64,000 nt of DNA from Mytilus californianus (GCF_021869535.1 NW_026262668.1:74028001-74092000), one strand, 5' to 3'. Counted from the stretch's first letter, positions 1 to 64,000 are shown. Numbers and translations are program-made. Notes: a model not told the origin generated them from the letters alone.

Positions 1-1538
1 CATCCAGCTTTAAATTTTATAAATGAGGTACCAAAAGAAAGAAGAAAGATTAATCTTTCAAATGATGAAAACGTCAATTTGACATAATTATTACATAATT
101 AATTATTATGTAATTAGTTGCTATATTGAGATGTCCACACTTGAATGAAAATAGCTTCTTTGTTATTCATAGCATCCCAAAATATTTTATAGATTCTTGT
201 ATAACACAGTTTGACCTCCAAAAGGGTGTCTCAGATTTTTCCTATTGTATTTCATTCTCTCATAAACCTTCAATGAAGTTTGCAACCTAAATTCATAAGA
301 GATCACTAAATTTAATTGGGTATAAAATTTGTTCTATTGATGTTTTTGGAAATCTGAGACACCCTTTTGAAGATAACTGGTCAAGGAACAACTTGTGTGA
401 AAATCAGACATATAGGGGCACCCATCTAGGAGCTAAATTCATTTAAAACTACATTTTCATGACAAAAATGAATGTGTCACAATTGAATAAATAAGGATTT
501 TCCTACTTGTACCCCATTAACTTCAATATAATTCACACATGTACCATTGGGATATTTCAGGATTGGCCTTCAATCATAAATCAATTAGGTTTTGACCAGT
601 AAGAAAGCATTCAATTTCAGCAATTCTTAATATATAGAGAAAATGCACACCCTATGCATCAAAAACCAGATCTGGCGGGAGATGTTATATCATTATTGAC
701 CTTGTTGTAAGTCAGTTGCTACTGATATGGTCAAAACTCCGCCCACCATGCTAAACCTTTACTACTAATGATCTCAGAAGTTTAATTACACATTGCATTT
801 ACTTTTTTCAATATGGATTTTATTCATTTAGTACATAACATAATATATTTTGTTTTTTTATTGTTACAAAAAGTAAGTTATGCATGTGTACACAAAATGA
901 TCAGTTGGTCAGTTTAGGGGATCCTTATGGGGGATTTTTAGAATTGTAATTGTATACAAGGACAATATGGTGTTTTACACAAAGTAGATTTTGTTCAATT
1001 TTGCAGTTTGAAAATGAAATATTTAATTTGTATTTTCTATTAAAAAGAATTCACATCTAAACATTCTCCCCCAAGAAATTTCAGTACATTAATTGTTATA
1101 CAATTACATTTGTTTAATTTCTGTACATTTATATTTTGATTCCCTCTATATCTCCAAATAGTAACTTTGTTTTTTTTCTCCTGGCAGCTACATTAATGAA
1201 ATGTATTTTTATTTGGAATTCCTTATCTTCATTTTTCCATTAATCCCTAATCCACCTCTTTTTCGTAACTGTTATTTGTATTGCTGGTCAGTGGTCATAA
1301 AGCTATCAAATGATTCTATTGATTAACCACAAAGTACTGCCCACATGTTCTTATCTTGTATCAGTCAGACACGTGCATTTGTTTATACATGTTGTAAAAC
1401 TAATTATCATCAAAACTCATTAACAGTTCAAGATATGTAAATGAATTTTTCTTCTGTGGTTTTGGAATATTAAGAAGTAACAAAAACAGCTGAAAATGAA
1501 ATTTTGATAAAATTTAGTTGCTTTTGCATTGTGCTACC
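1..1538. mobile_element. Truncated non-coding DNA-transposon-like repeat (possible Kolobok-type end)
   Basis: Ends ...GTGCTACC|TTAA at 1538-1542, i.e. TTAA-GG.. on the minus strand, which fits a Kolobok-like terminus with a TTAA target. Contains an internal inverted repeat, CAAAAGGGTGTCTCAGATTT (~219-238) vs AAATCTGAGACACCCTTTTG (~350-369). The other end is not in the window. Confidence 0.3.
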
Positions 1539-1995
1539 TTAAAGGGGCCAAATAGTCCAGCAAATAGGTGAATAATTGTGCACTTTGTGTTAAAAGCATG
1601 AAATTTGGTAGAAACCTAATTTGGACCATTCTAAACAAAATTAGATATAGAGGCAAGCTTAATTTTATCAACTTCCGGTTTTATCATCAGAATGGCGGAC
1701 ACGCAATTGATAACTGGATATAGTTATTTATTTCTCACAATTGGTTGCCCAATTTTGCTTGGTATACGATATTATTATTGTGTATTCATGGATTTACATA
1801 GAGTAACATTTTTGTGAAGTCCTCGGGATATTTTATTCCGAATTTGTCACTTCCGGTCCAAAATATCACAAAAAACAGAGACAAAATACATGTTTTATAA
1901 AAATTAGCAAAGTTGTCCAAGTTGTCCTATAAAAGGAAATAAAAGATCTGATATTACTATGGTTCTTTTGACAAATAAACAAATTGAGAGACTTG

Positions 1996-4900
1996 TCATT
2001 CACAATCACCACCACATGCACACAAGGCAGTGCATGGGAGGGCAGACTGTCCACACTTGCAACGACCACGACATCCCCGTTTGCATCCACAGTGAATTAA
2101 CTCTTGACATGAAGATGATGCCTCTGACATATCGCTCAAAAATGGTTGCCATTGATCGCTTTTGTCTTTTATCCAGCCAAATGCATTTGGGCTAGGCAAT
2201 TGTGGTTCCAAGTTGAGACATTCACCCACCACACATCCACCTTGATAGATAGAACGTTTGGTGTGCTGGAAAAGGGCTGATTTTGTTGGTGGAATACTTT
2301 CAATGGACCTGCCTTTTTGAGCGAAAAGATGTTTTCGTGCCTCATTGAACTTCTCTGATATATTTGTTCGATCATACATCAGAATTACGAATCGTTCGAT
2401 TAATGTCATAATAGTGGTTTCGACATTCACAGTCCTTGCCTGGTCTCTCATAACGGTGAATGCTCTTGTGACATCATTAAATGCCATCCATGTATCTCAT
2501 GCTGTTTTTTTCCCTTTACCCGCGAACGATGAGACAGTGTCGCATCCAGTGAATACATGGAAGACAGGCAATGCATAAGCTTTTTCTAGTCCTAAAGTGT
2601 TAGCAAGCTCATGAATAGAAATGTATCTGAAATGTTTTCCAGTCCCAAAGGCAATCCATATTTCAGCTGCATTTGTCACATGAAAGCAAGACACAACAAT
2701 TACTACTACATCGGTATCAACTGTCCGAATCATCACTCTAGCATGTCCTTCTTTTATCGCATCTGCAATATGCACCATGATTCTGGTATCAGCTTCTTCT
2801 CGATTGCAAGATGCAAGGCCTAACGTGTCATCACGGGGAGGATTACACAAAACATGTTGTCCATCTGTAGCAATAATCTTCTTCCCGAAAATGTTCTCAT
2901 CCATCAATATATGCGACAGAAAATGAAAGAGCTCTGTTTTGATTTTATCTACACGCAAGAAGCTCTGCCAGTTTCTTGGTATGCATGTTTGCCCTTGAAC
3001 ACGTCTCCTTATTCCTGTTCCTCGCTTGCTTCTCGTAGCATTCTTTAAACTGTTATCTATGTAGGTATCCCACACTACATCAACTCTATGTACACTATCA
3101 AACTGTTTCCTATTGTATGGACAAAATATTGTCCCTGAATATTCATCAAAAGTTCGAGAGGCTCCGGGTTTTAACATATTTACAACAGCTGCACAATCAA
3201 TCACTATAGTGTCTACATTGGGTACATCTCCAGTTGATATTGTCAGTGGTTCTAAACACTTTGTAAGTAAGTCAGATTTAATTCCCTGACGAATGTTTCC
3301 ATTCAGACTCAATGCTTGTGGATGGATGTGATTTTCGTGTTCGAAGAACTCGACTAAGTTTCCTACTCTTGTTTGACATGATATATACAGTCTCGAAAAC
3401 AACGAAACTTCACTTTTCAAAACAGCAATTTTCCCTTTCGTGGTTGAAAGTGTCTTTTCTGGAGGGGTTCGAAATAATGGCAGTCCGTTTTTCTTGATAG
3501 GTTCAAAGACAGACACTGATCGGTTGATAAATCGATCTTCGATAAACTTTTCATACTGATCTTGACCAACCTTTCCTATTCGACGAACAGTGTCAACAAC
3601 TGCTGAGGGAGCTATATGTTTAGTATCTAGAACAAGCAGTTCGTTGCTGTCTTCGAGAAATGGATTTCCTAACTCGTCTATCACTTCTACCAAAGAGGTT
3701 ACATCGTGGATAAACGACCTTTGAACACTTTGCTTTTGCTCATGGTGATTTATGTCCTCTTCATCAAGAAATCGATCTATGCAGCTCTCAAACTCTTTAG
3801 CAAGTCTTGCCATTTCTGGTCCAGCAATCATCCATCTTCGGATGATCTTACTCACAGAATCTATGTACAGCTTGAAATTTCCTTCTCTGATTGCTCTAAT
3901 GAAAAGTAATGCGTCCAGTTCAAGTTTCATGGTTAAATACCAGTAATGAAAATGTGGCTTATCCAATGACATTTGCATACACCATTCCTCAAAACTTTGT
4001 ATTTCATCCAGGTTTTCCTTTTCAAGAAATTCATTGTAAGCAGCCTTAAGATGAATAAACAAACTACAAGCTGTCACTTGATGTGCACGTCGTGTTCTTG
4101 TTACATGGCTAGCTTTAAGAAACGCATCTGTTATACCAGAAGAAGCAACCTGGGCTTGCGTAATTGCACTTGTCCATCCTGAACATTCAAGCCAATCGCC
4201 GATTGTTTTGAATAAAGCCATCTCTATATGAAGTCCACCAAACATGATTAAAAATCGATCTTCGCCATACTGTTCCAGCCAATTCCATTGAATTTGTTTA
4301 GCAAGTGCGTACAGAGGCTGGTCAAAAGCTATCACTGGTGTTTGTCCTGGATTTAATGCTTGTATTGACAACATCAAAGGAGTGTTTTATCATAGCTACT
4401 GATTTCGCTTCTTCTTCAAATAGTGGTAATATAGCTGTTATGGAAGGTTCAATATCCTTAATTGGTTCCTGTTTAGCGTGGAAGGCTCCCCAAGACACAA
4501 CTGACATCTCATCAACTTGATCTTCTTGTATATCTGCTACCATTTTCAGCCATCTGCAACGAAATCAATTGGAACCTTAATATACGATAAAATTAGATTG
4601 TACATATAAGTTTGTATATACATTGTTGATTCCTGATATATTGTTAGCAAAACGTAGCTGAATGCAATTTGTTGCCTAGTGAATTTTGCATCATTATGAA
4701 AGGTTATAAAACATTAGTTGGTTCCTTTCATACAATTGCATAGAGTATCCGGGTAATTGGTAATCAATTTCTAATCTAAACTATTTCAATAAGAAGGTGT
4801 TATTGTTCAAGTATATTACTTATCTATATTCCTCCTGAACTGCTTCTTGTTGATCTTGAGTACAGCCAGTGTAAGGTCCTTCCTTCAGCGGTATCTCAGG

Positions 4901-6587
4901 AACTTTAGTCTTCAAGACAGCAGGTCTTACACTTGCAAACGATTCTGGTAACGTTTCAGTCACTTTTGTACACTGTGTTTGAAGTAGAAGCAAGTTCATT
5001 CTTTGTTCACCTTGTTCTTCACTTGTCACATGCTGAAATAATGATATCCCAGTACTGTGAAATGAGTCTTTTGCTGTAGTTGCATTTGGATTGTGGTCAA
5101 TGTTATCTACGGTAGCGGTTGTAAATAAACCTTTCTTCAGTGACGGTGGACACACAAACCCATCTTCTTGGTATTGCTTGCAAAGCTCATTGGTAATATT
5201 AGCGGATACTGAGAGCACTCTATCGTACGACACCGACAGACCTAAATGGAAAAATTTATTCACTATTCCTCGTTTTTGTGTCTGACAGTGAACCATTATC
5301 CCTAGGTACATATGTAATGGTGTTTCTCTAGATGCATGATGACGGGTCTTTGGAGAGTTACGGATTCGTTTGTAGCTGTTGAATATTAACATCTGAGCAA
5401 TCGTTAGTGTTTCCTGGGAATACGAGTCGGTTGTTATATCTTGTCCATACAACAACATACTAACAAGAGTTAAGAGAGATCTTGGAACCGAATTCTCCTG
5501 ACAGTTCACTGGAAAACTACCGTCAAACCCAGATGTAACACTAAACATGTCGCTGCGAATTATTTTTACTGCTTTATAAATCTGCATGTAGTTTGAATCA
5601 AAGTCATCATCACATGCTTTCTGAAGATCGGGTCCTATATCATCTTTGAAAGCAAGTAAACTCTCTCTCCCTTGTTTGTATTCCTGAATATCAGGGAAAT
5701 AAGCAAGAAGTCTATTCTTTGATCTTGTACTGTGAACTGCCTTCAATGTCAACACCTAGATTCCTTATTCGCCCAGAATAAACCTTTGAAAGATCTGACA
5801 TCTTGAATACTGGTGCTAAATCTTCCTCGGTTTTGGAATCTTCAATGTAGCTGATTAATTCAGCCAGTGCTATTCCATGGCTAATTCTAGTATCTCTTCC
5901 TTTTTCAGACTCATCTTCACTAGAAACTCTGGATGCCTTTCGATAAAGATTAGAAAGACATCGAACATGGTATTTCGCTTCTTGTGCAACAAGGTCCCCA
6001 GCACTGAGTTTCGCTAATAAAGCTGTGTCCTGAAGCTTCAGTGCACATTGACAAACACGGATATCAACATTACTTGTTGTTACTTCGTGGAGGTTTTCAT
6101 CTGGTTTATTCGAACCACAAAAGAAACATACATAATCTTTCATTGCTATTTTGCATGGCAAGCTGGTGCGGGTGAATTTTCGGCTCCGATTGGCTGTGTT
6201 TTCTGACATATCATATGTATCCACTTGGTGTCTTTTTTGTGCTCTCTTTAGTTCTGTTGAATTGAATTTTAAATAGCAGGTCTTATGCCATTTAGCATTG
6301 ATTTTGTACATCGTATTTTGAAGACCACTGCCATCATCTAATGCATTCAGATTTATTGTAGACGGTAGACTTTGCAGGTCTTTGAATTGTACGAGATTTT
6401 CAGCCAAAGTCACATAACCGGCACCAATATTAATACGCTTTGCCGATGTAGGACATTGCAGCAGTTCGTCTGTCATATTTTGACAAATTATACATTTAGT
6501 CCAGTCAACTTCTTCAACATTCGAGGAAGATGTTCCTGGTCTTTGATCATCTGATGTCTCAATAAGTTTAAATCTTTTAGATGTCAT
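1996..6587 (-). pseudogene. Academ-type transposase fused to XPG/FEN1-like nuclease and C-terminal CXC cysteine cluster; frameshifted
   Basis: ORF pieces 6587-5712, 5755-4820, 4543-4322, 4377-2497 and 2487-1996 read as one protein. N-terminal CxxC..HxxC zinc motifs (CIICQ..WHKTC; CFFCG..YHVRC). Transposase motifs TVDNID, AFDQPLY and FGGLHIEM. FEN/XPG-like acidic motifs VIDCAA, VVWDTY, REEADTRI, TVDTDV and FTGCDTVSSF. C-terminal CGCKRGCRGRCKC..CTALCAC. One intron at 4823-4554. Confidence 0.85.
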
Positions 6588-7000
6588 CTTTGCCTTGTTA
6601 TTTAGACTGTTGATTTATAAAGTGTAGGTCTATCTTCATTCTAAAATAATAATGAAATAATTTTATTCACCATATATGTATTTAAACGGTCACCAAAAAA
6701 CTAAATAGATGATTCTATTACATCCTTCTTCTTATTTTATGCAACTTAAAAGTCGACATGTTTCTTGTTATTCTTTCTGCTTCAACATTATAAAATAACA
6801 AGAAAACCATCTCATGTGATTCTGATCGAATTAAAACATCAGTTCTTGAAGGTTAAACTAAAATTTCTGAAAGAAAATTAAAAAGTTGAAATCTAGAACA
6901 TCCATCCGCTATATTGGATTTTACCGGAAGTTAACTATTTTTCCAGCTTGCCTCCATATCTAAAATTAAAGAGTATAGATAAAAGTATGTTTGAGCAAAA

Positions 7001-7578
7001 GGAGTAGGTCCGGTAAGAACCGATTTTGGCCTCAAATTATAGATTCATCTGACGAAAAACTTTGGACACTTTTTAAACACTTAAGTGTCTACTTCAACCG
7101 ATTCAATTAGTTTATGTGAAAGATTTGAACTGATTTAGTCATTAAAGACACTCAAATCCAAGCTTAAAAATGAAAAATCTGTCAAATATGCCATAATATG
7201 TCACTTTTCAGATGGTTTTTGTCAAAAATGAAATTGGCCGCATCCGTGTTCACTCTCAACCTTTATATATGTTATGTATTATCATCAAATACAACTTACA
7301 TTTAAATATTAAGAATGAACACAAAAGCGGCCACTTCCATTTAAGACGGAAACCGTCTAAAATTTAACTCAAATGCTAAAATTGTGAAGATTTCAGCAAT
7401 TTAGCATGACTTAATGATGCTAGTACCCGATATATGTGCATTGTATTGTCAAAAACAGCCCATATTTAGGTAACAGAAGTATTCTACTTTCCAATAGATA
7501 GCTTAAAGTTTACATTTTAACAATTTTGTAAAACTGCTATATTTTGGGGCCAAAAAGGGGTCTTACTGGACCTACTCC
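7001..7578. mobile_element. MITE (~578 bp) nested in the right TIR of the Academ element
   Basis: TIRs GGAGTAGGTCCGGTAAGAACCGATTTTGGCC (7001) and GGCCAAAAAGGGGTCTTACTGGACCTACTCC (ends 7578). Internal inverted repeat GGCCGCATCCGTGTTCA / TGAACACAAAAGCGGCC. No ORF. No clear TSD. Confidence 0.85.
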
Positions 7579-7910
7579 GATGGCGCTTTTAACACAAAAT
7601 GCACAATTTCTTCATATATTGCACCTATCTGCCGGACTGAAAATGTAGGATATTATTAATAAAATTTTTACCCAAAACAATTTACATACTTGATGAAAAT
7701 AAATCTTAACAAAAGTTTGTATTTGTTTACTTTTTTTCACCTTCTTTGACAAGTAAAACAATGTTTTAAGTAAGATATAAGCCTCTAACAGTTCATTATG
7801 TAAAATATTTTACAGAATGGACTGTTATCGGCTTATATCCTTTACATAAAGACCGGATGTCAATAATTTAAAGAGACCGCTTCAACTGTTTATGACATCA
7901 TGACTTTGAC

Positions 7911-8880
7911 ACATCTCGTGCCTTATTTGCAAAAGCAGGATTCAATTTAAGCTCTTGGGCATCGAACACGAAGACCTTACTAGATCGTGCAACGTCAGAA
8001 AAGGTACTTGATAATGACAAACTTATCAAAGTATTAGGACTTAGATGGAATACAGACCATGACACACTTACTTTTGTAAAACAGGAATACGTTGAAATGG
8101 AGGATACTTCGATTACAAAGCGTGAAATTCTTAGACAATCTTCAATGATTTACGATAATATTAGCGTTTCACAGATCACACTTTGAAGAGACAGTCAAAT
8201 TACACTGAGTTGGTTGATGACTACAAAACAATTACCAATTTTTGTAAAAAACAGAGTACCGGAAATAAATCAGCTTCCGCATGGATGTTCTTGGAGATAT
8301 TGTCCGACTGATTCAAACGACGCAGATCGCCCGTTGACTTATCATCGAATCCAACGGATAATGAACCATTGACACCCTCATATTTACTAGTACTCTATGT
8401 AAGGAAAATTACGTCTTTACCGTACACAGGAATTCTAGATGAAAACATTGAAGATTCAAAAAACTTAACACACTCATCAGCAAATAAAATATTACAGATT
8501 CAAAGTCGGATCATTCAAAATTTTTGGACAAGATGGAAACGTGAACACTCACATCATCACTTAGAGAACAACATCGAAACATTGGAGTAGACAAACAGAA
8601 CATTAATAATGGTGAAGTCGTACTGATACATGTTGAAAGTTCAAGAACAACTTGGAATATTAATGTATGGATCATCGACAAATTGATTCCAAGACGAGAT
8701 GGATTTAGCAAATCATCTATTTTACGGAATAAAAATAGTCTAACGTCTAGACCTATTAGCAAGTTATATCTTCTAGAACTGACTTCTAATGAATACACAT
8801 GACCGTGTGATGAAATATTACCCACAAGACGAGCGAAGACCGAAGCAAAAGAAAAGATAAAAATGTGGACCAAATGAGAC
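7911..8880 (+). mobile_element. BEL/Pao LTR-retrotransposon pol remnant, heavily deleted
   Basis: Manual translation gives AGFNLSSWASN, KVLGLRWNTDHDTLTF, TKREILRQSSMIYD, DSQITLSWL, FVKNRVPEI, WRYCPTDSNDAD, RPLTY, PLTPSYLL and NFWTRWKREH. These are diagnostic BEL/Pao RT-end, RNase H and C-terminal motifs, interrupted by stops and deletions. Confidence 0.85.
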
Positions 8881-9158
8881 CGTCGGTTATGATTACTGTA
8901 AACTATTTACCAGAACTTTGTGGACTGTTAAAAGTGTTTTATGAGTTTAGTCGTGCTTTATTATAGACTGAAACATCCTTTTTACTTTATCCGTGTGCAT
9001 TATAAAAAAGGACAGTTAAAGATATTTAAAGTTTTCCATTTATCAGAGACAGTAATTCAAAGTGAAGTTTATATTTAATATAGACAGTAATTCAAACTGA
9101 AACTTTCTTAATTTATTTTCATTATATTGTAATTTAATTCATTTGCGCGCCCCCAGAA

Positions 9159-9327
9159 TGTTCCGGATTGCACATACTAGTATGAGATGTTCGCGCTATC
9201 GCTCTTTATGTTTACGACGGCACCGCTGTTGTGACGTTACCTACTTCAGAGTTCCAATAGAAGTATCATTGCAGGCAGACGTTCTCATTACTTAGCCTTA
9301 ACATGTTAATTTGTGTCCGATACAACA
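9159..9327 (+). repeat. Putative 3' LTR of the BEL/Pao remnant
   Basis: Starts TG after GCGCGCCCCCAGAA (junction style seen in BEL elements) and ends ..ACAACA. No second copy in the window to confirm it. Confidence 0.3.
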
Positions 9328-10204
9328 ACTCTACGATAGTTTTAACCAATTAACCTTACAGTTTATATCATATAGATATGGGTTGTCTGTTTTCAAATCT
9401 TATTTTATTCAGAATGTATATGAATAACAATAAACTGAACTTTAAGATTAAACCAAGACAGAGAGCTCAATCCAGTGATATTCTTTGTAATACTGGCCAT
9501 TACTTGAATTATGAAGGACTGTTTGATACCAAACTGCATGGAGAACCTAAATTAATTCTATTAGATGTAGAATTAAAAATCAATGGAAGCTGTAGTCAAA
9601 CACCTCTCAATATCAAACACTAGATGAATAAATATGTAAAACATGTAATACTGTGGAAAGTCTTCAATGTCTATATTTTTTTCTTTCTTGGATTTGGTTT
9701 GTACTTACTCCTTTTTACAACTGGACCAATATGATATTTCAATACATTTCCTGTTTATGGGGCGTAGTCGTTAGATAGTTGTGACTGACACATTTTGTGT
9801 GGTAGACGAATTTCCTCTGAAAATGATCAAGAATGCGCTTAAGCTGGTTCTCGGCTGACTACTTACTACACTTTGAGCGTAGCGTAATACAAGCAGATTC
9901 CAGTTTAGCATGCGCTAAATACTGGAAACAAAATCAGAACCGGTTTTGGGGAATATCGGTAAATTTCCGGATTTTACGAATAACAGATTTCCCTCAAACA
10001 TTTTTTGTCCGACTTGTTTTCGGTCGATCAGATGAAGCATTGCTGTCTGTCTGACCAAATTTGCGACAGTCCTTTGTTGCATTTTGTGAAGTTCTCTTCT
10101 TTTTTTTCTGTTCGTAATTCTCTATTCTAAAAATCTCTCCAAGACACTCTTGGGTATTATTGCCTGCACATAATTTCTAGTGTTCCAAAAGAGAAAAGGT
10201 AATG

Positions 10205-10870
10205 TAGTTACTCTCGTCTTTCGCATTATCATACAATGAGACAAATTGCACATTATTTGGGTGATTCCGACACGTGTCATGCTGGTTTGTTTACGAAAAT
10301 AATGTCACATGATAGTTTGATGACCTCAGATACTATATTCTCTTATTGTTATCTATTTCTTGCATGACGAGATATTTCTCGTATCACATCGCACGGAGTG
10401 TGATACGAAAACTGCGTAAATTTGAGTGGCTTATTCAGCATCATGAGACTATATTACGACATCTTCATTGGCTATTCGTTTGGTCATTGATAACTTTCAA
10501 AGGTTGAGACGATGCACATTTCGTCCATGTAAACGGACATACGTGATTTTTTTTCAATAATATACAAAACACTCACACTTTTCACCAGAAAATGTTCTTT
10601 TTGACAATTTTCATTATATTCCGAGGCGTACAAAAAGTTTTGAAATGTCTGAAGTTAAAGTTTGACGCCAGAACAGGAGATATGACGTCATGCTGGTATG
10701 TGCAAAAACTTGATCAACGATTCGCGGAACTTTTAATTTAACACAATGAGAGTGTTGATCAGAAGAGAAAAAGGTTTAACAACTCTCGTTATCTAATTTA
10801 AATAGTAATAATAAACTCGCCGAAGGCTCGTTTATTATTATATTGAAACTAAATAACTCGAGTTGATATC
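10205..10870. repeat. Non-autonomous interspersed repeat with subterminal GAA-triloop hairpin
   Basis: Hairpin TAATAATAAAC-TC-GCC-GAA-GGC-TC-GTTTATTATTA at 10806-10840. Shares GAGTGTGATACGA and TGACGTCAT motifs with the repeat at 59.3-60.2 kb. Confidence 0.4.
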
Positions 10871-13680
10871 AAGCGGTATCCAATTCTCACTCTTTATGAA
10901 ACCTAAAGTTAGCCACTGCACTTGAAATAAATTAACTTTATCATTTAACAAATTTATCTTAGCAGTTATAAGGAAATTATCCCTATAAGAATATTTATCC
11001 CTTTGCTCAACGTACTGACATAGATTTTAAGTTCAACCAACGCACAAATGACGTGAAATAACGTCAACTCAAACCAAACAATTTGACGGAAAGATAATGA
11101 TTGGAATCAAGCGTATTGTCAAAAAATAAACGTCATGATTTATTGGAATGACTTACTGCAAACCATTTTTTTACAAAAACAAAATTGTTGAAGAACTTCA
11201 TTATACCATATTTCGGTGGAAAAAAATATAAACACACATAAGCATGGCAGAAATGATATATATATATATGTACTAGTAAAGTTTGTTATTATACCTAGTC
11301 AGTGTACTTTACTCATGTTTTAAATTGGATTTGGGTTCCATATAATAATATTATTCAACCACACCTCCCTACTCTTGAAATAAAATCGGGGTAATCTTTG
11401 ACATATTTGGATCACCACAAACAATATTATTATATAAAGTATAGTTATAAGGAGATGTGGTAAGTTTGCCAATAAGATAACTATCCACCAGAGAATAAAG
11501 AACGAGGTGTATAATATGTTTTGTACATTTTGTAAATTTACTGATCAAGAATTAAAAGATGGAGGGCGGATATATCGAAAACTAGTCTTACTTCGCCACA
11601 TTTTCATATGCATTGCCAAAGGACCCCGTCAGTAGATATCATATGTGTGTATCGGTGTTTTTAGAATAGGGTGTTAATGGCAGACATTTGATTGTTTTTG
11701 CAAATACTAAAGGAACACTTGAAATAACCTCCGATTTTTGGTGGTGTTCGTGTTGCTAAGTGTTAAGTTTTCTGTGGACTTGTCTGTCTTTCTGGCGTTT
11801 TTTGGATTTTTTGCATGACGTTGTCAGTTTATCTTCGACTTATTTGCCTTGTGTCTCCCGCCTTTTTTTAAACAAGGAGTTGAAATTCCTTGCGGAATAA
11901 GCAATATTGTTTATCCAATTTGCTGTAGCAAACATAAACCATTGTTATTTCATGTCATGCTTTTTTCCATTTAAATGCGGGTAGGCGTACTTGTCAAAAA
12001 TTAATGTTTACACGATTCTAATAGGAAAAATAGAGCAAAAGCATGATGTTTAACATACAAAATCATACATATATGTTGAAGGATAATTTAGTATTGTTTA
12101 TGTACAACAGAGTTACAACACAATGTATTAAAGTTGCAAAGAGTTTCTGTCTCGCCTGCGACGACATTGTTTTCAGTTCTCTTCATCTTCGTATTTGATT
12201 TGGCCTTTCAACTGATTCGAGCCGAACTATTGAACCTTATGTAGACAAAAACGCGCGTCTAGCGACCCAAATTATAAGACTGGTGTATTGATGAGATTTT
12301 ACAACCACTGGGTCGATACCACTGGCGTTTTCTTCTCGAGTGTGTCATTAGCCAAGGAGTCAACACTAGTGGTAAATATCTGTTGTACTTATCCTCATCT
12401 TCATGGTTCATCAGGGACTATTAGTACTTGTAAAGCTGTATGAACATATGTTTGGTATGAGAATATACTGAAAGGTATAATCCATGTCAGTTAGATAGGG
12501 TTAAATGGACCTTTATCTCATGTCATGGTTCAGCAATCAACTGCAAGTCTGTTATCTTAGATACAATAATATATAAACAGTGGAACAGAAATTACCACAA
12601 ATATTGGACAGATCAATAGACCACATGAACTACGAACACACGACACCTCAAAAATAAAAGATGAATAAACAATAACAGACAACAACAATCAACCCATGGT
12701 CCAGATAAATGTACTTGGTACAGGTACACAATGTGGTTTGCTTAATTAATATGATAAATAGGTCTACTATATATATGATGTTCATATTTAATGATTGTAA
12801 GACGCACATGTCAGTCTGTAAGGGATCATCTTTCCTCAATCTCATTATCATTGACAAGTTTTAGTTTTCGGAGATACGTCTGGTACTTCAAGTAAAAATT
12901 CAACAAAATGTGGTGCATTATAAATTTAATTTGACCTGTATATTGTCATGCCCGCTTGTCCTGCATACTACCCTAGATTATTAATCAGGTTTTCCCGTCG
13001 GTAAACCCAGTTAAAAAAAGAGTCAAATTTAACAAAGGACATTTTTACCACGTGTTAGATTGTCGTTTGATCTTTTAATTACCGAACGTGACTTATTTCC
13101 GATTGTGACTGTTTTGCTGAGTGTGAATTCGCATTGCTATAAGACGTGTCACGGTACTTTTCTATCCAAAATTCATGTATTTAGTTTTGATGTTATATTT
13201 GTTATTCTCATAGGATTTTGTCAAATGTCTTATCGTTTGCAGTTGTAAATCTTATTTTTTTCTGTTGTATTCGTGTGTTATGGTAAAGATAATTATTCAC
13301 CCAGTTTATTAATTAGATTTTAGTATGGGTCAACTAAATTTATACGATATATTTTGTTTACAGTTTGATTTAGAAGAAACACCGACATAGCTATATAATA
13401 CAATTAATTATCTAATAACTACCACATTTTATATTAATTAGTATTGTAATTTTCATTGTTATTAATAAATGTTATATGAGTATTTTAAACCAAATCTTGA
13501 ATTCTAATTCTATCCTATTTTGGGGAAATTTCTAAAATTCAAATGTGACGTCACCTTTTTTTTGCGTTGATCACTTTGGCTAACTCGGGTGTGAATTTTT
13601 ATGTGCTGGTTTATGTTGTTTTATGTATCCGTTTTTATTCTGTAGTTAGTCACCACTTCGGTGTTATCATGTATATCTAT

Positions 13681-14311
13681 TATATAGTCATTTTTTTTTT
13701 TTTATAAAATTACTGTTTACAAAAGTATGAATTATTCTAAATACTAAGGATTTTCTTATCCCAGAAATATAACCTTAGCCGTATTTGGCACAACTTTTTG
13801 GAACTTTTGATCCTCAATGCTCTTCAACTTTGTACTTGTTTTGGCTTTCGAACTTTTTTGATCTGAGCGTCACTGGTTAGTCTTGTGTGGACGAAACGCG
13901 CGTCTTGCGTATTTAATTTTAAACCTGGTACCTTTTGTTAGCTATTATTCGTATGTTTTTCTTTCCTATATGTTCTCCCATTTATTTGTATTGTAGTCCT
14001 GTCATGTAATGTTATCATTTTAATGTTATATTTAAAATTGCCATAAAAGCGGGAGGTTTGGCTAGCCGCAAAACCAGGTTAAACCCACCATTTTTTTCTT
14101 AAAATGTCCTGTACCAAGTCAGGAAAATGGCCATTGTTATATTATAGTTCGTTTCTGTGTGTGTTACATTTTAATGTTATGTTTCTGTTGTGTCGTAGTT
14201 CTCCTCTTATATTTAATGTGTTTCCCTCAGTTTTAGTTTGCAACCCGGATTTGTTTTTTCTCAATCGATTTATGAATTTCGAACAGCGGTATACTACTGT
14301 TGCCTTTATTT
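13681..14311 (+). repeat. High-copy interspersed repeat family 'R2' (GAGCGTCACTG..GAAACGCGCGTCT core)
   Basis: The same core recurs at ~12220-12370 (+), ~18250-18480 (-), ~29330-29690 (+) and ~39445-39770 (+). It resembles a Mytilus non-autonomous family from memory; superfamily not assignable here. Confidence 0.65.
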
Positions 14312-15842
14312 TCCAAAGATCTGCAATTAACACAAAATTCTACATAGAACAAAACCAATATTAAGCAAAAAACAACTGCTGACGAGCTTCCTGACTTTGG
14401 ACAAATTAACTTTTTGCGAGGTCGAACTATTTTGTACCACTGAACCCTCCCTCTGTTTAATGTTAATAAGTAGAGTAGCACTAAAGACGAGTATAAGCAC
14501 AGGTTTGAGCTGGATTCCTTGCTAGATGTTGATCACTCTACATCTGAACAACAACACAGCTACGGCGTAATATAAATTATATCTGGCAAAGATATCTAAC
14601 AAATACTATTAAAAATTGCATCTCAATCTATGTAAAATACAGATATGAACAAACATCTAGACAACCAAGGGACACTGTAAGATAAAAATTAGATAACTTG
14701 ACAGGAAGTTACGCACGAATAGGACAACTAATTCGGATAGATTGCAAAATAATGTCAATAAAGAAAATGGCCGAAAGCAAGAAAATAAAGCAGCACACAT
14801 ACGAGATGTTCTCTCAAGAATAAAAACACAATAACTGTAAACATTTAAGAGCATACATTTCAATTACGTGAAAACATTTAACGACGTCAACACAGCACGA
14901 AGAACAAACTTTGTTGAAATGTTAGAAAAGAAATGATAGTGTGTATTGAATAATGACACATAAACGACCCTAGACCAGATTTGAGCAGAATACATTGCTA
15001 GATGTCGACCACATTTCATTTGTGCATTGAAGAACACAGCTGCAAGGTCATATCAATAAATTATAAATTATATATGGCACAAATTTCTAAAAGGAAATTA
15101 CGTATCAAACGGGCACGTAGTTCAGATGAACTGTAAAACAATATTTAGTTAAAAAAAACCTTCAAAGTAACTGATATAGATATTTTTGTTGGGTATGCTT
15201 CTTAAAGATCAAATGGAAACCATTTCAAACAGATAGAATTTGGATGACTTTACCTGAACAATACGTATTTTTAGAACTGATTTATGACTAATTTATGACT
15301 AAGAAATTGCAGGCCCGTTGGGTATTATTTCGAGAAGAAACTAAGGAGCCAATCGCAAACCATCAGTCTAGGAAAATTTGACAAACTATGACCAAAAATT
15401 AAAATGACGGAAAGACAAACAACAGTCGACAAAACACATAGATTACGCTACACGAACCTCGCAAAAAAATTGAAGATGACATCAGGTGTCCCGGATAGGT
15501 CACCAGCTCCTGCTCCAATACTGACACTCATCGTTTCAAAACTACTCAATAGAACAATGATCTGTTTTATATATAAACATTTAACGACTGCATTTGATAC
15601 AATGCAAATAATACATGTATATCAATTGTATCTGTCGAATGTTAACAATCTTTTTTATTTTCATTTGTCAAAGTATTTATAAGAATAAAACAAATGGACA
15701 ATTTGACATTTAGTCAAATCTAAGTCGGAATATATATACATGACATATATTCTGAAATAATAGTCTGGAGCAATAAACAATTTTAAACAGTATTCCGTTT
15801 ATTGTTTTAAAGCAAGCAAATTCAAAATGCATTTTTTTTCTT

Positions 15843-16669
15843 TTATTTTTTCCCTAAATGTCTGTTATCTTGATTGCAATTTATCTTCTGTTTTTGATTT
15901 CTAAACAAATGCCATGTTGTTGTGTTCTCTATTCGTATAAACAAGGTAAGAGTACTTCCACAAATAATGCATACACCAAGTATCCAAAACCACATACTTG
16001 GATTTATGTCTACTAACTGAACCCATATCGTACTCCATATAATGGCACAAGTGTTGCCTCCAGCACCAACCAGTCCAGCAATTACCCCTACTCTTTGCTT
16101 GTTAACATATGGAACAAGAGAATAGGTTGTTCCTTCGGAAGCTTGTACAAACACACTGCACATGGTTAATGTGGCAATGGCCGACGGAATTGAAGTCATC
16201 TGACTGAAAATGATCAGCATCACTCCCTCTCCCGCTAAAAATAATTGGTGGGCTATAAGACGACCCGGAAGTTTAATCTTTTTGAAGAATGCATCTGATA
16301 AACTTCCTCCTAAAGCACGGGCAAAGAGATTCATGAGTCCAAACAGTGATGCAATCAGACTGGCCGTATTTTGATTTAAAACACTGCAATGGAAGTCATT
16401 TCTAACAAATGTGTTAATATGACTTGCATTGCTGACTCCATTGCTGGTTCCATTGCCGATTTCAACTTCAGTCGTGGTTTCATTGCATCCTTCGATTTTA
16501 AACTTGTAAAGAAGATACAAGTTTAAAACTGTGTTTGTTGCAATTTCCACTCCAAAACACATTCCATACTGTATAAATAAAATAAAAACTGTAAAGACTG
16601 TCCATCCTGTACTCTGTCGCCTGTATTCGGAATAGACAATCTTTGAATCCTCTGGCTTTAAATATTCCT
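15843..16669 (-). CDS. NRT2: NRT2 last coding exon (central loop end, TM7-TM12, stop)
   Basis: Acceptor CATATTTTCAG|AG at 16670/16669. In phase 1 it reads EEYLKPEDSKIVYSEYRRQSTGWTVFTVFILFIQYGMCFGVE.. and runs in frame into ORF 16562-15843. Stop TAA at 15845-15843. Confidence 0.9.
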
Positions 16670-19600
16670 CTGAAAATATGGATCATAATGATATTTTTTA
16701 TTATGTAGTTAGTTCCCTTGCCAAATACTAAAGTTAAACAAACATGAGTCAGGAGCCTGTAGTTCAGTGGTTGTCGTTGGTTCATGTCTGTCAAATATTT
16801 TTAGTAAATTGTTTTGTTATAGACGAGGCTGTTAGTTTTTTCGTTTAAAAAATTGTTTCACATTTGTCATGTCGAGGCCTCTTATAGGCGACTATACGGT
16901 GTTGGTTCGATTCATTGCTGAAGACCGTACGGTGACCTATAATTGCTTATATCCACTTCATTTGCACGTTGGTGGATTGATTGTCACTCATACCAATTCG
17001 CCTTATTTTTATATATGTGATAGTATCCTATTATAATGTTTCATTGACAGTGTAGAAGAATTTCGTTTGATTAATTTTTTTTCCAATTACCGATTTAATT
17101 ATTACAAGTTATGATTAAATGTAAATAGAAGATATGAAAAAAAAATTAACGCTTACACACATAAAGAACAGATACATTTACTCTTTCTGTCAGCTCTTTA
17201 TTGGCAAAGAAATTTTATGTCCCTACTAAGGTTAATAACTCGTTCAAATAGATCTCAATAACAGGGTCCATTACAGCATTGTCAAATTGACAATTGACGG
17301 GAAAATACACAGCCACGTGTGTCTAATAGTTTCTTTTATATCTGTTATGTACAATTTATTTTAGGTTATCAGAATAAGATCTGATTTTAAACATATTTTG
17401 ATAAAAGAAGAGCATTTAAATAAGATGAATCTGTACGATTTGAAAGTTTTAGATTGTAGCCATTAGTATTTCTTTAGTACTTCGATGTCTTCAACAAGAA
17501 TTGAGCAACAATAGGTGTCTTTCCCTTATTTACCAAACAATCTACAATTTATTCCAGGACTTTCACCTAGTTACATGTTTTCTGAACACCCACCATTCAA
17601 TGAATCAAACTTATTCAAACTCAGGTAAAAAGACAAATTTGTTTAAATGGACAAACCTGCATCTTTCTTGCATGTAAATTGCCTTATGTGTTTATATGTT
17701 TATTTTCACAAATCGAGGACAGCTAAATTTTTAATATTTTTGCAAAATCCTCTAACATACAACTACCGTATTTAAAATTTAGGACTGGATGATTGCATAT
17801 CAGCTAGTAAATTTCTTTGAGCTTGATTTCAGTAACTGCAAGAATTCTTTACGGTATTCTAAAGTAAAGTTTTACTTGAACACCGAATTTAACTGCGTAT
17901 TGTTGTCTTTTAAAACGAACACACTATTTTTTCTCGTTGAAGGCCGTACGGTTGCCTATAATTGCTTACATCCACTTCATGTGAACTTAAGTGGATAGTT
18001 GTCTCATTGGCAATCATACCACATCTCCTTATTTTTTTTTTATAGAAAACCAATTTTGATCTGAATCGATCATTTTGATATAAACACTTCCTTAAGACTG
18101 AACAATAAATTAATAAGTCATTTTTAGTCTTCAGTCAATTTTTACACTTATCCACTGAGGTAAATTCATTACTGTTCAATCAATTCGTTTGCAGTTAATT
18201 AAGATCTGTTCAGTCTATGTTCAGACTGTTCAGCAAATAAGCTGATTATAGATACCAGGCTTAAATTATGTACACCAGACGCGAGTTTCGTCTACAAAAG
18301 ACTCATCAGTGACGCTCGAAACAAGATAGTTTAAAAGGCCAAATAAGGTACGACGCTTAGGAGCACAGAGGACCCACATTTCCGAAAGGTTTTGCTTAAT
18401 ACAGCTAAGGTAATATATTCTAGAAAATCCTCAGCAATGCTTTTTAAACAGTTAATTTATAATTATGACCATATCAATGATAACTCTTGTTGATAAATCA
18501 TAACTGATATTTACCTGTAAACATCAATAACATACTGAATTATCTAAAGTGCTACTGTACGTTCGTCTGAAAATTGACTGAAAGATTAAACCTGACTTAA
18601 TAATGTTTTATTCAGACTTTTCAGATGATGTTAAGATCAAAATGAGGATTTAAGACTAAAATACATTTTCTAGTAACATTATGAATTTAAGGTCTTTCCC
18701 CACTGGTTTTATATTACTATCTTTTTATCAATCTTTTTTCATTCTACTTCTACTTAATGACATTTGTACAGTGGCGCAATAAATTACATTGGCCCATTAC
18801 CAAGAGATAAACACACTCATCAAAGATACCATGCTTTTTATATTTACCTTCTCCAATTACAGCAGTATCCTGTTTTAATTTTTCAGTCAATATCCTTTTT
18901 CTCCATGGACCTTGTGGGCAGTCATCGGAAGTAAACAAAATTGAAATACCTGAAACAGAGCATTAAAAGATAAACATATTTCAGGGCCAATTGTAGCTTC
19001 TATAAAGCCGGGCAAATATTGCATTTTGAATTTATAGCATCTTTATACTTTCCTCGAAGGGTTAGTTATTATTTTATTATCAAAGTTTGGTTCCTTTGAT
19101 CTCAGTTCTTCATTGGTCAAAACTCAACTATGACGTGAAATGTTCTTGTTTCTTCTGATATTTTTAGAAATTTGAAAGAATTGTTTTTTCCGCCGGTCCG
19201 AAATCGACTTTTTATAGAATAAACTGTGTTAGTCTTTGAAGTATTTAATTAATTGACAGCCTATATAGATAAATAATGTATTATATTGTAATAAAGTTGT
19301 GTACCACAGCAACCGATCGATTTACCGTAGAATTTTGAAAACGCGCCGTATATCTCTAACTGTACCTGTTAAATAAATCTCGTATAGTAGAATATTAATT
19401 TAAATTTCCGGTATAAGAAAAAAGCATGAACATTAAAAAAAAAAGGATCGTTTCTATGACAATGTTAATAGTTCCATTTACACTTGTCATTTGTCCTCTA
19501 TTATGTTTGTCAGTCGACAAATTACTAAATATTATTCATCATTAATACAGTCTGGAATAAATCAAGTATGAGCAATTTTACTATTCTTACCTGCAATGCA

Positions 19601-20230
19601 ACAGATTAGAGCAGGTATAATAACTGATATTTTCCAAGCAAGAAATTCATCTGCCCCTGCTAACTTGACCAATTGAAATATTGCCGGCATAAATAAGAAA
19701 GTAAATCCTCCACCAAGATTTCCCCATCCACCAACAAGAGCGTTGGCGGTCCCAACAATTTTAGAGTTAAACATTATGCTGGTCCAAACCTGACAGGGGA
19801 CAAAGGCTCCTCCCAAAACACCAATAAAAAGACGTAAAACAATTAGTCCTGTCCCATTTTTTATTAACCCTGCAAGAGCCATGGGAATCGACCCTGTTAA
19901 CAGTATAGCAGACATGATTCTTCGTGGTCCAAATTTATCACAAAGTGGTCCAACAATGATTCGTAAACCAATGGTAGCAGCTACGCTCGCTATACCGGAG
20001 TTCGCAACATCTTTTTTGGAAAGTTTGAGTTCCTTCATTATTGTCGGTATAAGTGGCTGTATACCAAACCACGATGTAAAAGCTAGAAAAAAACAAAACC
20101 AAGAGGTATGGAAGGCCCGCATGTACGGTCGTCTGATGCTAAAAAGTTGAAACTGTTTAGCCCTACCATTTTCGTCTTTTTTAATTTCTTTAGCATGCAG
20201 TTTTTCCAGGAATCGACAACAGTATGACAT
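15843..20230 (-). CDS. NRT2: NRT2/NNP-family high-affinity nitrate/nitrite transporter (MFS), 3 coding exons, 522 aa
   Basis: Spliced CDS 20230-19591 + 18949-18848 + 16669-15843 = 640+102+827 = 1569 nt with no stops; both introns are GT-AG, phase 1. NRT2 hallmarks: RPYMRAFHTSWFCFFLAFTSWF; first substrate Arg in GLRIIVGPLCDKFGPR; FVPCQVWTS; nitrate signature 1 GGWGNLGGG; DDCPQG; QYGMCFGVE; second Arg in FGLMNLFARALGG; VQASEG; signature 2 GLVGAGGN. An acceptor TTTTTTTTAG at 20237 implies an unseen upstream UTR exon. Confidence 0.92.
16745..17010 (-). repeat. Interspersed repeat family 'R1' (AGATGTGGTATGATTGCCAATGAGACAAC head), intronic copy
   Basis: Reverse-complement match to the copies at 51472, 57503 and 63219. 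Another short minus copy lies at ~17930-18035. Confidence 0.6.
18848..18949 (-). CDS. NRT2: NRT2 middle coding exon (end of TM6 and DDCPQG loop)
   Basis: Acceptor CTCTGTTTCAG|GT and donor GAAG|GTAAAT. 102 nt, phase 1/1, encoding GISILFTSDDCPQGPWRKRILTEKLKQDTAVIGE; D-x-P-x-G is the conserved NRT2 post-TM6 motif. Confidence 0.88.
19591..20230 (-). CDS. NRT2: NRT2 first coding exon (TM1-TM6)
   Basis: ORF 20230-19562 up to the donor GCAG|GTAAGA at 19591/19590. Contains signature 1 and the first conserved Arg. Confidence 0.95.
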
Positions 20231-22863
20231 CTTTGTCTAAAAAAAACCCATCGTTGGTAATTAGTAATTCATTACTTCATATAATAATTCATTATCTATC
20301 TTTCTTCTTATTGAAATTTTACGTTCGGGTGAACAATAGAGTTTTTGATATATTGTTATCAGTTAATACACTGAAATGAGAAAAAAATTCAGGAAAAGGA
20401 TCTTCATCTTATTTAGAATGAACTGTCATTAATGTGAATCTTACAACGAACAATAATCTTCCGTAGACTTTCTAACTTGATAAAATATCGATATTTCCAA
20501 ATAAATTAAAAGAAAAACATGAGAAAAAAGAAAAGAAAAACTAAACTTTTGATTATTATATTTTGTACACTATACTTTTTTTTCTATATATTTACAAAAA
20601 TATAAACAAAATGTTTGAAATATAGATATATAATATATCTCTAACTCCCTGATGTAATATACATACGTACCAATTGATTTAATAATGAATTTCAATTTCC
20701 TTTTTTGGTACTAGTTTTCAAGATTATGCAATATTACGAAGAAAGAGACACGTTGAAAACTGAAAAAAAACTGAAGGCAAGCTTCTTTTGTTTTACATTA
20801 AATAATGCTTTAGGTGAAATTAACCTTTTCAAATAATGTGGGACACATTTACATAAGTATGTTTCTGAGCATGTCCAGAAATTAAATATACATTGTAATA
20901 GACCATATCAATTAAGCATATTTCTAGGCATTTATAACAACATATGCATATCATGTGTACGTAAATTATGTCACGTGTTGAATGTCTTTCATACCAATAG
21001 AAAAATTTCGAAATTTTATTCTACCTTTTAAAATGCTTATGATTAAAACCAATTGTTCAGAGAAAAATTGAAGATCTTTCCACCTACGAATCCACACTCG
21101 TTAATCATCATGATTTTGAAAATAGTTATGCAAACAATTCATTTTGTGAGAAAAAAAAATAGTGTAAAAATATCTGCGGTCTTAAAGTCACCCAAAATTG
21201 AAACAAATTAATTTTGGTCAGATTAGGGTTTAGGTTCAGTTTAAACGCACGTAGATAGTGGTAACTGGCTTTAATCAGACTGAAATTAAAATAATATAAT
21301 TTTGATAATGAATTTTTCTCTCAATTTCAGAAAATGATAATGAAATGTTAATAAGGCTCATAAAGGTTCATAGAACATCCCTACCTCACAAAATACCATA
21401 GACAATGATGATTTCAGACACATTATATATGAGGACAGTGAGAAGCCCAACCGATTCAACAAATACTTTAGTTTGAATTCCAAACTCGAGATTAATTATT
21501 TTCTATTCAAGAGTTTGAAGTAAAAACTAATATTAATATCCAAAATATATACATAAATCAAAATTAAATATTCGACATTATTAGATTAAATCATTAGGAC
21601 CAGATTGATTAATCACAGAATGCTGAAAATATGCCCCGAGAAAGGGGAGGTTTCTATACAAATTAAATTAAAAAATCTCGTCTAGAATGGAGGTATTAAT
21701 CTAGCTTGAAGATTGCAAATATCATTGATGTGGTATTAAATGTATTCTAATGTACGGAACTTTCAGTCTTGTTTGACATGCCACTTTCTGTGCTTTTTTT
21801 CCAATCTTTTTCTTGACCTCCATTATTTCAACAGTAACAGCATTGTAAAGATTGAAAAGCATTGACTGAATATTTCATAAGTTATCTAGGACCTTGATAA
21901 CTGCTGAACGGCAAAAGTGAAAATCGTCTTTATCGATCTTGACCTCCATTTTGTCATCAGTAACAACATATTAAAATTTAAAAAGCGTTGGTTGAACGGT
22001 TCCTAAGTAGTTGCACGGAAATTGTTGGCTGTCGCCTGTTTTTAAATATGTATTAAATGGACTAAATCTTCTCCATATGGAAAAGCTCATCTACGAATAT
22101 TAGTCTGGCTTTTGGCCAAAATATTCAACGGTGCATCAGCTATCTGGGGATACATGGAAACGAATGTCATTAATAAATGTATGATGTAAAGTATTGATAA
22201 ACTGTTATTCTTTATATTAGAATTGAACGAAATAGCTGGAAACAAGTGGTAGTCAATATATATAGTCATTAGTCTGAATAGCATGGGTAGACTTCTGGAA
22301 AAACTCGTTTTTTTCTTTATAAAAAGGGGATACAGGGGAAACAACTGGAAGCAGTGCTATTTCTTTAAACAAGGAATTTTAAATTGAGAAAAAATTATCT
22401 TCGCTTATCTGCTTAGGAAAATTTACATTCTCCAGACAGAATTCGCAAATAGTCCCCATGAACATAATATATCTGTTCAGAACTCGTTCTTGTTATCTTA
22501 CTTAGTTTCTTATTGGACTGTTATCGTGAGCAGCTTGGCTGGTGTCAAAATTGAGCAGAAATCGGGAATCAATCTTTTAAATCTAACTTTGTCTGTAGTT
22601 TTTTTGGGGTGAATGTTTGCCTCTCGTTATCCCCTAACTTTCTAAAAACAGTGCAGAGATAAAATCCTTATCTATGTCCATAATTTATAATTCCTTGTTC
22701 ATTTTAGGCACAAATATAATGAAAAATAATCATTTATATCATAATTCCATCTTTTGACGTTTATCGTTTTTATCTTTGAGGAAAAACAATTGATATTCAG
22801 CTAAATTAGAGAACGCGATTCATAATAAAACTTAGCTCGAAAAGTTAGTTGTGTCCTTTAATC

Positions 22864-25800
22864 AGGTCTTTCCACATTCTATGGAAAGACCTATTGATTT
22901 TGTTCTGATTATAACATGTATAAGGTTTTCCACTTTGCCGTGGAAAGACCTTAAGGTTTCGTTTTGATTATTTTTAGGTCTTTCCATTTTCCGTAGAAAG
23001 ACCTGTTGATTTTGTTCTGATTATTGTTATTTTTTCCTTCTTTCGCCAATTTTTTTCCTTGCGGAGTATAGTGGTTTTGCAAGATGTTGCTTAAATTTTT
23101 GGCAAATGATATTGAACAGCTATTGCGCTTTTGAAACTCACCCTGTTTAACCAAACACTTTTTATTTTAAGAAATCCTCAGGATGCTTCGGTCAATTTAA
23201 TCGAGGCGATACAGAGACTCCATATGAGAGTTATTTCCCCTTTCGTATTTGACAAAAGTGATACATAAATGTAACTCATGAACCGTAAGTGATAAAGACC
23301 TAGGGTATTTTAATTTGAGGTCCTTAGTCCACCAGAAAGAAAATGGTGTCAAGGTCATAGGTCAAGGTCATGTTCTAAATTTTGCCTTATCTCAAACTAT
23401 AAAAGCTAGATTTGAAAGGATGGTTGCAAATTGTTTGGGTTATTGAGAAGAATAAATGGCATATTCGGTCCGGATCTGATGATATTTGATATGAGTTATT
23501 GCCCCTGAAATGTTATAATTTAAGGTAAATTGATTCAACTTTAACTTCAACTTGGAACATGATAAAGCCATAAGGTCTTTTGCAAAATGTTTGGTAACAT
23601 ATAATCTTGAAAAATGTCAACCGGAAGTGACTTTGAGTAAATCGGAAGTAGCCATTTCTGTACTTTTTTCTTGCAAAAGTAATCAGTAACCAGAAACCAT
23701 ATATATCTATAAAATCAGCATACATGGAAGTACATCACTAATTCATGGCCCCATTGCTTTCTATGTTAAATCCTCAATTTCAAGCAAGCACAGCTCTTTT
23801 GTCTTAAGTTCAAATAAAGTAACAATTATTGCATATCAAAGCAATACCTTATGGTGTCTTGTACTGAAGACATCAACATACCTTTAATTGCATATAAGAG
23901 AAAACTGGTTCCCGGAACTTCGGATGTACCAAAACAGGTACTTCAGATCTGACAAACAGGCAAAATGGACCCTCCTTTTTAAATTTCATGCATTTTTTTT
24001 ATTATTCAAAATTATGAGTCAAAAAGTGTTCTACAATTATCACCAGTCATTCATCTTTTATTTGATACTAAAGTAACCAAAATATACTACATATTTTGAA
24101 AGTTACATCCATGCGTAGGAATTATTTTGTGTTAAATATGTACTACTTTCTGTATGTGCTTTCTGACCGGGCCCGAATTAGTAGTTTTACACCACATAAA
24201 TCATTTGAGACCGGAAGTGACATTTGAAAAAAACAGAAGTAGCTTATTGTCTCTCTTATTACTGGCAAAAGGATATAGAAACCATATATTTTTGGAATCA
24301 GTGTAAAACAGCTATCATATGAGATCTGAAGTGACATTTTCTACCAAATTATTTTATTAAATTGCTCGTTATATCATTGGTCGAAGAGATCTGAAGATTC
24401 CATATGAGAGTTATTTTCCTTAATGTATTCGACATAATTGAAATGTTATAGTTACACATAAACCATAAGTTATAGAGACCCAGTGTCTTTTGATTTGAGG
24501 TCCTGCGTCCACCAAAAAGAAAATGAGGTCAAGGCCAAAGGTCAAGGACATATTTTAATTTTTAACTTTTCCTTGTGCATGCTACTCAAAAGAAACTGTA
24601 ATTTATATCGACAACAGGTTTTCACTAAATTGTTAAGTTGCGATATGTCGTTACATGACATTTTCTTCTTCGAAACGATAGGGTAACATTTACTAGGAGT
24701 TTTCTCCTCTGGAATGCTAAAAATAAGATGTATGATACTATAACTTTTTAACAATAAGTAATAGAGGCCTTAAGTATTTTGATATGAGGTCCTTGCTTGA
24801 TGACCTTAAATTTGAGGTCAAGGTCAAAGTTAAATTAGACGTTGTATATTTTGACCTTTGCTTTAACTTCATATATATGTATGAAAAAGCCATGGGACCT
24901 TTTGCATTAGGTTGCAAGCCATGGCCATGTGACCTTAAGAAAGCCAACCAGAAGTGGCCTTGTGTAAACCGGAAGTAGCTATTTTTTGTACTAATTTAAT
25001 GTAATAGTATATAGAACCATATTTTTTGGGAATCAGTGTCAAGTCAGCTATCATATAATACCGAAAGTGGCATTTTTCATACCGGAAGTAACAATTTATC
25101 TCCCATGTTTTAAGCAAAAGTGTATACAAACCATATATGTTTGGAATCTGCTTGAAGTAGGCTATCGTCTGACACCATAAATGACATTTGAAACCGGCTT
25201 TTGATATTTTCATATCGAAATATGTGCATTTGGGGTGGTAAGACCTTCAATTGTTCTCTGAACAATTAGTTTTTAATTATTATAATTTTTTTTTCTTCAG
25301 CCAAATTTGTTTCTTGTGTGTAATTTTTTTTTCACAACATGTTGCTTATGTATTTTGCATATGTTATCAATCAGTTATTGCACTTTTGAAACTCATCCTG
25401 TTTAACCGAACACTTTTCATTGTAAGAGTTATATCCCAAAACACTGTTTCACATGTTCCTACATCTCCTCCGTAACCAAAAAAGATATCGACAAAATTCT
25501 TTTTCTTAATTGTTCGTTACATCATCAGGAAGTTTCGACTGATTTGGACTGAAGCTTTGCATTTTCATCTGATGGGGTTTATCTAACCTTCGCAATTAAA
25601 TTTTACTGTATGTTTTTGTAACTCATAAGCTGTAAGCCGTATAGACCTAGGGATTTATATTTGAAGTCCTGAAGTCCTAACTTGCAAAATAAGGTAAAGG
25701 TCAAAAGTCAAAGTCATGTTCTAAATTTAATGTTTGACATTTGCTTGTTCCTACATCTCCTGTGACACTTTTAAAGATGGATTTAAAAGAACTAGTGCAA

Positions 25801-27540
25801 AATGTTTGTTTTATTGTGATGAAGATATGATACATGTCTTTAAAAGTAAACGTACCCAGAAACCATATATTTTTTAATCGGCATCCATAAACCTATCATT
25901 TGAGACCGAAAGTCATCTTCCAAAAACCTAAAGTAGCAAATTATCTCCCTTATTGCAGGCAAAAGTGTAAAGAAACCACATATTTTTAGAATCAGTGTAA
26001 AAAGAAACTATCATGAGAGACCGAAAGTGACATTTCTAAACCGGAAGTTGGAAAGTATCTCCCTTATTTCAGGCAAAAGTATAAAGAAACCATATATTTT
26101 TTTAATCAGAATAAAGAAACCTATGATTGGACACGAATAGTAACTTTGAGGAAACCGGAAATAGCTTCTTATCAATTATATAGAAATTAAATGTGGAAAG
26201 ACCTTCTTGGATTTTAATTTTTTTTTTCTTCTTCCGCCACTTTTTTTTTCTTGCATGTATTTTTTGTTTTGCAAGAAATTGGTTAGATGTTTGGTATATG
26301 GTATCGTACGGTTAATGCTCCTTTGAAACTCACCCAGTTTAACCAACACATTTCGTTGTAAGAGTAATCTCCCCAAACACTGTTTTACTTGTTCTTACAT
26401 CTCCTCTGTAACAAAAAAGAATCTTTTTCGTTACATCCTCAGAAAGTTTCGACTGAAGCGATCCACTTACGTCTGATAGGAGTTATCTACCCTTCACAAT
26501 TTGTCGGTCTGTTTTTGTTACTCATAAACTGTAAGCCGTATAGACCTAGGGATTTATATTTGAGGTCCGTGGGTCCTAACTTGCAAAATTAGATAAAGAT
26601 CAAAGGTCAAGGTCATGTTCTAAATTTTGAATTTTGTTTGTTCTGGCATCTGCTCTGAAACTTTTAAAACTATATAAAAGAACTGGTGCAAAATGTTTGT
26701 TTTATTGTGATATGATACATTTGGTCTGTAACAATAAAATGACATCTAATAGGAGTTATTGCCCCTGAAATGTTTTATTTAAGGTTAATTGATTATTACT
26801 TCAATATAGAACATGATAAACCCATGGAGTCTTTTGCAAAATGTTGATTGACATATGACTGAGTCACTGACCTTGAAAAATGTCAACCGGCATTCATTAA
26901 CCTATCATTTGAGATCGAAAGTGACCTTCTAAAAACTGGAAGTAGCAAATTATCTCTATTACAGGCAAAAGTAAATAGAAACCATATATTTTGGATCAGT
27001 GTAAATACAGTTTCCATATGAGACCAAAAGTGACATTTTCTAAACAGGCAGTTGGCAATTATCTCATTTATTTCAGGCAAAGTATATAGAAACCATATAT
27101 TTCTGGAATCATTGTGAATAAAGCTATAATATGAGACCGGAAGTGACCTTGTCTAAACTGGAAGTTGGAAATTATCTCCCTTATTTCAGACAAAAGTATA
27201 TAGAAACCATAAATTTTTCGAATTAGTATGAAGAAACCTATGATTTGACGCCAAAGGTATCTTTAAGTTAACCGGAAATTGGTTCCTATCAAGGTCAAGG
27301 TCAAATTTTGACTTTTATTTGTTCCTGCATCACCTCTGAAACTTTTGAAGATATGTATGAAAGATCTAGTGAAAAAGGTTTGTTTTATTGTGATGGAGAT
27401 ATGATACATTTGATCTGAAACAATCCAATGACATCTTATAGATTATTTCCCCTCAAATGTTTTAATTTAAGGTTAATTGATTATTACTTCCATATTGAAC
27501 ATTATAAAAGCCACAGAATCTTGGCTATATTTTAATTGGC
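22864..27540. repeat. Compound, hierarchically repetitive element cluster (hairpin trio, ~0.9-1 kb blocks, ~112-bp internal tandem units)
   Basis: Block markers GAAACTCA(C/T)CC(T/A)GTTTAACC recur at ~23135, 25388 and 26326; (A/G)GTCATGTTCTAAATTTT at ~23365, 25710 and 26610. Units of about 110-113 bp (GAAACCATATATTT..GAGACCGGAAGTGAC..ATCTCCCTTATTTCAGGCAAAAGT) occur at 25860-26160 and 26900-27280, with inverted copies near 24150-24340 and 24960-25200. Confidence 0.7.
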
Positions 27541-29707
27541 ATCCAAATGTAGACGTACTAATACCGAGCCAAGTCAATAGTCATACTACCAAAAGGAACA
27601 TAATAGAGGAACAATCGTAACGTAAATAAAATGATACACAACTTCTGCACCTATAATCTATAACTCAAGACCATCCTATGAAGTACTACTAGACACTAAA
27701 TATTTATCTATTAGGTCTTGGTACTTTCTAATAACCTTTTTGAGAAAACGGCGAGAAGTTCCTGGCTCATTATTTTTTGGCTCAGGCACCGATGACTATT
27801 TAAGAAGTCTGAGTAACGATTCATGGTTGGGTTCGTATAACTCAGTCGTTATTTTTCTATGTAGTGTTTTGTGTGACTGTTGTTTGTCTTTTCGTCGTTT
27901 TTCGTTTTTTGCCATGGCATTGTCATTTTCCCCCCGATAAATGAGTTTGAATATCCCTTTGGTATCTTTCGCCTCTCTTTTGTTATAGATTCTGGTACTG
28001 AGATGACCGCTGTAGTCAATTTCGAGGTTTATGTCTAGAAATTATTTTTTCTAGAATTGGTAAATTAAAGAATTGAATATTTATAGGTAATTTCCAAAAC
28101 AAGTGAAATGTTTTTAATCAGTGGTTTTAAGACTTTTAAATTTTCTGCAACTGTTATTCAATCATGTAGGCTTATTTATTGGCCATGATTAAAATTTAGA
28201 ATAAATCAATTTAAACGTCTTTTCATAAGCGTAAAGTTAACACTCATAGTTTTCTTTGATACATTTAACATTTTTATTAAAAAAGTAACAAAGTTATTTG
28301 AATCGCATTTGCCAAGTTAATAACTTGACATATTTGTACTTAGAGTACTTAGAAACATAATGTCAGTGCACAAGTGACGAAGTTCGTTTCTTATGATTAA
28401 ATACTTATATAAACTAGATGTTTATTTTTTACAACTGATAAGGTGTAACATTTTTTTCTAACAAGTCTGTCAAAAACATAAATTAACAGGTTGGTCACAT
28501 CTTCAAAAGGACTTACTGCCAAAACATTATCATAACATTTTGGATTTAATATTTGTCTACTAAAATGTTTGTCAATGAGACAACTTTCCACCAGAGTTCA
28601 AATGATGAAGATAAAAGCAATTATAGGCGAACGAACGTCATTCAACAATGAATTGTTAACCATTTTTTTAATGAAAACTAACTATTGATATCAAAAGTTT
28701 TTAGTTTAACAAAAATATTACATGTAACTTAAAAATTTGAAGAAAAAACATTAAGATTACACACATTACGCACAGCTAAATTTTCTGTTTGCGCTAGTCT
28801 TCATTGTCAATGTATGTCCCTCATAAGGGAAACAACTCACAAAATGTATCTCTAGGTACAGGGTCAATTAAGGAATTGACAAATAGCTGGTAAGTGTAGC
28901 TCTCGTTAATGATAGTAATGAAAGTATCAATCTTTAATAGTTTAATTCATTAGACAGAGAGAGACAATTCGTTCAGAATTACGGAATCGGGTGTAAGTCT
29001 AAGCTATGAGTTCAGCATAGAACTTCCTTGGTCTAATAAATAAGGTTTTGGATTTAACTATTTTATGTTATATATTTTCCATTCGCAGTCCCTTAATCGT
29101 GACCTACACAAGTATTAGCACATATAGCGTTTATATCTTTGCTTCATGAGCCTGTCTCTGTTAGGTAACACTTTGTGTCATGCTACCACTTATAATGTAA
29201 CTGAAACCCAAATTTGAATCACTCAAAAAATGATCAAATTGAACTAAAAAATACTTATAAATTAACAATTAAACCTGAGATAACCGCTTTGGACAAAACA
29301 AATTTATAAAGTTTTTATTTTCATTTAATAGCACTGGGTCGATACTACTGCTGTTGGACTGCAAGTCCCCGAGAGTATCATCAGTTCAGTAGCCATTCCT
29401 TCGGTTCTGACGTTATTTATAAGATATTTTTTCTGAAATTCCCCGTTGGTAAATTAAGGAATTACTAAGGAACTAAAGTTTCAATTCCTTCCGGCAAAGT
29501 TTCGATGATCTGAATTTGGCTATTCTTTATATGTCCATTTGGTTATAATAGCTTCTAACATGTCTACGTAGTTATACATCACTAGCTTTTAAATGTTTTA
29601 CTTTGAGCGTTTCTGATGAAAGCAAATCAAGAAAAGTGGTTCAGACGCACGAAATTTATGAAATGTTATAATGTCTTCCCTCATATTTTGGTGAATGCTT
29701 GCATCTA

Positions 29708-30087
29708 ATATATTCAAGTGAACTTGAGATTAAGAAAACAACCAAAAATAGAAGGACACCTTCATATCTTGATGTTTCCACGATATTGACACAGATGGAC
29801 GACTTAAAACTAGATTATATGACTAACGTGATGGTTTCAACTTTTTAATTGTCAACTTTCCATTTCCAAGCATTAACATACCCTCAGTAACTAATGGCGT
29901 TTACATATTTAATTGATGCATTACGCTCTTGCATGTTCATACTACACGGACTCAATTGACAAGCTCCTTACAAAATACTGCTCAAACAGAGTTATAAGGA
30001 AAAACGACTCAAATCCACAATACATAGGTTTTACAGTCACAATAACGAATCCGTTGATCCTTACGATATGCCTTTGTCTCAACTCAC
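29708..30087 (+). mobile_element. Penelope-like element reverse-transcriptase C-terminal fragment
   Basis: Degenerate translation YSSELEIKKTT..SYLD..DGRLKTRLYD*RDGFNFLIVNFPF..NIP..GVYI..ACS..FYSHNNE.VDPY matches the Penelope RT C-terminal pattern (ELEIK/SYLD/LYDKRDDF/VNFPF/NIP/YGVY). Confidence 0.75.
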
Positions 30088-30876
30088 TAGCAACAACTTT
30101 TCGCAGTCCTAGATCTTCAGATACCAGAATAACGTCTTAACATTTTGACTGGGTGTAGATGACGGGTGCAGTGGGTCCAGGGAATCTCCACAAGAGAAAG
30201 AAATAGAACATTAATATAATGGAATATGTATACAGCTCTCCCACCAGCAAAAAACCCTTATTGTAAAATATAAGGGCATACACTACAGGCACTTTATTTG
30301 TACTTTATCGAGAAAGTGTACACTATATACGGTATGTACTATCAACTACAAAAACTACCATTCTTTTCTATTCGTTTATTTTGAAATACCCGATATTTTA
30401 TTTTATTTTAAACTCTTGAATATGATAAGTTTAAATGACAACAAAGGAGAGTATTTATTTTACGTAGTTGGGATTATTTTTATCTGATGAAATTTATTCA
30501 CTCTTTCTCTCAGGGAATATTAATGACAAAAAAGGAAGTCTACTAAAAAAAATGATGAATATGAAGACATGTAAATATATTTTGTCATTTTCACTATCCA
30601 ATTTGCCTTCTGTTGTAATCATATTTGAATTTCTTAGATTCGCATTTTTTAAATTCGCACTAATGATAGTTCGATCTAAATGAGTATAAGATCTTTTCTG
30701 AAAAATCCGTTTACCAATCATTGACTTTTGGTTTTGTTTAGGTTTTCGCACTCCAGTGTATAAACTGATAACTATATATCAATAAACTATATATTTCACT
30801 CTAACGTACAATTACAATAAGTAAGAGGATAGATAATGAATTGATATATAGATTACTTCTGGTCGTTATTTTTCAG

Positions 30877-31164
30877 ACAAAGATATCGTTCTTTTGTCGA
30901 TTCATGTGAAAACTACATGCTAAAGCTATTTCAAAAGACGAAATGGTAGGGCTAAACAGTTAATGCAACATTTTAGCATTAGACGACTGTGCATGCGGGC
31001 CTTCCATACCTCTTGGTTTTGTTTTTTTCCAAGCCTTTAATTCGTGGTTTGGTATACAGCCACTTATGCCAACAATAATGAGGGAACTCAAACGTTCAAA
31101 CAGAGATGTTGCGAACTCAGGTATAGCTAGCATAGCTGCTACCATTGGTTTATGTATCATTTTT
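30877..31164 (+). pseudogene. NRT2 pseudogene fragment B (5' part of first coding exon)
   Basis: Homologous to the reverse complement of 20236-19950. Acceptor retained, ATG changed to ATA, early TGA, frameshifts. Truncated after IGLCIIF by a ~410-bp deletion relative to fragment C. Confidence 0.93.
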
Positions 31165-34100
31165 GAAAATGAAAAATAGGTAGTAAATTTTCAATTGGCA
31201 AAACCCTCTTCAATCACAATATAGGATATATAATTATGACAAATGTAAATAGAATTATCGATACAAAAAAAAAGAAAAAAAGAACAATAAGCATTACCCT
31301 TACAGCATAGCAAGCTATAAAAGCCCCGACATAACAAGTGTAAAACAATTTAAACGAGAAAACTAACGGCCTGATTTGTGTACAAATGTATCTTACTTGT
31401 TACCGATGTCCGTTTGTTTGGTGTAAATTTTATGAGTTCTCCTATGCTGCTCGCAAAGAAAAGCATCTTTCATCATTCAAGTTGTTTCATGTTTTAACAT
31501 TCTATTAGTTTGATAAATATATGTAGAGGCGGGTTGAAGCGACGAGAAAAAAAAAATGTGCGATTTTGCATATTTTGTCAGTTTCAATTCTTAAAAGTGA
31601 TATTTGTCTGACAAAACGGTATTAACTCAGATTTATTTTGGTCAAAACTATATGTTTTACTACTGATCGTTGTTCTCTTTCTAACATGTACCTAAATAGA
31701 TAAAATGAAGAATGGAAAATTTGACGCCTTTTTATACTGTTGATTCATTTATCTTCGTGGGTATCAATTTTCATGGATAGAGAGAAAAAAAAAAGACATT
31801 TCGAAGGATACGGAAATTTGTGGACCGCTGTTTCAAAAAAAAAAAAAAAAAGTTTCAAATACGTAAATTTGTGGATCTCTGTTTGAATAATAATAAACAA
31901 AAGTTAGAAATTCATTGAAAGTGTTATGAATTGTCAAAATCCTCGATTGGACATTCTAGGATAAAGTGTTCTTTTTAAAACTCCGATTACAAGGGTGGAC
32001 AAAGGCTACTAATTATTTCTTTATTTTACAATGTAAAATTTCTTGTCGGAATTTTATAAGGTATTTTAAGCCCTTTGATGTGCAACTGATTGAAAGTTGT
32101 TTTCCCTAATCACGACATAAAACGTGGTCATTAGAAAACTATCAAATTAAGAAACAGCCGAATGATGTTTGCAGCCCAAGCTGGAACCCAAGTCATAAAA
32201 CAATGATACAATTTACTCATCTCGCGGTTATGTTATATATACTCATTGGAACATGTAAACGGCTGTTTTTATTATAAATTTTTAAGTTACATGTCGGATA
32301 TAGTTACTTCACTTGTAATATTGATGAACGATTTTGAAATTAAAATTTTATCTGTATTATGTATGATATGTACCGTTAAATGTCTCCCAAGGATTATAAT
32401 CGAATGGGTTACAAGTGTACATCACGTTGGGTTAATGTGTAAGTAAATTATAATTCTGATAAAATGTTGTCTTTTGTCCAGATAAAAAAAAAAACATGCT
32501 TGAATGACAATAAAGCGAATTATTGTATGAAAAGCAATTTGTGTCCTCCCATCTCCTTGTTTTAACATTTTGGTTGAGTAAAATTTTATTTCGAAAAATG
32601 TCGTTTTTGTCCCGAATAAACAAAAATACATGCTTAAACGAAAATAAATCGGAATATTATTTTAAAAGCAATTTGTGTCCTCCATTCTCCTTTTAATATT
32701 TTGTTACGAAAACATGTCGTTTTCTCCAGAACTATTAAAATTAAAGTAAACAAAAATGTTTCAACGTTAATTTATCGAAATTTTATTTGAAAAGCAATGT
32801 GTATCCTACTTGAACTACCTAATTAAAAGTTTATTGATAAAAAAAATTGAGGTCAAAGGCGTGAAAATAAATGTTCCTGTCATAAAAAATATGACCTACA
32901 GGCAATATCCCGTACTTAATCCTATTGATATTGAATCACCAATAAACCAATTATGTCACGGTAATTGGGCACAGATGCGCAATTCATTTCAGGTATGCGG
33001 TAATGGTAGCCTTTTTCTCAATTCCTCTGCTCATATCGTAATCTTGGATATGAATGATGGCTTGTTTCGAAGCTGAGACATTTTCACATATGTGGTTAAA
33101 TTTTCGGGGTACGAAGTGAGATTCGTTTTTCCGTAAATTAGCACAACTCGATAATCTTTTCGTGATGCGGCTCCTCAAGGTGAAAATCCCTTTTTTCACA
33201 CAATAACTTCCTTGAAAATTCAGTTCTTTGCATACTCCATAGTTTTTACACATTTATTCTATGGTCCTCTGCTCTCCAAATCTATACGAATGGCTAAGCT
33301 CAGTCACTTGTTAAAAATTGAAATATGTCCAATATCACTACACAGAGATTTTTTGTGTTCCTCAATTTGAAGCGCATAAGGGATATTGACCCATATTGGA
33401 ATCCATAGTTCTGATTTTTCCAAACATTCTTATGTGATCTTCTTCGGTATATCTTTCTGAACAAATCTGTATTTTTGTCCATTTCTGAAAGAAAATAAAG
33501 TTGTTTCAGCACTATAAGGCATTGACTCTTTAATCGCTATATTTATTAATTCTGAATACAATGAGTAAGTATAATCGATTTCTTTCAGTATACCTTCACA
33601 GGTCACAATATGGATGAAACATCTGATGATAACCTTCAATTACAATATACAGACCCTGTTAAAGCATTAAATAAAATTTTCTGATGTCTAAAAGTGCATT
33701 TTGACTGAGAAATTATGCAAAAATGTAGATTTTATCAAAACCCTTATAAATACTTAATCATTTTTACTACTTGAAATCTGGTATTTTCAACCTTATAAAC
33801 CACTCTAAACTGCTGTGAATGTCATACTTATCGTATAATAAAAAGCGCAATGAAGTGCAAATTTTCAAAACTTGTCCTCTCCATAAGTCTATTTAAAAAA
33901 ATGTTTTTTTTTTTAAATGTATTTCAGTGAAAACCTTTTAACAGTGAGAAATGTACATTAGGTTTTTACCTCATCACACGTATTATGATGTCATTAAATA
34001 ACGACTGATTAAATAATGCTAAGCACAGTTTGCAGTGTTACATAACGAACAGTTGCCTCAGGGTTTAACTCTAAATGTTGAGTCGAAAAAATTCAGTAAC

Positions 34101-37100
34101 TAAGCATTTTTATATACATGTGTAATATCAAGACCATAGCAACAGTTTTCATATCAGCATATTTTCAACATCCTGACTGTAATTTCAATTGCATAAATAC
34201 CATAATTAAACAATTTAGAGCTTGGCTAATAAAACAAAATTCTTACCAGTAATTCAGAACGTTTTAAAACCTCTAATTTGCCGTCTAAGGTTAAACTGGA
34301 ATGATACGTCTTTAACTGAAATAAGACAAAATAATGATTCAGGTTGTGTTATCATTTCATTTAAATACAAACTGTATTATTAAGAGAAAACAAAATAGAA
34401 TTCTTGTAAGTTTTATCACAAAGAAAGAGAGATACTTCTCCCTTGTGGATTCACAACATTCATTTTAACTTTTTTTATGAGGAGCAATCAGTAGTAGCTT
34501 CATATCTGAATAGGTGAAGCACTTTGTTTTTTAAAAGGTTTGACCCTCCCACTTTTTCACTGAGAAAAGACACTATCTTGTGACTTGTTACTGTGCATTA
34601 AAATATAGCAATTCATGAATTTCTTAAAATACGTTTGTCTGTTAATTTGCATGTTTTAGTGACCAGCTGCTAATTAATGGTCAAATTATTGGTGTAAAAC
34701 AGATGTAACAAAACGAAAGCCGAGAAGGATCATTCATATTTCAAAATTCAAAATACAGAATTAGAAATTCAAAATTGAAAATTTAAATATCAAAATTCAA
34801 AATTCAGAAATCCTACATTTAGACTTATATTTATGTTTTTCCGCACTAACGAAAGCCATACAACGAAGATCGCACTTTGATACTCTCCCGAAAGCTATGT
34901 TATAAAGTTTTTAGGAACACGAATCCCTTTAAAACAAGACGAAGGGTGCGTAAATCAGGGATGACTTCAACTTTACTATTCGAAAAATTTGATACGACAG
35001 TGTCCTTACAAGCAGCAACCCTCAATGACATCTTATAGGAGTTATTGCCCCTGAAATGTTTTATTTACGGTTAATTGATTATTACTTCAATATAGAACAT
35101 GATAAACCCATGGAGTCTTTTGCAAAATGTTGATTGACATATGACTGAATCATTGACCTTGAAAAATGTCAACCGGCATTCATTAACCTATAATTTGAGA
35201 TCGAAAGTGACCTTTTTAAAAATGGAAGTAGCAAATTATCTCTATTACAGGCAAAAGTAAATAGAAACCATATATTTTTGGTCAGTGTAAATACAGCTTC
35301 CATATGAAACCGAAAGTGACATTTTATAAACAGGCAGTTGGCAATTATCTCATTTATTTCAGGCAAAGTATATAGAAACCATATATTTCTGGAATCAGTG
35401 TGAATAAAGCTATCATATGAGACCGGAAGTGACCTTGTCTAAACTGGAAGTTGGAAATTATCTCCCTTATGTCAGACAAAAGAATAAAGAAACCATAATT
35501 TTTTCGAATTAATCTGAAGAAAGCTATGATTTGACGCCAAAGGTATCTTTGAGTTAACCGGAAATTTGTTCCTATCAAGGTCAAGGTCAAATTTTGACTT
35601 TTATTTGTTCCTGCCTCACCTCTGAACCTTTTGAGGATATATATGGAAAATCTAGTGGAAAAGGATTGTTTTATTGTGATGAAGATATGATACATTTGAT
35701 CTGAAACAATCCAATGACATCTTATAGATTATTTCCCCTCAAATGTTTTAATTTAAGGTTAATTGATTATTACTTCCATATTGAACATTATAAAAGCCAC
35801 AGAGTTTTGGCTATATTTTAATTGGCATCCAAATGTAGACGTACTAATACCGAGCCAAGTCAATAGTCATACTACCAAAAGGAACATAATAGAGGAAAAA
35901 TCGTAACGTAAATAAAATGATACACAACTTCTGCACCTATAATCTATAACTCAAGACCATCCTATGAAGTACAACTAGACACTAAATATTTATCTATTAG
36001 GTCTTGGTACTTTCTAATAACCTTTTTGAGAAAACGGCGAGAAGTTCCTGGGTCATTATTTTTTGGCTCAGGCACCGATGACCATTTACGCAGTCTGAGT
36101 AACGATTTATGGTTGGGTTCGTATAACTCAGTCGTTAGTTTTTCTATGTTGTGTTTTGTGTGACTGTTGTTTGTCTTTTCGTCGTTTTTCGTTTTTTGCC
36201 ATGGCATTGTCATTTCCCCCCCCCCCCATAAATGAGTTTGAATATCCCTTTGGTATCTTTCGCCTCTCTTTTGTTATAGATTCTGGTACTGAGATGACCG
36301 CTGTAGTCAATTTCGAGGTTTAAGTCTAGAAATTATTTTTTCTAGAATTGGTAAATTGAAGAATTGAATATTTATAGGTAATTTCCAAATGAAATGTTTA
36401 GAATCAGTGGATTTAAGACTTTTAAATCTTCACAATTTTCTGCCACTGTTAATCAATCATGTAGGCTTATTTATTGGTTATGATTAAAATTTAAAATACA
36501 TTAATTTAAACGTATTTTCATAAGCGTAAAGTTAACACTCATAGTTTTCTTTGATACATTAAACGTTTTTATAAAAAAAGTAACAAAGTTATTTGAATCG
36601 CATTTGCCAAGTTAATAACTTGACATATTTGTACTTAGAGTACTTAGAAACATAATGTCAGTGCACAAGTGACGAAGTTACAATGCATGAGTATATATTT
36701 TATTTTCATGTTATCGTTTATTATGATTTAATACTTACATACTTGAACTAGATGTTTATTTTTTACAACTTATAAGGTGTGACATTTTTTTCTAACAAGT
36801 CTGTCAAAAAACATAAATTAACAGGTTGGTCACATCTTCAAAAGGACTTACTGCCAAAAAATTATCATAACATTTTTGATTTAATATTTGTCTACTAAAA
36901 TGTTCTATCATAACTTCAAAATTTTATGCATTTTAAGAATAGTATAATTTTTAAAGTAGGCGAAATGAGCAAAATATAAGAAACCTCAATCTTTCTTAAA
37001 ATTCGTCCGTGTGATATGAATGCCAATGATTCCACCAGAGTTCAAATGACGAAGATAAAAGCAATTATAGGCGAACGAAAGTCATTCAACAATGAATTGA

Positions 37101-37788
37101 TAACCATTTTTTTTAATGAAAACTAACTATTGATATCAAAAGTTTTTAGTTAAACAAAAATATTACATGTAACTTAAAAATTTGAAGAAAAAACATTAAG
37201 ATAACACACATTACGCACAGCTAAATTTGCTGTTTGCGCTAGTCTTCATTGTCAATGTATGTCCCTCATAAGGGAAACAACTCACAAAATGTATCTCTAG
37301 GTACAGGGTCAATTAAGGAATTGGCAAACAGCTGTAAAGTGTAGCTCTCGTTAATGATAGCAATGAAAGTATCAGTCTGAAATAGTTTAATTCATTAGAC
37401 AGAGAGAGACAATTCGTTTAGAATTACGGAATCGCGTGTAAGTCTAAGCAATGAGATCAGCACAGAACTTTCTTGGTCTAATAAATAAGGTTTTGGATTT
37501 AACTATTTTATGTTATATATTGTCCATTCGCAGTCCCTTAATCGTGACATACACAAGTAATAGCACGTTTATATCTTTGCTTCATGAACCTGTCTATGTT
37601 AGGTAACACTTTGTGCCATGCTACCTCTAATAATGTAACTGAAACACAAATTTGAATAACCCAAAAAATGATCAAATTGAACTAATAAATACTTATAGAA
37701 TAATAATAAAACATGAGAAAACCGCTTTGGACAAAAGAAATTTATAAAGTTTTTATTTTCATTTAATAGCACTGGGTCGATACCACTG

Positions 37789-39444
37789 ACGTTGCGCACG
37801 ATGTTGGTACTACTAAGCGTTACACGACGTTCCGCATAATGAAGCGATTTCGACTATTTCAAAGAACGTTTCAAGCGTTCAAGCTTATAATTGATGAGGT
37901 CATTTTACTGTTGTGAATTTGGTAACCGATTTCGGTTGTCTGAAAATGCATAGTTTAACAAATAAAACTCAAAGTGGTGGTAAACATATTTTTTTAAATG
38001 AAAATTCATTTATAGGAGTTGTCAGTCTTTCCAGGCCATAATTGATCATTTTACTTTTGGCAGCAGTTCGCATTAATGAATCATACATTAATTTTCAATT
38101 TTATACATATTTCTTTTTAATATAAATTAGATTTTGATCTTATTTTCCCTTTTTAATGCATGTTTATACATACTCCTTTTGTTGCATTTCTTTCCGTTTC
38201 CGTTTCCTTTATATATTTTATCATTTCCCGATGCTTTCTTTGTCGCAAAATTTCTAGGTAGTTTAACATTTTGGATTCATGTTTTTCTCATTTCCGTATT
38301 TTTGTGGCATTATGCATATCCTTTGTTTTGTTGTAATAGCCAGCAATGGTTTTACTCTATTTTATTTTATTAACAAAAAAAATATGCATGTTGCTTTTGA
38401 TGATTTAAAACTTGCAGATAGACAACGCTCCTTGAATAAAACAAATGTCATGAATGTGCTGAAAAAAAACTAAGATCCCGATATCTTTTATATCAATCTC
38501 ATTTGGTGAACATTTGAATTTAAACTTAAACTTTTTCTTTATCATACATTGGTTATATTATAACTTATATTTTTATTTTCATTCGAATTAAACTGGAAAC
38601 AAATGTAATTGTGATATAAAATTAAAAACACGAGCATGACATCAACTACGTTTTGCGAACGTTGGGACAAAACGGCTATACTTTTTGAAACGATATAAAC
38701 ATCTTGTTGCCTATCGAAAAAATATTAAACACTATATTGTTTAAAAAGAAAAAGAAAAAGACTTTTACCGTCAAGTTTTATTTTCTTTGATCTAACTATG
38801 CTTATTTAATATACAGCCAGTTTAAACCTCAAAGTAAAGAAAATACAGCGCTTTTTTCGTTGGGACAAGATGGCTATACTTTTTGAAGTCATTGCAATAG
38901 AAACTATACGCATGGTTTCCGGCAAAAAAATATCATGAACCAGGAGAAAAGTAAAAAAAACCTTCAAAATATCATAAATATTTTTCCTCTCAGCTTTTCC
39001 AATTTCACGGTATACAAACCCGATATATGCTTACCCTGCATATGCTTGGACATTTTTCAGACCGTTTTCAAAAATAACATTTTCCAGTTTACGGTTTCAG
39101 TGATATTGATTTTGCTTTAACACGTTAATAACAATAACAATAGCAATACTCTTGTGAAGTTTTACGATGGTCAGAAAAAAAATACTGTAGGAAAGAAACG
39201 GAACTCCGATCTTTTGCACACAAAATGTAACGTTGGACATTACGTTTTTGCGTAAAAATGGGATAATTAAGTGTTATAATTCATGATATTTTAAATTTCG
39301 GTTCCTTTTTTTCTTTATTTTCAAGTCTAATGTAATAAATTAAACCAAAAATCACTATATTTTTATCGAACTGACCAGTCTACGTATTTATTTTCATGCT
39401 AATCTATAGCAAAATGGAATTCGTACCAATAACGTGCGCAACGT
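37789..39444. mobile_element. Non-autonomous TIR DNA transposon, 1656 bp
   Basis: Perfect 12-bp TIR ACGTTGCGCACG/CGTGCGCAACGT, extending imperfectly to ~22 bp, flanked by CACTG..CACTG. The empty site GATACTACTGCTGTTGG is present in unit 1 at ~29341. No ORF. Confidence 0.9.
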
Positions 39445-39806
39445 CACTGCTGTTGGACTGCAAGTCCCCGAGAGTATCATCAGTTCAGTAGCCATTCCTT
39501 CGGTTCTGACGTTATTCATAAGATATTTTTTCTGAAATTCCCCGTTGGTAAATTAAGGAATTACTAAAGAACTAAAGTTCCAATTCCTTCCGGTAAAGTT
39601 TTGCTGCTCTGAATTTGGCTATTTTTTATATGTCCATTTGGTTATAATAGCTTCTAACATGTCTACGTAGAAATACATCACTAGCTTTCAAATGTTTTGC
39701 TTTGAGCGTTTCTGATGAAAGCAAATCAAGAAAAGTGGTTCAGACGCACGAAATTTATGAAGTGTCATAATTTCTTCCCTCGTATTTTGGTGAATGCTTG
39801 CATCTA

Positions 39807-40186
39807 ATATATTCAAGTGAACTTGAGATTAAGAATACAACCAAAAATAGAAGGACACCTTCATATCTTGATGTTTCCACGATATTGACACAGATGGACG
39901 ACTTAAAACTAGATTCTATGACTAATGTGATGGTTTTAACTTTTTAATTGTCGACTTTCCATTTCCAAGCATTAACATACCCTCAGTAACTAATGGCGTT
40001 TACATATTTAATTGATGCATTACGCTCGTGCATGTTCATACTATACGGACGCAATTGACAAGCTCCTTACAAAATACTGCTCAAACAGAGTTATAAGGAA
40101 AACCGATTCAACTCAACAATAAATAGGTTTTACAGTCACAATAACGAATCGGTTGACCCTTACGATATGCCTTTGTCTCAACTCAC
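39807..40186 (+). mobile_element. Penelope-like RT fragment (duplicate of 29708-30087)
   Basis: Same sequence within duplication unit 2. Confidence 0.75.
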
Positions 40187-41109
40187 TAGCAACAACTTTT
40201 CGCAGTCCTAGATCTTCAGATACCAGAATAACGTCTTGACATTTTGACTGGGTGTAGATTCGCAGGTGACGGGTGCAGTGGGTCCTGACGAGCGATTCAG
40301 ACGCAAGAGTTTTTTTTTTATACAGTGTTGCTTCCATTTTGTCGACTCTTGTATTTATATTTCATAAAAATAAAAAAGATGTGGTATGATTGCTAATGCA
40401 ATAACTCTCCACAAGAGAAAGAAATAGAAAATTAATATAATGGAATATGTATACAGCTCTCCCACCAGCAAAAAACCCTAACTGCAAAATATAAGGGCAT
40501 ACACTACAGGCACTTTATTTGTACTTTATCGAGAAAGTGTACACTATATACGGTATGTACTATCAACTACAAAAACTACTATTCTTTTCTATTCGTTTTT
40601 TTTGAAATACCCGATATTTTATTTTATTTTAAACTCTTAAATATGATAAGTTTAAATGACAAAAAAGTATTTATTTTACGTAGTTGGGATAATTTTTATC
40701 TGATGAAATTAATCACTCTTTCTCTCAGGGAATATTAATGACAAAAAAGGAACTTTATTAAAAAACAAATTGATGAATATGAAGACATGTAAATATATTT
40801 TGTCATTTTCACTTTCCAATTTGCCTTCTGTTGTAAACATATTTGAATTTCTTAGATTCGCATTTTTTAGATTCGCACTAATGATAGTTCGATCTAAATG
40901 AGTATAAGGTCTTTTCTGAAAAATCCGTTTACCAATCATTGACTATTGGTTTTGTTTAGGTTTTCGCACTCCAGTGTATAAACTGATAACTATATATCAA
41001 TAAACTATATCTTTCACTCTAACGTACAATTACAATAAGTAAGAGGATAGATAATGAATTGATATATATATTAATAAATAAATAATTACTACTGGTCGTT
41101 ATTTTTCAG

Positions 41110-41755
41110 ACAAAGATGTCGTTCTTTTGTCGATTCATGTAAAAACTAAATGCTAAAGAAATTTAAAAAGACGAAATGGTAGGGCTAAACAGTTTCAACT
41201 TTTTAGCATTAGACGACTGTACATGCGGGCCTTCCATACCTCTTGGTTTTGTTTTTTTCCAAGCCTTTAAATCGTGGTTTGGTATACAGCCACTTATGCC
41301 AACAATAATGAGGGAACTCAAACTTTCAAACAGAGATGTTGCGAACTCTGGTATAGCTAGCATAGCTGCTACCATTGGTTTATGTATCATTTTTGGACCA
41401 CTTTGTGATAAATTTGGACCAAGCTAAATCATGTCTTCTTTACTGTTTACAGGGTCTATAACCATGGCTCTTACAGAGTTAATAAAACAAGGGGCAGTAC
41501 TTATTGTTTTACGTCCTTTTACTGGTGTTCTTGGAGGAGCCTATGTCCCCTGTCAGTTTTGAACCAGCATAATGTTCAACTCTAAAATTGTTGGAACCGC
41601 CAACTCCCTTTTTGGTAGATGGGAAAATCTTGGTGAAGGATTTACTTTCCTGCTAATGCCGGCTATATTTCAATTGGTCAAGTTGGCAGGGGAAGATGAA
41701 TTTCTTGCTTGGAAAATAGCAGTTATAATACCTGCTCTAATCTGTTGAATTGCAG
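41110..41755 (+). pseudogene. NRT2 pseudogene fragment C (complete first coding exon)
   Basis: Full-length homolog of exon 20236-19591 (roughly 85-90% identity by eye), with intact TTTCAG acceptor and GCAG|GTAAGA donor and flanking intron homology. TAA at codon 9, further stops and frameshifts; GLRII changed to GLCII and GGWGNLGGG to GRWENLGEG. Confidence 0.95.
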
Positions 41756-44570
41756 GTAAGACTAATTGAATTGCTTATACTTGATGAACTCTAGTCTGTA
41801 GTCATAATGAAAAATAGGTAGTAAATTTTCAATTGGCAAAACCCCCTTCAATCACAATATAGGATATATAATAATGACAAATGTAAATAGAATTATCAAT
41901 ACAATAAAAAAGGAAAAGAAGAACAATGAGCATAACCCATACAGCATAGCAGGCTATAAAAGCCCCGACATAACAAGTGTACAACAATTTAAACGGGAAA
42001 ACTAACGGCCTGATTTGTGTTCAAATGTATCTTATTTTTTACCGATGTCCGTTTGTTTGGTGTAAATTTTATGAGTTTTCCTATGCTGCTCGCAAAGAAA
42101 AGCATCTTTCATCATTCAAGTTGTTTCATGTTTTAACATTCTTTTAGTTTGATAAATATATGTAGAGGCGGATTGAAGCGACGAGAAAAAAAATGTGCGA
42201 TTTTGCATATTTTGTCAGTTTCAATTCTTAAAAGTAATATTTGTCTGACAAAACGGCATTAACTCAGATCTATTTTGGTCAAAACTATATGTTTTACTAC
42301 TGATCGTAACGTTGTTCTCTTTCTAACATGTACCCAAATAGATAAAGTGAAAGAATGGAAAATTTGACGCCTTTATGATACTGTTGATTCATTTATCTTC
42401 GTGGGTATCAGTTTTCATGGATAGAGAAAAAAAAAGACATTTCGAAGGATACGGAAATTTGTGGATCGCTGTTTCAAAAAATTAAAAAAAAAGTTTCAAA
42501 TACGTAAATTTGTGGATCTCTGTTTGAATAATAATAAACTAATAAACAAAAGTTAGAAATTCATTGAAAGTGTTTTGAATTGTCAAAATCCTCGATTGGT
42601 CATTCGAGGATAAAGTGTTCATTTAAAACTTCGATTACAAGGGTGGACAAAGGCTACTAATTATTTCTTTATTTTACAATTTAAAATTTCTTGTCGGAAT
42701 TTTATAAGGTATTTGAAGCCCTTTGATGTGCAACTGATTGAAAGTTGTTTTCCCTAATCACGACATTAAACGCGGTCATTAGAAAACTATCAAATTAAGA
42801 AACAGCCGTATGATGTTTGCAGCCCAAGCTGGAACCCAAGTCATAAAACAATGATACAATTTACTCATCTCGCGGTTATGTTATATATACTCATTGGAAC
42901 AGGTAAACGGCTGTTTTAATTATAAATTTTTAAGTTACATGTCGGATATAGTTAATTCACTTTTCATATTGGTGAACGATTTTGAAATTAAAATTTTATC
43001 TGTATTATGTTTGATATGTACCGTTAAATGTCTCCCAAGGATTATAATCGAATCGATTACAAGTGTACATCACGCTGGGTTCATGTGCAAGTAAATTATA
43101 ATTCTGATAAAATGTTGTTTTTGTCCAGATAAAAAAAAAACATGCTTGAATGACAATAAAGCGAATTATTGTATGAAAAGCAATTTGTGTCCTCCGATCT
43201 CCTTGTTTTAACATTTTGGTTGAGTAAAATTTTATTTCGAAAAATGTCGTTTTTGTCCAGAATAAACAAAAATACATGCTTAAACGAAAATAAATCGGAA
43301 TATTATTTGAAAAGCAATTTGTGTCCTGCATTCTCCTTTTAAAATTTTGTTACGAAAACATGTCGTTTTCTCCAGAACTATTAAAATTAAAGTAAACAAA
43401 AATGTTTCAACGACAATTTATCGAAATTTTATTTGAAAAGCAATGTGTATCCTACTTGAACTACCTAATTAAAAGTTTGTTGATAAAAAAATTTCAGTCA
43501 AAGGTGTGAAAATAAATGTTCCTGTCATAAAAAATATGACCTACAGGCAATATCCCGTACTTAATCCTATTGATATTTAATCACCATTAAACCAATTATG
43601 TCACGGTAATTGGGCACAGATGTGCAATTCATTTCAGGTAGGCGGTAATGGTAGCCTTTTCTCAATTCCTCTGCTCATATCGTAATCTTGGATATGTATG
43701 ATGACTTGTTTCGAAGCTGAGACATTTTCACATATGTGGTTAAATTTTCGGGGTACGAAGTGAGATTCGTTTTTCCGTAAATTAGCACACCCCGAAAATC
43801 CTTTCGTGATGCGGCTCCTCGAGGTAAAAATCCCTTTTTTCACACAACAACTTCTTTGAAAATTCAGTTCTTTGCATACTCCATAGTGTTTACACATTTA
43901 TTATATGGTCCTCTGCTCTCCAAATCAGTACGAATGGCTAAGCTCAGTCACTTGTTAAAAATTGAAACATGTCCAATATCACTACACAGAGATTTTTTGT
44001 GTTCCTCAATTTGAGACGCATTAGGGATATTGACCCATATTGGAATCCATAGTTCTGATTTTTCCAAATATTCTTATGTGATCTTCTTTGGTATGACTTT
44101 CTGAATAAATCTGTGTATTGTTGTCCATTTCTGAAAGAAAATAAAGTTGTTTCAGCACTATAAGGCATTGACTCTTTTATCGCTCTATTTATTTATTCTG
44201 AATACAATGTGTTAGTATAATCGATTTCTTTCAGTATACCTTCACAGGTCACAATATGGATGAAACATCTGTGAAACATCTGATGACAACCTTCAATTAC
44301 AATATACAGACCCTGTTAAAGCATTTAGTAAAATTTTCTGATGTCTAAAAGGGCATTTTGACTGAGAAATTATGCAAAAATGTAGATTTTATCAAAAACC
44401 CTAATAAATACTTAATAATTTTTACCACTTGAAATCTGGTATTTTCAACCTTATAAACCACTCTAAACTGCTGTGAATGTCATACTTATCATATAATTAA
44501 AAGCGCAATGAAGTGCAAATTTTCAAAACTTGTCCTCTCCATAAGTCTATTTAAAAAAAGTATTTTTTTA

Positions 44571-44793
44571 CTGTGACTTGACTGTTAGTGTTGCTCTCCA
44601 TCTATTGCAATTTATTCAAAATTCTGACCAAATTGCAATTTGTTTTATAAAACCAAACTGTTCAACTGGTCAGAAATTTGAACAAACTATTCTATCCAGT
44701 TGAACAGTTTGGTTTTATAAAACAAATTGCAATTTGGTCAGAATTTGAATAAGTTGCAATAGGTTGAGAGCAACACTTACAGTCAAGTCACAG
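44571..44793. mobile_element. Fold-back MITE, 223 bp, TA TSD (Tc1/mariner-like target)
   Basis: Arms 44571-44669 and 44696-44793 are near-perfect reverse complements (CTGTGACTTGACTG..TTCAACTGG / CCAGTTGAA..CAGTCAAGTCACAG) around a 26-bp spacer. Flanked by TA. Empty site in unit 1 at ~33914. Confidence 0.9.
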
Positions 44794-47700
44794 TAAATGT
44801 ACTTCAGTGAAAACCTTTTAACAATGAGAAATGTACATTAGGTTTTTACTTCATCACACGTTTTATGATGTCATTAAATAACGACTGATTAAAATAATGC
44901 TAAGCACAGTTTGCAGTGTTACATAACGAACAGTTGTCTCAGGGTTTAACACTAAATGTTCAGTAACTAAGCATTTTTATATACATGTGTAATATCAAGA
45001 CCATAGCAACAGTTTTCATATCAGCATATTTTCAACATCCTGACTGTAATTTCAATTGCATAAATACCATAATTAAACAATTTAGAGCTTGGCTAATAAA
45101 ACAAAATGCTTACCAGTAATTCAGAACGTTTTAAAACCTCTAATTTGCCGTCTAAGTTTAAACTGGAATGATACGTCTTTAACTGAAATAAGACAAAAAA
45201 AAAATGATTCAGGTTGTGTTATCATTTCATTTAAATACAAACTGTATTATTAAGAGAATTCAAAATAGAATTTTTGTAAGTTTTATCACAAAGAAAGAGA
45301 GATACTTCTCCCTTGTGGATTCACAACATTCATTTTAACTTTTTTTATGAGGAGCAATCAGTAGTAGCTTCATATCTGAATAGGTGAAGCACTTTGTTTT
45401 TAAAAGGTTTGACCCTCCCACTTTTTCACTGAGAAAAGACACTATCTTGTGATTTGTTACTGTGCATTAAAATATAGCAATTCATGAATTTCTTAAAATA
45501 CGTTTGTCTGTTTATTTGCATGTTTTAGTGACCAGCTGCTAATTAATGGTCAAATTATTGGTGTAAAACAGATGTAACAAAACGAAAGCCAAGAAGGATC
45601 ATTCATATTTCAAAATTCAAAATACAGAATTAAAAATTCAAAATTGAAAATTTAAAATTCAAAATTGAAAATTTAAAATTCAAAATTCAAAATTCAGAAA
45701 TCCTACATTTAAACTTATATTTATGTTTCCCCGCACTAACGAAAGCCATACAACGAAGATTGCACTTTGATACTCTCCCAAAAGCTATGTTATAAAGTTG
45801 TTAGGAACACGAATCCCTTTAAAACAAGACGAAGGGTGCGTAAAACAGGGATGACTTCAACTTTACTATTCGAAACCCTTAATACGACAGCGTCCTTACA
45901 AGCAGCAACCCTCTATCACAACACAAGCACTGGAATGTTGTTTCGTATCGTATGTGATTGAACGAAAGATGAAATTTTTGTCATTTCTTATGGTAATTGA
46001 ATTAAAACATTTATAAAGTTAAGTGACTTTAAAGGATAAGAACAAATGATTAATTTTTTTTTCAAATTGCAATAAAGTCTTCGGGTCGCCCAGAATCGAT
46101 GAATATTAAAGAAAAGAATAAACAAAGCACAAAATTCATATAAAAATTTCGTAATACCATCATTTATAAAAGAATAGCATGTGCAAACTGTTCTAAAAAT
46201 TATACACTGTAAACGAACTCGGCAAGCCAAACCCATCGGTTATTGACCTCAATTTACTTGAGAATGCAGATCAGTCGCCAATAAGATGGCTAGTGAGGTG
46301 CAAAGATATGATATACTAGGAATATAATCATAAATATACGATATATAAAAAAAAAGGTTACAGCACGATTATTTTTTATATAAATATGTATACACTCATA
46401 CCACATCTTCTTATATCTATATACAAATATATTAGAAATAACCATGTGCATTTTATAAGATAATGTTGAACACAAGAAAGCTGTAAATCGTATCCTTTTT
46501 CTGTTTTTAAACAGTGACCCGGATTACCGCAACCATTACTGATGCTGCAAATTTTATTGCTAACGTGTGAAAGGTTAATGTCGTTGAAATGAGTGATTAC
46601 TCATAAAACTGATAACACGAAAAATGTACCAAATGTTGAAAATAACCAGAACAGCTTGTGATATATCCGTAAGACAAATTAATTTGAGAATTTGTACATG
46701 GAAATTAATAAAAATTTAAAATAATTAAATTTTAACAAAATGTGCTTCCCTTCTTTGAAGTGCTTTTTCAATATTCCAGAATTCAATATATAAAAAGAAT
46801 TGGGGTCTCAAATGCTATCAGTACCCCTGAACCAAAATGTATATGAAGAGCTCCTCTTTAAATTCTAATGAGGGAGGATCCCTAATCTTTTTCTTAATGA
46901 TCCTTATAAGAGCACGGAGGTCTATAATTAGAAAGGGGGAAAGGGGGGGGGGGGGTAGAGTACACAACAGATGTACGTTTTTACCGATTTTAGCAAGTGG
47001 GTGTTAGTCGTAATTGCAGATCTGTCGAGACCAAAGGACCGCTTTCGCCCAAATATTGCCTTAAATTTCAACTTTATGATAAATTATCAAAAAGATCACA
47101 ATTTCTTAATGCGAAATAATATTAAAGTACATAAGAAAATCGAAAATCAGCACATTTTAGATACACTGTGAAAAAAATATGATTTTGTGCATTTTTCAGA
47201 CCAAAAATCTTAACGAAAACATTGACCGCAGCATAAGATCAAGAAACTATGGAATAAATTGACCAACTAGTGTTACAACACGAATAATGCATGATTCAGG
47301 GGTTATAACTTCGTAATTTATAATGTGGTGTACCAAAAAGACATTGGTTTGTGAAAGTAGTTATATCACAAGTATTTCTATGTAAAATGTGCAGTATTCT
47401 GAAGAAAAATAAAAAATAAAATCTTAGGGCCAATTTAAACCCATCTCGAACCTCCTTTATCCGAAGTTTTCAATGTTGATAGCGATCTGCATTAGAGTAA
47501 AAAAAAAATAGATTGTTCGCTAAAATATGAAGCACAAAATTGAAACTAATATTACACACCCGCTTGCCTACATTATATCGTCTTCTAAAAAACACACAAA
47601 AAACACAAACTGATAAGCTTAATTATACAATCGACCAAAGAATCTACAGAATAAATGCCCATTAGCGAAAACAATGCGTAATTACATAATTTAAGTATGA

Positions 47701-49099
47701 AACATTCTACTGCATCAACATGTCATTAGCGACAAGTTCCGCTTATAAATTGAAGGAAAAAAACGAAAAAGAAAATGACAAGAAAACATTGGAGACCAAT
47801 AAAAGGTTCAATGATAAAATCCGGAAGAGGAAATAATAATATTTAGAAACATTGCAAACATTTTTCGCCCTTTACAAAGGCGATTTCAAGTTAAATTTTT
47901 CTTTTAAAAAAATAGAGGAAATTTTATAACACAATCAAATATATCATGTCATAATTATTTAAACACGTCCTCCTACAAATGAAGAAAATGTGTCTTTTCT
48001 GACAGCAAAATGATTGATTTCCTTTAATACAGCATGCAATTCTCATTTTTTCCCTGTGTGAATAATAAATACATCGCTACGGTCTCCATCGATCGGTCAC
48101 TTCAGTGGGGGCCTTGCATTTTTCGCATACACCTGCCTATTCTATGATTTTACAACGTTTAATTTTGGTTCTATACACCGAAAAGCAGACGCAATGCATT
48201 GGCGAATCCAGCGGTGGTGTTAACCCATTTATTTCGATTTTCTTTTATTATATACATTTGTTTTAGATTATGTGAACATTTCATTGTGTTCCGGGGGTTG
48301 GAATTCTCCCCCCTTCCCACCCGCTTTCCATCCTTTTCAAAATGGCTGGATCCGCGCCTGCAATATATTTTTGTGTTGTATGAAATGAGATGTTGCACAA
48401 TTTGCTACAGAAAGGTTCACCTTTAATCTAAATCGATACAAACAATTTTAATATATACCAGTTTTTGAGGGGGAGGAGGGGAGGGGACAGTTTGGTCAAG
48501 CCGAGTGTGCACTATTCTTCTGAAATAATAACCTCATTGCTGGGATGGGCATCTGGAATATGTACCAATCTAAGCTATGTAATATATGAAATAATTTTGT
48601 TTTAAATGAAATATATAATAAGCCCTGTTGATTTGCCTTTGACCTTAAAAAAGTTCAAAACCAAGAATCAGATCAGTTTAGAACTGTATACTTAAAGGTG
48701 ACCCGGTGAGATGAGGCAATTTTCAAACGTGACCTTGTGACTTAAGGCGGTAACCGAAAGGGGTCCCATTTTTGACTAAAATATGTTATTCATAAATTGT
48801 GAATTGTGCCTTGTAAGTATTTTTAGTATTTTAGTATTTTATCGCTCCATAACAGTCCATTTGTTCACTGAACGATTCACTGAGTGACTTAGGGAAAAAC
48901 GGGGGATGGTTCTTTCCTTTAAACAATTGTTCTCATCACAATTCGAAGAAAAACAAATTCTGATTAAGGAGAAGGAAAACAAAGTATCTGATTGAGAGTA
49001 ATTGCAGTAGAAAAAAAACTGGGGGTTTTGGACCACCTTAGCTTCATGTTAACCCCATGGGAGTGGATACCTATGTGTGTACCCTGAGCGGATACACAA

Positions 49100-51372
49100 T
49101 TGATGACATTATTTTGTGGACGCATGGTTGAAGAACAAGAAGAAATAAAGCAGAGATTCAAACTTTGTGAACCAATGAAGATGACTGGTAGAGATTAGCG
49201 AAATTTTAAACACGCCGTAAAATGTCATATATGTCACAAAGATCTTGGAGAAGAAACAGTCGGAGATCATTGTCACGTGACAGGAACATATAGAGGGGCG
49301 GCTCATAACGAATGTAACATCAATTATAAATTAACCGGTCGCATTCAAGTTGTATTTCATAACATAATGAGCTATGATAGTCTGATCATGCAAGCCATTG
49401 ATAAAATTCAAGGGAAACAACTGAAATGTATTCCCAGCATTATGGAGAATTATATTTCTTTTTTATTGGGATGCCTGGACTTTATTGACTCGTTTCAATT
49501 CATGTCTTTGTTTTTAGAAAAAAAACTTGTGGAGAATCTTGTCAACGAAGGTGCAACCAAATTCAAATAAATAAGACAACATTTTGGAGAAGAAAGAATT
49601 GAGTTGTTGTTACGAAAACAAATATACCCATACATACGAGTATTTTGATTCAGTAGAAAGATTTAAAGAGCTACAGCTTCCACCAAAGGAGGCCTTTTAT
49701 AGTTTCCTATCAGATTAGAAAATAACAGATGAAGATTCTGCACATGCAACGAGAGTGTGGAGGGAGTTTGGAATAAGAAACCTTGGAGAATATGAAGACC
49801 TATATGTTCTCACTGATAATCTTGCATTATCTGACGTCTTTGAAAATTTCAGAGAGATTTGCCTCAATTACTATGGACTGGATGCTGCTCATTTTTATAC
49901 ATCACCCAGTTTAGCCTGGCAAGCTGCTTTGAAAATGACAGGTGTCCATTTAGAACTTTTGACAGATGTAGGTATGCATTTGTTTATAGAGAAAGGCTTG
50001 AGAGGAGGGATATCAATGATAACACACCGACATGCTAAAGCAAACAACAATGTTGTACGACACCATGATCGTGATCAGTCAACTAGTCATGTAACTTATT
50101 TAGACGCCAATAACCTCTACGGATGGGCCATGTCTCAGCCACTCCCAGTGTCTGGTTTCCGGTGGTTGGACATCGACGAGATGAATAGACTAAATAGAGA
50201 TTCGATTGATGATAACAGCGAGAATGGCTACATCTTAGAAGTCGATATTGATTACCCGATAGAATTACACGATCTCCATAATGAATATCCTCTGGCTCCC
50301 GAAAGAATGAAGATAACAGAAGATATAATGTCACCAAATGCCTGGTCAATGAAGATAAAAAAAAACCTGCTGGAAGAACTTGAGTTGAAAGGAACTGCAA
50401 CAAAAAAAAATCTACAATCAAAAAGCAAATACGTGGTCAATAATAGAAACCTGAAGTATCTATCTCTAGGAATGGCACTAACAAATATTCATAGGGTCAT
50501 GGCATTTGAACAACGACCCTGGTTGAAAACCTACATCGATTTTAACACAGAGAAGAGAAAGCTTGCAAAAAACTAGTTTGAGAATGATTTCTTTTAACTC
50601 ATGAACAATGCAGTCTTTGGTAAAAATATGGAAAATCTGAGGAAAAGGATCGATATTCAATTGGTAAACAACCAATCGAAAACTCACCAACAAACCTGCA
50701 TTTTATGCCTTCAAAATTAAATATTCAATGAGGATTTGGCTACCGTGCATTTGTTAAAATAGAAGCTTTACCTAAACAGACCGATCTATGATGGATTTAG
50801 CATACTCAACATATCAAAAAATCTGATGTATGACTTTCATTATAATTATATGAAACACAAATACGGATCCAAAGCACAACTGTTATTTACATATACGGAC
50901 AGCTTATGCTATAACGTTTACACAGAAGATATTTATGCAGACATGTTACAAGACCGACACCTGTTTGATACATCAGAATATAATCAAAGACACCCACTAT
51001 TTAGTATCGACAATAAGAAAGTACTTGGTAAAATGAAAGACGAAGACCCTCGGAATTCCTATTGAAGAATCTGTCCGTCTTAAATCAAAGATGTATTCCC
51101 TAATGTACAAAGAAAACGGACAAATAAAAGAAAAGAAGACGGTGAAGGGGATTAAAAAGAGTGTTGTTAAACACCACACTAAGCATGAACACTATAAATA
51201 TTGCTTGCTTTAAAAAACATTGCATATGTCAACAATAAACCAGATGAGATCGTATAGCCTTCAGCTGTATAACATCACTATCAACAAACTTGGTCTCTCC
51301 CCATTTGATGATAAACGATACATTTTAGACGATGGTGTGAGTAGTCTTGCTTACGGTCATTGGAGAACATAA
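49100..51372 (+). pseudogene. Polinton/adintovirus-like protein-primed DNA polymerase B relic with endonuclease-VII-like Zn motif
   Basis: CHICHK..DHCHVTGTYRGAAHNECN; exonuclease VVFHN..YD and FIDSFQFM; YPY.EYFDS, LPPKEAFYS, YGLDAAHFYTSP; motif A YLDANNLYGWAMSQPLP; motif B F*LMNNAVFGKNMEN; motif C FTYTDSL (D to Y); C-terminus LSPFDDKRYILDDGVSSLAYGHWRT*. Multiple stops and frameshifts. Confidence 0.88.
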
Positions 51373-51471
51373 ATTGTCTTTCAGTAAACGAATCATCAAT
51401 TATCATTTGAACACTTACAGAAGACGAACGTGTTTAAAGAGCTCTACAAGATGAATAAAACATATATAGAT

Positions 51472-52412
51472 ATAAGAAGATGTGGTATAAGTGCCAATGA
51501 GACATCTCTCCATCCAAGTCAAAATCTATAAAAGTAAACCATTATAGGTCACAGTACGGTCTTCAACACGGAGCCTTGGCTCACACCGAACAGTAAGCTA
51601 TAAAGGGTCCCAAAAATTACTAGTGTAAACCATTCAAACGGAAAAACCAACGGTCTAATCTATATAAAAAACGAGAAACGAGAAACACTTATGAACCACA
51701 TCAACAAACGACAACTACTGAACATCAGGTTCCTGACTTAGGACAGGTGCAAACAAATGCAGCGGGTTTAAACGTTTTAATGGTACCAAACCTTCACCCT
51801 TTTTCTGAAACAATAGTGTAACATCACAACATAGAAAAACACACTATAAAATATCAACTGAAGTAGCTTAACTCAATCAAAGGACATATTAACACCAGTG
51901 AACATACACTGAACAAATAAATTTGACCTATGATACAATGTAAATACAAAATAAATAAACTAAGGGACGAATAATAAAAGTAACATGTTATATCGGTATG
52001 AAATGTTAAACAATTTAAGAAAAACAATATGCTCGAACAAAAATATCAGCCATTTGAAATTATTTTAAACATAGGTAAATGAAAATAATTTTGTTGTTAG
52101 GTATACGTGTACAGTTCCAATAGAGAAAGGAAATATTTTTACAAAATAAATAATTTTGATGTTCATAGTACGAAGTGAAAATTTATAGTAATACCGAACA
52201 CTTATCAAAGCTGGTGTATAGACCAGATATAACCCTGAATAACATTAAATAACAAAAAAGCATTACAATTAGTATCAACAGGTCAAATAAACAAGAAAGT
52301 ACGATTTGGGAGTACTCGCAGTTACTGACAGCTAGTTAAAAGCCAAAACAATTAATAATAAAAAATCATGCATCAGAGACTAAAATCAACTAAAACACAT
52401 CCCAAAGATTTA
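51472..52412 (+). repeat. Interspersed repeat family 'R1', long copy
   Basis: AAGAAGATGTGGTATAAGTGCCAATGAGAC..CACGGAGCCTTGGCTCAC..GACTTAGGACAGGTGC, with high similarity to the copies at 57503 and 63219. Confidence 0.75.
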
Positions 52413-53079
52413 GTATGTCTAGAATGTAGTATAGAATTATGTAGCTATGTTGAGACATTACAGGAAAAAACACAAAATCAATCAACCATATCCACCGAGC
52501 AGTCATCCGTAAACAACGCCGCCGGGTCGGGAGGAGGAAGAGGAGGAGGAAGAGGAGGAGGATTGACGTATATAAAAGAACTCTAAATATATCTTTCTAT
52601 TTGGAACCTTCGTACAATGAAGATGGATCGTGGGAGTAGTTTTTGTATACCAAATATTACAATCCGTCTAATCCGTGTGATTTTGAGAGTCATGCACGAA
52701 AGATAGGATACTGTTGGCGCTTTCGTGAGGTTGAAGATCCTGTTGGGTGATAGATGACACTCTTATTCTTTTTTCTACATGTATAAACTATAAGGCTAGG
52801 GTTTTATAATTGTAAAGACAACATTTGGATGGCTCTCCTATCCGTGTTTGTCTAAATTGACGGGGATATTAAATAATATATTAATCTAACATGTTTTGTC
52901 ATTCAACTATAAGCATACTAAACAAAAACTACACATAACGATTATATAATCTAAACAATTTTTAATAAATATAGAACACACAGTCGTAAAAACATATTGG
53001 GTAACCTCTTGCTCATATTTACATGGATACAACCTTAAATCGATACACACACACACACGAAAGGTGATAAACACCAGTA

Positions 53080-53402
53080 CATCATTTATCAATAACACCA
53101 ATTAATAAGTCTCAAAATACCTAAAAATTACGTCATAGAATTAGCCTCACATCGGGAGGCTACCTCTCAGGAGGTTACCTTTTCCCCATAGGGTTTACAA
53201 TAGACAAAATGGCCCAGAACTCCCAATTCCCCACTACTATTTGCCATTAAATTTAATGTTAAGCTCTTAAAAAAGATTTTTGCGCTTTGCTCGACAAAAA
53301 AATTAATAATTTGATGCGTACGCGCAACGAAAAAAAGTCCGAATGAAAACAAAACAATAACCTCCTCCCCCTCCCCCACTCACAGTTAAATGGTCGTTCC
53401 CT
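53080..53402. repeat. Partial MITE-like repeat end
   Basis: C-rich tract followed by GTTAAATGGTCGTTCCCTT, a terminus style I recall from bivalve MITEs. Partner end not found. Confidence 0.3.
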
Positions 53403-53999
53403 TCTTGTATTCAACTGAAAAAATATAAACATAATTAAATATTTTTAAGTTACGAACTGAGCAAAGACCTGAGACATTCGAAAAAGGGTTGAGGTGACAT
53501 CCGATCTCCCCCGTAGTATAAGTGATAACAAAAAATGGATTTAATTACTCAATTGTCTGACATAATGTCGGTACATATTCTTAAAATCCTTTCAGTATCT
53601 GTGCACAATTTTATTATTAATCTACCGTACGACGTAAGATCAAGTAATAAGATTAATATTAGACTGACGATTTTTTACATTTGCACAGACATAGGTGCAA
53701 AGCAGATTTGGTATCACAAATATAACATGTGAAAGAAATCCTTTCTTGTGTATTTATGAATTTTATTTTTGATGTTTAGATTTGACCAGCAATAGCGCAG
53801 GATTATCTTTTTTAGTGATTTGCGAGTTCTGAATTTTGAATTTTTGAATATTGAATTTCGAATTCTGAAATATGAATGATCCTCGGCTTTCGGAAAATTA
53901 TACTTGTACGAAGTGTGTTATTTTCCTTGATTATCAGCTATTTTTGTAGACTTGAATGGTAATCGTGTTTGTGTGTCATGTCGACTTACAATTTAACAA

Positions 54000-54455
54000 T
54001 ATCAATTCTTATACTTCACGTTAAAATGCCAGATTTTGATTGGCTAATACGAGGGAGATAATTTATTCTATCCCATGGCTCAGCGGGAGACAATTTTTTG
54101 AATGTCACACTCTCGTGCAGACCAATCAAAAATTGATAGTTTACAGGACAATGAATAGAATTTAATAGTAAAGACGATGCTCAAGTTCTACTTTTTGGCC
54201 TCAGAGCTTTTTTCATTTACATATATTGCCAAAATAAAAGATACATCTTGCTTGACTTTTGTTGATTTCTAATAACTGTAAGGTTGTTATGCACATGACG
54301 TTATAAGTACTTTCAATTTAAAATTAATAGACAATAATGATATAATATTCAGTATAATAAATTAAATAACAAATAGCTGAGAGGGTGATAGAGCAGATTC
54401 GTACCCTCGAAAAAACATTGTCAACCTTGGCTTCGCCTCGGTTGACAATGTTTTC
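54000..54455. repeat. Non-autonomous repeat ending in a GCGAAGC-type hairpin
   Basis: Perfect 15-bp stem AAAACATTGTCAACC / GGTTGACAATGTTTT (54412-54454) around TTGGCTTCGCCTC. Abuts the start of the duplicated NRT2 intron/exon block. Confidence 0.5.
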
Positions 54456-54708
54456 ACACATCGTATTCTGATAGCCTAAAATAGTATAATCAGAAAAAAA
54501 AACTATTTTCCCGTCAACGTTAATTATACCTTAATTGACACTGTAATTGAGATCCAATTTTGTACGAGTAATTTACCCTATGAGGGACATAGAATTTCAT
54601 TGACAATGTAGAATTAGCGGAAAGAGTTAATTTATCTGTTCGTATTCATGCATTAGCAACCTTTAGGTTTTTATCAGATTTTTCAATAACATTTATCTTT
54701 TGTTAAGC

Positions 54709-55123
54709 TTTGGAGTGGAAATTGCTACGAACACAGTTTTTAACTTGTATATTCTATATACGTTTAAAATTGAAGGATGCAATGAAACCAAGACTGAAAT
54801 TAAAATAAGCAATGGAGTCAGCAATGGCGTCAGCAATGCAAGCCAGATTGACACATTTGATAGAAATGACTTTTAAATAAAAATACAACCAGTTTGATTA
54901 CATCATTGTTACCAATTATGTTTAGCGGGTGAGGGAGTGATGCTGATAATTCTCAGCCAGATGACATCAATTCCTTCGGCCATTGTCACATTAATCATGT
55001 GTAGTGTGCTTGTACAAGCTTCCGAAGGAACAACATATTCTCTTGTTCCCTATGTTAACAACCAAAGCGTAGGGGTAATTGCTGGACTGGTTGGTGCTGG
55101 AGTCAACACTGGTGTCATTATAT
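54709..55123 (+). pseudogene. NRT2 pseudogene fragment D (internal part of last exon)
   Basis: FGVEIATNTV.NLY..KIEGCNETK..SNGVSNGVSNAS..; TM8-9 largely deleted; then GEGVMLIILSQMTSIPSAI..VQASEGTTYSLVPYVN..GLVGAGVNTG. The exon 5' end and the C-terminus are missing. Confidence 0.93.
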
Positions 55124-57502
55124 ATGAGCTTGTTTTGCTATATGATATAAAAACAAAATTGACGAAAAAAGGTCATTTACATAAAATCGTAAAATGCAAA
55201 AAATACATTTTGCAAATAAAACATTTGACATAAAAGTTCATAATTGATATGAAATTATAATACATAATTGATACGAAATTACATCAAGTAAAATCATATT
55301 AATTGAATAAATGACAAAGAATAGCAAAGGTGGGGAGAAAAATCTGCCACAAATCCACTTTTAGATTGAAAAAGTGGATCTATTCTGACTTAGATCAGAG
55401 TAAGTGCCAGCTTGACAATTTTTATTTATTCTTATAAGTACTTTGACAAATGAAGATAAAATGGATGCATTCGACAGATATGATTTATATACGTGTATTA
55501 TTTGCGTTGCAACAAATGCAGTCACAAAATGTTTATATAGAAAAGAGATTATAGTTATTTTGTGCAGTTTTAAAACAAAGTTCACTAGTGGAGTAGGAAC
55601 TGCTGACTTATCTTGGACACCTGAGTTCAATCGCGATTTTTTGTGAGGTTTTTGTTGCTCAATCTATGTGTTTGGTGGACTGTTTTTTCCGTTTGAATTT
55701 TTGGTCATAGTTGTATCTAATTTTCTTCGACTGATGATTTTTGATTGGCCCCTTTGTATCTTCTCCCTCGTTTAAATAATTAAGAAGCTACTCGGAATAA
55801 TACGCAGCTCGTCGGCAATGTCTTAGTCTTCAATCATCAGGTTTTAAGAAAATGCGTATTCTTTAGGAACAGTCATCAAAATTTTGAATGTGTTTGAAAT
55901 GTTTGAAATTTTAAAAGGGTTTCCTTTGATCTTTTAAGACACATACCTTTCAAACATTCTATTTAAATTACTTTGAAGGTAATATTTTTAAGGTAACAGT
56001 TGTGTTGCAGTCCATCAGAATTACATGCCCTTTTCAAACGTAATTTCCTTGTAGAAATTTGTGCCAGATATAAATTTATAGATCATGTAGAGGTCGTCTT
56101 AAACTTGCCGAGAGGTGATAATTGTTGCTCAATGTTTAAGTGCACATTGCTGTTAAATAAACACATATTGATGCTGACGTTAAAATTAGATACAAATCAT
56201 ATAACTAGACAGAGAATACGAAAAAATAAGTAAAATACCATTATCAAAAAATATTTTTCCGCTAACCGAGTCTCTGTGACTTGACCTATTTATTACATGC
56301 CTGATCTAGTAAGTGTATAAATATAAATCAGGACGTTAATTTCCTCGTTTTAATTGTCATTTCGGGGCCTTTTATAGCTTATTATGTGGTATTGGTTTTG
56401 CTCATTGTTGAAGGCTGTACAGTGACCTATTGTTGTTATCTTTCTATGTAATTTTGTTTCTGATGGAGAGTTGTCTGATTGGCATTCATACCACATTTTC
56501 TTATTTTTATATAACGTCATTATTGATATCTCGTTCTTTTTTTTATAAATAATTAAACTTTCTCTAAGTTCACAATACAATTGTAAGTGATGTTTTCAAA
56601 CTTTATTAATATTTTAAATTTCCACTTGTACATTTGTCTATATTGCCGAATATTATTTCCTTTATAGGGCCATCGTAAAAAGCGAGGTTCATATTCTCTA
56701 TTGTAAAATCAATTCATTTGTCAATTGTAATTTTGCGAATATAGTTTTTATTTCAGTTATTAATGGATACATCTTTTTACAGTTCTAAGACAAATGAGTT
56801 TGTGTTTCAAGGTACTGTTTGCAGAAATAGCAGTTACCTTGAACCAAGGAATGCTCAAATTGATGTAGTCAAGATTCGGTGTAAATAATGATATGTATGG
56901 ACTTCAATTTGTGTTCACACATTATAATTTGTATATCTAGATTTCTTAAATTACTCTCAAACCGAGTTCCAAACAATACTTAGAGCAAAATCAGTTTCCC
57001 TTTTTAAATGTGCCTTCCGTATGGTATTTTGATTAAGTGCTTGTTGAATATCTTTTTGTTTTAATTTTTGGTTATGTTATCGTAATACCTGAAATTATGT
57101 ACAGATCTAATTTGTTTAATGTAATTATAAAATTTGACCTGCTAACTCGTGAAAATGTTAATACCCCCTAGTATATCTATATATATTTTATGTAGTTCAT
57201 AAAATCTAGTTTTTAGTATTATTTTCTTATTAACCTAGATGTAGATTATGTTATATATCATAACAGATTTATTAGTATGTCAGCTTTAAAAATGTCTAAA
57301 TAGACAGCCTTCATTACTTAGAAGATGTAATATACTTTAAACTGGCTATAGTTCATACTAAAGTGTTATACTTTATAAATGTTTAAAAAAACAAAAACAT
57401 TAAAATATAGAATTAAACCCCATGGTTAAAAGAGTTGACATGACCCAAGATTCATAAAACTAGTCTTTATAATACATTTTATCTTAAAAGAGTATAAATA
57501 AA

Positions 57503-58204
57503 AATAAGAAGATGTGGTATAAGTGCCAATGAGACAACTCTCCATTTAAGTCACAATGTGTATAAAGTAAACAATTATAGGTCAAAGTACGGCCTTCAAC
57601 ACGGAGCCTTGGCTCACCCCGAACATCAAGCTATAAAGGGCCCCAAAATGACTAGTGTAAAACAATTCAAACAGGAAAACCAACGGTCTAATCTATATAA
57701 AAACGAGAAACGAGAAAAACTTATGAACAACACCAACAAAAGAAAACCACTGAAAAACAGGCTCCTGACTTAGGACAGGTGCATACAAATGCAGTAGGTT
57801 TAAACGTTTTAACAGGCGCAAACCTTCACCCTAACCTGAAACAGTAGTGTAACATTACAACATAAAAAGACACACTATAAAATATCAATATCAACTGAAA
57901 TAGCTTTACTCGATCAAAAAGACATATAAACAAAAACAAGTAAACATACACTGAACGAATAAGTTTGATCTATGACACCAATATAAATACAATATTAATA
58001 AAAAAGATATAGAACAATGTTAAAAAGACAACTTTAAACTGGGACAAAATGGCGTTAAATAAAGTAACGTACACTGGTAAATTTAAATATAAAAAAATTG
58101 TTGTTAGGAGTACGGAAACATTTTTTACGAAATAGATAAATTTGTTGTTCACAGTACGAGTACAGAAGAGAAAATTTATCGTCATACTAAATACTTATCA
58201 AAGG
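57503..58204 (+). repeat. Interspersed repeat family 'R1' (inside copy X)
   Basis: Matches the copies at 51472 and 63219. Confidence 0.75.
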
Positions 58205-58205
58205 T

Positions 58206-58510
58206 TACCACAGACAAACAATAGTACACAAAACACAACACAGAAAATAAAGACTGAGCAACACGAACCCCACCAAAACTGGGGGAGTTCAGGTGCTCCG
58301 GAAGGGTAATCAGATCCTGCTCCACATGTGGCACCCGTCGTGTTGCTCATGTTTATAGTACAAACCCGGTAATAGGTCTAATTCGGTTGGCAACATTCGG
58401 GAAAAGGGGACGGGATTGTAGTAACGACATTAGGAACATATCCGTTATCATCTGTGAAACGGATATTCCGTAACGGGCAACCAACTCGTGATGGCGTCCG
58501 TAAAATTTAC
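58206..58510 (-). mobile_element. Penelope-like element 3' fragment
   Basis: The minus strand reads KFYGRHHELVARYGISVSQMIT, the RT C-terminus homologous to the end of the 29.7/39.8-kb fragments, followed by a non-coding tail (..GGGGTTCGTGTTGCTCAGTCTTTA..). Confidence 0.7.
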
Positions 58511-59259
58511 TAGTCCGACTCAATTCACATTTCTCGGTATCATTCTTCGTTGGATTCTTAAATTCGTGGTTTGCTGTGACCCACGAAACCCACGAAAATT
58601 GTTATACCACGAATAAAAATAAATCCACAGTATTCAAAATTTGTGTTAAGAACATTGTGAACGGACATAGTGTATATTCGATGTAGTTTGCTATTTACTA
58701 CATGTTACACCATTTTGTTATTCCTTTTCGATCCGTTGAAAATTTCGTTGAAATGCTTAACAGATATTTATTTTTGCGATTTTAGAATAAACACCTTTTT
58801 TTTTTAACATTTTCATAGAAACGATTTTTTTAAATTTAAATGTTCATGGTTAATTTCGTTTCCCTGAAGTTCAAAGTGAAAACTCGAATATATGGGATTT
58901 ATTAATTAAAAACAGCTACAGTAACATCTATACATCGCGTTTTCAAATTCCTACAGAAAATCGATCGGTTGTTGTTGACATGATACATAAATTGGTTCTG
59001 TTTTGCTTAACAACTGTTAATGTATATAAATATTTCAAAAAATACCCAGTTTGCTCTAAAGAAAACCAGTCCATCTTATACCGGCGGAAAGGCTTTTCTT
59101 TCATATTTACAAAGATACATTTCTAATACGACATTTCGAGTTACAATTTCAAATCTCATTATGTACAGTCTGTTTGATCAATCATTAATTTTACTTTTTT
59201 TTAAAAGACGATATCTAGGCAAACTTTATCTTTTTTTTTTAATAATCTGCAAAAAGATA

Positions 59260-60200
59260 ATTTCTTTCAAATGTGACGTCATCAGACATGGTCGCCTTTA
59301 TCTGTAGAGAAATCATAGGAAAGCAAAACAATTTGACGTCATAATTGAATTTTGACTAATGAATGAAGGAAAAAAAGCCAAGCATTACCGATTCTTGCAC
59401 TTTATCGATTGTGATACGATATTTCTCCTCTCGAGATTTTTTCTTAATTTAAATCCCTAGTCTTGTTGAGCTTTTAAACATGTAAAATTAATTTTCGAGA
59501 AAGGAGAATTATCGTCATGCACGAGATTCAATGATGGAATCTGTATCTCTAATGATTTATAGGCAATGAAAAACATATAGACATACTTCATTTTTCTTTT
59601 TCAATGATCTGCAAAAAAGATATGTTCTCTCTTTCGGACGTTAACAAGTATGATCGCTTTATTTTCTGGCATAAAAAATAGTAAATTCGGAGAAATGCAA
59701 GAAAATTTGACTACATAATTGAATTTCTACCAATGACGAACTCAGATCAAACGAAGCACACGTTGATAAAAAAAAATCAACCGACCGGGCAAAGTATAAA
59801 TCATTTAAAATTAGATAAATGTAGATTATACCACTTCATCGAGTGTGATACGAAATTTGTTCAAACCTTGCCGCGCGTTTTGAATATTTCAATTTTAATT
59901 GTTAACAGTGGATAAATACTGTACTGCATAAGTTCCGTTGGTTGGATCAGTTCCTCTCATTATTTTTTCGAAGGTAGGTAGACAAAATTTATCTCTCTCT
60001 TTTTATAATAATCAGCAAAAAAATGTGTTCGTCATGATAGCAAATTCAGGGTAAAGCAAGAAAATTTGACGTCATAAGTGAATTTTGACCGATCAAAAAC
60101 TGAGATCAAACGAACCAACATTGATTTAATATAGATTCTACCACTGCATCGAGTGTGATACGATATTTTGCAACTCGAGACAGTTAAATCTTCAAATTTA
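59260..60200 (+). repeat. Diverged ~360-375-bp tandem triplication
   Basis: AATTTGAC(GT/TA)CATAA(T/G)TGAATTT recurs at ~59330, ~59706 and ~60064; GTGATACGA at ~59412, ~59846 and ~60155. Confidence 0.55.
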
Positions 60201-60796
60201 AAGTTTGAAAAACCTAGCTCTCCTTGATTTATGGAAATAACATATCAAGAAAATTTACATGCAATAGTTTGAATTTTGATTAATTGATTGATTGATATTT
60301 CTATACCGGCATCTCAACCTATTATAAGTATATTATGTCCAACTAAGTTCAGAAACCTTCTAACTAAGTGAACGTACTGGCAACAAAAAAAAGTTTTTGT
60401 TAATAAGGGAAAGATCCTAATTGTCTTGGACTCTTGTTGAAGACGTCCAAGTAATACAGATATAAACATGGCTATAATCATTTATTTTCAAATCTACAGA
60501 TTTATTTTTGTCCAATGCTCAACTTTTATTAAAAAATCATCTAAATCACATCGTATTTTGATAACCTAAAATAGTATAATCAGAAAAAAACTATTTTCCT
60601 GTCAACGTTAATTATACCTTACTTGACACTGTAATTGAGATCCAACTTTGTACGAGTAATTTACCCTATGAGGGACATAGAATTTCATTGACAATGTAGA
60701 ATTTGCGGAAAGAGTTAATTTATCTGTTCGTAATCGTGCATTAGCAACCTTTAGGTTTTTATCACATCTTTAAATAACATTTATCTTTTGTTAAAC

Positions 60797-61148
60797 TTTG
60801 GAGTGGAAATTGCGACGATTACAGTTTTAAACGTGTATCTTCTATATACGTTTAAAATTGAAGGATGCAATGAAACCAAGACTGAAGTTAAAATTAGCAA
60901 TGGAGTCAGCAATGGAGTCAGCAATGCAAGCCAGATTGACACATTTGATAGAAATGAGGGAGTGATGCTGATAATTCTCAGCCAGATTACATCAATTCCA
61001 TCGGCCATTGTCACATTAATCATGTGTAGTGTGCTTGTACAAGCTTCCGAAGGAACAACATATTCTCTTGTTCCCTATGTTAACAAGCAAAGCCTAGCGG
61101 TAATTACTGGACTGGTTGGTGCTGGAGCCAACACTGGTGTCATTATAT
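60797..61148 (+). pseudogene. NRT2 pseudogene fragment E (last exon, larger in-frame deletion)
   Basis: ORF 60788-61186: FGVEIATITVLNVY..DTFDRNE|GVMLIILSQ..VQASEG..GLVGAGANTG, with TM8-9 deleted. Confidence 0.93.
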
Positions 61149-63218
61149 ATGAGCTTGTTTTGCTATATGATATAAAACAAAATTGACGAAAAAAGGTCAT
61201 TTACATAAAATCGTAAAATGCAAAAAATACATTTTGCAAATAAAACATTTGACATAAAAGTTCATAATTGATATGAAATTATAATACATAATTGATACGA
61301 AATTACATCAAGTAAAATCATATTTTTTGATAATTTTTATTTATTCTTATATGTACTTTGACAAATGAAGATAAAATGAATGCATTCGACATATATAATT
61401 TATATACGTGTATTATTTGCGTTGCAACAAATACAGTCACAAAATGTTTATATAGAAAAGAAAGAGAAAATATTTTTTTTTTGCAGTTTTGAAACGAATT
61501 TCACTAGTGGAGTAGGAACTTCTGACTTATCTCGGACACCTGAGTTCAATCGCGATTTTTTGTGAGGTTTTTGTTTCTCAATCTATGTGTGTTGTGGTAT
61601 TATTTTTAAGGTAACCGTTGTGTTGCAGTCAATCAGAATTACATGCCCTTTTCAGACGTAATTTCCTTGTAGAAATTTGTGCCAGATATAAAATTATCAT
61701 TCATTGTGTTACCAAGCCTGTATATGTGGTGTTCAATGCGCAAATTAACGTGATCGACATAGAGCATAGTATTTTGCTCAAATCTGTGCTAGAAGTCGTC
61801 TTTAACTTGCCGTGAGGTGATAATTGTTGCTCAATGTTTAAGTGCACATTGTTTTTAAATATACAAATATTGGTGCTGACGTTAAAATTAGATAGAAATC
61901 ATATAACTAGACAGAAAATACGAAAAATAAGTAAAATACCATTATTAAAAAATATTTTTCCACTGTGACTTGACCTATTTATTACATACCTATTCTAGTA
62001 AGTGTATAAGTATAAATCAGGACGTTAGTTGCCTCGTTTTAATTGTTATTTCTTTTATAGCTTATCATGCGGTATGGGATTTGCTCATTGTTGAAGGCTG
62101 TACAGTGACCTTTTGTTGTTTACTTCTATGTAATTTTGTTTCTGATGGAGAGTTGTCTCATTGGCAATCATATCACATTTTCTTATTTTTATATAACGTC
62201 ATTATTGATATCTCGTTCTTTTTTTTTATAAATAATTAAACTTTCTCTAGGTTCACAATACAATTGTAAGTGATGTTTTCAAACTTAATTAATTTTTTTT
62301 AAATTTCCACATTGTCCATTTGTCTATATTGCCGAATATTATTTCCTTTCTAGGGCCGTCGTATTAAGCGAGGTTCATATTCTCTATTGTAAAACCAATT
62401 CATTTGTCAATTGTACTTTTGCGAATATAGTTTTTATTTCAGTTATTAATGGTTACATCTTTTTACAGTTCTAAAACAGATGAGTTTGTGTTTCAAGGTA
62501 CTGTTTGCAGACATAGCAGTTACCTTGAACCAAGGAATGCTCAAACTGATGTAGTCAAGATTCGGTGTAAATAATATTATGTATGGACGTCAATTGGAAT
62601 TCACACATTATAATTTGTATATCAAGATTTCTTAAATTACCCTCAAACCGAGTTCCAGACAATACTTAGAGCAAAATCAGTTTCCTTTTTTAAATGTGCC
62701 TTCGGTATGGTATTTTGATTAAGTGCTTGTTGAATATCTTTCGGTTTTAATTTTAGGTTATGTTATCGTAATACCTGAAATTATGTACAGATCTTATTTG
62801 TTTAATGTAATTGAAAAATTGACCTGCTAATTCGTTAAAATGTTAATACCCCCTTAGTACATCTATATATATTTTAGGTATTACAAAAAATTCTAGTTTT
62901 CAGTATTGTTTTCTTCGTACAAGGTGTATATTTTTTTCTTATTTACCTAGATGTAGGTAATATAATATGTGACAAGAGATTTATTAGGCTGTCAGATTTT
63001 AATCGCCAGAAAAATGTCTAAATAGACAGCCTTCATTACTTTAGAGCATGTAATATGCTTTAAACTGGCTATAGTTCATACTAAAGTGTTATACTGTATT
63101 AATGTTTAAAAAACAAAAACATTAAAATATAGAATGAAACCCCATGGTTAAAAGAGTGAACCAAGATTCATAAAACTATTCTTTATGACACATTTTATCT
63201 TAAAAGAGAATAAATATA

Positions 63219-63910
63219 AATAAGAAGATGTGGTATGAGTGCCAAAGAGCATCTCAATCTAAGTCACAATGTGTAAAAAGTAAACAATTATAGGTCAAAG
63301 TACGGCCTTCAACACGGAGCCTTGGCTCACCCCGAACATCAAGCTATAAAGGGCCCCAAAATGACTAGTGTAAAACAATTCAAACAGGAAAACCAACGGT
63401 CTAATCTATATAAAAACGAAAAACGAGAACCACTTATGAACCACACCAACAAAAGACAACCACTGAAAAACAGGCTCCTGACTTAGGACAGGTGCATACA
63501 AATGCAGCGGGTTTAAACGTTTTAACAGGCGCAAACCTTCACCCTAACCTGAAACAGTAGTGTAACATTACAACATAAAAAGACACACTATAAAATGTCA
63601 ATTGAAATGGCTTTACTCGAACAAAAAGTTATATAAACAAAAACAAATAATCATACACTGAACGAATAAGTTTGATCTATGACACAATATAAATACAATA
63701 TTAATAAAAAAGATATAGAACAATGTCAAAAAGACAACTTTAAACTGGGACAAAATAGCGTTAAATAAAGTAACGTAAACAGGTAAATTTAAATATAATA
63801 ATTTGTTGTTAAGAGTACGGAAACATATTTTACAAAATAAATAAATTTGTTGTTCACAGTACGAGTACAGAAGTGAAAATTTATCGTCATACTAAATACT
63901 TATCAAAGGT
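63219..63910 (+). repeat. Interspersed repeat family 'R1' (inside copy Y)
   Basis: Matches the copies at 51472 and 57503. Confidence 0.75.
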
Positions 63911-64000
63911 GGTACATATTAAAAATAGTGAGACGAGATAAAATAAGGATAGTTACGATTTAACCTTATAATAAATATGTATCATGTTATATATAGATTA

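Follow-up and report, generated by a model that had tools for sequence, protein, structure and literature searches.

The Mytilus californianus DNA analyzed here, a 64,000-nt stretch referred to below as the window (GCF_021869535.1, NW_026262668.1:74028001-74092000), very probably contains a genuine chromosomal mussel gene that is orthologous to genes of M. coruscus and M. galloprovincialis and encodes a 12-transmembrane (TM) transporter of the NRT2 branch, with nitrate/nitrite transport as the activity indicated by homology. An earlier note on this DNA had described an intact, intron-bearing gene for a protein of 522 amino acids. We recovered exactly this gene by splicing three minus-strand exons at the coordinates given there (20230-19591, 18949-18848 and 16669-15843), which produced a 1569-nt ORF of 522 codons plus a stop; both introns begin with GT and end with AG.

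Exon 1 (19591..20230, minus strand; 640 nt) starts with an ATG at 20230, encodes residues 1-213 plus the first base of codon 214, and covers the predicted TM1-TM6, the arginine R90 and nitrate signature 1 (NS1). It is followed by intron 1 (18950..19590, minus strand; phase 1), in which a high-copy repeat lies at 18981-19141. Exon 2 (18848..18949, minus strand; 102 nt) encodes the end of TM6, an SDDCPQG motif and the first part of the central cytoplasmic loop. Intron 2 (16670..18847, minus strand; phase 1) contains host interspersed repeats at 16727-17048 and 17854-18500. Exon 3 (15843..16669, minus strand) comprises 827 nt including the stop at 15843-15845, and covers the predicted TM7-TM12, a Cys-bracketed loop with glycosylation sequons, R365 and nitrate signature 2 (NS2). 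No other intact long ORF was found in the 64-kb window, and the absence of NR, NiR and NAR2 genes holds to that extent.

The predicted product of this locus is a 12-TM major-facilitator (MFS) protein that falls in the eukaryotic NRT2 branch of the NNP family (nitrate/nitrite porters, TC 2.A.1.8). Exon 1 matched the NarK/NNP model TIGR00886 with 189 bits (E = 1.3e-55) and exon 3 matched it with 83.5 bits; in Pfam, exon 1 matched MFS_1 with 65 bits and there was no match for exon 2 or exon 3 alone. Both models were those named beforehand as a check on the NNP/NRT2 identity, which they support. The whole-protein TIGR00886 score and the structure model are those of the M. galloprovincialis ortholog (P0151, 88% identical), not of the window protein itself. 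P0151 reached 303.9 bits (E = 1.6e-90), compared with 64.6 bits for the second-ranking family; it falls 8 bits short of the curated cut-off of 311.7, a threshold that the orthologs of mytilid clade A narrowly fail to reach and that the paralog P0153 exceeds (312.6).

Hydropathy revealed about 12 hydrophobic segments in the spliced protein, consistent with 12 TMs, and the AlphaFold (AF2) model of P0151 is an all-helical MFS structure (pLDDT 83.8). When this model was compared with the Swiss-Prot AlphaFold library, the top 16 matches were all NRT2, NrtA and NrtP nitrate transporters (E from 3e-27 to 2e-19, TM-score 0.70-0.77). Searches of the PDB were less informative: exon 1 and exon 3 found no match there by sequence, a profile of 24 sequences reached NarK only at E = 0.007, ranked after SLC37A4 and SV2A, and Foldseek with the P0151 model returned generic MFS transporters, with no NRT2 or NarK structure among the top matches. 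Solved structures therefore do not discriminate the family, whereas the Swiss-Prot AlphaFold library did.

The window protein keeps 85 of the 86 highly conserved columns in a family alignment of 24 sequences. R90 (TM2) and R365 (TM8), the two substrate arginines reported for it, are both present and occupy columns that are invariant in the 24 relatives. NS1 reads GGWGNLGGG (residues 167-175, TM5), the same as the family consensus. The best structural matches, A. nidulans NrtA (CrnA, P22152) and the plant and Chlamydomonas NRT2 proteins (TM-score about 0.75, 27-33% identity), share with it the two arginines, NS1, the 12-TM fold and, save for its last glycine, NS2. The central loop, however, is shorter than in fungal NrtA, and the 46-residue TM7-TM8 loop, which is predicted to be extracellular and carries two conserved cysteines bracketing it and three N-x-S/T sequons, is absent from the aligned fungal and diatom sequences. 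NarK serves respiratory metabolism by exchanging nitrate and nitrite. E. coli NarK and NarU (PDB 4JR9, 4U4T) belong to the same NNP model, TIGR00886, but their sequence similarity to the window protein is marginal. Sialin (SLC17A5), the described mammalian nitrate carrier, has the MFS fold in common, and its structures were among the generic PDB matches; nevertheless, it belongs to another MFS family, lacks the NNP signatures and is no specific relative.

The caution that NRT2-like genes might already be annotated in marine invertebrates proved justified. In M. galloprovincialis, the ortholog P0151 is named 'MFS transporter, NNP family, nitrate/nitrite transporter' (88% aa identity), and in M. 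coruscus/edulis the name is 'NRT', the M. coruscus protein (P0161, contig CACVKT020001589.1) being 94.5% identical. The first 64 residues are missing from the M. coruscus annotation but are encoded in the genome. The Mytilus orthologs share the three-exon structure, exon lengths, splice phases, collinear flanks and a downstream pseudogene copy; in M. coruscus, the exons measure the same 640, 102 and 827 nt and the ortholog is intact, with 522 amino acids.

Animals were long thought to be devoid of NRT2 (PMC6400420). A recent preprint described animal NRT2 in bivalves, annelids and rotifers, reporting a phylogeny, the conservation of the arginines and NS motifs, and expression in Tridacna tissues, with function deduced from conservation alone; its main text names no Mytilus, and Bathymodiolus is the only mussel (bioRxiv 10.1101/2025.11.20.689417). 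The giant clam proteins TriNRT2.1 and TriNRT2.2 from that study belong to the same family and to the same bivalve-plus-annelid clade as the window protein, and they too have an MFS_1 domain, 12 TMs and the two arginines; the NS motifs are also common to both, save for the last NS2 glycine of the window copy. They come, however, from a heteroconch and are linked to photosymbiosis, with expression in gill and outer mantle that goes down on bleaching, while the window gene comes from a pteriomorph mussel. Our search for literature on nitrate transporters and Mytilus found no dedicated study. Since the Mytilus annotations and the giant-clam preprint have already overturned the view of animals without NRT2, the window does not open this question; its gene is a further member of a known oddity, and its novelty is low. 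What it adds is a clean model of the gene in a mussel without photosymbionts, together with evidence of purifying selection, an intron shared across bivalves and a local history of duplication and decay.

Transcript evidence was considered separately for the two splice junctions. RNA contig 7 of run X1 joins exon 2 (18848-18946) to exon 1 (19588-20236), so that the 19591/18949 junction, one of two for which RNA support had been proposed as a check, was recovered directly. For the other one, 18848/16669, there is no joined contig, and the support consists of contig ends that fall exactly on the predicted borders: X1 contig 2 stops exactly at 16669 and continues with 30 letters that do not match the intron. 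In the 3' direction, X1 contig 1 reaches 15732, in the 3' UTR. The depth of X1 is about 6 over the exons and 0 over unique intron sequence, with intron 1 at about 0 outside its repeat. Words from exon 1 are present in at least 14 RNA-type runs, and spliced NRT2 transcripts were found in related mussels. In X21, the sole RNA run from the same species, almost no reads fell on the exons; given that only 6% of this run was read, such a result speaks neither for nor against expression in M. californianus. Run X3 was guessed to be RNA, but it spans the exon-intron borders unspliced and covers the introns; it was therefore treated as DNA-like and rejected as transcript evidence.

By homology to characterised NRT2 proteins, namely A. 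nidulans NrtA and those of plants and Chlamydomonas, the mussel protein would be placed in the membrane with both termini in the cytoplasm and the TM7-TM8 loop facing outside. Nitrate (or nitrite) would bind in a central cavity between TM2-R90 and TM8-R365, lined by the glycine-rich helices of NS1 (TM5) and NS2 (TM11), and would then be moved by alternating access of the rocker-switch type, with proton-coupled uptake as the most likely mode. The most economical reading of its role would be epithelial uptake or redistribution of nitrate/nitrite, as proposed for giant clams. Nitrite excretion, NO-cycle buffering and the supply of symbionts or microbiota, suggested in the earlier note, are candidate roles.

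A different function is possible, if rather unlikely: the protein may not be mainly an uptake symporter, and may instead move nitrite or nitrate in the handling of NO metabolites, or exchange nitrate and nitrite as NarK does. Animals are without an assimilatory pathway (PMC6400420; bioRxiv 10.1101/2025.11.20.689417), the NNP family includes nitrate/nitrite antiporters and nitrite exporters, and NarK-type proteins are among the structural matches; nonetheless, the closest characterised relatives, both by sequence and by model, are eukaryotic NRT2/NrtA uptake systems (27-33% identity), whereas bacterial NarK-type proteins are just 18-19% identical and barely detectable by sequence (E = 0.007). 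The NIT-domain guanylate cyclases of invertebrates, proposed as nitrate/nitrite sensors (PMC7400543), also fit the handling of NO metabolites, which could consist in export, in organellar transport or in feeding pathways that sense nitrate or nitrite.

We tentatively suggest that non-symbiotic mussels might keep NRT2 under purifying selection for their own nitrate/nitrite physiology, as an ancestral lophotrochozoan function and not a co-option for photosymbiosis. Such host physiology could either supply or drain an inorganic-nitrogen or NO-metabolite pathway; possible partners would be NIT-domain guanylate cyclases or the microbiota of gill and gut. Should mussel NRT2 prove to transport nitrate, the handling of nitrate in bivalves would be a host trait and not a microbial one alone, with consequences for coastal nitrogen cycling and for the physiology of hypoxia and NO.

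The earlier note had listed both nitrate signatures as present. NS1 is indeed intact, but NS2 (TM11) departs from the family motif at its last glycine, reading GAGGNTC in the window in place of GAGGNxG, with the rest of the motif preserved. Cys455 stands where 24 of 24 relatives have Gly. Its codon (16047..16049, minus strand) is TGT in the window and GGT in other runs, the underlying change being A>C on the plus strand at 16049, and Gly is found in every contig from runs X1, X3 and X18. The same contigs all have Asn at the nearly invariant position 460, where the window has Ser (16033), and the M. coruscus and M. galloprovincialis orthologs likewise have Gly455 and Asn460. Cys455 and Ser460 may represent an allele or an assembly error; as all other contigs have Gly455 and Asn460, the canonical form is that of the species in general. 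According to literature cited in the giant-clam preprint (bioRxiv 10.1101/2025.11.20.689417), the signature-motif glycines of NrtA are functionally important, so the window haplotype might be impaired, or else the two bases may be assembly errors. A natural Gly/Cys difference at an invariant signature glycine could also serve as a built-in functional control.

Four NRT2 pseudogene fragments, all on the plus strand, lie downstream of the gene. One corresponds to exon 1 (41116..41757; 70% aa identity), and has five in-frame stops inside the exon-1 match, a Cys in place of the TM2 Arg and a degraded NS1. A truncated one, interrupted by stops, covers the first 92 codons of exon 1 (30883..31161). 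The remaining two derive from parts of exon 3: the first (54703..55161; 55% aa identity) contains stops and has lost the TM8 region and the end of the C-terminus, and the second (60797..61174; 53% aa identity) has a deletion of the TM8/Arg region. An orthologous copy of the fragment at 54703..55161 is present on the M. coruscus contig. As pseudogene fragments are common to both species, they must be old, and the intact gene persisted in the meantime.

These fragments, together with the Cys455 and Ser460 changes that are private to the window, raise the question of whether the assembly copy is itself a decaying or non-functional allele, with the NRT2 family being lost in mussels and the last intact copy damaged in NS2. 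We consider this improbable. The 522-aa ORF is intact, with the exon structure of M. coruscus and all but one of the conserved columns kept, related mussels produce spliced transcripts, all other contigs have the canonical residues, and the neighboring fragments are old, while the intact gene persisted. The near absence of reads in X21 would be in line with decay, but that run was read only to 6%. Divergence from M. coruscus bears on both sides. With an overall dN/dS of 0.36, the gene is under purifying selection, which is strong in the N-terminal half (0.09) and goes against decay, while the value of the C-terminal half (0.56) could be taken in its favor. The fast evolution of the C-terminal half also counts against the preferred reading of the locus.

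A persisting mussel gene, the reading preferred here, is also what the phylogeny indicates. In a quick maximum-likelihood tree of 61 proteins with SH-aLRT support, the gene is nested within the bivalves: the Mytilus clade received a support of 100, the bivalve clade 99, and the grouping of bivalves with the annelid Owenia as sister 99. Mytilids have two old paralog clades, A and B. The position and phase of intron 1 are common to both of them and to Mercenaria, as seen in the M. californianus paralog (L002) and in the Mercenaria locus (L003), which argues for an old residence in animal genomes. The gene has thus resided in bivalve genomes for a long time. Between the two origins left open before, ancient retention or lateral transfer, an old, intron-bearing animal gene is upheld and a recent transfer is not.

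Recent transfer into mussels from an alga, fungus or protist is very improbable: NRT2 occurs patchily among animals, and horizontal transfer of the nitrate assimilation pathway among eukaryotes is documented (PMC6400420), but the bivalve sequences form a single clade whose sister group is an annelid one, both in our tree and in the preprint (bioRxiv 10.1101/2025.11.20.689417), the two mytilid paralog clades are old, intron 1 is common to mytilids and a heteroconch clam, and the base composition of the gene is within the range of the window, with no sign of an outlier. The tree and the shared intron 1 led us to reject it. Any lateral transfer would have been earlier than the diversification of bivalves.

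Over more than 30 kb, the locus aligns collinearly with contig L001 of an independent M. coruscus assembly at about 90% identity, with introns and flanks at 89-92% and exons at 96-98%. The host-type repeats reported in the introns were confirmed, as the segments 16727-17048, 17854-18500 and 18981-19141 reach 1e5 to 3.5e6 in word depth in X18, a DNA run from the same species, the highest value being reached in intron 2, and recur 2-10 times within the window. The flanking ORFs resemble animal TEs, although they had no match in Pfam. An algal or protist contaminant misassembled into the animal genome, with nothing in its favor but the unexpected gene family, has a negligible probability, being ruled out by the M. 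coruscus collinearity and the million-fold depth of the intron repeats in mussel DNA, and opposed further by the TE-like flanks and by paralogs on chromosomes of 82-281 Mb in other bivalves. Along with the spliced RNA, the bivalve clade and the shared intron, these data confirm the earlier claim of genomic integration. Within the collinear region, M. coruscus has a much longer intron 2 than the window.

The NRT2-type gene of the mussel window is real and was correctly read by the earlier note, yet it is already known in kind. Three GT/AG-bounded exons on the minus strand (20230-19591, 18949-18848 and 16669-15843) splice into an ORF of 1569 nt, that is, 522 codons plus a stop, and the introns have GT donors, AG acceptors and polypyrimidine tracts. 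Exon 1 alone scored 189 bits against TIGR00886 (NCBIfam, NarK family nitrate/nitrite MFS transporter) and 65 bits against Pfam MFS_1, and exon 3 scored 83.5 bits against the C-terminal third of TIGR00886, so that the complete 522-aa NNP/NRT2 protein with canonical introns was borne out. The hydrophobic segments of the spliced protein are compatible with 12 TMs, and both claimed substrate arginines were found (R90 in TM2 and R365 in TM8). In an alignment with 24 relatives, which include bivalve, fungal, oomycete and diatom sequences, 85 of the 86 highly conserved columns were matched. The claim that both nitrate signatures are present holds in part: NS1 (GGWGNLGGG, 167-175) is intact, but NS2, site of the sole mismatched column, reads GAGGNTC, with Cys455 instead of the Gly found in 24/24 relatives.

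At positions 16049 (codon 455, 16047-16049) and 16033 (codon 460), every contig from X1 (an RNA-seq run labelled mollusc metagenome), X3 (a run that behaves DNA-like) and X18 (same-species DNA) has the canonical base. The orthologs and the contigs of these three runs have Gly at 455, and codon 460, read on the minus strand, gives Ser in the window and Asn in contigs and orthologs. Because the contigs agree on the canonical bases, the Cys455/Ser460 deviation is either private to the assembled haplotype or an assembly error; the window allele may be real, since rare variants can be lost from Logan contigs. Ser460 and Cys455 are two private non-synonymous differences placed 16 bases apart in TM11/NS2, at a near-invariant and an invariant position, respectively.

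Contamination by a foreign sequence can be excluded for practical purposes, and the gene is genomically integrated, as had been proposed. The intron segments 16727-17048, 17854-18500 and 18981-19141 are high-copy host repeats, since their word depths in X18 range from 1e5 to 3.5e6 and further copies of them occur elsewhere in the window. Flanking ORFs are similar to repeated hypothetical proteins of animal genomes, a flanking type-2 DNA polymerase B fragment is of a kind found in animal mobile elements, and GC is uniform (about 0.30-0.34) over the gene and its surroundings.

Evidence of splicing came from X1, whose contig 7 (733 nt) joins 18848-18946 straight to 19588-20236, that is, exon 2 to exon 1. 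This contig stops exactly at 18848, and contig 2 stops exactly at 16669, the predicted start of exon 3, with 30 further letters that are not intron. Of the two junctions proposed for RNA support, 19591/18949 is thus joined, whereas 18848/16669 is based on exact contig ends and conservation, without a joined read. Depth in X1 was about 6 over the exons and 0 over unique intron sequence. X1 is 2-5% divergent from the window and therefore represents either another, related mussel or an allele that has diverged. Exon 1 words were present in at least 14 RNA-type runs, which bear several different mussel labels; the sole same-species RNA run (X21, 6% sampled) gave almost no signal over the exons.

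Exon 1 was compared by phmmer with 1.84 billion representatives, and the best full-length match then served as query for a named search; the nearest proteins are those of mussels. By BLASTP, the spliced protein has 94.5% identity to 'NRT [Mytilus coruscus]', 88% to 'MFS transporter, NNP family, nitrate/nitrite transporter [Mytilus galloprovincialis]' and 87-97% to 'NRT [Mytilus edulis]', so that Mytilus orthologs already bear nitrate-transporter names in public records, as the earlier note had anticipated. Paralogs of M. trossulus, M. californianus, Mercenaria, Sinanodonta, Potamilus and Pinctada follow at 53-58%, the annelid Owenia at 39-46% and Corallochytrium at about 41%. No protein from the gene's own genome was among the protein-database matches of the named search, and therefore this copy seems to be unannotated there. 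The M. coruscus contig CACVKT020001589.1 (L001) is collinear with the window over >30 kb, with 96-98% identity in exons against 89-92% in introns and flanks, and encodes an intact 522-aa ortholog with identical splice sites and exon lengths (640/102/827). The window accordingly stems from a Mytilus-like mussel other than M. coruscus. The public M. coruscus 'NRT' starts at Met65 and lacks the first 64 residues; this annotation is truncated, since the genome encodes the full N-terminus at L001 9809-10000, starting where the window gene starts.

In an ML tree of 61 proteins (supports as SH-aLRT), the window protein groups with M. coruscus and M. galloprovincialis (100), nested in a bivalve clade (99) to which Owenia is sister (99), with two old paralog clades in mytilids; this phylogeny, a check suggested beforehand, agrees in topology with that of a giant-clam preprint (bioRxiv 10.1101/2025.11.20.689417). 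Gene models were rebuilt exactly for the M. californianus clade-B paralog, one Mercenaria gene and one Owenia gene. In both mytilid clades and in Mercenaria, intron 1 interrupts one and the same glycine codon, in phase 1, 7 residues before S/TDDCPQG, and the gene has therefore resided in bivalve genomes from a time before pteriomorphs and heteroconchs separated. The first intron of Owenia differs, and a phase-1 intron lies within the variable central loop in 4/4 genes. Against M. coruscus, dS is 0.066, dN 0.023 and dN/dS 0.36 (0.09 for codons 1-213, 0.56 for the remainder).

For the 88% ortholog, AlphaFold gave a model with a canonical MFS fold (pLDDT 83.8, pTM 0.83). The 16 Swiss-Prot structures that match this model best belong without exception to nitrate transporters, namely NRT2 of rice, Arabidopsis and Chlamydomonas, NrtA of A. 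nidulans and NrtP of cyanobacteria. Its matches in the PDB are generic MFS proteins, and sequence searches hardly reach NarK. By homology, nitrate or nitrite would bind in a cavity lined by NS1 and NS2, with R90 and R365 on either side, and be moved by alternating access, probably with proton coupling. Direction, coupling, substrate preference, membrane and partner requirement of the window protein are points that we infer. The predicted extracellular TM7-TM8 loop (46 residues, 302-347; 16330-16470, minus strand) has two cysteines and three N-x-S/T N-glycosylation sequons, and in the mussel is partly made of three imperfect 12-bp repeats. The cysteine pair is conserved in bivalves, Owenia, Corallochytrium and the labyrinthulid Hondaea, whereas the aligned fungal and diatom sequences lack it.

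Animals were treated as being without the pathway by Ocana-Pallares et al. (PMC6400420). The preprint reports NRT2 homologs in molluscs, annelids and rotifers and describes in them the conserved arginines and NS motifs considered here. Tridacna NRT2 is expressed in gill and outer mantle and down-regulated on bleaching, and nitrate supply to symbionts was proposed for it (bioRxiv 10.1101/2025.11.20.689417). The main text of that preprint does not name Mytilus, its sole mussel being Bathymodiolus, and our literature search found no dedicated paper on a mussel nitrate transporter. What the present gene still adds is a host without symbionts, evidence on selection and introns, a cluster of pseudogenes and the Gly455Cys difference. 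Since NIT-domain guanylate cyclases are described in invertebrates (PMC7400543), mussel NRT2 may have a part in nitrate/nitrite signalling.

Four decayed NRT2 fragments cluster on the plus strand, with stops, deletions and loss of the TM2/TM8 arginines: a 92-codon stub of exon 1 (30883-31161), an exon-1 copy (41116-41757) with five in-frame stops inside the match, TM2 Arg changed to Cys and a degraded NS1, and two exon-3 pieces without TM8 region and C-terminus (54703-55161 and 60797-61174). The spacing of the repeat pairs 32445/43093, 34732/45601 and 54808/60896, which delimit duplicated units about 10.6-10.9 kb and about 6.1 kb long, indicates an origin by local segmental duplications. At least the fragment copy at 54-56 kb is also present on L001, and the duplications therefore predate the split from M. 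coruscus. As previously stated, none of the long ORFs of the 64-kb window stands out as a candidate for NR, NiR or NAR2.

Four contiguous long ORFs at 1996-6587 (minus strand; 163, 626, 311 and 291 aa), ending in a Cys-rich CXC-like tail, had no Pfam match; the atlas clusters closest to them consist of repeated hypothetical proteins from arthropods, cnidarians and molluscs, of which some have TCR/CXC or DUF6589 domains, and the four ORFs probably represent a large, recently active mobile element. A 273-aa ORF at 49755-50576 (plus strand) is similar to the type-2 DNA polymerase B of organelles and viruses (PF03175-type clusters); a Polinton/Maverick-like element is the likely source of this fragment. 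Tandem arrays of a 113-114-bp repeat occur three times (25858-26165, 26902-27248 and 35188-35534), with related copies on L001, and resemble a satellite or a MITE-associated repeat of mussels.
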